Positions 1 to 32,000 of a DNA stretch of 32,000 nt are shown here, one piece after another. Location of the stretch: positions 2,910,001 through 2,942,000 of the forward strand of contig NZ_CP064923.1 of assembly GCF_018336915.1 (NCBI RefSeq), read 5' to 3'. This DNA is from Acaryochloris marina S15 (lineage in GTDB: Bacteria; Cyanobacteriota; Cyanobacteriia; Thermosynechococcales; Thermosynechococcaceae). Positions within the stretch are counted from its first letter, which is position 1; the number at the start of each line of letters is the position of its first letter. Both the position numbers and the translations under genes were made by a program. Below the pieces are notes generated by a model. The model did not search any database. It worked only from the letters and a program-made list of their open reading frames with translations, and was not told where the DNA came from.

Positions 1-3000
1 AGGGCGTTCGCCCAACTTGCAGAGTATGGGCAATATCAGCCAGATTCACAGAGGTATCGGCCTGGAGAAACTGCCGTAAATTGCTCGATGCTTGCTCTAA
101 AGCAGTGGCCGTCTTCGCGGACAGTAACAAGAGTTGATAGGGGTGCGAGGGACCCGATGCATTGAATTTCGGTGGCTCTTCTAAGACCACATGGGCATTG
201 GTGCCCCCCACCCCAAAAGAGCTGACCCCCGCTCGTCGTGGGGTTTCCTGAAGGGGCCACGCCGTCTGTTGGGTATTGACGAAAAAGGGGCTATTTTCAA
301 AGTCTATCTGGGGATTGGGGGTGGTATATCCCAAGCTGGGGGGCAATGTTTTGTGGTAGAGCGCGAGAGCAGTTTTGATCAATCCAGCAATCCCTGCCGC
401 TGCCACCGTATGGCCAATATTGCCCTTCACCGACCCAATTGCACAAAACTGTCGCTTAGATGTTGACCCTTGAAAAGCTTGCGTTAATGCTTCTACCTCA
501 ATGGGATCGCCCAGGGGAGTCGCTGTGCCATGGGCTTCGATATAATCAATGGACTCTGGATCAAATCCAGCTTCCGCCTGGGCCTGAAGAATGGCTCCAG
601 CCTGCCCTTTAACGCTAGGAGCTGTAAAACTGACCTTATCGGCTCCGTCATTATTGATGCCTACCCCTTTGAGGACGGCATAAATTCGATCGCCCTCTTC
701 TAAGGCATCGGCTAAGCGCTTCAGAACCACTAGGCCAGCACCACTGTTGAATGTGGTGCCTTTGGCCTCCGCATCAAAGGGACGGCAATGGCCATCGGGG
801 GATAAGATCCCTTCTTCTTGGTATAAGTAGCCGATATTCTGAGGGGTGGAAATCGAGATCCCCCCAGCCAACGCCAAATCACAATCGCCCTTTAATAGTC
901 CTTGATAAGCCTGAATCGTCGCCACGAGGGATGTCGAGCAGGCCGTACTAACACTGACACTAGGACCCGTCAGATTTAATTTGTAGGAGGCACGGGTAGG
1001 GACAAAGTCTTTTTCATTCGCCAACATCGTCTGGAACGCCCCCAAACGGTTCACAATCTCAGGGCGTCCACATAAATGCCGCTCAAAATAGGTATTTTGA
1101 CCAGACCCTGCGTACAATCCAATTTTTCCGGCGTACTGGTTAGGCGCATAACCAGAATTTTCTAAGGCTTCCTGGGCGAGTTCTAACAACAGTCGCGCCT
1201 GGGGATCCATAATTTCAGCTTGGCGGGGACTGATACCAAAAAAGGCGGCATCAAACCCCTCAGCTCCGTCGACTACGCCTTTCGCTCGAACATAGTTCGG
1301 ATCAGTCCGCAGATCTGCATCGACACTGGGGTCAATTTGATCCACGTCAAAAAAGGTAATCGACTCCTTACCGTTGCAGAGATTAGACCAAAACGCATCG
1401 ATATTTTGCGCTCCAGGGAAGCGACCCACCATTCCAACAATGGCGATACCCGCTTCAGGTTGTGAGGGCTGGGGGGATATCGAAGGACGAGGGGCGGTCT
1501 GAGTGGGATAGGATTGGGTGAGATATTGGGCCAGTCCTCGAATCGTTGGATATTCGTATAGCTTAACGGCCCGCAACGGCTGTCCCAACTCCGTCGATAA
1601 ACGCGATGCCACCTGTAAGCTCAGAATTGAGGTGCCACCAACATCAAAGAAATTATCGTCTGTGCCAACTTGCTCCAGTCCTAAAATGTCACACCACAAG
1701 TCAGATAGGCGTTTTTCTAGGGTTGTCCGAGGAGCCACTGCGTTAGTCACGGTTGTATGGGATTTAGGTAAATTCCGTTTATCGACCTTGCCATTGGGCG
1801 TCAGTGGAATGGCATCGAGCCCGATCAGAGTTGCAGGCACCATGTATTCGGGCAATCGTTGCTTCAAGTCCTGCTTGATGGTGTCTAGATCTAACGTCAT
1901 CCCTCGGGCAGCAGTCACATAACCTACAAGCTGCTTATGGGTAGGAGGGTCTTCCTCTACGATTGCGATCGCATCTTGAATCGCATCATGTTGGCGCAAT
2001 GCACTTTCAATTTCACCCAACTCAATTCGATAGCCGCGAATTTTGACTTGATGATCGACTCGACCGATAAATTCAATATTGCCATCAGCTAAATATCGAA
2101 CTTGATCGCCTGTTCTATAGAGTTTTGACGTTGGATCATCACTAAACGGGTTCTGAATAAACCGATCTTCAGTGAGGTTTGGGCGGTTGATATATTCTTT
2201 CGCTAAACCATCACCCCCAACATAGAGTTCTCCAGGTAGGCCAAACGGCACGAGGCGAAGAGCGGCATCCAAGATATACACTTGGGTATTGCCAATCGGT
2301 CGACCAATCGGGATAGACCCGAGGGTATCAGGCAACTCCTTGGGAATCCGATAGCAACAGGTAAAGGTTGTATTTTCCGTTGGACCGTATCCATTGATGA
2401 ATTGGGTTTGGGGCAGTCGTTGTTGAGCCAATCGAATATGAGGAACAGACAGTGCTTCTCCCCCGGTTAAAACTTCCAGAACACCTTGTAGCGCTTGGGG
2501 ACATTCAGCCACCACCATATTAAAGAGAGAGGCCGTTAGCCAAAGGCTCGTCACTTGAGTCTCTGCAATGACCGACTGCAGATCATTCAAATCTGGCAGA
2601 CCATTGTGGGGGAAGAGGACACAACGCCCCCCGTGCAATAAGGCACCCCATATCTCTAGGGTGGCAGCATCAAACGAAATGGGGGCCAACTGTAACCAAG
2701 TTTTATCCGATCCAAATTGGGCGTAATCATTCCCAAAGACCAGGTGCAACACTGCTCGATGGGGCACGGCAACCCCCTTTGGTTTGCCCGTCGAACCTGA
2801 CGTGTAATTTATATAGGCAATTGCCTCACCATCTTGTTCAACTGAAACAGGTTCCTGCTCAACTAAGTCCTGTCCCCATCCAGGGTGTAAGCAGATGACA
2901 GTGGCTTGATGAGGGGGTAAATAGGGCACCAGATGCTGTTGCGTCAATATCAAGGGCGCTTGAGTATCCGTCAGCATCCAATCTAATCGTTCCCCAGGAT

Positions 3001-4051
3001 ACGTCGGATCCAGAGGAACATATACCCCGCCAGCTTTGAGAATGCCCACCAAAGCTACTAACATCTCAATGGAACGCTCCATCATAACGGCGACGTAAGT
3101 ACCGGGTTGGATGCCTTGCTGTAGGAGTAAATGCGCTAAACCATTGGCGCGGTGATTCAGTTCGCCATAGGTGAGTTGCTGATGCGATCGCAACTCTAAA
3201 TCAGGCAGGATGACAGCAATATTGGTCGCCATCTGCATAGCTCGCTGCTCAAGAACCTGCGGAATCGTTAAGTTCGGGTATTCAATTGCGGTCTGGTTTA
3301 ACTCAAAAAGTAATTTATGGCGTTCATAATCTGAGATAAACACCAGTTGTTTTAAAGGGTGATGAATGGCAGTACAAAAGTGTTTGAGCCAATGCTCACA
3401 TAAAGCAGGCAGAGTGCTAAATTTCTCGTTTATATGCCTTTGGTCATTAAAGCTAATAGCAAGTTCAATATTTTCAGATATAGTAATATGAAGATGAAGC
3501 GATAGATCAGAGAAACTTTGTTGAAAGCTTAGATTAGAGTCATGATCAAAAGAAGCATATTCAACAGAAAGAAAAGCATTAAATAGAGGTAAGTGATCAC
3601 TCCAGTTAGACCATTGCTTAATATCTTCAAGAGAGGCTTTCCGATATGCGTTGGATTGGAACCATTGATCAGATATTGTCTTAACCCAGTTAAGAATAGT
3701 TTGATTCTGATCGATACAGACATAAATAGGTAGAGGTTTAGTTTGTGAATGGAGTAAACTGCCTTTTGAGTACTCACAGCATCCAAAAACAACATTCATG
3801 TCGCCACTGTATGTGGAAACCAAGCTAGCGGTCATCCCTTGAAATATAGTCAATAAATTAAGCTGATATCTCTCGCAAACCTGAATAAGATTACTTGTAG
3901 TATCTTTTGATAATTTTAGTTTTAAAAGACTATTTCTCTTGCTATTTTTGGTGTGTATATTGTAGCCCTTCTGAGAGCCCAGGCAGTTAGGCTTGGATAT
4001 ATTCGAAAGAGTATTCTTCCAATAGTATTCAATAGAGGTACAGGCTAGCAT
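1..4051 (-). CDS. Hybrid NRPS-PKS megasynthase, 5' portion (C-terminal half of a condensation domain, adenylation, PCP, ketosynthase, KS-AT linker); 3' end runs off the left edge
   Basis: The ORF track omits this gene because the frame has no stop in the window. The minus-strand frame is open from ATG 4051-4049 to position 1, with an in-frame TAA at 4063-4061 just upstream. The translation shows these motifs. C-domain late part: YYWKNTL...LPLFNAFLSVEY. A domain: IAYINYTSGSTGKPKGV (~2766-2826), FDAATLEIW, NGYGPTENT, YRTGDQVRY, GRVDHQVKIRGYRIELGEIE, PNGKVDKRNLP (~1780-1805). PCP: FFDVGGTSIL (Ser codon 1628-1630). KS: IAIVGMVGRFPGA, TACSTS (Cys codon 938-940), EAHGTATPLGDPIE, GSVKGNIGHT. Linker: PYQLLLLSAKTATALE. 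The short plus-strand ORFs listed here are antisense shadows. Confidence 0.9.
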   Translation of the reverse strand, partial: MLACTSIEYYWKNTLSNISKPNCLGSQKGYNIHTKNSKRNSLLKLKLSKDTTSNLIQVCERYQLNLLTIFQGMTASLVSTYSGDMNVVFGCCEYSKGSLLHSQTKPLPIYVCIDQNQTILNWVKTISDQWFQSNAYRKASLEDIKQWSNWSDHLPLFNAFLSVEYASFDHDSNLSFQQSFSDLSLHLHITISENIELAISFNDQRHINEKFSTLPALCEHWLKHFCTAIHHPLKQLVFISDYERHKLLFELNQTAIEYPNLTIPQVLEQRAMQMATNIAVILPDLELRSHQQLTYGELNHRANGLAHLLLQQGIQPGTYVAVMMERSIEMLVALVGILKAGGVYVPLDPTYPGERLDWMLTDTQAPLILTQQHLVPYLPPHQATVICLHPGWGQDLVEQEPVSVEQDGEAIAYINYTSGSTGKPKGVAVPHRAVLHLVFGNDYAQFGSDKTWLQLAPISFDAATLEIWGALLHGGRCVLFPHNGLPDLNDLQSVIAETQVTSLWLTASLFNMVVAECPQALQGVLEVLTGGEALSVPHIRLAQQRLPQTQFINGYGPTENTTFTCCYRIPKELPDTLGSIPIGRPIGNTQVYILDAALRLVPFGLPGELYVGGDGLAKEYINRPNLTEDRFIQNPFSDDPTSKLYRTGDQVRYLADGNIEFIGRVDHQVKIRGYRIELGEIESALRQHDAIQDAIAIVEEDPPTHKQLVGYVTAARGMTLDLDTIKQDLKQRLPEYMVPATLIGLDAIPLTPNGKVDKRNLPKSHTTVTNAVAPRTTLEKRLSDLWCDILGLEQVGTDDNFFDVGGTSILSLQVASRLSTELGQPLRAVKLYEYPTIRGLAQYLTQSYPTQTAPRPSISPQPSQPEAGIAIVGMVGRFPGAQNIDAFWSNLCNGKESITFFDVDQIDPSVDADLRTDPNYVRAKGVVDGAEGFDAAFFGISPRQAEIMDPQARLLLELAQEALENSGYAPNQYAGKIGLYAGSGQNTYFERHLCGRPEIVNRLGAFQTMLANEKDFVPTRASYKLNLTGPSVSVSTACSTSLVATIQAYQGLLKGDCDLALAGGISISTPQNIGYLYQEEGILSPDGHCRPFDAEAKGTTFNSGAGLVVLKRLADALEEGDRIYAVLKGVGINNDGADKVSFTAPSVKGQAGAILQAQAEAGFDPESIDYIEAHGTATPLGDPIEVEALTQAFQGSTSKRQFCAIGSVKGNIGHTVAAAGIAGLIKTALALYHKTLPPSLGYTTPNPQIDFENSPFFVNTQQTAWPLQETPRRAGVSSFGVGGTNAHVVLEEPPKFNASGPSHPYQLLLLSAKTATALEQASSNLRQFLQADTSVNLADIAHTLQVGRTP

Positions 4052-4280
4052 TTGATTCAATTAGCTTCTAGACGAGAGGGAATAAATTCAAGGTTTTTAT
4101 ATTTTATTCTATGAAGCAATATTAAATCTAATAAGAATCACAAATTCTATGGCTTTGAGGCTGAGGTTAAAAAAATTGGATAATATTCTGCCTATTTGTT
4201 TGCAAGTATAGGGCTGGAATAGGATGTATCTGTTTAAGATAAATTAAACCATTACTTTTTAGTTCTATCAGTTATGTTGT

Positions 4281-5100
4281 TCAGTCAATAAAACCTTTAG
4301 AGATAGCAAAAAGAGAGTTAGACCATAACTGTTTGAATGCTAGAAGTAGAAAAACTGGAATAGTAGTGAAATAATGTTTCCAAAGCCTTTGTGGCTCTTG
4401 GACTAAGCGGAATAACCATTCTAGGCCTAGCTTCCTTAACCAACGCGGAGCTCTTTTGTGAATACCTGCATATACAGGAAAACTCCTCCAAGACCAATCA
4501 TCACGGCATTTATTTGATGCTTATGAGCAGTCATCCACTGTTCTTGCTTGGGACAGCCTAATGCAACCATTAATTACCCTGCACCACTATTATTGATTCG
4601 CTGGACTAAATGTTGATCTTCGACCTTAGTTAAAGGTCGAAAGGGTAGAGGTTCCATTGCTGCAATGTATAAGTTGGGATAATTTTTCAGCAACTTCAAC
4701 CGCATTCTTGTCAAAATAGAAAGTGTCGCCCCAAGAAAGTAAATTCCAACATTCTGTTCAGAAGCTTTTTTGATAAACCAAGCATTAGATCTAAGCCAGC
4801 GATCCTATCCTATGTATGAATGCCCAACAACTTCAACATCCAAACCAAGGGCATACCGTCAGAAGTAACCATGTCAGCATTCTCTAATACCTGCCAAAAA
4901 GGACGATGACGATAGGCCTTAACGAGCATGTGTATATTGGCAACATAGACAAACCGACTTAAATGCTTCCGAGCCCAGAGCATAATGGATTGAATTTGGA
5001 TGTCAAAAGGAGCAGCAGTGACTGGAATGCCAATAACATCTATAAAATGAGATTTTTCTTTAATGGAAATGGGGTGTACTGGGTAGGCATAACGTAGCAT
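4281..5100 (-). pseudogene. WecB/TagA/CpsF-family glycosyltransferase, inactivated by nonsense and frameshift lesions
   Basis: The 96-aa ORF at 4810-5100 (…VYVANIHMLVKAYRHRPFWQVLENADMVTSDGMPLVWMLKLLG) looks like the N-terminus of this family. After an in-frame TAG (4810-4812) the same frame continues as DRIAGLDLMLGLSKKLLNRMLEFTFLG. A frameshift near 4740 leads to ATLSILTRMRLKLLKNYPNLYIAAMEPLPF…VQRINNSGAG. An in-frame TAA (4574-4576) precedes LMVALGCPKQEQWMTAHKHQINAVMIGLGG. Another frameshift near 4475 leads to PVYAGIHKRAPRWLRKLGLEWLFRLVQEPQRLWKHY, ending at the stop at 4281-4283. Confidence 0.65.
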
Positions 5101-5179
5101 TAGGCTTATTTAAAGATAAATTTATAAGACATGCAAATTTAGACTCAAAGGAATTGAGTATTTAAATTTAAATTTATGA

Positions 5180-5332
5180 CTACTGACTTTTAATAGCTTC
5201 TTTCTGTTCAATTATTTCCAGGATGGATTCAATTTGTTGCGGAGAATAGTCAGTTAATTCGGAAATCCAGTGTTTTAGTAATTTAGTCGTTGGGTGGAGT
5301 GGGTAAATGGACTTTTCAGCCTTTTTGACCAT
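5180..5332 (-). CDS. Hypothetical small protein (50 aa), below the ORF-track size cutoff
   Basis: ATG at 5332-5330, TAG at 5182-5180. Translation: MVKKAEKSIYPLHPTTKLLKHWISELTDYSPQQIESILEIIEQKEAIKSQ. It has the same orientation as its neighbours and no recognisable family, so it may not be expressed. Confidence 0.2.
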   Translation of the reverse strand: MVKKAEKSIYPLHPTTKLLKHWISELTDYSPQQIESILEIIEQKEAIKSQ

Positions 5333-5385
5333 AAGCTAAAACTAACTCCTTTTTTAGTCAGTGAATGTTTTAGGAAAATTTGTTC

Positions 5386-6759
5386 TTATACCCCTTGAGC
5401 AAATAAAACGACTCGAATTGTTTTGAGAATAATTAAAATATCAAGAAATAAAGAATGATTCTTGATATAGAAGAGATCATATGCAACTTTATTTGCTGAA
5501 TCTTCTAAGGTATTTCCGTAACCAAATTTGACTTGAGACCACCCTGTGACACCAGGTTTGACTAAATATCGGAAATGATAATAAGGAATTTCTTTTACAA
5601 GAACATCATCAAACTCTGGGCGTTCAGGTCGTGGACCAATAAGGCTCATCTCACCATTGAGAATGTTCCATAGTTGTGGGATTTCATCAATCCTTATTTT
5701 TCGAATGATTCTTCCGATTCGGGTAATACGTCGATCGCCAACAGTAGCCCATTTCGCCCCATGCTTTTCTGAATCAGTGTACATAGAGCGGAATTTATAA
5801 ATTTTGTAGGGTTTACCGTGATGTCCTTTTCGAGTCTGTGAATAAAGTAGTGGCCCTGGACTATCAAGTTTGATAGCTATGGTTACTAGCAGTAATAAAG
5901 GAAATGTGAGGATGAGTAAGCTAAGTGCAAAAAGTGAATCAAAAAATCTTTTGATATGAGAGTACATATGTCCACTAACTAAGCTGAAACCTTCTGAGTA
6001 AGCGAACCAAGAGGGACGTACCATCTCAGGTGGAATTTTTTGTAGATAATGCTCGCAAAAGTCACCAAATCGATAAACTTCTTTGCCACTAAATCGCGCC
6101 TGAATCAGATCATCGTGCAGACACTGAGGAATATCACATTCTGCATCATCAATTAAAATACCTGACCAAGGTTTAGAAAAAATCAATCCTGTTTTGGTAT
6201 AAGAACTCGCATTTCTCTCAGAAGGATATTTGATGAGATCTTCGAAATAACCATTAAGGTAAAATAAATTCCTTGAATCAAAAGCATGATTATCAGAAGC
6301 AAACCTAAGTAGCTTATTCTTATCACCTAAAACTAACCACTTTTTTCGTAGTGAGTTTTTACTTTCACTTTTGTTTAATAAGTATCGATACCCCAAAGAC
6401 CAAGCCGTGAATATTATTGAACTCAGCAATAATATTCCTCGACCAACCATTGGATCCATTTTCCATAAGCCACAAAATTGAATGAATGCGGTCAGTAGCC
6501 ATACGGTCAAAGCGATAGACTTAAAAACGTGGTTTGCAGAATGAAATCGACTTTCTGTGACTTTCAGTCGATAAACATCCAGCGCATAAAAGACAATAAG
6601 ATAAGTTAAAATAACCAACCAGAATACTGGAGAACTCCAGTTAGGTGTTTTGCTGTCAAATCGAATCAAAAAAGCTAAGTAAAAACTTGTAATAAGTCCA
6701 ATAATATCAAGTGCAAGGAAATAGAGAACGGTTCGGTAAGGTGATGTTTGGGAAGTCAT
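5386..6759 (-). CDS. Polyprenyl-phosphate glycosyl-1-phosphate transferase (bacterial sugar transferase family, WbaP/EpsL-like initiating enzyme)
   Basis: 457 aa with an N-terminal multi-TM region. The C-terminal catalytic domain carries family hallmarks: KRFFDSLFALSLLILTFPLLLLVTIAIKLDSPGPLLYSQTRKGHHGKPYKIYKFRSM…DEIPQLWNILNGEMSLIGPRPERPEF…KPGVTGWSQV. Confidence 0.9.
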   Translation of the reverse strand: MTSQTSPYRTVLYFLALDIIGLITSFYLAFLIRFDSKTPNWSSPVFWLVILTYLIVFYALDVYRLKVTESRFHSANHVFKSIALTVWLLTAFIQFCGLWKMDPMVGRGILLLSSIIFTAWSLGYRYLLNKSESKNSLRKKWLVLGDKNKLLRFASDNHAFDSRNLFYLNGYFEDLIKYPSERNASSYTKTGLIFSKPWSGILIDDAECDIPQCLHDDLIQARFSGKEVYRFGDFCEHYLQKIPPEMVRPSWFAYSEGFSLVSGHMYSHIKRFFDSLFALSLLILTFPLLLLVTIAIKLDSPGPLLYSQTRKGHHGKPYKIYKFRSMYTDSEKHGAKWATVGDRRITRIGRIIRKIRIDEIPQLWNILNGEMSLIGPRPERPEFDDVLVKEIPYYHFRYLVKPGVTGWSQVKFGYGNTLEDSANKVAYDLFYIKNHSLFLDILIILKTIRVVLFAQGV

Positions 6760-7080
6760 TTCTTTGTTTTAAGGGAACACTAAGATTCTGCTATAGAGGT
6801 TTGCAAAATTATAGAAACATTAAGTTCTTTCCTAAGGAGATTTTAAGCTAATTAGGTGATTCCATAGTTATGTAATCTGCTATATCAAACTGGGATATAT
6901 CTGAACGGACTGACTGTTATTCAGTAGCTTAATCTGAAATCTGAATTTTCATATTATCTCCCATAACCCTTCAGTATTGATACTTTTATCGAATAAGCCT
7001 ATACGTATTTCCCATATTTTTCGAAATAGTAGAGTGCAAATGCGAATACTCTACAAAACAGTGAGAGTTTTAAAAAGTAT

Positions 7081-7180
7081 TATAGCGATCTGATGTGAGA
7101 ATTATATTCAACCTAAATGGATACTGGTAAAGATTTCAGCCTCTCTACATCTCACGATTGATTTCAGATTGCTATAGATA
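7081..7180 (+). repeat. MITE-like / structured ~100-nt element, copy 1 (second copy at 18259-18365)
   Basis: The termini are inverted repeats: TATAGCGATCTGA … TCAGATTGCTATA (12/13 complementary). An inner pair, GTGAGA … TCTCAC, adds to the stem. The 3' 67 nt (taaatggatactgg…gattgctatagata) are identical to copy 2. Confidence 0.7.
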
Positions 7181-7856
7181 GATAGAAATTCGATTTTGGC
7201 AAATTCTTAGCCTTAATAATGATTGTTTTTGGAAAACCTCACAAGCCCTTCAGAATGAGAACATTAGCGATTTATATGGTGTTACGCTTTGTTCTTCCTT
7301 AAGAATTGCTGTAAGTACTCCCGAGTCAAGATATGAGAAACTTCTAGTAGAGCCTCATAAGTAACGCAGGCTAAGCATTCTGCAGCCTTTGCCAAATAAG
7401 CTTTTAAGATCTATCGGGAAAAGTCAGTAGTTGAAATCAATAAAAAGTATCTAAACTATATTGATTGATGTGGCGGCAGATAAAAATTTTATATTTCTAA
7501 TTCACATTAGAAATAGAGAAGAAATTATTCTGAGAAAGCTCTAATTAATTGTTGAGATAAACGAGAGTTTTTCATAGTGCAAAGTAAGTCTATACGTCTA
7601 AAGCAAACCCAATACCAAAATCCTAAAAAGAGGAATTTTCAGAACTTATCACTTGCACGTCTTGAGATAATCAATAATATTTGATTAACTTCAGTTTAAC
7701 TATAGGTTAATTTTAGCATATATTAGGATTTTATCTACTCAATATGATGTATCTTACAATTTTTTACACTATATTTTTCTAGTATAGAAATACATTTTTT
7801 TGGAGCTACACTGACTCACAACATTAATTGTTAATTAATCTTGAATTCTTATTTTT

Positions 7857-10394
7857 TTATAGATCGCTAAGTAATTCTAACCTTTCTCGAATTTGCTGTC
7901 GCTGGCCATCAAGAGACTCTTCTAAGAATTTTAAATTTTCTTGTTCTTCGGCAATTCTTAATTCTAATATTTCTTGATCTTTAGAATATGATGTACTATG
8001 TAATCTATTTTTTAAGTAGCTAATTTCATTTTTCTTTGAGATCAACTCTTGTTCTTGCTCGTCAATCCAGAATTCTAATTTCTGCATACTATCTTGCTTA
8101 TTAGTATGATTTTGAGTAGTAGGATTGAACTCTCTAAAAGTCATGGGATTGATTGAAGGATAATCCTCTGAAAAGACTTTATCGAGATTTTCAGGACGCC
8201 GACCTGAAAACAACTGTTTGAGTTGCCCTTCAAATATCAGGTCAGAGTCTAAATTTTGATTTTGTTTAAATTGATGAAATGTTGGTTGACTAGCCAGTGT
8301 TGAATTGATGACCATACCTAAAACTCTACTTTGTGTATGGGTCAGTAGATTCTTAGCGATTAAGCCACTTTCAGTATCGACTAACTCAGGTCTTACAGTT
8401 AAGAGAAATCCATCAATAGCCTTGGCTAAGGATGAAGTAGCTGTGTTGGAAGTGATCTCAGGACAATCAATAATAAGGTAGTCATATCTCTCTCTCAAAA
8501 TATTTACTAGATGTTTAAATCGAGCAAACATACCTATAAATACAGTTTCCATCGGTATCTCAAATCCAATGGATGGCGAACCTGCAGTAAGTAAGTGCAA
8601 ATTCGTTTCCACCGCTTTGCACTCTATTTCTGAACTAATCTGCTCAATCTGTAGATAATTCCACAGCCCAAGGCCATTGCTTAAATCCCAAAGCTCATGT
8701 TGTACTGCATTTCTAAAATCAGCATCAATAATGAGCGTTTTTTTACCGCTTTGAGCGAGTCTTTGAGCGAGAAAAGCTACTATTGTTGATTTTCCTTCTC
8801 CGGCAACAGTACTGGTAACCCCGATTACATGGCAGTTAAACTCTGCACTGATACCCATCAAGTTGGTGTCTAAACACATCAAAGCTTGATTAAACTTGGG
8901 AGCGACCTTCAGTACATCATGCTTGGGGGTAAAGCCTTGATCTAGGGAACGTTTGAGAGAAGTTTCAAAGGGAATAATACTAAGTAAGCGATAGTTAAAT
9001 AGTTGCTGAACCTCGTAAAGACTTTTGAGGGATTTATCCCTTGCCTCTATCAATAATAAATTAGCTAGACTCAGGACTCCGCCTAGAAACCCACCTAATA
9101 GTAGGTAAAGAAGGATGGAAGGATTGGCAGAATCAGTTGGAATCACTGCTGGCGAAATGATTCGAGCATTAACAGAACTTTGATTTTCAGCAACTCTAAG
9201 TTCTTCTTGCTTATTAATCAATGTTTCGTATGTTAACTGTGCAGTTTCTCGACGCCGCTTAAACTCATCGAGTCTTCGTTGTAATTGAGGTAAGGATTGA
9301 GCCTGTTGCTCGTAGGTTTTGAGAATCTGTTTGAGCTTAACGACTTGGTTACTAGCAGATGCAGATTTGGCCTTCAGATCAACGACTTTAGCAGTGGTGA
9401 TCTGTTGCAACTCACCCGCTTGAATTAAAGTTGAACTTTGTGGAGGGCGCTGTCCCCGCACAGAAAGTTGTGCCCTTTGTCTAAGAATCTGTTGAAGCGA
9501 ACGCTCACGCTCCAGCAAATCGATCATAACTGGGTGAGAGAGGTTTAGACTATTTTTAGAAACTGCAATCTTAGACTGGGTCTCTTGTAGTTCCCTTAGA
9601 ACTTCTTGGACACCTTGTGATTGACTTAACTTAGTGGTCGATAACGCTTCCTTGGCCGTAATCCCAATTTGGTTTAACAAAGAATTTGCTTCATTATTGG
9701 CTTTGATTGCCTCTAGTTCTGCTTGAGTGATTTGTTCCTTAACTAGGGTAATACCATTCAAGATTGCTTGTTGTGACTGTTGTGAGTCCAAAAACTTATT
9801 TCGAGATTTAAAATTCTCTATGTTTAGTTCTGCATTTCTCAAATTGGCTTCAGCCTGGGGAATTTGCTTTTCAATAAATTGACGAGCAGATACCGTATCG
9901 TTTTGGTTGGTTTGAATATTATTCTGCAAATAGGCAGATAAAATGGCATCTACAACTCTTGCTGCCTGTCTTGGATCCTTATCTGGAAAGGAGACTCTCA
10001 ATAAATCAGAAGATTGGATCTGCCTAACTTCTAAATTCTCTTGAATAATTTCTGGTGTGATTAACTCAGGACTATTTTTTTGAAGGTTACCAGCTTTTAT
10101 AGCGAGTTCTAGAACTGGTATAGAACTAATAACTGCAGCTTCTGTCTCTAGAGGAATACTGTCTTGGTATAGCGGTTCCTTTTCGTTGATACCTTCACCA
10201 ACACCTGTCAGGGAAGAAGTATTAGCTTTACGCTTAATTAAAATAGAGCCTTCAGAAAGGTAAACTTTCTCCTGATTGATGCCAGCAAATAAACCGCAAG
10301 TAGCTCCAGCTAAGACGATTAAGAATGAAGATAGCCATTTCCGCTTTAAAAGGATCCAAATTCTCTCAAATTCTATGTTAGACGGGGGATTCAT
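7857..10394 (-). CDS. Wzc/GumC-like polysaccharide co-polymerase fused to a BY-kinase-type P-loop ATPase domain, with a coiled-coil C-terminal tail
   Basis: 845 aa. The N-terminus is Wzz-like with TM1 (WLSSFLIVLAGATCGLFAG). A long coiled-coil periplasmic region follows, then a second TM (SILLYLLLGGFLGGVLSLANLLLI). Walker A is VTSTVAGEGKSTIVAFLA, Walker A' is LIIDADFRN and Walker B is YDYLIIDCPE. Confidence 0.85.
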   Translation of the reverse strand: MNPPSNIEFERIWILLKRKWLSSFLIVLAGATCGLFAGINQEKVYLSEGSILIKRKANTSSLTGVGEGINEKEPLYQDSIPLETEAAVISSIPVLELAIKAGNLQKNSPELITPEIIQENLEVRQIQSSDLLRVSFPDKDPRQAARVVDAILSAYLQNNIQTNQNDTVSARQFIEKQIPQAEANLRNAELNIENFKSRNKFLDSQQSQQAILNGITLVKEQITQAELEAIKANNEANSLLNQIGITAKEALSTTKLSQSQGVQEVLRELQETQSKIAVSKNSLNLSHPVMIDLLERERSLQQILRQRAQLSVRGQRPPQSSTLIQAGELQQITTAKVVDLKAKSASASNQVVKLKQILKTYEQQAQSLPQLQRRLDEFKRRRETAQLTYETLINKQEELRVAENQSSVNARIISPAVIPTDSANPSILLYLLLGGFLGGVLSLANLLLIEARDKSLKSLYEVQQLFNYRLLSIIPFETSLKRSLDQGFTPKHDVLKVAPKFNQALMCLDTNLMGISAEFNCHVIGVTSTVAGEGKSTIVAFLAQRLAQSGKKTLIIDADFRNAVQHELWDLSNGLGLWNYLQIEQISSEIECKAVETNLHLLTAGSPSIGFEIPMETVFIGMFARFKHLVNILRERYDYLIIDCPEITSNTATSSLAKAIDGFLLTVRPELVDTESGLIAKNLLTHTQSRVLGMVINSTLASQPTFHQFKQNQNLDSDLIFEGQLKQLFSGRRPENLDKVFSEDYPSINPMTFREFNPTTQNHTNKQDSMQKLEFWIDEQEQELISKKNEISYLKNRLHSTSYSKDQEILELRIAEEQENLKFLEESLDGQRQQIRERLELLSDL

Positions 10395-10438
10395 TATGGT
10401 TCTTAGAATTAAAGTAATATTAACGGGGGATTTTTGTA

Positions 10439-11659
10439 TTAGTCATAAAAATTGTTTAGCTCTGAAGAAGACCTAGACAAATACTGATAATTCTGGGAAC
10501 TCATAGATCTTTGACGAGTATTGGATTGTTCAAAGTAGTCACGATTTTGGCTATGAATAATTCCAAGGCTCATAATGACCCAAGTGGGTTTGCGATGTTC
10601 CCAAGATAATGACATCGCTCCAATAAATAGAATAGAGAACACTACTATCCAGAGTCTAGAGAACCTTGCAGAGCATATTATTGCAATTAAAAATACGGTT
10701 AATAAGAGTAACAGGCCAATAAAACCAACTTCAAATAAACTAGATAGGAAAGTATTATGGGCAACATGGTCAGCTTCTACTGTGGTTTTGAACGCTCCAC
10801 TACCTACCCCAAAGAGAGGTTCCTGCGAATAGTTGAATAATCCTTCTTTCCATATTTCTCCTCGCCCATTCATATCCCCAGAAGAGATTGAATCACCTGC
10901 GGTTGATAATCGGCTAAATGTTTCAGCAGGAATGATAAAAGGAAGAGCAAAAATACAAATCGTCCCCAAACCAAAGAAAAGGGCTTGGTGAACAAAAGTA
11001 AAATTCCGGATAGCTGAAACGATATAAAGCAAGCTAGGAGCTAGACTAATCATGGCTGTTCTAGATGCAGTCAGTAGAATTCCTGATATTGCAATCGGTA
11101 TAAACAGGGTATTAGTAACTTTGAGAGGGTGGTTTGCTTTATTTTGATTGTCTGATACTAATAAGTACCAAGCCATCGGTATCCCTAAAGAAATAATGAT
11201 GCCTAAGTCGTTGTCATCAAAATTTCCAGCAGCGAATCGCCCAAACTTGCCATGGTTGCCAGCTAGAAAATTGGAATAAGTACTAGCAACAGAGACATAC
11301 ACACCAAAAATATAAGCTTGCATAGCAGATCGACTTGCTGCTTCAGATTTAAGCCGGTCCCATAATATAAAAATTAGAATCCCAAGCTGAGTATAAGTAT
11401 TAGCTCTCTCAAGAGTCTCAGGTAAGGAATGAGACCAAAATATACTGCCAATGCTCCAACTAAAGAAAAGACAAGCAGCAATATGGAAAGGGTGAGGCCA
11501 ACGAATCTGTTTTTTTAAAATAAGATTGGCTGCCCAGGCTAAAAACAGCAGTAGACCCATAACCCTAGTAATTGTTCCCAAGCCAGGCAAAAATATAATT
11601 TGCTCAATCGGAACTGAGAAAATAAATAATAAGACGAGCCAATTAAGTATTTGCTTCAT
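10439..11659 (-). CDS. O-antigen ligase/polymerase family integral membrane protein (Wzy-like)
   Basis: 406 aa with about 10 predicted hydrophobic helices. A central segment, GILLTASRTAMISLAPSLLYIV, is typical of the Wzy_C/O-antigen ligase family, and there is a large loop before the last helices. It sits between the Wzc-like gene and the divergent Wzx gene. Confidence 0.7.
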   Translation of the reverse strand: MKQILNWLVLLFIFSVPIEQIIFLPGLGTITRVMGLLLFLAWAANLILKKQIRWPHPFHIAACLFFSWSIGSIFWSHSLPETLERANTYTQLGILIFILWDRLKSEAASRSAMQAYIFGVYVSVASTYSNFLAGNHGKFGRFAAGNFDDNDLGIIISLGIPMAWYLLVSDNQNKANHPLKVTNTLFIPIAISGILLTASRTAMISLAPSLLYIVSAIRNFTFVHQALFFGLGTICIFALPFIIPAETFSRLSTAGDSISSGDMNGRGEIWKEGLFNYSQEPLFGVGSGAFKTTVEADHVAHNTFLSSLFEVGFIGLLLLLTVFLIAIICSARFSRLWIVVFSILFIGAMSLSWEHRKPTWVIMSLGIIHSQNRDYFEQSNTRQRSMSSQNYQYLSRSSSELNNFYD

Positions 11660-12369
11660 ATAGATGCTAACTGGTTTTGATCAGGACTGAAATTACTGTG
11701 TGTTCAACCTCTAAAACCTTAATATACTTAGTTTTAAAACCTTTCATAATTAAAAAATGGACGAAGTTCGGGTAGAATATGATTCAATGACACCTGACTA
11801 ATTTTAGATTAGAGTCTCCATGAAAACCAACAGTAAGTTATGAATTCATGATTAGTAGGAATTATTTTTATTCATACACATAAAATATTTTACACCAATA
11901 AATTTATATTTCTTGCAAATTAGTATGGAATATAAAGTAATTTTTTGTCATTAAAGCGAGCAAATGTCATTTAAAGTCATTTTAGTGGATATTGCCATCT
12001 TGTTTTTTATGGTGTATAACCAGGGGACGACTTAACTATCTAACCAAGGAATGTTATTTTAGCAAGAGTTTACCCTTTAGTAATGTCACTCACAAGATAT
12101 CAATTGAGTTCGATATCTAGTAGTTGAAATTGTATGAAGCATTCAGGCTAAAATTGTAAGAGTGCTCTAAGAAGACGCTTCAGCTTTATATTTTTTTCAT
12201 TAATTTAAACTCACTTTAATAAAGTTAATTTAGGAGAGGGGAAGCCTTTTTCTAGCTATTCATCAACGGAGAAACATTGCGCTTTTTTAGTGCTGGCGAG
12301 CTAGATAGACTCTCGTTAATTATTTTTATCTTCTAAATTTATGTATTCTCTAAATGTGGGTTCCCTGAG

Positions 12370-13728
12370 TTGAATTTATTAGTATATTTTAAAGGACACT
12401 TTAATCATATTTTCAATAACCATTTTTTATTTATAAAGAACAACCATCTATTTAGAGGGATAACTACAACCTTTGGGCTAAAGATTTCGTCTACGGGTTT
12501 AGGTTTATTGACCAATATATTGTTGGCAAGATTACTTGGCAAAGCAGGCTTGGGAATATATATCTATGCTTTAGCTTGGGTGAATTTGCTCGTCGTACCT
12601 TCGACATTAGGCTTTAGGAAATTAATGGTGCGAGAAGTTGCAGTTTGTAAGACAAAGTCACTCTGGGGCGAGTTTAATGGTCTTGTGAAATGGACGAATA
12701 GTTTTACCTTTTTTCTCTCCTGTGCCATTGCCTTGATTGTTTTTTTTGTATCTAGCGTGATTGGAGGTGAAACAAGTAAAACTATTCATTCAGCTTTAGC
12801 TATAGCTCTTTTTCTTTTGCCAATTAAATCATTAACAATTATTCGAGCATCGATCCTTCAAGGGCTTGATAAAATTGTTAAAAGTCAGCTTCCAGAGCTT
12901 TTGTTTGCACCTATCCTTTCATTGATTTTTATAGGTATAGCATATTTATTTTCTGGGATTAAGGTATCAGTTGACTTTATTCTAATTTTGAGAGTAACAG
13001 CATTTTATATCGCATTTTATATTGGCTCCCAGTGGTTGAAACAGTCACTCCCTTCTCTTGTGAAGCAGGCACAACCAAAATATTATCCGCAGAAATGGTT
13101 AAGCGCGGCTATTCCCTTGATGTTTCTAGAAGGGATGCGTACGATTCATCATCAAACTGATGCTCTGATGTTAGGGGCTATGCAAGGTCCAGAAGCTGTT
13201 GGACTTTACTCTGTTTTGAGTAAAGGAGTCATGCTGGTTGTTTTTATTCTAGGAGCAGTGGATACAGCTTTGTCACCTTTAATTGCTAAGTTATATACCC
13301 TTGGCGATATAAATAAACTTCAAAAAATTGTAACCAAATCATCTCGAATAGTATTTATTGTTTCTTCACTAATTACGCTCGTATTTCTTTTCTTTGGTCA
13401 TTGGTTCTTGCTTTTGTTTGGCCAGGAATTTGTTGAAGGCAGAACTGCTTTGAATATTTTGTGTATTGGCAAGATGCTTGGAGCATTGACGACATCATCC
13501 ACTTTTCTACTAACAATGACTGGTCACGAACGCCATGTAATGGTTAGTGCAATCGTTAGTTCAAGTCTAAATCTAGTTTTAAATTTCTTCTTTATCCCTA
13601 AGTGGGGAATAGAAGGGGCTGCATTAGCAACCACTATTTCAAATGTTTTCTTACATTACTGGAATGGTTTCTCTGTATGGAAAACAACTCACGTTAATCC
13701 TACACCTTTTGTTTTAGAAGCCAAATGA
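12370..13728 (+). CDS. Wzx-type oligosaccharide flippase (polysaccharide biosynthesis protein, MOP superfamily)
   Basis: 452 aa, about 12 hydrophobic helices and the usual N-terminal LLTNILLARLLGKAGLGIY pattern. The track uses a TTG start at 12370. There is no in-frame ATG until about aa 85, so a non-ATG start near here is likely. Confidence 0.8.
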   Translation: MNLLVYFKGHFNHIFNNHFLFIKNNHLFRGITTTFGLKISSTGLGLLTNILLARLLGKAGLGIYIYALAWVNLLVVPSTLGFRKLMVREVAVCKTKSLWGEFNGLVKWTNSFTFFLSCAIALIVFFVSSVIGGETSKTIHSALAIALFLLPIKSLTIIRASILQGLDKIVKSQLPELLFAPILSLIFIGIAYLFSGIKVSVDFILILRVTAFYIAFYIGSQWLKQSLPSLVKQAQPKYYPQKWLSAAIPLMFLEGMRTIHHQTDALMLGAMQGPEAVGLYSVLSKGVMLVVFILGAVDTALSPLIAKLYTLGDINKLQKIVTKSSRIVFIVSSLITLVFLFFGHWFLLLFGQEFVEGRTALNILCIGKMLGALTTSSTFLLTMTGHERHVMVSAIVSSSLNLVLNFFFIPKWGIEGAALATTISNVFLHYWNGFSVWKTTHVNPTPFVLEAK

Positions 13729-13764
13729 GTCTGTTAAAGAATTAGAGTAAGGAGTTAAAAAATA

Positions 13765-14535
13765 GTGAAAAATCCACAATATCCAACAACCAAGTTCTGT
13801 TTGCTCACAACTCAGCGAAGTGGATCGACTTGGCTAAATGAGTTATTGGGCAGTCATCCAGAAGTCAAGTTATTTTCCGGAGAAATATTTTTAGATAGAC
13901 CCTCTACAAATAATATTGGATGGATTGACGATCCTGACTTCATGACATTTTATGATTATCGTAACAAATTAAAACTAGACCGTCCTTGGACTACATTTAA
14001 TTATTTGGATGAAATTGATGATTATCCTGGAGATCATAAAGCCATTGGATTTCATCTCATGTATAATCAGTTGGCTGATTATCCAGAAATATTATTTAGA
14101 CTAATAGTAGATGGCTATAAAATAATTCATCTGGAAAGACAGAACTATTTGGATACACTGATCTCTATGGCTAATATGAACCGGAGAAATATTGTCCACT
14201 CTAGGAACAATATGGATATTTCGGCTATCCATTTAGATATTGATGTCTTGTGGAAAAGTCTCTGTCGGCAGGAAGAGAAAATTGCTATTGTTAAAAGATT
14301 GATTCGTTTCCTACCAATAAAAAGCTTTAAGGTGACATATGAGTCTTTGCGGTGCGATAGAGAAAATCAATTGCATGATATTGCTCAGTTTTTAGGTGTT
14401 TCTGCAAGGGATATTAAGTTCCAGAGCAGTCTTAAAAAAATTAGTCAAGGTTCATATTCTAAAAAAATAAAGAACTTTGAGCAAGTTCGTCAAAAATTGC
14501 TAGGAACAAGATTTGAGGAATTTATCGGTGGATAA
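13765..14535 (+). CDS. Sulfotransferase (Stf0-like / PAPS-dependent)
   Basis: 256 aa with a GTG start preceded by AAGGAG. The 5'-phosphosulfate-binding loop reads LLTTQRSGSTWLNELL. The second PAPS-contact region reads IIHLERQNYLDTLIS. The protein is soluble and has no TM segment. Confidence 0.7.
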   Translation: MKNPQYPTTKFCLLTTQRSGSTWLNELLGSHPEVKLFSGEIFLDRPSTNNIGWIDDPDFMTFYDYRNKLKLDRPWTTFNYLDEIDDYPGDHKAIGFHLMYNQLADYPEILFRLIVDGYKIIHLERQNYLDTLISMANMNRRNIVHSRNNMDISAIHLDIDVLWKSLCRQEEKIAIVKRLIRFLPIKSFKVTYESLRCDRENQLHDIAQFLGVSARDIKFQSSLKKISQGSYSKKIKNFEQVRQKLLGTRFEEFIGG

Positions 14536-14577
14536 GCTACTCATTGATTTTTATACTGTGTTTTCCATAGAATTATA

Positions 14578-15678
14578 ATGAGTTCATCAAAACAAAAGAT
14601 TGCTTTTTTTATACCTTCACTTGCGGGTGGTGGAGCTGAGCGAATTTGGCTTATTCTTAGTAATGGACTCGCTGAACTTGGGTATGACGTTGATTTAGTA
14701 CTATCAACAGCTCAAGGTCCCTATCTAGATCAAGTATCTACTAAAGTGCGTGTTGTCGATCTAAAATCATCTCGTACAATCTTGAGTCTGTTCTCTCTTG
14801 TAAAGTATCTCAAGTCTGAACAACCAAAGGTTTTATTTTCTGCTCTAAACCATGCAAATCTGATTGCCTTAATAGCTCAAAAAATATCAAATTCTTCTAC
14901 CAAGATATTTGCTAGTGTTCATTGCTTTTTATCTCTAGATGTTCATAATTGTGCAAGAAAACGAGAGAGACTGATTCCTACTTTGATTCGATATATTTAT
15001 CCATGGGCGAGTGGGATTATTGCAGTATCTCAAGGAGTTGCAGACGAGCTTATAAGTGTTACTCACTTACCTAAAGATTTAGTGAATGTAATTTATAACC
15101 CTGTCGTATCAGAGGATCTGCTTAAAAAGTCTAAGGACTCAGTGGAACATCCTTGGTTAGTAGATAAAGAAATACCTGTGATATTGGGAGTTGGTCGACT
15201 AATTCAACAAAAAGATTTTCCATGTCTAATTAAGGCATTTCATGAGTTACAAGAAATACGACCTTCTCGTCTGATTATTTTAGGGGAAGGTGAAGAACGG
15301 GTGAATTTAGAGTCTCTCATTGAAAAGCTAGGTCTAGAAGATAAAGTTGATCTACCTGGATTTGTCGCAAATCCTTATGCCTATATGGCGAAAGCAGATG
15401 TTTTTGTTTTGTCCTCAGCTTGGGAAGGATTACCTACAGTATTAATTGAAGCTCTTGCAACTGGAACACCTGTTGTATCTACAAATTGTAAAAGCGGTCC
15501 AGATGAAATTTTGGAAGATGGGAAAATTGGAAACCTCACTCCAGTTGGTAATATTTATGAATTAGCCAACTCAATTCATAAGATGTTGAAAGAACCAACA
15601 GAGTCAGAGTTATTACTACGTCGTTCAGGAGATTTTTCTCAAGAATCTATCTTGAATAAATACCTGCAATTAGTTTAG
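14578..15678 (+). CDS. Glycosyltransferase family 4 (GT-B, retaining)
   Basis: 366 aa. The N-terminus is KIAFFIPSLAGGGAERI and the E-x7-E motif is EGLPTVLIEALATGTPVVSTNCKSGPDEIL. Confidence 0.9.
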   Translation: MSSSKQKIAFFIPSLAGGGAERIWLILSNGLAELGYDVDLVLSTAQGPYLDQVSTKVRVVDLKSSRTILSLFSLVKYLKSEQPKVLFSALNHANLIALIAQKISNSSTKIFASVHCFLSLDVHNCARKRERLIPTLIRYIYPWASGIIAVSQGVADELISVTHLPKDLVNVIYNPVVSEDLLKKSKDSVEHPWLVDKEIPVILGVGRLIQQKDFPCLIKAFHELQEIRPSRLIILGEGEERVNLESLIEKLGLEDKVDLPGFVANPYAYMAKADVFVLSSAWEGLPTVLIEALATGTPVVSTNCKSGPDEILEDGKIGNLTPVGNIYELANSIHKMLKEPTESELLLRRSGDFSQESILNKYLQLV

Positions 15679-15739
15679 TTGAAACTATCTTATTGTTATT
15701 GTTTATCTTGTTGACTGATTTAGTATTGATTTGAATAAT

Positions 15740-16900
15740 ATGAATGAAGAAAATAAGAAAATAGTCTTTCTCATTACGTCTTTGGAGTATGGTGGTGCGC
15801 AGACACAACTTATTCCCTTAGCTTTCGAACTTAAGAAGCTTGGATGGGAGATTTTGGTGGTATCGATGCGAACTCCAGAAGCGTTTGTTGAGGATTTGAA
15901 TAAAGCTGCTATATCAGTAGCCTCTTTGGACATGCCAAAAGGAATACCTGATCCAAGAGCCATACTAAAATTAGTAAGGATTTTAAAAGATTTTAAACCC
16001 CAAATTCTAAATTCACATATGTTTCATGCGAATCTATTGGCTCGCATTACTAGACTACTTGTAAAGGTTCCAGTGTTAATTTCAACAGCTCATAATGTAA
16101 ACGAAAAGTCTTCCGCCCAGGACCAATTGGATAAAGCAAGTTGGTTCGAAATTGCATATCGATTAACAGATCCTTTAAGCAACCTCACTACAACGATTTG
16201 CCAAGCAGGTGTTGATAGATATGTGCATGTAAAGGCTGTACCTTCAGAGAAGATTCTTTTTATACCGAATAGTGTTGATACTCGTCGATTCTATCCAGAT
16301 CGATCAGTACGTGAGTTGGTTCGTACTTCATTAGGAATAGAGAATCAATTTTGTTGGCTTGCAATCGGTAGATTGGAACTTCAAAAAGATTATCCGACAA
16401 TGCTTTCGGCGTTCTCAATACTTGTAAATCAGTATCCTGATACGCAATTGTTGATTTGTGGGACTGGCTCTCTCCAAGATGAAATTGAAAACTTAGTATT
16501 CTCTTTGAAGTTAGAAAGAAATGTAAAGTTGTTAGGGGTTCGTAAAGATATTCCTCAGTTGATGAATTCAGTCGATGGTTATGTAATGTCCTCAGCTTGG
16601 GAAGGAATGCCTATTGTGCTGCTTGAGGCTTCTGCAACTGGATTACCAATAGTATCAACAAATGTAGGTGGAAATTCAGAAGTGGTAATACATGGTCAAA
16701 ATGGATTTCTTGTACCGCCTCATGATGATAGAGCTTTGGCATTACAGATGAGTGAACTAATGGCTCTAACACCTAATCAACACAACAATATGAGCAAGGC
16801 AGGTACAAATCATATTCTCAATAAACACCAATTAGATAAACTTAGTAATCAGTGGAATAGCCTTTATGAAAAAACTTTTGAAGAAGTGACGAATTTATAG
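15740..16900 (+). CDS. Glycosyltransferase family 4
   Basis: The track ORF starts at TTG 15731. The first ATG at 15740 gives MNEENKKIVFLITSLEYGGAQTQ. The E-x7-E motif is EGMPIVLLEASATGLPIVSTNVGGNSEVV. Confidence 0.9.
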   Translation: MNEENKKIVFLITSLEYGGAQTQLIPLAFELKKLGWEILVVSMRTPEAFVEDLNKAAISVASLDMPKGIPDPRAILKLVRILKDFKPQILNSHMFHANLLARITRLLVKVPVLISTAHNVNEKSSAQDQLDKASWFEIAYRLTDPLSNLTTTICQAGVDRYVHVKAVPSEKILFIPNSVDTRRFYPDRSVRELVRTSLGIENQFCWLAIGRLELQKDYPTMLSAFSILVNQYPDTQLLICGTGSLQDEIENLVFSLKLERNVKLLGVRKDIPQLMNSVDGYVMSSAWEGMPIVLLEASATGLPIVSTNVGGNSEVVIHGQNGFLVPPHDDRALALQMSELMALTPNQHNNMSKAGTNHILNKHQLDKLSNQWNSLYEKTFEEVTNL

Positions 16901-16905
16901 TGTAG

Positions 16906-17877
16906 CTACAGAGTTGAAAAGTAGTATTTATTAAGAATTTTTTTGAGATAAGGCCGTCCAATAGCAGAATTATATATTTTGTAGAATTTACTACTCCTTT
17001 GACTAACCTGCCAACTATGTCTAAGTAATGATTGGATAGTAAACCAATTGATTGCTTTTTTTTGTGCTAGCAAGTCACCATTAGAATAATCTTTAAAGTA
17101 ACCTTCTATAAAACTATTGATTAAGATTCTCGGAACTTGATTAAAGGTAAAGGATTTCGTTCCCCAGTAAAGTAATTCAATGCCTGCGATAAATTTACCA
17201 ACAGTATGAAGTTGAGGCTCTAGTTTTTTTGTCATGCATAAGTCTAGACAATATAGTTTGTGTTTGTTGATTAGAATGTCGCGGCAATCAAAGTCTGTTA
17301 ATCCAACGGAGTACGTTAATTGCATAGGAGTAAACGAAGATTTTAGTCTATCTACAAGATCCTCATATAGATTATGGCAGTACTCATTGGGAGATGTAAC
17401 TAATTTATTTTCAGTTTCCATGGCTAGATGAACTCTACGAAGCCATCTTCCAATGCGATATAATTCATCAGTTGAAGTTGACTTTCTTAAGGAATAATAT
17501 AAATCTTCAGCATCTAGTTTGAAACTAACAATTGCATTCCACTTCTCAAGATAAGTTAAGATAGGCAGAGTATAAACTGATAAATCTTCTGATTTAATAC
17601 TTTCTAAAAACCAAGAATATGATTGATACTCTCTTTGTCCTATCTCTCTGGAATTTTCATCTTTAGTCGATTCGTAAAGTGAATTTCCATCAATATTCTT
17701 GTATTTTAGGATTTTTACATATAGTTCTTGGCCATTAGAAAGTTTGTAAATTATCAAAAAACACGTATGCCGAATTTCTAATTCTGCAGAATCAATTACA
17801 TTGACATTATTATCAACAAAAAAATTGAAGCTATTAATATCATGCCTTATTTCATTTATAACTGCATTATTATTCAT
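16906..17877 (-). CDS. Hypothetical protein with protein-kinase-like (APH/Kdo-WaaP-type) fold signatures; possible sugar/polysaccharide kinase
   Basis: 323 aa. Candidate beta3 Lys is in LYVKILKY and candidate alphaC Glu in GQREYQS. The catalytic-loop-like segment is LTDFDCRDILINKHKLYCLDL (compare HGD…N-IL…IDF of small-molecule kinases). This assignment comes from motif resemblance only. The gene converges on the GT4 gene, with stops 5 bp apart. Confidence 0.45.
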   Translation of the reverse strand: MNNNAVINEIRHDINSFNFFVDNNVNVIDSAELEIRHTCFLIIYKLSNGQELYVKILKYKNIDGNSLYESTKDENSREIGQREYQSYSWFLESIKSEDLSVYTLPILTYLEKWNAIVSFKLDAEDLYYSLRKSTSTDELYRIGRWLRRVHLAMETENKLVTSPNEYCHNLYEDLVDRLKSSFTPMQLTYSVGLTDFDCRDILINKHKLYCLDLCMTKKLEPQLHTVGKFIAGIELLYWGTKSFTFNQVPRILINSFIEGYFKDYSNGDLLAQKKAINWFTIQSLLRHSWQVSQRSSKFYKIYNSAIGRPYLKKILNKYYFSTL

Positions 17878-18258
17878 TGTTGTCGAAGTAAGTATAAATG
17901 ATCTTTTATTGAGCTATCTTTAATAGTCTTAACATGGCTAGAGAAAGAATATTAGTAATCATTCGTTTGAGTTATAAGTTTGTTGTTTTCTGACTAAATT
18001 TTAGTTTAATACAAATTTCAGAACTTGGTTTACTTAAAATGTATACTTGTATCTTAAAATTGGACATACAAGAATATTAATTTTGATTTTCTTGACAGAG
18101 TAGATTGACGCTAAATTATTAATTTTAATTATTTTTTGCCTTCAAATTAATTTTAGGTTAAAATAGGAATATCGTCAATATCTTGTCAGATTAAATTCGG
18201 TGTATTTATCTATGAAATAAATAATTTAATTATAAAGAGTATAAGTTTTCTACCTCTA

Positions 18259-18365
18259 TATAGCGATCTGACGTGGGTTGTGAGAATTATATTCAATCTA
18301 AATGGATACTGGTAAAGATTTCAGCCTCTCTACATCTCACGATTGATTTCAGATTGCTATAGATA
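18259..18365 (+). repeat. MITE-like / structured ~100-nt element, copy 2
   Basis: Same element and orientation as 7081-7180. It differs by one substitution (caaTc vs caaCc). It also reads cgtgggtt where copy 1 has a single t, a net 7-nt indel in the 5' arm. It lies in the divergent spacer between genes starting at 17877 (-) and 18656 (+). Confidence 0.7.
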
Positions 18366-18655
18366 ATACTTCTTTGCTTCTGCTATATCTTTCTAGGATC
18401 TAATCAGGAAATATTTCTTCTATTTTTTCTAGTTTTGCATGTTTTAGCTCTTGATCTTTGAGGATAATTACTTAGCATAAAAAATATTTTTGAGAGCTTT
18501 AAAATGCGAAGATAAATAATGCTTAGAGGAATTTTATTTAGATACTTATATCTTATGTTTTTAATTAATAATACTCAAATAAATTTGCAATTAAAACTAA
18601 GTAATAATCTTCACCATATGGTCTATTGTTTTGTCAATTATTTAACTGAGAAAAT

Positions 18656-19771
18656 ATGATCAATAAACCTATTTTACTTTATATAATACCTCTCTCTGTT
18701 ATTGGTGGCACTCAGTCTCATTTGTGCCATTTGCTGGAAGGTTATGCCCATCAGTATGAAATCCATTTAGCTACTGGTGAAAAGGGCTATTTAACTGAGT
18801 TTGCAGAATCTAAAAATATTGATGTTCATATTTTACCAAACTTAATTCGGAGCATAGATTTTAGGTCAGACTTTAAGGCGACTAAAGAATTTATTGCTCT
18901 GATAAAAGAGTTGAAACCTTGTCTGATTCATGCTCATAATTCTAAAGCTGGTCTTGTGGGGAGAATAGCAGGTTATTTATGTGGTGTACCTACTATTTAT
19001 ACTGCACATGGTTGGCAATTTGCTTCAGGAACCCCCATCGTCCATAAATCATTGTCTTATATCAATGAAAAGCTTGGGGCAGCTTTATCCAGCAAGATCA
19101 TTTGTGTTTCGGAAAGTGATAGAAAGTTAGCTTTACATTCCTCACTCACAGATTCAAGCAAATTGGTTACTATTCATTTAGGAATAGAAGATAGTTGCCC
19201 TATTACTGCCCAACCTGAGAAGCAACCTCCAAAAATTGTGATGGTAGCTCGATTTGATACTCAAAAAGATCACTTTACGCTTTTAAATGCTATTTCGAAA
19301 TTAAGCCATTTAAAATTTTCTGTCGATTTGATTGGAAGCGGTCCTCTTCTGTCTGACTGTGTAGAAATGGCTACGAATTTAGATATAACCAATAAAGTTA
19401 ACTTTTTAGGAAACCGCCATGATGTTCCTAAAATCTTATCTTCAGCTCAACTATTTGTTTTAAGTACTCATTATGAAGGATTACCCATCAGTATTTTAGA
19501 AGCAATGAGAGCAGGTTTACCTGTTATTGCTTCTAATGTTGATGGCATCCCTGAGGAAGTAATTGATGGAGAAACTGGATTACTGGTAAAAAGACAAGAT
19601 ATCGATGAGCTAGCTTTTACAATTGAGTTACTTGTGAGTTCTCCAAATATTCGTAAGAGTATGGGCGAACTGGGTCGGCAGACTTTTCAGAATGAGTTTT
19701 GTATTGATCGGATGCTCCAAGAAACTCAATCTTTATATGAACAGCTTCTAAGTACAGGACAAAAAAGATAA
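18656..19771 (+). CDS. Glycosyltransferase family 4
   Basis: 371 aa. The N-terminus is ILLYIIPLSVIGGTQSH and the E-x7-E motif is EGLPISILEAMRAGLPVIASNVDGIPEEVIDGETGLLV. Confidence 0.9.
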   Translation: MINKPILLYIIPLSVIGGTQSHLCHLLEGYAHQYEIHLATGEKGYLTEFAESKNIDVHILPNLIRSIDFRSDFKATKEFIALIKELKPCLIHAHNSKAGLVGRIAGYLCGVPTIYTAHGWQFASGTPIVHKSLSYINEKLGAALSSKIICVSESDRKLALHSSLTDSSKLVTIHLGIEDSCPITAQPEKQPPKIVMVARFDTQKDHFTLLNAISKLSHLKFSVDLIGSGPLLSDCVEMATNLDITNKVNFLGNRHDVPKILSSAQLFVLSTHYEGLPISILEAMRAGLPVIASNVDGIPEEVIDGETGLLVKRQDIDELAFTIELLVSSPNIRKSMGELGRQTFQNEFCIDRMLQETQSLYEQLLSTGQKR

Positions 19772-19854
19772 CACCTCCCGGAACTCATCAGCTCTCTGGT
19801 CGAGATTGAGGACAATGACTCGTAAATGGTCAAAGCCATAACGAAAGACGAAAT

Positions 19855-21305
19855 CGTAAAAAATTTGTAGTCTACCTGTACTTATGCTGCCCCTACCAAG
19901 GCAGAGAGTACAGGAGCTTGCCAGCCTTTCTCCCACTCATTACTGGTGATCATCCCTCTGATTTGCAATACATTGTGGGCTCCATCATGAGTCCATTGCA
20001 TTTTCTTGGTTCGTTTAAAGCGGTCATTGATAATCGTATCAATATGAGATTCCGCAACTTGACTGGTGTAGCTTAGACCCTGTTGATCTCGTTCTTTATA
20101 ATTCACCAGATAGACTTGATTATTCTCTAGATAGTTATATAACTTCTTCAGCTTTGAGCGTTTCTTTTCATTTGTAATGTTGGTCATTAGCAGTTCTAAT
20201 TTTGGCAACGCCTCATCTGACTTACCATGCCACAATTTCCATTTCACTCCCTCCAATGTCTCTGTGAAAGCGTCATCCACTGCCCCCCTGACATTTTGAA
20301 ATCGCATGGCAATATGAAACCAATCCAAAATACACAGAAGTTTTTTGCAGTGTGGAGCCAAGCTTAAAATCACTGACCAACACTTTTGTGCACCATCTGC
20401 TAAAGCGGTAACCCGTGTATTCTCCGTCATTCCCTGCTTACGAGCGGCATTGAGCGTATAGGTTTTCATTGTCGTTAGATCATCATCCTGGGCTGAGAGT
20501 GCACAGCTTTTAACCTTGATCTGACGATGATGGCTATCCACTTCAATAATTTTCTCTGGACGATAGGCCACTGCAGAGAGCGCTTCAAAGCTGCGCTTTT
20601 CTGGATCCTTAGTAGGGACATGGCCACCATCAATTTGGAGGATCACCTCTTGAGCACTGGCCGCTTTGGTTGTGGCTATCGGCTGAAGATGGGCTTGAGT
20701 TAATGTCGCACCCACTTCATTGGTGATGTGTTTGACCTGATTATGGTTATTAACTGAACGACGATGAACCGTCAGTTTCTCTAGGTTTGTCTGAGCTTTA
20801 CGGAAGCTATACAACGCCCCTTGCTCACATTGCAATTTGGCTAAGTCTGGGTGGATAGGGGTGCCAAAGACTGATGATGTAGTCGGCGCACTCTGCCAAT
20901 CACAATCAGGATTTTTACACTTATGCTTTTGGATGCCAATTTTATGGTCAGTAAAAACAGCATGGAACTTGGATTTAGTGAACCCTTTCTTCACAATTTT
21001 CTGACCACATCTTGGGCAAAGATAATAACCAGGGTCTATTAGTTTGGATTGCAAAGCTAAGAGGGAATTTTGTACTTTCTCAAGCAGAGAGATTTGTTCT
21101 TCATGTCGAAGTCCCAAGTCTAAAATAGATTCTGGTACTTCAATATCATAAACTTTGAGAGTATCTCGTTTTACAACCTCTTGAGAACTGACCGATACTT
21201 TCTCGGCAATTATTCGTAACTCGTATTCTACTCTCTCTATCCCAACTAGCCATCTTGCTAATGGGACTATGATCACTGTTTTATATAAGCTACAAATCAA
21301 TTACG
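19855..21305 (-). mobile_element. Insertion sequence (~1.45 kb) carrying a single DDE transposase; imperfect terminal inverted repeats
   Basis: The left end is CGTAAaaaATTTGTAG (19855-19870). The reverse complement of the right end (21290-21305) is CGTAAttgATTTGTAG, a 13/16 match. The IRs are short, so the boundaries are approximate. Confidence 0.5.
19882..21300 (-). CDS. DDE transposase with N-terminal zinc ribbon (ISKra4/ISLre2-like by recollection)
   Basis: 472-aa track ORF with a TTG start; a GTG 9 codons downstream is an alternative start. The Zn ribbon is CPRCGQKIVKKG…HKCKNPDCDW. Candidate catalytic acidic residues lie in ILQIDGGHV, ALADGAQKCW and AESHIDTII. The family label comes from memory of similar cyanobacterial annotations and was not verified. 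Confidence 0.7.
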   Translation of the reverse strand: MICSLYKTVIIVPLARWLVGIERVEYELRIIAEKVSVSSQEVVKRDTLKVYDIEVPESILDLGLRHEEQISLLEKVQNSLLALQSKLIDPGYYLCPRCGQKIVKKGFTKSKFHAVFTDHKIGIQKHKCKNPDCDWQSAPTTSSVFGTPIHPDLAKLQCEQGALYSFRKAQTNLEKLTVHRRSVNNHNQVKHITNEVGATLTQAHLQPIATTKAASAQEVILQIDGGHVPTKDPEKRSFEALSAVAYRPEKIIEVDSHHRQIKVKSCALSAQDDDLTTMKTYTLNAARKQGMTENTRVTALADGAQKCWSVILSLAPHCKKLLCILDWFHIAMRFQNVRGAVDDAFTETLEGVKWKLWHGKSDEALPKLELLMTNITNEKKRSKLKKLYNYLENNQVYLVNYKERDQQGLSYTSQVAESHIDTIINDRFKRTKKMQWTHDGAHNVLQIRGMITSNEWEKGWQAPVLSALVGAA

Positions 21306-21615
21306 CTTCCCTTGCACATCGGTGTGCTTATCTCAATGGCTTAATTTGCATGCAAAGGTGACATGCTCCCGATTGGGTCGAACAGGCAGTAGATCCGTCG
21401 CAATATTTTCAAACAGATAAGCATACAACCGTTGACATGTATTATGTGTGGCTGTTACTAACAAAACCAGCATCTGATTAAAGTGTTGTCGAGCCCCTTG
21501 TAAAGAGAGTCGAGAGCGGTCATATTCTGCCCATGGGGCAGCCTATTCCATGAGACTTCTCAGTAAGTTGTAGCCTAGAAAATGAGCCCAAATGTCCTTG
21601 CGCACCGAGAGTGTT
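21306..21615 (-). pseudogene. IS4-family transposase C-terminal remnant
   Basis: The minus-strand translation is LSVRKDIWAHFLGYNLLRSLME*AAPWAEYDRSRLSLQGARQHFNQMLVLL…LLPVRPNRE. It matches the conserved C-terminal region of IS4 transposases (…E-IWAHLL-YNLIR-LM…RP-R-EPR). It has an internal stop and no upstream catalytic part, and it abuts the IS at 19855-21305. Confidence 0.5.
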
Positions 21616-21863
21616 TAGACTTTTGTGTAAGCAGTAGCGTATTCAATAATTGAATCGTGTGGGAATAGAATAGCAAAATGTGACAATGCAGCCTTCCAAT
21701 TTGCTATGGGTCTTGTCCATCTTTTCGAGTAAAGGTCAGATCCCCCCACTCATCGACCAATCAAATCGAGCACGCAGTAGCTCAACGACAAATTCATTGC
21801 TCTGAAACTGCTACCCATGTTTACAATAGATCCAGAGAAATTCTAATGTTGAGACCTTTGCCC

Positions 21864-22208
21864 ATGCTAGTGAAGTCCACTACTCGTCACATCCATATTT
21901 ACACTGCCCAAGTGGAAAATAACGAGCTGATTCCCAGTGAAAGTGTCTTAACTCTAGATGTTGACCCCGATAACGAGCTGGTTTGGAGTGAAGATGCCCT
22001 CCAGCGAGTGTATGCCAAGTTTGACGAACTCGTTGAAACCTTTTCAGGTGAAGATTTAACAGACTACAACCTCCGTCGTATCGGCTCAGATTTAGAACAT
22101 TATGTGCGATCCCTCTTGCAAAAAGGCATTGTCGGTTATAACCTCAGCAGCCGTGTGCGTAACTTTAGTATGGGCCTGCCCCAGGTAATCGCATCAGAAT
22201 CCAAGTAG
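21864..22208 (+). CDS. ndhM: NAD(P)H-quinone oxidoreductase (NDH-1) subunit M
   Basis: MLVKSTTRHIHIYTAQVENNELIPSESVLTLDVDPDNELVWSEDALQRVYAKFDELVETFSGEDLTDYNLRRIGSDLEHYVRSLLQKG is closely similar to the cyanobacterial NdhM sequences I recall (MLLKSTTRHIR…DLT-YNLRRIGSDLEH). The track start at 21846 adds 6 aa, and the second ATG (21864) matches the family N-terminus. Confidence 0.9.
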   Translation: MLVKSTTRHIHIYTAQVENNELIPSESVLTLDVDPDNELVWSEDALQRVYAKFDELVETFSGEDLTDYNLRRIGSDLEHYVRSLLQKGIVGYNLSSRVRNFSMGLPQVIASESK

Positions 22209-22211
22209 AGG

Positions 22212-22470
22212 GTGGCGGTTTATCAAGACCACATTCAACTCACTACCCAAGAACATGGCAATATACAGGATCTAATGGATTAAGTTCATCAGGCGATCCG
22301 GATTCAGGTATTCAAGTGGGCATGGTGAATGTATTCAATGTCGACAGTACGGGGGGATCGGTGTCATAGAATTTGAGCCGGATCTCAAACAAGACTTACC
22401 AGCCCTTCTGAATCGCCCCCTGATTGATATTGGCCTTTGCCCCCAGGATCATCTTCTAGCCTCATTTCTC
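22212..22470 (+). pseudogene. YjbQ/UPF0047 (secondary thiamine-phosphate synthase) family remnant, frameshifted and 3'-truncated
   Basis: From GTG 22212 the frame reads VAVYQDHIQLTTQEHGNIQDLMD*. Other frames continue as SGIQVGMVNVFNVDST and then IGVIEFEPDLKQDLPALLNR. This matches the family pattern (…GIV-VF-PGSTAAI-TIEYEPGL--DL---L-R). The C-terminal half of the family, including the GTWQ motif, is absent. The remnant ends a few bp from the vWA stop codon. Confidence 0.5.
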
Positions 22471-22474
22471 ATAT

Positions 22475-23254
22475 CTAAGCCGTGAATCCGCCCATTGGAT
22501 TAAAGTTATGTGCCGACTGACTGGCCGTGAGCGCCGCCTGGGAGAAGAGCTGAAAAGCCTTCCGAATCTCATTATGGGAATTGCCCGGCGTCAAGATCCA
22601 TTGTTCACGCACCCCCATCTCTCGAAACACCCGTTTAAAGTCCGTCTGTCCATCATCGATGCCCATTGCTGCAATAATATGGTCTTCCGTGCGCAGCATA
22701 TCCTCGACCATTATCTTGACCTCCCGGACAGAACGCCGAGAATGGGCATCCGCTCCATCCGTAATAATCAGAGATACCGTCCGCACCGGCACCCCATTAT
22801 CGATAAAAGCTTGGGCCTTCGCTAGAACCGTAGCCAGTAACACCAGAGTTTGGTCATAGAGCGGCGTTCCCAGATTCGGATCATAATTGTGTTGATCCAT
22901 CCGCATCGCTTGGTCAACAGAACAGTAGGGATAGAGCACCGCCCCATTGAGATAGCGGTTGTGAACAAGAATATGGTCTTTCTGTGGGGACATGGCCAAC
23001 GTATCCAGCACCGTATTATGTCCAGCCCGGACCACCGCCCCATGGCCGGCAAACCGAATCGAACCCGAATCATCCGGCATGATTGTCACCAGCACCACCT
23101 CACTAGCCATCACATCATCGACTGGCGTTCCCAGGCCAGCCTGGATCTGTGCCCCAATATCGACAATATTGAGGGCCTGCATCGATGCCTGTGAGAGTAC
23201 CCCATCCGCTTGGGCTGATTGGAATAGTGCATTTAGATTCGGAACTTGAGACAT
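22475..23254 (-). CDS. von Willebrand factor A (vWA) domain protein, TerY-like
   Basis: I prefer ATG 23254-23252, which is preceded by AAGGAGaatgtt. That gives a 259-aa product starting MSQVPNLNALF. The MIDAS elements are VVLVTIMPDDSGSI (DxSxS), GTPLYD (Thr) and SLIITDGADAHS (Asp). The 378-aa track version adds an R/W-rich extension that overlaps the upstream gene. Confidence 0.8.
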   Translation of the reverse strand: MSQVPNLNALFQSAQADGVLSQASMQALNIVDIGAQIQAGLGTPVDDVMASEVVLVTIMPDDSGSIRFAGHGAVVRAGHNTVLDTLAMSPQKDHILVHNRYLNGAVLYPYCSVDQAMRMDQHNYDPNLGTPLYDQTLVLLATVLAKAQAFIDNGVPVRTVSLIITDGADAHSRRSVREVKIMVEDMLRTEDHIIAAMGIDDGQTDFKRVFREMGVREQWILTPGNSHNEIRKAFQLFSQAALTASQSAHNFNPMGGFTA

Positions 23255-23360
23255 AACATTCTCCTTAAAAAGTGAGGTGTATAGAGAGGAAGTGATTGAC
23301 GCATTATTGAGAAAAGCCAGCAGACCCAGCAGACGCTGATCGAGCCATAGTTTAATCCGT

Positions 23361-24392
23361 CTAAGGATTGATGCCAGGCCAACCTGCGATCTCATCCGTA
23401 GAACGCACCAAATGCATGCCCGCTTGTTGAAACCGTAGAAATGCCTCATTGGCCTGCTCCGTAAAATCGACCACCCCTGGCACCACCACCGGCGAAGAAC
23501 AATCTTCCAGCAGGTAAATTTTCTTCGCCAAGTCCGGGTCATGGGCTTGAATTTCCGTGAGTAAGTCATCGATAGTCCAGGCGACACAGTGACTCTTGGC
23601 CTGCCCAGCAATAATCACCACATCAAAATCCAACAGCTTTTGGATAAACCGGATATTCTTTTGGGCAATCGGCCGTCCCTTCGGATCATCGAGAACCTCC
23701 GGTCGGAGCACCGAGTAATTTTCTGTCAGAGGATTGCCCCCCTTGATTTCAAAATTGGTCTGACTATGGCGAGCCAGATTATGGAAAAAGCAGGCCTCCT
23801 CCACCGCCGCCACCAGGGCATGGCCAATGCCTCCCAACATCGAGTGATAGGGCCAAATAGTCAGGGGATATTTCCCCTTCTGGGAAAGGCGTTGGACATA
23901 GTGGCGGGCAAAATTCTGCAGAGCCATATAATTGCCCAGACTATAGGCCATTGCCGGATTCACCTTCCAGGCCCCCTGTTCCACCTCTGCCAAAGAAATC
24001 ATCGTCAGGGGCGTGGGAGACTCGCCGCGATCATTCAGCCAAAAATCAGCATGGAAGATCTGCATCGCCGTATGAGTATCCATCGTCGGTGCAATTTCCG
24101 TAATCGTCCCCAAATTGCGGTAGATAAACTCACAAAGTCGGCGATTATCCTCCACTGCCCCCATCCCAGACGGTCCCCCCACAAACAGCTCAAAGTCGGG
24201 AATACAAAACGTATTTTGGACATCAATTGCCATCAGACAAATCCGCATTTTATCCTTCGCTGCTGGCTGCACCCCCTGTTGGCTTGCCCAGTCCCGGGCC
24301 TGTTGGACTCTGTCCTGGTAAGGGACCCGCCACACCTTCCCCACCCGTTGAGGGTCAAAGAAATTAGGAATGGGTAATTGCGTCAACATCAT
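23361..24392 (-). CDS. Isochorismatase-fold cysteine hydrolase, nicotinamidase (PncA)-like
   Basis: 343 aa. The catalytic triad context is [11 protein letters not shown] (Asp), [16 protein letters not shown] (Lys, compare PncA KG…DSYSAF) and [14 protein letters not shown] (Cys). A putative metal site is [13 protein letters not shown] (D-x-H…H). GGAG lies 10 nt upstream of the ATG, which is 11 nt after the kinase stop. Confidence 0.8.
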
Positions 24393-24403
24393 TTTAAAAT
24401 CTC

Positions 24404-26281
24404 CTACAACTGCAATAACTGAATGGTTTGGGACCCTACCGTATAGAGTCCCTGGGGAGCCGCCAATACCTGATAGCCCGTCTGCACAAACGGCTCCGTT
24501 TCCGGGAATTGTCGCTGCAGGATCAATCGCCCTTGATCTACCTGCACCCGAGCAATGCCCTCATCCGTCGCCACCAGCAGGGCATCTTCCACCGCCCAAT
24601 GGGGACAAATGGGCGATCTCCCTGCCGTCCATTCCCCCACATCGGCCTGAGCCACCACCTGACCCGTCGGTGCGATTACCCAACATTGCTGTTGAAGTAC
24701 CCCTTGGTCCTGGATCGTCACGAAGAGCCATCCCAAAGATTGACTAAACGTGCAGTTGGCCGCCACTATCGTCCCCGCTCCCATGGACAACGACAGCCGA
24801 TCATTTATCCCTGAGCGCTGGACATCGAAGACGAAAGCCCCGTTCAGCCGTCCGGCTCGATAAAAACCCAGTCCAAACCGAGGTCCCACCCAAAACTGGG
24901 TTTGTCCGGCCAATACCTCCCCCACCACTGAGTGGTCCCGCATTAACTGTCCTTGGCTCAACCAATAACAATGCCGATCATTCACCGCAACCTGGGGCCG
25001 ACCTTGATAGCAATCCACCGAGATCCGCTCCGTATCTGCCGATAATCTCACCACCTGACCCTGCTGTGCGATCCAAGTAGTTTGACCCTGTAGATACCAG
25101 TCGGACTCAGGACTGAGATCGCCCGTGAGCATCACCGCTCCGTCTTCCCGCTTAAACTGCCCCTCCTCCCAGACCAACCACTGCAGATGCCCTGCTGTCA
25201 ACGTAGCCGCCAAGATCACCCCATCCGTTTGTAAGACCGTCGTGACCTTAACCTGTCCCTGCTGAACGGGTGGAGCAACCCCTATAGATTGCACACAGCT
25301 GGGACAAGCAGATCGAGCATGTTCAACCCCACAGGACGGACAGGTTTGCCAGCGCAAATTTTCCAATAGCGATCGCGGAAATGCTCCCCGCCAATCCTGT
25401 TCAAACACCCGCTGAAAATGATCTAACAATGCTTCCGGTAAGCGATCGCACGGTAAAGCCGGCTTCGGATAGCGTACCTGGGGATGAAACACCGTTATCC
25501 GATGTAAGGGGCGAGCTGCCGCAGGCAATCTCTGAGCTGGATCAGACGGTCTATAAACACCACCATAAGGATTAACAAACAGCAGTGCCTGCATCAGCAT
25601 TACCGTAAAGGCGTACCAATCTGACTCCCAGGAATAGGGTCGACATAAAATAGGCTGTGTTCCCTGCGGATCACACAGTAGTGGATCGACAAAGCGGGCT
25701 GTAAACACCGAACAGGGAAATGAACCAAACTGGAATGAATCGGCATCAATCAGAAATGCCTGGGTGCCCTGCACTAAAATATTTAGGTCATTAAAATCTC
25801 CAATCACCACATCTGCACAATGCAGCTTGGCCACCGTCTCGTGCAGATCCAGAAATAGATTGACCACCACCTGTGTGTCTATCGTCTGCCGAACCTGGCG
25901 ATGGTCTCCGACCCGCCTGCGATGGTCCCCGACCCTCCTTCGGAGATCGCAATACCGTAACAGCACCTCCGCATTCGCCACCAGCGGCATCGTATAGCCT
26001 AAAATTCGCCGTCCGCCTTGATTCATCACCAACCCCTGTGGGGCAATCACCCGCTCAGGTAACGACTGGGGAAACTGCCGCAGCTTTTGCTGATGCAGCG
26101 CCAACCGCTCCCGTGCGCCCTGCTGAGCCTCAGCCATGCCCACAAAATCAGGATGACTGGGAGACTTAAATAGCTTCACCGCCGTGGTTCGATTGAGGCG
26201 ATACACATCCGCTTCTCCCCCCTTCCCAATCGCTTGCTTAGGGCGTAGGCGAACTCGTTTTTGATTGATATAAACGTCCAT
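24404..26281 (-). CDS. Atypical Ser/Thr protein-kinase-like protein with CxxC-x8-CxxC zinc ribbon and ~295-aa beta-rich C-terminal domain
   Basis: 625 aa. The glycine loop is [10 protein letters not shown] and the beta3 Lys is in AVKLFK. The catalytic loop is [12 protein letters not shown] (RIO/Bud32-like D…N) and the metal-binding element is LIDADSFQF. The Zn ribbon is [16 protein letters not shown] (~25293-25345). The C-terminus has repeated W/Q-rich strand-like segments ([62 protein letters not shown]). Confidence 0.8.
25898..25950 (-). repeat. In-frame 24-nt twin-hairpin insertion splitting a HIP1 site, followed by a 21-nt tandem partial duplication
   Basis: The minus-sense sequence is GCGAT-CTCCGAAGGAGGGTCGGGGACC-ATCGC-AGGCGGGTCGGAGACC-ATCGC. 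Deleting the first 24 nt regenerates GCGATCGC. The 21-nt units at 25898-25918 and 25919-25939 differ at 2 positions. Together they encode [15 protein letters not shown]. Confidence 0.85.
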
Positions 26282-26307
26282 AGAAATTTAGAAGTAGCAT
26301 GAGCTTC

Positions 26308-26435
26308 GTATCGCAATACCAATTGACGATACGATCTTATAAAATACAGTATTGCCCTAAAACCTCTTCACAGAAAAGAGATTGAGCTTTTTGCTAGCGC
26401 ACCTAAAATAAATCCGTATTGCAATACCGTATTGC
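26308..26435. promoter_or_regulatory. Cluster of GTATTGC/GCAATAC palindromic sites in the ARH-kinase spacer (candidate operator/internal promoter, or weak terminator)
   Basis: The sites are GTATCGCAATAC (26308-26319), AATACAGTATTGC (26343-26355), and the perfect palindrome GTATTGCAATAC (26416-26427) followed immediately by CGTATTGC (26428-26435). On the minus strand a TATAAG hexamer lies next to the middle site, about 60 nt upstream of the kinase ATG. Confidence 0.4.
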
Positions 26436-26436
26436 T

Positions 26437-27249
26437 TTAAACTTGTTTGATCTCAAAAGTCTGTATAAACGTCGTGGCCACCTGCTGTAAGTCTGCATCG
26501 AGCCGTTTCCAAGTCTCCTGGGCAATCCTTTCTGGTACCCCACCATAAAACCCTTGAGCAATACCACCGGCAATACAGGCTTGGGTATCACTATCACCTC
26601 CAAGCGATACGGCATTGCGAATCGCATCTTCAAAATCTGTAGATTCTAGAAATGCCGTGATCGCCTGGGGTACCGACCCCTGACAGGAGCTATCAAACTG
26701 ATACTGGGGTCGAATCTCTTCCAGGCTCAAACTCAAGTCATAGCCAAAGGTTGCTTCGATATAGGCTTTAATCTCCGCCTTAGACTGCCCCTGTCGCCCT
26801 AGGTAAATGGCTGCCGCAGTTGCCTGTGCTCCCTTAATCCCTTCTGGGTGATCATGGGTGACGGCTGCACTTCGCTTCGCTTCTCGCAATACCGTTTCTA
26901 AATCATCAAAGGCAAATCCAACAGCACTGACCCGCATGGCTGAACCATTCCCCCAACTGTGATACGGTTCCAAGCTGTCTGATGCCCCCCATTCTCGAAA
27001 GGTTCTGCCATAGCCAGCTTTGGGATAGCGCCGATAATAGTCCTTGATGCTATGGACATACTCCTTCTGATGGAGAATGGCATCCGCAACTGCGATGGCC
27101 GAAGGCCGGTCGGGGACCATCGTAAGTACCGTATCGTCTGTAAATTTCGATTTCTTACTAAATAATTCAAACTCTTTCCGTTTCATTCGTCGCCAATGGG
27201 GCTCAAAAACTGACCCAATCATGTCACCTGCGATCGCACCTAGCATCAC
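26437..27249 (-). CDS. ADP-ribosylglycohydrolase (ARH/DraG family)
   Basis: 270 aa with these motifs: MLGAIAGDMIGSVFE, FTDDTVLT, YHSWGNGSAMRVSAVGFAF, THDHPEGIKGAQATAAAIYL, SCQGSVPQAITAFLESTDFEDAIRNAVSLGGDSDTQACIAGGIA. The start codon lies 26 nt inside the 3' end of the PP2C gene, which suggests translational coupling. Confidence 0.9.
   Translation of the reverse strand: MMLGAIAGDMIGSVFEPHWRRMKRKEFELFSKKSKFTDDTVLTMVPDRPSAIAVADAILHQKEYVHSIKDYYRRYPKAGYGRTFREWGASDSLEPYHSWGNGSAMRVSAVGFAFDDLETVLREAKRSAAVTHDHPEGIKGAQATAAAIYLGRQGQSKAEIKAYIEATFGYDLSLSLEEIRPQYQFDSSCQGSVPQAITAFLESTDFEDAIRNAVSLGGDSDTQACIAGGIAQGFYGGVPERIAQETWKRLDADLQQVATTFIQTFEIKQV
27092..27122 (+). repeat. Second copy of the 24-nt twin-hairpin insertion in a HIP1-like site, opposite orientation relative to the gene
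   Basis: The plus strand reads GCGAT-GGCCGAAGGCCGGTCGGGGACC-ATCGT. It is 27/31 identical to the kinase copy. Removing 24 nt leaves GCGATCGT. It encodes an extra MVPDRPSA directly after the FTDDTVLT motif of the ARH. Confidence 0.7.
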
Positions 27250-28074
27250 TGCCTCCTTCTTCCGTCTCTTTCCGTCTAATACTGATTAACGTAGTGTCGT
27301 CCGGTAATAAACCTGGAATCTTCCGCACCTGCTGAGCATCCCAGTCCGGCTGTATCACCTCTCTATTGATTTGAGCGAGCCGTCGTCGCACCTGATCAGG
27401 ATTCTGGAAATAGCGATCGCAACACCAGAACTGATTCAGTGGTCCCACAGGTTCCAACTTTCCAGGGAGATACTCTTCCGCTACATTCATTAAGTCCCCT
27501 ACCCCATCGCTTCCAATCAGCACAGACTGCACCTGCTCAGTAGGTTGTTGAGCATAAATCTGGAGTTGAAATGGATCGGGGCCTTTCTCGGCTTCCCATA
27601 GCAAGCTGTATGCCAAATAGGGCGGAGCATTATTGGCAAATGGACCAATCTGATGAAGCTGCTCATTGATGGCAAATACCCCATCCCCTAGACCAAAAAT
27701 CCAGGTTGTTTCTGGGGTTACTAAACACCCAGTCAGGGTGAATAAGAAGTAATCCAACAGCCCTTGTTCATCCGCTCCTAACGGCTCCTTTAAAGTCTGC
27801 ATCTTCTCTAATAGGCGCTTTCTCAATGTCTGCCAAAACAGCTCGTCTTCTGGTCGTTCCTCTGCCACTAATTGAGCAAGAGTGTGCACCGTTAACTGAG
27901 CCCCTAGCTGCGCTCCGACTTCACTTTTAGGTCGACTCCCGCACCCATCACATACCACCGCAATGGTTGCTTGACCTGGTGTAAGAATGGCCCAAGCATC
28001 CTGATTATTCTGACTGACTCGTCGATGGTTCTGGCCCAAAATAGACCCAGCCGCGACTTCAAAATGCTGTTGCA
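27224..28074 (-). CDS. PP2C-family (PPM) Ser/Thr protein phosphatase
   Basis: The metal-binding motifs are AVVCDGCGS, IFGLGDGVFAI, VLIGSDGVGDL and LPDDTTLISI. I prefer ATG 28074-28072 (MQQHFEVAAGSILGQNHRRVSQNNQDAW), a typical PP2C N-terminus. The TTG at 28144 and the ATG at 28120 fall inside the predicted promoter/operator. Confidence 0.8.
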
Positions 28075-28082
28075 TTGCTCTA

Positions 28083-28138
28083 TAGTGTAAAAGTGACACT
28101 AACTCAACTAAATCTATCATAGTGTCACTTTTACACGA
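28083..28138. promoter_or_regulatory. Two NrtR-type operator-like boxes (TAGTGT-N7-ACACTA; GT-N7-AC core) forming a 17-nt perfect inverted repeat
   Basis: Box 1 is TAGTGTAAAAGTGACACTA (28083-28101). Box 2 is TAGTGTCACTTTTACACGA (28120-28138). The arms GTGTAAAAGTGACACTA and TAGTGTCACTTTTACAC are exact reverse complements separated by 18 nt. Confidence 0.55.
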
Positions 28139-28144
28139 TGTCAA
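28116..28144 (-). promoter_or_regulatory. Near-consensus sigma70-type promoter for the PP2C-led operon
   Basis: The minus strand reads TTGACA (28144-28139), a 17-nt spacer, then TATGAT (28121-28116). Box 2 fills the spacer exactly. Box 1 would lie in the first ~30 nt of the transcript. Confidence 0.5.
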
Positions 28145-28159
28145 GATTGACCCTATCCT

Positions 28160-28852
28160 ATGCCCTATACCTATGACTATCCGCGCCCTGGTCTTACCGT
28201 TGACTGTGTGGTGTTTGGCTTAGACGAACAGATTGATCTCAAAATCCTACTAATTCAGCGCCAGATTCCTCCCTTCCAGCATCAGTGGGCACTGCCTGGC
28301 GGCTTTGTGCAGATGGATGAATCTTTAGAAGAAGCGGCTCGCCGGGAACTACAGGAAGAAACGGGTGTTCAAGGTATCTTTCTAGAGCAGCTCTATACCT
28401 TTGGTGATTTGGGTCGAGATCCGCGCGATCGCATCATCTCCGTTGCCTACTACGCTTTAATCAACCTAATTGAATATCCCTTACAGGCCGCTACTGATGC
28501 TGAAGATGCAGCTTGGTATTCCCTTGGAAATTTACCATCCCTAGCCTTCGATCATGCTCAAATCTTGAAACAGGCTATCCACCGCTTGCAGAGCAAAGTT
28601 CGTTATGAACCGATTGGTTTTGAATTACTGCCGCAAAAATTTACGCTCACCCAAATCCAGCATCTCTATGAAACGGTTTTGGGTCATCCTTTAGATAAAC
28701 GTAACTTCCGTAAGAAATTGCTAAAAATGGATCTCTTAATCTCTCTGGATGAGCGACAAATTGGAGTTGCCCATCGTGCTGCTAGGCTCTATCAGTTCGA
28801 CCAAAGCAAATATGAGCTATTGAAGCAACAAGGATTTAACTTTGAAGTTTGA
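28160..28852 (+). CDS. nrtR: Nudix-related transcriptional regulator NrtR (Nudix hydrolase domain with C-terminal winged helix)
   Basis: 230 aa with an intact Nudix box, [24 protein letters not shown] (G-x5-E-x7-REUxEExGU). The C-terminal wHTH region is [33 protein letters not shown]…RAARLYQF, as in NrtR proteins. It is transcribed divergently from the PP2C operon. Confidence 0.85.
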
Positions 28853-28933
28853 GATTAAAGCCTTTGAAAAAAAGCTGTGTAGTAGTCGATATATCTTGTA
28901 CTCACGGTTCGCCCATTTTTGAAATGATCTTGT

Positions 28934-28976
28934 CTCGAAAAAGTAGACAGTGACCTTTACTCGAAAAAGTGGACAG
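28934..28976 (+). repeat. Two 17-nt direct repeats, 26-bp period
   Basis: The repeats are CTCGAAAAAGTAGACAG (28934-28950) and CTCGAAAAAGTGGACAG (28960-28976), 16/17 identical. They lie between the nrtR stop and the ISAs1 remnant and may be IS-terminal subrepeats. Confidence 0.5.
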
Positions 28977-29052
28977 GAGCAAGACATTCAATGGTTGAAT
29001 GAATTCATTGTCGATTGGGTATTGTTGCATGAATACTCCCTTCCCACCAGGG

Positions 29053-29802
29053 CTATTTCATTCTAAAAACATCCATCAGTATGTCTAGTGATTGTTCACA
29101 TCGTCGCTTTGCCTGAGCCATATTGGTGAATCCATATTCTCGATAAAGATTGAGTGATAGATTACGCGCTTGTACGAACAGGCCAATAAGGGGTGTGGTC
29201 CGAATCCTTGAAGCATCTTCACCTTGGGTGACATCGCGAACATAATGGACCTTGTTTTCTACTCCCCAATACCCCCGAATTCTTTGTGCCAAAGGTTCTA
29301 CCTCCTCCAGGAGTGACGTGATGTAATAGCGAGTCTCTTGGGTATCGACAATCATGTCGTTATAGATTTCAGAGCGTTGTGATTCAACCCGAATGAGTGT
29401 TTTGAGACCTGGCCATTGTCGAATATTACTCAGGTCACGGCAGATACTAACGGTTCGCTTTTCAATGCGACCATGCCCTTTTCCCAGGGTTTCAACCGTT
29501 GATTCTGGCTTAAAATGTGCTTTCACATCAGTCAGTAATCCTTTCTGGTTGCCTTTGAGCGCCCCGAGATACTCATTGCCACTGTCAACAATGAGCTGTG
29601 CTGTTTTTTTGGGTGTTGATGGCATCAAAGGCAAAGACCACTCCTTTGAGAGCAAGCTGCTCAATCATTTCAGGCAAGGCCTTGATTTCATTGGTCTTCT
29701 GGTCAACTTCATAAGGGGGCAAGATTAAACCTCTCTCTACCACATAGCCTGTGACCATCATGATTGCGGGATGGGGCTGACAATAAGGATTGTCTGTTTC
29801 AG
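29053..29802 (-). pseudogene. ISAs1-family transposase, frameshifted and 5'-interrupted by an IS4-family insertion
   Basis: Two overlapping ORFs join across a T7 run (29604-29610): …EVDQKTNEIKALPEMIEQLALKGVVFAFDAINTQK | TAQLIVDSGNEYLGALKGNQKGLL…GHGRIEKR…WPGLKTLIRVESQR…TRYYITSL…AQRIRGYWGVENKVHYVRDVTQGEDASRIR. These are classic ISAs1/H-repeat motifs. Upstream coding sequence is cut at 29803 by the IS4 inverted repeat. Confidence 0.75.
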
Positions 29803-31077
29803 CTGAGGGGGCGACATGAAGGCTACAACCCAGCACAGACAAGCTCCATCGCTCTCATCCCCCGTTGATACTCAGGTAGCTTATTGGGAGAGAGTTTCAT
29901 TAGCTCATCCACCAATCGAGCCAGAACTCCATCCCCCGTTATGGCCCACATATACGCAGATAGTCCAACTCGGAATGCACTATGCCGCTTGTTCAGTGAA
30001 GTGGTGGATTCGGGTCTAGTAATATAGCGCTGTAGTCCTTTTTGCTTGAGATTTTGCCCTTGCAGTGCCGCACTGGTATAGGCAATGGCAATCACAATAA
30101 CGATAGCCACCAACCGTTCTTGCATGGCTTGAGAGCCTTCGAGACAATAGCCTCCTTTCTTGAAGTCCCGAAACATTTCTTCGATAGAGAAGCGTTTTTG
30201 GTAGCTGACGATAGCACTATTGAGGTCACAGAAGTTGGTGAGAATAAACCATGCTTCATCAGGTGCAAACCCCTGATACCGTCGTTTCCACTTGGCTGCC
30301 ACATTGAAAGTTCCAAAGCCTTTAGCCTGAGTGACGCGCACATCATTGAGAAATAGCTTTTGACCTGGGACAAGGCCAAACTGTTGGAGTTGTTGAGTAA
30401 ACTGCTGAGCCAGAGCCACTTCGGTATTGCGCTTGAGTCGCAGACAAAAGTAGACCTCTTGTTGGCCTAACCACTGCCCCAGCTTGACGGAACAAAACTC
30501 TCGGTCACCGAGGATGACCAGACGATAGGCTGATAAATGGCTGATAACTTTGCTTAAAACAGCGGTTTGCTCGTCATAGTTGCTGCTGCCCTTTTTGCAG
30601 AGGGCTTCACACCATACGGGAATAGCGCGATGTTGCCAGACCACGCTGACCACCAATAGATTAATCACTCCCCAACTCGTACGGTCGATGACGACATAAA
30701 GCTGGGAGCCTTGAGGATACTGCTGGCTCAGCCACAGCTTAACCAGCGGTAGCCCCAAAGCGTTTCAAGCTCAAGGGTCGGTAAGGATAAGAACCGTTGG
30801 ATTTTTTTCGGCGACTGTCAAAAAGAATCGGCAGTGGCAGCCCTTCTGCTAGCGTCTCGATTTTGACGCAGCGAAGTGTTTGTAATAGATGAACGAGGAT
30901 CTCTAGGAGAAGATACTGGGCAGGAGACAGTTGACGGCGTAAATGGGGTTGGTATAGTGGCAATATCATTGTCAATAAGGTGAGCTGGAGATACATCATT
31001 TGCAGCCCATCTTTTTTCTTATCTATCGGGTTATTGCACAAATAGCAAGGGGTTTACGACGCATGTCGCCCCTTCAG
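29803..31077 (-). mobile_element. IS4-family insertion sequence (~1.27 kb) with 16-bp terminal inverted repeats, inserted into the ISAs1 transposase gene
   Basis: IRL is CTGAGGGGGCGACATG (29803-29818). The reverse complement of IRR (31062-31077) is CTGAAGGGGCGACATG, a 15/16 match. The transposase ORF ends 5 nt inside IRL. Confidence 0.7.
29823..30999 (-). pseudogene. IS4-family DDE transposase, two apparent frameshifts
   Basis: DDE context: LYVVIDRTSW, LVILGDREF and YQKRFSIEEMFRDFKKGG (Y-2-R-3-E-6-K signature). The N-terminal part (MMYLQLTL…FDSRRKK) is in another frame. The frame changes at a T7/A7 run (30802-30808) and near the C4/G4 run (30753-30756). These could also be sequencing errors. 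Confidence 0.7.
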
Positions 31078-31186
31078 GACAAACACAGACCCTTCGTCCT
31101 CGTTTACCAGTGGTCAAAAAAGGGAAATCAAAAATACCTGCGAGTCCAATTGCTGCGTAGTTTGTAGCAACAGACGAAAATCTATC

Positions 31187-31221
31187 AATTTACTCACTCG
31201 CTAATATCGGGTGAGTAAATT
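31187..31221. other. Perfect 11-bp stem hairpin (AATTTACTCAC / GTGAGTAAATT, 13-nt loop)
   Basis: Read directly from the sequence. It lies about 90 bp downstream of the istB stop on the minus strand. It could be an IS21-end structure or a terminator. No clear U-tract follows it. Confidence 0.3.
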
Positions 31222-31312
31222 GAGATGTCCAAAATGCTGTTGCAATTCATAGGCAAAAAATTAGATCTGAATCCATACATATCACGAAAGGAATATCGTG
31301 AGCTCATCGGGT

Positions 31313-32000
31313 CTATTCATCCATCTGTCCTTCCTTTTTTTCATTCCTTTTCTCCTTTTGTGTTTTGGGCTTAGATGTAGCGGTTGTTTCACTCGTTGTT
31401 TTATCCTCATCTGAACGGTCATTACTGATGTCCCCTTCTGGCTTCAGGGTCAGTTTACTGGTCAATTTCCTCATGGATTCTCCTCGAAGCGGGACCTTCA
31501 TCGCATCATGAATAATCCGGTCAAGAATGGCATCAGCCAGGGTGGGATCTTGAATTTGTGAGTGCCATTGTTCGAGGGGCATTTGCGTGGCAAATAAACA
31601 GGAAGCTTTACGGAAACGCTCATCTAAGATATCGAGTATTTCTCTAGCCTCAAAGACAGACAGTGGATCTCTAAGCCATTCATCGAGCACGAGTAGATCG
31701 TAAGCCGCTAATTGTTTTCGGAGTTTGGGATAAGACCCATCTCCTTTGGCTAACTTCAACTCCAGAACCAGATCAGCGGTTTTGATATAGCGCACGCTAT
31801 GGCCTTGTTTGCACAAATGATGGGCCAGTACAGCTGACAAGAAAGACTTTCCCACGCCCGTGGGACCAAGCAAAATCAATGACAGATTTTCTTGGAGCCA
31901 ATGGCCTTGAGCAAATTCGAGAAACTGGATCTTTTTGAGCCCTCTGGGCACATCAAAATCCACTGCATCAAGGGTGGCGTGCACCGGCAGTCGAGCTTGC
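31313..32000 (-). CDS. istB: IS21-family helper ATPase IstB (partial; N-terminus beyond the right edge)
   Basis: Walker A is LILLGPTGVGKSFLS and Walker B is DLLVLDEW. Also present are ILDERFRKASCLFATQMPLEQW and DAILDRIIHDA. The frame is still open at 32000. It carries an unusual ~45-aa K/E/T-rich C-terminal tail. Confidence 0.85.
   Translation of the reverse strand, partial: QARLPVHATLDAVDFDVPRGLKKIQFLEFAQGHWLQENLSLILLGPTGVGKSFLSAVLAHHLCKQGHSVRYIKTADLVLELKLAKGDGSYPKLRKQLAAYDLLVLDEWLRDPLSVFEAREILDILDERFRKASCLFATQMPLEQWHSQIQDPTLADAILDRIIHDAMKVPLRGESMRKLTSKLTLKPEGDISNDRSDEDKTTSETTATSKPKTQKEKRNEKKEGQMDE

Follow-up and report, generated by a model that had tools for sequence, protein, structure and literature searches.

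The window analysed here, a 32,000-nt stretch of Acaryochloris marina DNA, carries between positions 22475 and 28852 a group of genes that combines signalling proteins with predicted enzymes of NAD and ADP-ribose turnover, which raises the question of whether it is a mobile anti-phage system or a chromosomal operon serving NAD metabolism. A sequence-only reading had described five co-directional, tightly packed minus-strand genes facing a divergent Nudix-wHTH regulator, and had proposed a conflict system. All six ORFs were found in this segment, and the ORF check upheld the layout, while domain, structure, motif, and profile checks confirmed the gene identities. From the regulator outward, PP2C, ARH, kinase, PncA-like hydrolase, and vWA genes follow one another on the minus strand, with nrtR divergent on the plus strand:

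21846-22208, plus strand: ndhM, the ORF adjoining the vWA gene (PF10664, E 2e-52)
22475..23254, minus strand: vWA-domain protein, 259 aa (ORF, start codon, and ribosome-binding site)
23361..24392, minus strand: PncA-like cysteine hydrolase, 343 aa (AF2/Foldseek, motifs, hhalign)
24404..26281, minus strand: divergent Ser/Thr-kinase-like protein, 625 aa (alignment, Pfam matches of homologues, hhalign)
26437..27246 (ATG) or 27249 (GTG), minus strand: ADP-ribosylglycohydrolase, ARH3-like (PF03747)
27224..28075, minus strand: PP2C-type Ser/Thr phosphatase, 283 aa, promoter-proximal gene of the operon (PF13672)
28083..28101, no strand: predicted NrtR-type operator box 2, TAGTGTAAAAGTGACACTA, GT-N7-AC core
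28093..28120, plus strand: candidate nrtR promoter, GTGACA-16-TATCAT (10/12 positions, consensus match only)
28116..28144, minus strand: predicted operon promoter, TTGACA (28144-28139), 17-nt spacer, TATGAT (28121-28116)
28160..28852, plus strand: NrtR-family regulator, 230 aa, Nudix and winged HTH domains (PF21906, PF00293)

Several details could be made more precise. As had been claimed, 11 nt separate the kinase stop from the PncA-like ATG; the 26-nt overlap reported for the PP2C and ARH genes applies to the GTG start at 27249 and shrinks to 23 nt if translation begins at the 27246 ATG (MLGAIAGD), the start common to all homologues aligned. The divergent gap between nrtR and the PP2C gene measures 84 bp (28076-28159), not 85, and does contain a promoter and two palindromes. 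No yjbQ remnant could be confirmed in the 266-bp gap beside the vWA gene, where one had been suspected and where the adjoining ORF is ndhM, and IS-type genes, thought to form a nest on one flank, occur on both sides of the cluster.

Protein identities and the nicotinamidase-like hydrolase

The vWA, PncA-like, and kinase identities rest on structure prediction with Foldseek searches, conserved motifs, and profile comparison. The PncA-like protein, for which neither Pfam nor PDB sequence searches gave a significant match, has the catalytic residues D57, K217, and C269 and the metal ligands D105, H107, and H183 (WPYH motif), and the D-K-C, D-x-H, and WPxH signatures are kept in all lineages compared. 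Its AF2 model (pLDDT 80.6, with the loop carrying the catalytic Lys at low confidence) matched the nicotinamidases 2wta (1e-5) and 9u8m (3.8e-5) best, followed by RutB and BiuH, at modest TM-scores (0.41-0.62). In hhalign against M. tuberculosis PncA, the WPxH, YS, and SHCV motifs were aligned (E 5e-4). Homologues are named 'isochorismatase' or 'nicotinamidase-related amidase' in the source databases, and the Pfam Isochorismatase model was matched in one distant homologue only (E 8e-5). The hydrolase is thus best described as a predicted divergent nicotinamidase with metal site and catalytic triad kept.

Translation of the vWA gene starts at 23254, with an ATG that follows AAGGAG. The protein, for which no Pfam or PDB sequence match was found, retains an intact MIDAS motif (D61-x-S63-x-S65, T130, D166), invariant in homologues including divergent ones, together with an N-terminal helical extension and a C-terminal SQS..SQ..GGF tail, both of them conserved; its AF2 model (pLDDT 84) gave 36 Foldseek matches in the PDB at E<1e-3, every one a vWA domain. 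The kinase comprises an N-terminal domain with a GKGGEA loop, K36, and a catalytic loop motif, a zinc ribbon of the CxxC..CPxC type (C314/C317/C326/C329), and a family-specific C-terminal domain of ~290 aa. The copy in the window has no Pfam match itself; Pkinase was matched by 18/35 homologues (best E 1.4e-6), and NCBIfam returned the LanL kinase (9e-7) and Bud32 (2e-4). The family comprises 545 representative clusters at E<=1e-30. Profile comparison with E. coli YegI (hhalign probability 97.7%, E 2e-12), running through the zinc ribbon, identifies the kinase as a homologue of this member of the YegL/PphC/YegI (TerY-P-type) triad; YegI is dephosphorylated in vitro by PphC (bioRxiv 10.1101/303594).

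The phosphatase belongs to PP2C_2 (PF13672, E 2e-22) and carries the metal-binding motifs NNQDA, CDGCGS, GSDGVGD, and DDTT; its start at 28075 agrees with homologue N-termini and lies downstream of the predicted promoter. In the ARH protein (PF03747, E 2e-34; best PDB match ARH3, E 5.5e-17), both Mg-binding motifs, FTDDT and GGDSDT, are present, and alignment revealed an 8-aa insertion unique to this copy right behind FTDDTVLT.

NrtR-type operators and the regulator

The 84-bp gap contains two 19-nt NrtR-type palindromes, at 28083-28101 and 28120-28138, both built on the GT-N7-AC core, a consensus taken from Rodionov 2008 (PMC2330246). The predicted operon promoter matches the consensus at 11/12 positions and is the top sigma-70-like match in a 6.7-kb scan; box 1 fills its -35/-10 spacer, and box 2, which overlaps the candidate nrtR -35, follows downstream of the promoter and ahead of the PP2C start codon. 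The candidate nrtR promoter is overlapped by both boxes, which implies autoregulation of nrtR. The arrangement of TTGACA, box, and a TATAGT/TATGAT/TATATT-type -10 is repeated in Acaryochloris, Nodosilinea, Pseudanabaena, and Leptolyngbyaceae loci. Previously noted for this locus, the operator pair proved to be conserved: in ~28/33 genome loci, some of them with no neighbouring nrtR, the two boxes lie near -50 and -25 relative to the PP2C start, and two boxes are present in 14/14 divergent-NrtR metagenome loci, while 15/17 loci with co-directional NrtR have at least one. In cyanobacterial loci that contain the PncA-like gene (with or without vWA) but neither kinase nor PP2C, a box still precedes the PncA-like gene by 20-236 nt.

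The regulator matches NrtR_WHD (PF21906, 6.5e-28) and NUDIX (PF00293, 5.8e-22), as well as NCBIfam NF050029 (2.4e-54, under that model's cutoff). Its nearest solved relative is the arabinose-responsive AraR (5bs6, 1e-57; Shewanella NrtR, 3gz5, 1e-36) rather than an ADP-ribose-responsive NrtR, and ADP-ribose as its effector is therefore what we infer. As in NuhA, the Nudix catalytic box is intact in this protein and in 33/34 cyanobacterial homologues of divergent configuration; by analogy, NrtR of cyanobacteria can probably also cut ADP-ribose, which would reset repression.

Conservation of the cassette and its link to NAD metabolism

The co-occurrence of these genes, whose absence elsewhere would have spoken against a functional unit, extends to well over 100 independent contigs with the same arrangement, and the cassette is kept at 26-28% kinase identity and across GC contents of 0.31-0.74. 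Among kinase-anchored loci with enough flank, PP2C precedes the kinase in 42/42, the PncA-like gene follows it in 52/53 (35/35 with longer flank), and vWA is present in 34/35. Judged by gene order and co-occurrence, the conserved core is PP2C-kinase-PncA-like-vWA, inherited as one cassette. The nicotinamidase is consequently an invariant partner of the kinase rather than an addition embedded in a triad, as first supposed, and ARH, originally counted as a core part, is an accessory member found mostly in cyanobacteria; it occurs in 6/33 loci anchored on the kinase and in 19/58 of those anchored on the PncA-like gene whose upstream flank is long enough. The tightest and best-conserved pair is that of PncA-like and vWA, which occur together without kinase or PP2C in several loci. 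For about half of the cyanobacterial PncA-like genes (24/52), the surrounding 10 kb contain no triad, so that the enzyme can evidently do without the presumed switch.

Non-cyanobacterial versions extend the gene string by pncB and in some cases also by nadE. Locus L173 reads pncB-nadE-PP2C-kinase-PncA-like-vWA on a single strand, and pncB lies within 8/10 co-directional-NrtR loci, often 28-260 nt past vWA; near the cyanobacterial clusters, no pncB or nad gene was found (0/24). In our judgement, the NAD/ADP-ribose theme of the sequence-only reading holds, with ADP-ribose as the presumed effector.

Competing explanations and proposed model

An anti-phage or conflict system, in which NAD attack by a phage or toxin would raise ADP-ribose and induce the operon, ARH would reverse hostile ADP-ribosylation, and the nicotinamidase and triad would restore or signal NAD status, appears decidedly unlikely. 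CoCoNuT restriction systems come with TerY-P triads, and modules resembling TerY-P provide defence on their own (PMC10542128), but no conserved defence neighbours were found around this cassette; nothing beyond the cluster's own genes is conserved nearby, and no nuclease, toxin, or other effector is present. Operons centred on ARG with a Nudix or WYL regulator, phosphatases, and vWA chaperones have been predicted to counter viral ADP-ribosylation (Iyer et al., 2022, PMC9503650); most kinase-anchored cassettes, however, lack ARH, other lineages link them to pncB and nadE, and PADLOC gave sub-significant weak matches only (best E 7.7e-4), with its TerY-P model unmatched. Very high conservation (identities of 70-93% for PncA-like across cyanobacteria and 63-76% for vWA across cyanobacterial orders) contrasts with the rapid diversification expected in conflict. 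Fifteen copies lie on contigs in IMG/VR, yet these contigs are 42-545 kb long and the flanks checked hold ordinary cellular genes (aldo-keto reductase, NAPRTase, NAD synthase), and a search of 72,556 plasmids returned one weak kinase match. The IS elements flanking the copy in the window, taken earlier as a sign of mobility, are peculiar to this genome, since flanks differ in all other loci. They also fit chance adjacency of unrelated genes in this strain, as does the generally poor operon conservation of cyanobacterial genomes; accidental adjacency is nevertheless refuted by the recurrence and near-perfect co-occurrence described above, and its probability is negligible.

Two further explanations concern the hydrolase. 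It is quite improbable that it acts as a cysteine amidohydrolase on another amide (for instance a different carboxamide of pyridine or pyrazine, or a compound resembling a ureide), with an indirect NAD connection. The missing sequence matches, a 50-aa N-terminal extension and ~60-aa insertion relative to canonical PncA, and the rank of RutB and BiuH in the structural search would suit such an activity, but the two best structural matches are nicotinamidases, the gene stands under NrtR boxes, with pncB and nadE linked to it, and the D-x-H and WPxH metal site is kept throughout. In known nicotinamidases, the pyridine nitrogen is bound by the metal at this site, which is not known from RutB- and BiuH-type enzymes. 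Also unlikely is a metal-loading or assembly module, in which the vWA protein, likened to NorD, CoxE, or ChlD-type proteins, would serve through its MIDAS site as a chaperone, either loading or exchanging the nicotinamidase's catalytic metal or assembling the enzyme, while kinase and PP2C time the step. The conserved D/H/H ligands of the predicted metalloenzyme, the PncA-like/vWA pairs that lack kinase or PP2C, and the NorD vWA domain among the structural matches are in its favour, as is the proposal that TerY-P is a metal-sensing switch (PMC10542128); chaperone vWA proteins are normally accompanied by a MoxR-type AAA+ partner, however, and none is present here. This module amounts to a variant of our main model with another role for vWA.

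The explanation we favour, with modest confidence, is a chromosomal NAD-salvage and ADP-ribose-recycling operon under NrtR, whose conserved core hard-wires a divergent nicotinamidase to a vWA/PP2C/kinase module of the YegL/PphC/YegI type. NAD consumption by sirtuins, ADP-ribosyltransferases, or NADases would raise ADP-ribose, which counteracts the binding of NrtR proteins to DNA in vitro (Rodionov 2008, PMC2330246) and would here release NrtR from both boxes and allow operon transcription. The nicotinamidase would turn freed nicotinamide into nicotinate, which feeds the Preiss-Handler route (PncB, NadD, NadE), and ARH, where present, would free ADP-ribose from modified proteins or O-acetyl-ADP-ribose. 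Kinase and PP2C may determine whether the vWA protein, the nicotinamidase, or the kinase itself is phosphorylated, with the family-specific C-terminal domain of the kinase as a possible sensor or docking module; the vWA protein could use its MIDAS metal to bind either a phospho-site or the nicotinamidase, so that the three proteins would jointly gate nicotinamidase activity or assembly. A phospho-switch acting on the nicotinamidase is plausible from the gene content, and no description of an operon with such a switch-linked nicotinamidase was found in the literature. The operon thus points to an undescribed phospho-control of NAD salvage rather than to mobile anti-phage DNA.

Genes and protein families of the cassette

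Five genes of the cassette run co-directionally on the minus strand and a sixth diverges from them on the plus strand, and the coordinates assigned to them by the sequence-only reading agree with the ORF list. The 11-nt spacing between the kinase stop codon and the next ATG was reproduced, as was the overlap between the PP2C and ADP-ribosylglycohydrolase (ARH) genes, which spans 23-26 nt depending on the choice of ARH start.

Genes of the cassette (window coordinates, strand, product, and basis of assignment)
22475-23254, minus strand: vWA protein; AlphaFold2 model with Foldseek, MIDAS residues
23361-24392, minus strand: PncA-like hydrolase; AlphaFold2 model with Foldseek, catalytic and metal residues
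24404-26281, minus strand: kinase; kinase motifs, zinc ribbon, YegI profile match
26437-27246, minus strand: ARH; PF03747 at 2.4e-34
27224-28075, minus strand: PP2C; PF13672 at 2e-22
28160-28852, plus strand: NrtR-family regulator; PF00293 at 5.8e-22, PF21906 at 6.5e-28

The vWA, PncA-like, and kinase proteins of the window gave no Pfam match; the vWA and PncA-like proteins also had no PDB match in single-sequence or profile searches, and the kinase yielded only sub-significant kinase-loop matches there, so that the labels proposed for these three proteins needed independent support. For the vWA and PncA-like proteins, structure-prediction alignments were built from database matches. The vWA model (pLDDT 84) retrieved only vWA domains from the PDB with Foldseek (36 matches below 1e-3), and its MIDAS residues (D61, S63, S65, T130, and D166) are invariant and conserved in divergent homologs as well, with none of the 48 homologs giving a relevant Pfam match. 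The C-terminal SQS..SQ..GGF tail of this protein is kept down to 25% identity. The kinase carries a GKGGEA loop, K36, a GDFNDLN catalytic loop, and an IDADS motif, together with a CxxC..CPxC zinc ribbon that is invariant in the family alignment; Pfam Pkinase was matched by 18 of 35 homologs, and the window kinase is 100% identical to a protein named from Acaryochloris marina. In ARH, the domain of which is recognized by PF03747, both acidic Mg-binding motifs (FTDDT and GGDSDT) are invariant, and the closest solved relative in the PDB search is ARH3, making the protein ARH3-like.

The PncA-like protein is predicted to adopt an isochorismatase-like fold: its model (pLDDT 80.6) matched best the nicotinamidases 2wta and 9u8m, followed by RutB, BiuH, and YecD. 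A putative Asp-Lys-Cys catalytic triad (D57, K217, C269) is invariant in 37 cyanobacterial homologs and conserved in 22 divergent ones, and the metal site (D105-x-H107 and H183 of a WPYH motif) is conserved in all lineages, with H114 conserved in the cyanobacteria-like group only. In a profile comparison with Mycobacterium tuberculosis PncA, the WPxH, YS, and SHCV motifs aligned and the C269 motif corresponded to C138. The window protein did not match Pfam PF00857 even at E<=10; 2 of 37 homologs did so at E<0.1, and a distant homolog reached 7.9e-5 with 23.3 bits, under the 27-bit gathering score. The results suggest that a large protein family labeled 'isochorismatase' or 'hypothetical', with at least 8,000 candidates in our search, is a nicotinamidase of cyanobacteria. 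The three labels are thus borne out by fold and MIDAS residues (vWA), by fold and motifs (PncA-like), and by motifs and the match to the YegI profile (kinase).

The window contains three copies of a 16-mer, GCGATGGTCCCCGACC (0 expected by chance), always inside the operon and within in-frame insertions absent from every homolog:
25898-25939, plus strand: kinase gene, tandem 21-nt pair encoding RRRVGDH twice
27097-27123, minus strand: ARH gene, 24-nt hairpin-like insert encoding MVPDRPSA, directly after the catalytic FTDDTVLT
The 8-aa ARH insertion after the first Mg motif is unique to the window strain, and GCGATGGTCCCCGACC has the look of a short dispersed repeat whose insertion leaves reading frames intact.

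Operator region and conservation of the cassette

The regulator combines an N-terminal Nudix with a C-terminal winged-helix domain, the architecture of the NrtR family, and matches over its full length the solved family members AraR (5bs6, 1e-57) and Shewanella NrtR (3gz5, 1e-36) in the PDB; against NCBIfam NF050029 it scored 184 bits, short of the cutoff of 400. The promoter and two palindromic boxes claimed to lie between the PP2C and nrtR genes are indeed present, and their positions are conserved across loci. The 84-bp gap (28076-28159) carries two 19-nt boxes, TAGTGT-N7-ACACTA, at 28083-28101 (box 2) and 28120-28138 (box 1), and both fit the GT-N7-AC core of the palindromes of about 21 bp that serve as NrtR operators (Rodionov et al. 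2008, PMC2330246). On the operon strand, TTGACA (28144-28139) comes first and is followed by box 1, which fills the 17-nt spacer, by TATGAT (28121-28116), by box 2, and by the PP2C ATG at 28075. TTGACA-17-TATGAT was the top promoter match in a 6.7-kb scan, with 11 of 12 positions, and a candidate nrtR promoter on the opposite strand is also overlain by the boxes. A 12-nt tandem repeat, CCCTATACCTATG, present in about 2-2.5 copies at 28151-28182 across the nrtR start codon, encodes the conserved N-terminus MPYTYDYP and is probably just Tyr/Pro-rich coding sequence.

Loci of Acaryochloris, Nodosilinea, Pseudanabaena, and Leptolyngbyaceae share this layout. In motif scans, about 28 of the 33 genome loci with a PP2C gene had boxes upstream of it, mostly near -51 and -25 and also where nrtR is not adjacent; two boxes were present in all 14 metagenome loci with a divergent nrtR, and at least one in 15 of the 17 loci whose nrtR is co-directional. 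Where the hydrolase gene occurs, with or without vWA, in the absence of kinase and PP2C, a single box precedes it by 20-236 nt. Because of this conservation of the boxes, the predicted repression of the operon by the NrtR-family protein is well supported.

ADP-ribose relieves DNA binding by the Synechocystis and Shewanella NrtR proteins in vitro (Rodionov et al. 2008, PMC2330246), and by analogy it would be the effector of the window regulator, although the nearest solved homolog, AraR, responds to arabinose. The Nudix catalytic box is intact in 33 of 34 cyanobacterial regulators and degenerate in 15 of 18 co-directional ones. An intact box is also present in NuhA, an NrtR-family protein of the cyanobacterium Synechococcus PCC 7002 that has ADP-ribose pyrophosphatase activity (PMC2330246); the window regulator may therefore also degrade its own inducer.

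Gene neighborhoods were compared in two samples. Anchored on the hydrolase, 80 genome loci were fetched, 52 of them with enough flank for gene-content counts: all six genes occurred in the order of the window in 14, the cassette without ARH in 8, and the hydrolase alone in 24. ORF clustering of the hydrolase loci identified vWA (41 loci), kinase (35), PP2C (33), NrtR (25), and ARH (22) as shared neighbors, and no other neighbor occurred in more than 13 of these genome loci. Anchored on the kinase, 80 metagenome loci were fetched, with counts limited to those with enough flank. The PncA-like gene lay downstream of the kinase gene in 52 of 53 loci (35/35 with longer flank), vWA downstream in 34 of 35, and PP2C upstream in all 42, so that the association of these three genes with the kinase is nearly absolute; NrtR was found near the kinase in 22 of 33. 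The arrangement therefore recurs and is not confined to the window. ARH, which had been read as a core member, is optional, being present in 6 of 33 kinase-anchored and 19 of 58 PncA-like-anchored loci.

Across cyanobacterial orders, the hydrolase is 70-93% and the vWA protein 63-76% identical. Two configurations were found: a divergent regulator, 65-79% identical to that of the window, in cyanobacteria, and a co-directional regulator located upstream, 41-45% identical, on contigs with a GC content of 0.39-0.59. The cassette is still intact at 26-28% kinase identity, and the kinase family comprises 545 representative clusters at E<=1e-30, nearly all of about 620 aa. One of these clusters comes from a MAG labeled Patescibacteria, and other genome matches are labeled Entotheonellaceae, Andersenbacteria, and Planctomycetota; these provisional labels rest on MAG binning and one named cluster.

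Some loci show further genes. An OGFr_N-domain gene (PF04664, E 6e-33) lies between the nicotinamidase and vWA genes in a Pseudanabaena locus (L022:11301-11813) and five further loci of this genus, and some Pseudanabaena loci carry a 198-aa ORF without a Pfam match between the kinase and PncA-like genes (for instance, L021:9368-9964). The ARH cluster comprises 31 ORFs in 22 loci, and some Pseudanabaena loci appear to hold more than one ARH copy.

Comparison with known systems and the defense reading

Triads of vWA, PP2C, and kinase are widespread and found in defense contexts. As in the TerY-P triad and E. coli YegL-PphC(YegK)-YegI, the cassette encodes a vWA protein with a MIDAS site, a PP2C-like phosphatase together with a kinase, and a predicted Ser/Thr kinase of about 620-650 aa with a zinc ribbon (bioRxiv 10.1101/303594; Anantharaman et al. 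2012, as summarized in PMC10542128). The kinase is homologous to YegI, with which its family profile aligned in hhalign (97.7% probability, E 2e-12, columns 16-320 including the zinc ribbon); beyond the ribbon no alignment was obtained. Between the vWA protein and YegL, the MIDAS and TDG motifs line up and the profile match is weak (E 8e-4); the BLASTP comparison of PP2C with PphC was not significant. Unlike in the known triads, the kinase and vWA genes of the cassette are separated, in practically all copies, by the gene for a predicted nicotinamidase, and its context is NAD salvage rather than the tellurite resistance or restriction associated with TerY-P.

Similarly to the NrtR operons described by Rodionov et al. 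(2008, PMC2330246), the cassette combines a Nudix and winged HTH regulator, GT-N7-AC palindromes overlapping the promoter, and a nicotinamidase-type target gene, joined in non-cyanobacterial cassettes by pncB and sometimes nadE. It differs in that its predicted nicotinamidase, of 343 aa, is a member of a divergent family which escapes Pfam detection, in that kinase, PP2C, and vWA are added, none of which appears in the 2008 regulon tables consulted (PMC2330246), and in that the cyanobacterial regulator has an active-looking Nudix box, unlike Slr1690 (PMC2330246). The Streptomyces nrtR1-draG locus likewise links an NrtR-family regulator to an ADP-ribosylglycohydrolase; in contrast to the cassette, it is not reported to include a kinase, PP2C, vWA, or nicotinamidase (Rodionov et al. 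2008).

The sequence-only reading proposed a signaling or conflict system, and two resemblances speak for a role in defense: TerY-P triads are attached to restriction systems (PMC10542128), and ARG-centered operons under Nudix/WYL regulators, predicted to counter viral ADP-ribosylation, likewise group a phosphatase and a vWA protein with an ADP-ribosylglycohydrolase and a Nudix-HTH repressor (Iyer et al. 2022, PMC9503650, section 3.8). The hallmarks given for these systems are, however, lacking here. ARH is an optional gene rather than the conserved center; the cassette proteins are strongly conserved; neighbor clustering revealed no conserved effector or variable module in place of the rapid evolution and accreted effectors of the ARG-centered systems; none of the six proteins matched the PADLOC TerY-P models at E<=0.01, and PADLOC overall yielded nothing significant; and the kinase is all but missing from a set of 72,556 plasmids. 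In the ARG-centered systems the phosphatase is a rhodanese-phosphatase, calcineurin-like, HD, or HAD enzyme, whereas the cassette pairs a PP2C with its kinase; the invariant enzyme of the cassette is a predicted nicotinamidase, and neither nicotinamidase nor PP2C is mentioned in PMC9503650; and cyanobacteria are not among the lineages named there. We therefore consider a defense role improbable, and leave it a small share of likelihood because triads of this type occur in immunity contexts.

The view of the window copy as accessory, mobile DNA also changes. The IS elements reported beside it exist, but on both sides rather than one, and the flanks are not shared by other genomes; these elements are specific to the genome of the window strain:
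19882-21300: UPF0236 family protein, transposase-type
29053-29664: ORF without a Pfam match beside the DDE transposase
29823-30758: DDE transposase
31313-31984: IstB-like IS21 helper, N-terminally truncated
The truncated yjbQ said to flank the vWA gene could not be confirmed. The nearest gene on that side is ndhM, a core photosynthesis/NDH-1 subunit gene (PF10664, E 2e-52; 21846-22208), and a stitched two-frame translation of the 266-bp gap at 22209-22474 had no Pfam match; peptides from its two frames appear to resemble YjbQ-family proteins. From about 3000 to 19800 the window has a low GC content (0.28-0.41 vs 0.43-0.55 elsewhere) and contains at least one GT4 glycosyltransferase gene (18656-19771); this stretch looks like a horizontally acquired polysaccharide-synthesis island unrelated to the operon.

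Fifteen copies of the cassette (loci L161-L175) lie on IMG/VR contigs cataloged as viral. Carriage by very large phages is not the probable reading, and these matches were not counted as evidence for it, because the contigs are large (42-545 kb) and the checked flanks encode cellular metabolic functions and not phage ones (NAPRTase, NAD synthase, an aldo-keto reductase, and a second vWA protein). They are probably host or provirus-flagged contigs.

A probable role in NAD salvage and a possible phospho-switch

In the most divergent copy (L173, 3043-9985), the order pncB-nadE-PP2C-kinase-hydrolase-vWA is found on a single strand. Among 10 loci whose nrtR is co-directional, 8 include pncB, in many cases 28-260 nt past the vWA gene; none of 24 cyanobacterial loci does. 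Preiss-Handler genes are joined to the cassette in further non-cyanobacterial loci (L048, L102, L117, L119, L125, and L156), and binning-based MAG labels among the pncB-linked loci include Entotheonellaceae, Andersenbacteria, and Patescibacteria. Since the NrtR regulon of several phyla classically consists of nrtR-pncA-pncB operons (Rodionov et al. 2008, PMC2330246), the cassette is, on the evidence of gene content and order, best seen as an operon of this type in which kinase and PP2C genes have been inserted before the nicotinamidase gene and a vWA gene after it. ARH lies directly upstream of the hydrolase gene in two triad-less loci (L051 and L053), which fits a shared role of the two enzymes in clearing by-products of NAD consumption.

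On established knowledge, ADP-ribose produced by NAD-consuming reactions would release NrtR, the nicotinamidase would channel nicotinamide into the Preiss-Handler route, ARH would free ADP-ribose from modified proteins or O-acetyl-ADP-ribose, and the Nudix domain of the regulator would reset the system. The kinase and PP2C could set a phosphorylation state governing the nicotinamidase, acting via the MIDAS site of the vWA protein or jointly with it; the C-terminal tail of the vWA protein is one candidate phosphorylation site, and the C-terminus of the kinase (roughly 290 aa) is a candidate sensor or docking domain. In E. coli, autophosphorylated YegI is a substrate of PphC (bioRxiv 10.1101/303594). 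That the eukaryote-like Ser/Thr kinase, PP2C, and vWA protein form a post-translational switch directly controlling the nicotinamidase is a serious possibility, to which we give somewhat less than even chances.

The cassette is a real and widespread variant of a known operon type that has apparently not been described before. Bacterial NAD salvage is regulated transcriptionally by NadR, NiaR, and NrtR; we know of no dedicated kinase/phosphatase switch acting on a NAD-salvage enzyme, and none was found in the literature searched. The literature searched also yielded no description of a nicotinamidase coupled to a vWA/PP2C/kinase triad, and gave no defined target or output for the TerY-P and YegL/PphC/YegI triads. 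The cassette appears conserved from cyanobacteria to lineages labeled Patescibacteria by MAG binning. It links a triad of this kind, across hundreds of sequence clusters, to a single enzyme that is easy to assay, and the mechanism of the triad thus becomes directly testable. Its main value lies in providing an assayable partner for a TerY-P/YegIKL-type triad and in suggesting phospho-control of NAD salvage. The cyanobacterial regulator may respond to its inducer and also break it down. If the proposed switch exists, NAD-salvage flux and intracellular nicotinamide would be under phospho-control, and a TerY-P/YegIKL-type triad would have its first defined enzymatic output.

Follow-up and report, generated by a model that had tools for sequence, protein, structure and literature searches.

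Three copies of a probable 24-bp SDR5-type mini insertion element within HIP1 sites of two neighbouring Acaryochloris genes

Introduction

Elhai et al. 2008 (Genome Res 18:1484) reportedly described cyanobacterial SDR families of 21-27 nt, with SDR5 in Nostoc punctiforme and its relatives. The SDR4 and SDR6 families, with little sequence similarity to SDR5, reportedly have the same secondary structure and are not exclusive to HIP1. To our knowledge, few proposed mobile DNAs are as small as SDR5-type elements, and HIP1 is a sequence without established function. In two later papers, SDR5 was described as inserting precisely within HIP1 (PMC4390886; PMC5861425) and was reported only from Nostocaceae (PMC5861425). 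It is placed between nt 3 and 4 of HIP1, which is equivalent to GCGAT, 22 nt plus AT, and CGC given the AT repeat, and two stem-loops with compensatory mutations and signs of recent mobility are ascribed to it. Its length was given as 21 nt in one preprint, compared with 24 nt for the unit described here.

In the window (the whole stretch of DNA analysed, 32,000 nucleotides), an SDR5-type mini insertion element, a non-coding 24-bp module, is present three times. The initial annotation had likened it to the very small dispersed repeats of cyanobacteria, and its properties match those given for SDR5 in PMC4390886 and PMC5861425. The family resembles SDR5 in being a very short dispersed unit, here of 24 nt, with a HIP1-internal site and presence or absence between related strains. 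Of the two stem-loops ascribed to SDR5, hairpin 1 has a counterpart with compensatory changes, and hairpin 2 has one with an invariant stem that was fixed by the search patterns. The family differs from SDR5 in extending to Acaryochloris and to several further lineages without heterocysts, in the other hairpin-1 stems (GGCC, CTCC, CGC) and loops of the Acaryochloris copies, and in forming arrays via a regenerated HIP1, which were not found described for SDR5 in the literature. That the locus represents a HIP1-targeted SDR5-type mini-element, with two different units in one of the genes, is in our judgement very probable, the SDR5 membership being assigned from described properties and not from sequence. 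The SDR5 consensus was not found printed in the literature citing Elhai et al. 2008, and the family core sequence gave unrelated primer matches only in literature full text.

Results

Organization of the two occupied sites

Read on the minus strand, positions 25950-25898 are GCGAT-CTCCGAAGGAG-GGTCGGGGACC-AT-CGCAGGCG-GGTCGGAGACC-AT-CGC, with units A and B' inserted between the HIP1 halves (Table 1). On recheck the sequence and coordinates first quoted for this site were exact. The same applied to the ARH site at 27092, where GCGAT, a 24-nt unit and CGT follow each other as a true second copy, opposite in orientation to the copy in the kinase-like gene.

Table 1. Positions of the element units, their target remnants and the host genes in the window.
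Feature	Positions	Strand	Remark
Left HIP1 half, GCGAT	25946..25950	-	codons ..TGC GAT of kinase-like gene
Unit A, 24 nt, CTCCGAAGGAGGGTCGGGGACCAT	25922..25945	-	encodes LRRRVGDH
Unit A hairpin 1, CTCC-GAA-GGAG	25945-25935	-	
Unit A hairpin 2, GGTC-GGG-GACC	25934-25924	-	
Unit A terminal AT	25923-25922	-	
Unit B', 21 nt, CGCAGGCGGGTCGGAGACCAT	25901..25921	-	encodes RRRVGDH
Unit B' hairpin-1 remnant, CGCAG^GCG	25921-25914	-	
Unit B' hairpin 2, GGTC-GGA-GACC	25913-25903	-	
Unit B' terminal AT	25902-25901	-	
Right remainder of original HIP1, CGC	25898..25900	-	
Host gene 1, 625 aa, protein-kinase-fold (Bud32/RIO-like, sub-threshold)	24404..26281	-	conserved across cyanobacteria
Left HIP1 half at ARH site, GCGAT	27092..27096	+	
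ARH-site unit, 24 nt, GGCCGAAGGCCGGTCGGGGACCAT	27097..27120	+	opposite in orientation to ARH gene
ARH-site unit hairpin 1, GGCC-GAA-GGCC	27097-27107	+	
ARH-site unit hairpin 2, GGTC-GGG-GACC	27108-27118	+	
ARH-site unit terminal AT	27119-27120	+	
Right target remainder at ARH site, CGT	27121..27123	+	gene-sense flank ACGAT..ATCGC, 7/8 HIP1
Host gene 2, ADP-ribosylglycohydrolase (ARH)	26437..27249	-	PF03747, E=2.4e-34

HIP1 occurred seven times in the window against 0.15 expected, and CGAT-N22-ATCG four times against 0.29 expected. Strict GC-rich twin hairpins were found about once per 588 kb of shuffled cyanobacterial DNA; the window contained two, both between HIP1 halves.

The naming of host gene 1 as a kinase gene holds as far as a kinase/Bud32-like match, but the assignment is only sub-threshold (Pkinase, E=0.007), and a PDB sequence search with the protein returned no informative relative. 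The insert had been placed in the kinase N-lobe region; it maps to about position 90 of 263 in the Pkinase profile, just past the hinge and outside the N-lobe proper. Both insertions preserved the reading frame, as proposed, and left the ORFs intact. The kinase-like protein gained LRRRVGDH+RRRVGDH, and the ARH protein gained MVPDRPSA, the insertion in its gene measuring exactly 24 nt against five orthologues.

The proposed comparison with related strains yielded empty sites at both loci. The kinase-site allele of L002, TGCGATCGCAAA, carries an intact HIP1 (GCGATCGC), and the ARH site, which is occupied in the window and in strain 'Moss Beach', is vacant in L140, where a perfect GCGATCGC is present. 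The 24-nt insertion was thus placed exactly in HIP1 at either site. All 10 distant orthologues of the kinase-like protein (53-59% identical) were without the inserted segment, including the RRRVGDH stretch for which an ancestral origin had been considered.

Allelic series of the kinase-gene array

Units A and B and the ARH unit varied in presence among strains with kinase genes diverging by 0.5-3.7%, so that the copy-number variation looked for between isolates was found as A-only, B-only and A+B alleles. Full-length unit B is the 24-nt sequence CGCAGACGGCGGGTCGGAGACCAT. It occurred alone in L140 and L005, which diverge from the window by 0.5% and 15%, respectively, and after A in L141 ('Moss Beach', 1.0%). 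Unit A occurred alone in L139 (3.7%), where it is identical to that of the window. The window allele combines A with B', which is full B minus 3 nt and otherwise identical. The alleles encode kinase-like proteins of 618, 625 and 626 aa. A and B differ at five positions, four of which lie in hairpin 1.

Since B was found alone in L140 and L005, A alone in L139, and full B beside A in 'Moss Beach', sequence comparison indicates that the array consists of two different family members, B being the older, and that the second is not a partial copy of the first. The older unit B would have entered the HIP1 of the kinase gene first. Because B begins with CGC, its left junction would have rebuilt a complete GCGATCGC; the opening CGC of B' and the upstream GCGAT do form a complete HIP1 when unit A is absent. 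The younger unit A would then have been placed in the HIP1 rebuilt by B, and B would have lost 3 nt afterwards in the window strain. A third unit of the family occupies a HIP1 in the adjacent ARH gene. The way A and B are spread over the strain tree requires at least one precise loss or allelic recombination, and for this reason the entry of A into the rebuilt site is the simplest reading of an event that was not observed. The hairpin-2 loop GGG is common to unit A and the ARH unit and was absent from the 75 other copies listed, which points to a common recent source for both young copies of the window. Selection on the duplicated peptide was also considered (all three differences between the window units are synonymous), and this became moot with the units read as different elements.

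Distribution and HIP1 confinement of the family

The family has a 24-nt design consisting of a variable but paired 4-bp hairpin, GGTC-NNN-GACC and AT. Each hairpin is 11 nt long, and the stem sequence is free in hairpin 1 and fixed in hairpin 2. A pattern scan of genome contigs recovered at least 75 further copies in cyanobacteria, where the initial annotation had treated a lack of other copies as fatal to its reading. Among the matches listed, all four hairpin-1 pairs were formed in 65 of 75 cyanobacterial copies versus 1 of 48 chance hits elsewhere, and full GCGAT..ATCGC flanks were present in 51 of 75 versus 2 of 48.

Members inside HIP1 were detected in Nostocaceae, Leptolyngbya, Spirulina, Thermosynechococcaceae and Acaryochloris plasmids. 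The isolates included Acaryochloris (3 strains), Leptolyngbya PCC 6406, Spirulina CCNP1310, Egbenema, Petrachloros, Lyngbya confervoides and Kovacikia. Copies of the Acaryochloris type were located on 12 plasmids from 3 strains. The type seen in Nostoc was present as an exact 32-mer on 6 plasmids of Nostocaceae, and the Nostoc plasmids with a match numbered 11 in total; members of this type read GCGAT GACCTCCGGTC GGTCGGAGACC ATCGC and have hairpin 2, AT and target as in the window copies. The SDR5-type family is therefore far more widespread than reported. Six matches were obtained on viral contigs, all by chance.

The flank-free twin-hairpin scan was strict, an earlier G-U-tolerant version having been swamped by chance hits. 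Across 588 kb of cyanobacterial DNA, every GGTC-type twin hairpin that it found had HIP1-like flanks, and a complete 277-kb Acaryochloris plasmid likewise had none outside such flanks. The core-only metagenome pattern produced many high-GC bacterial chance hits, which were split off by contig GC and HIP1 content; on low-GC contigs, 35 of 39 copies were HIP1-flanked. Among these copies, collected irrespective of flanks, the AT on the right was constant, and the one on the left was TT in two independent loci. Inserts between HIP1 halves showed the N=22 spacing in 19 cases versus 0-2 at other spacings, and in Nostocaceae DNA, a biased sample, the GGTC-type family was the sole recurrent insert splitting HIP1. 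Copy number was low, with about three independent sites on the 277-kb plasmid, and one copy rides inside an IS21-like element. These results show that the family is dispersed, has diversified by lineage and is confined to HIP1-like sites.

Between 67 and 78% of the copies were within long open frames. Copies inside unrelated ORFs lay in several frames, 25 in sense and 17 in antisense; others were intergenic, and no relation of the copies to gene starts or ends was found. The peptides ..V(G/E)DH.. and MVxDRPxx recurred in unrelated proteins. Tolerance inside genes in either orientation follows from a length of 8 codons and a G+C-rich sequence with few stops. Freedom from stops in six frames as an adaptation was rejected, 55% of same-composition shuffles being stop-free as well.

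Structure of the hairpins

In hairpin 1 all four pairs changed on both sides, 94% of cells were paired, and 0 of 500 shuffles reached the covariation score. Hairpin 1 as initially drawn is supported by this covariation, which shows that it has evolved under compensation. The hairpin-2 stem was invariant, partly because the search patterns fixed GGTC/GACC, and its pairing is without covariation support since the stem never varies. Folding energies of single copies were unexceptional, those in the window giving z of -0.7 to -1.6 and alternative folds, and this measure was dropped as non-discriminating.

Discussion

Origin of the units

In the initial annotation the insert of the kinase-like gene was "then partly duplicated", that is, a single 24-nt insert would have been copied in place by tandem slippage to give the heptapeptide repeat. 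Such an origin would suit two adjacent units with a period of 21 nt, identity at 18 of 21 positions, the same heptapeptide and protein alleles of three lengths. However, B is identical at its full 24 nt in L140, 'Moss Beach' and the 15% divergent L005, each unit is found without the other, and their five differences are concentrated in hairpin 1; a copy of A would resemble A more than the unit of a strain as distant as L005. Slippage is thus highly improbable, and the 21-nt unit is better read as the separate 24-nt member B less 3 nt. It is hardly credible that an ancestral stretch of the kinase-like protein, forming a basic loop, was deleted elsewhere, with the HIP1 flanks a coincidence. The peptide is in frame and the host ORFs are intact, but the segment is absent from all distant orthologues, the 24-nt element also lies in an unrelated gene in opposite orientation and at dozens of further places in cyanobacteria, both in unrelated ORFs and between genes, and each empty site is an exact HIP1 octamer.

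A functional cis-element kept by selection, such as a protein-binding site or RNA hairpin regulator in place of a selfish repeat, might account for the compensation in hairpin 1 and for a hairpin-2 sequence conserved across distant cyanobacteria. We consider this very unlikely, as the copies occur in both senses and several frames of unrelated ORFs at positions unrelated to gene starts or ends, come and go between strains 0.5% apart, and in one case hitch-hike in the IS21-like element. It is also possible, although unlikely, that no dedicated transposition is involved and that a filled HIP1 is copied into an empty one by break repair or gene conversion via the 5-nt GCGAT/ATCGC microhomology. 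Such copying could be triggered by natural transformation or by a double-strand break in HIP1, and the hairpins would be incidental or break-promoting. The same short homologies bound every copy, the copy number is low, the allele pattern in near-identical strains requires recombination or precise loss anyway, and HIP1 has been tied to recombination and transformation efficiency (bioRxiv 2024.09.10.611283; PMC4390886). This explanation does not account for hairpin-1 pairing that is kept by compensation while the sequence drifts, nor for the sole recurrence of the 22-nt design, and a homology of 5 nt is very short for templated repair.

Possible mode of mobilisation

If the element is transposed, an enzyme encoded by the host or by an IS may move it in trans. 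Such an enzyme would recognise the single strand in its folded form, hairpin 2 and AT being the constant determinant, and would cut HIP1 at its centre (GCGAT^CGC). The AT repeat at insertion may be either a 2-bp duplication or the element's own end. A PvuI-like CGAT^CG cut with a 2-nt stagger would duplicate AT, and HUH/IS200-IS605-like insertion 3' of CGAT would make AT the end of the element itself. Any one of these enzymatic mechanisms is tentative at best. The broader proposal that HIP1 is the attachment site of a phylum-wide 24-bp hairpin family, moved by an enzyme recognising and cutting the HIP1 centre, we hold to be doubtful. If true, it would open a first mechanistic route to what acts on HIP1, a question now 30 years old, and the near-identical Acaryochloris strains, which differ by single units (B only, A+B, ARH filled or empty), would be a natural experiment for finding a HIP1-directed activity. 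Units starting with CGC would then regenerate their target, so that arrays grow and in-frame peptide repeats accumulate in proteins.

Questions about HIP1 and SDR5 become more tractable with a family that extends beyond Nostocaceae across HIP1-rich cyanobacteria, with gain or loss of single units between culturable Acaryochloris strains less than 1% divergent, and with some units that regenerate their own target. For annotation, the family accounts for odd 8-residue inserts (..V(G/E)DH.. and MVxDRPxx) in conserved cyanobacterial proteins.

Comparison with other small repeats

Ogata et al. 2000 reportedly described the Rickettsia palindromic elements (RPE), to which the insert had been compared. 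The likeness holds for in-frame tolerance in ORFs, both being selfish palindromic repeats that add tolerated peptide segments to coding genes. It does not extend to size, target or sequence, which are unrelated: RPEs are about 100-150 bp long, without a HIP1-like target, and belong to an obligate intracellular alphaproteobacterium, whereas the present element is 24 bp long and cyanobacterial. MITEs such as the cyanobacterial Nezha and the Correia elements are non-autonomous and dispersed, and are sometimes tolerated inside or beside genes. The 2-bp TA target duplication of Correia resembles the AT repeat observed here. However, MITEs are at least 100 bp long and have terminal inverted repeats like those of a parent IS, while the element here has 24 bp, two internal hairpins and no terminal inverted repeat besides the split HIP1 itself.

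REP/REPIN-RAYT and IS200/IS605 systems likewise comprise short non-coding hairpin repeats moved in trans, with structure kept by compensation (PMC3116915, PMC3733652). REPs are extragenic and carry a GTAG/CGTC head, whereas the copies described here are mostly in open frames and their consensus has no such head. IS200/IS605 elements insert 3' of a short target without duplication, which fits CGAT^[24 nt ending ..CCAT]^CG. With regard to SDR4/SDR6, hairpin 2 of the window copies is of the GGTC type, unlike the CGCC/GGGC second type. This second twin-hairpin type, CGCC-NNN-GGCG GGGC-NNN-GCCC AT, was observed adjoining GGTC-type copies.

Twin-hairpin units inserted into HIP1

Two genes of the window carry 24-nt units built of an 11-nt first hairpin with a variable stem, a second hairpin GGTC-NNN-GACC and AT. 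The sequence given in the initial annotation for the kinase site matched the window exactly, and excision of the first 24 nt after GCGAT regained the HIP1 octamer GCGATCGC. The unit in the ADP-ribosylglycohydrolase (ARH) gene lies on the plus strand and thus opposite to its host gene. Seven HIP1 octamers (0.15 expected) and four CGAT-N22-ATCG matches (0.29 expected) in the window argue against a chance origin. Elsewhere in the window, sequences close to the GGTCGGGGACC core lacked both the first hairpin and HIP1 flanks, and are therefore ascribed to chance.

Acaryochloris orthologues of the kinase-like gene displayed a presence/absence polymorphism exactly at the insert, and the segment was absent from all 10 distant orthologues (53-59% identity). 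The empty kinase allele of locus L002 was TGCGATCGCAAA, a perfect HIP1. The ARH gene of the window was exactly 24 nt longer than in five orthologues, the closest empty allele (L140) being a perfect octamer. Both the insertion into HIP1 and the empty orthologous sites anticipated in the initial annotation were therefore found, and its overall observation holds: 24 bp are precisely gained or lost at the centre of HIP1. The 'empty' kinase allele of Acaryochloris sp. CCMEE 5410 (L003 and L004) did not match HIP1; its GCGAT is followed by the hexamer CTGCGA, which is similar to the start of unit A, CTCCGA, and judging from this resemblance the allele may be a footprint of imprecise loss.

Positions of units, alleles and neighbouring genes (window coordinates unless a locus or accession is given)
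Feature	Position	Strand	Sequence or content	Distance from window
Kinase-site array, A then B minus 3 nt	25950-25898	minus	GCGAT CTCCGAAGGAG GGTCGGGGACC AT CGCAGGCG GGTCGGAGACC AT CGC	reference
ARH-site unit	27097-27120	plus	GGCCGAAGGCC GGTCGGGGACC AT, between GCGAT and CGT	
Kinase site, B alone	L140		GCGAT CGCAGACGGCG GGTCGGAGACC AT CGC	0.5%
Kinase site, B alone	L005		B identical to that of L140	15%
Kinase site, A alone	L139		GCGAT CTCCGAAGGAG GGTCGGGGACC AT CGC	3.7%
Kinase site, 'Moss Beach' chromosome	L141		A, then full-length B	1.0%
Kinase site, CCMEE 5410	L003:3330-3350		GCGATCTGCGATTT	
pMB02 copies ('Moss Beach', NZ_CP071719.1, L133-L138)	105, 117816, 121811, 149637, 175650		GTGAT GGCCGAAGGCC GGTCGGAGACC AT CGC	
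Second twin-hairpin type, Nostoc sp. PCC 9305	L068:2520-2573		tandem with GGTC-type unit in one HIP1	
Second twin-hairpin type, Calothrix sp. NIES-2100	L104:3962-3985		with HIP1 halves	
Conserved cassette	22475-28852		NrtR-type Nudix regulator (divergent), PP2C phosphatase, ARH, kinase-fold protein, two conserved proteins without Pfam matches (343 aa, about 259 aa)	
PP2C ORF	27224-28144	minus	306 aa, TTG start	
HIP1 in ARH start	27230-27237			
IS4/DDE-transposase-like ORFs	29053-30758	minus	203 aa and 311 aa, 85-aa ORF between	

Two different units at the kinase site

At 90% identity, the cluster holding the kinase-like protein contained forms of 618, 625 and 626 residues, and the alleles carried unit A, unit B or both. 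Unit B starts with CGC, so the B-only allele has an intact octamer at its left junction, and unit A sits exactly within this rebuilt octamer. The initial annotation had taken the 21-nt unit for a partial tandem copy of A. A and B differ at five positions, and B is identical between strains 15% apart; the 21-nt unit was therefore not copied from A but is a different, older unit, in agreement with the A-only and B-only alleles. Apart from this duplication step, that interpretation was largely right.

L006 had this arrangement too, but with a different upstream unit, CGCCGCAGGCG GGTCAAGGACC AT, ahead of a B variant, TGCAGAAGGCA GGTCGGAGACC AT. One HIP1 of Nostoc PCC 9305 likewise holds two different units. 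On the kinase-gene tree, the A-only, B-only and A+B alleles require precise loss or allele exchange, and the order of events is partly resolved. The strain polymorphism of the units is very recent.

A dispersed family with a paired first hairpin

A scan of one genome per species with CGAT-N11-GGTC-RRR-GACC-AT-YG yielded at least 123 matches. Among the matches listed, 71 were in named cyanobacteria, four in unlabelled bins and 48 elsewhere; a perfect 4-bp first hairpin occurred in 65 of the 75 cyanobacterial or unlabelled-bin matches vs. 1/48 others, and full GCGAT..ATCGC flanks in 51/75 vs. 2/48. The initial annotation had made its reading depend on further copies, and these exist (at least 75 in cyanobacteria or unlabelled bins, plus plasmids). 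Hosts included Nostoc, Anabaena, Calothrix and relatives (type GACC-TCC-GGTC GGTC-GGA-GACC), Leptolyngbya PCC 6406 (at least 11 copies), Spirulina, Thermosynechococcaceae bins, Egbenema, Petrachloros, Lyngbya confervoides and Acaryochloris. Among plasmids, Acaryochloris-type units were confined to those of Acaryochloris (12 records, three strains), while an exact Nostoc-type 32-mer occurred on six plasmids; matching Nostoc plasmids totalled 11.

Base pairs were counted in 62 distinct copies against shuffled and slid controls. Both sides of hairpin 1 varied at all four pairs (second pair G-C/A-U 29:27), 94% of cells were paired and no control matched the observed score; the invariant stem of hairpin 2 was set in the search pattern and is therefore uninformative on pairing. 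At the kinase site, the B units of L005 and L006 differed by a paired change (C-G vs. T-A), as did the window and L006 in their upstream units (T-A vs. G-C). Both changes alter the protein, which argues for constraint at the nucleic-acid level. Unit A is predicted to fold as DNA into the two hairpins, with the HIP1 halves pairing to close them; alternative folds compete, and such single-sequence folding is not decisive. First-hairpin stems fall into lineage-specific subfamilies, and the family combines a constant hairpin 2 and AT with a free but paired hairpin 1 and low copy number.

A second twin-hairpin type, CGCC-NNN-GGCG + GGGC-NNN-GCCC + AT, was also found with HIP1 halves and may be another SDR family.

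Target specificity

When 588 kb of DNA from cyanobacteria was searched strictly for neighbouring pairs of GC-rich 4-bp hairpins, 66 pairs were detected (about one in shuffles), none of the GGTC-type units lying outside HIP1-like flanks. In Nostocaceae DNA, a biased sample, the GCGAT-to-ATCGC spacing was enriched at N=22 only (19 vs. 0-2 elsewhere). On a complete 277-kb Acaryochloris plasmid, units occupied three independent sites, each in a 7/8 HIP1 context; one of these lies within an IS21-like element and was multiplied five-fold with it. The five pMB02 copies are identical and occupy the same place next to istB in the repeated IS21-like element; a single mini-element was multiplied passively along with its carrier IS.

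Metagenome contigs, split by GC content, were scanned with the core pattern without flanks. On low-GC contigs 35 of 39 copies had HIP1-like flanks, the four exceptions being on contigs without HIP1, while 76 of 81 high-GC matches had unrelated flanks, as expected by chance. Two independent loci (L147/L153/L164/L174, counted as one, and L185) had GCGTT for GCGAT on the left and kept the right AT. Two metagenomic copies (L198, L247) were arranged as GC, 22 nt, GATC(G/A)C without the AT repeat, apparently inserted after the second HIP1 base.

Proposed mode of transposition

The hairpin-2 loop GGG is common to both young window units and occurs in none of the other 75 copies among the matches listed, which points to one active source in the lineage. 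The unit would have been mobilised in trans, in folded single-stranded form. For the AT repeat two origins fit equally well: a 2-nt staggered cut, CGAT^CG, the cut made by PvuI, or an IS200/IS605-like insertion 3' of CGAT with AT as the element's own end. In the flank-free metagenome sample the right AT was constant and the left AT was TT at two independent loci, a weak hint toward the IS200/IS605-like insertion. Elhai and colleagues reportedly favoured an RNA intermediate. The main rival to movement in trans, microhomology-templated copying between HIP1 sites, leaves the compensatory changes unexplained. The strain polymorphisms would gain interest if they led to an enzyme acting on HIP1.

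Comparison with known elements

The nearest known element is SDR5, a repeat module placed precisely inside HIP1 (PMC4390886), as the window units are, and 21 nt long according to one preprint. In the portions of the literature available, SDR5 is reported from Nostocaceae only, with no SDR-like repeats elsewhere (PMC5861425). The window units match SDR5 by its described properties, and we infer sequence identity with the published consensus. They belong to a kind of element that is known yet obscure, with a wider distribution than those descriptions give. New relative to them are the host range, which takes in Acaryochloris and several further non-heterocystous lineages, an allelic series in near-identical strains and the arrays formed via regenerated HIP1. 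The resemblance to RPEs, REPINs and MITEs is one of function only.

Coding context and neighbouring genes

The first host encodes a 625-aa protein that matches an Acaryochloris marina protein at 100% identity and shows only sub-threshold similarity to protein-kinase/Bud32; the second encodes an ADP-ribosylglycohydrolase (PF03747, E=2.4e-34). Both reading frames are uninterrupted, the peptides gained being LRRRVGDH+RRRVGDH and MVPDRPSA. The corresponding peptides D-xxxxV(G/E)DH-R and A-MVxDRPxx-IA recur in unrelated proteins. Long open frames hold about 67-78% of family members vs. 79-87% of random positions, with 25 sense and 17 antisense orientations in several phases. The absence of stop codons is largely due to base composition.

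The units lie in a cassette conserved in L001-L006 and L139-L141. The ARH gene is absent in L001 and shortened in L140 (213 aa), and more than 1900 proteins across cyanobacteria are homologous to the kinase-fold protein (about 50% identity), yet it has no curated family. The PP2C ORF overlaps the ARH start; its length is the same, with TTG start, in L004 and 283-298 aa in other strains. The start-codon assignment is uncertain. The two transposase-like ORFs beside the cassette are adjacent or overlapping and probably represent a disrupted IS. Different transposases occupy the same cassette edge in other Acaryochloris loci.
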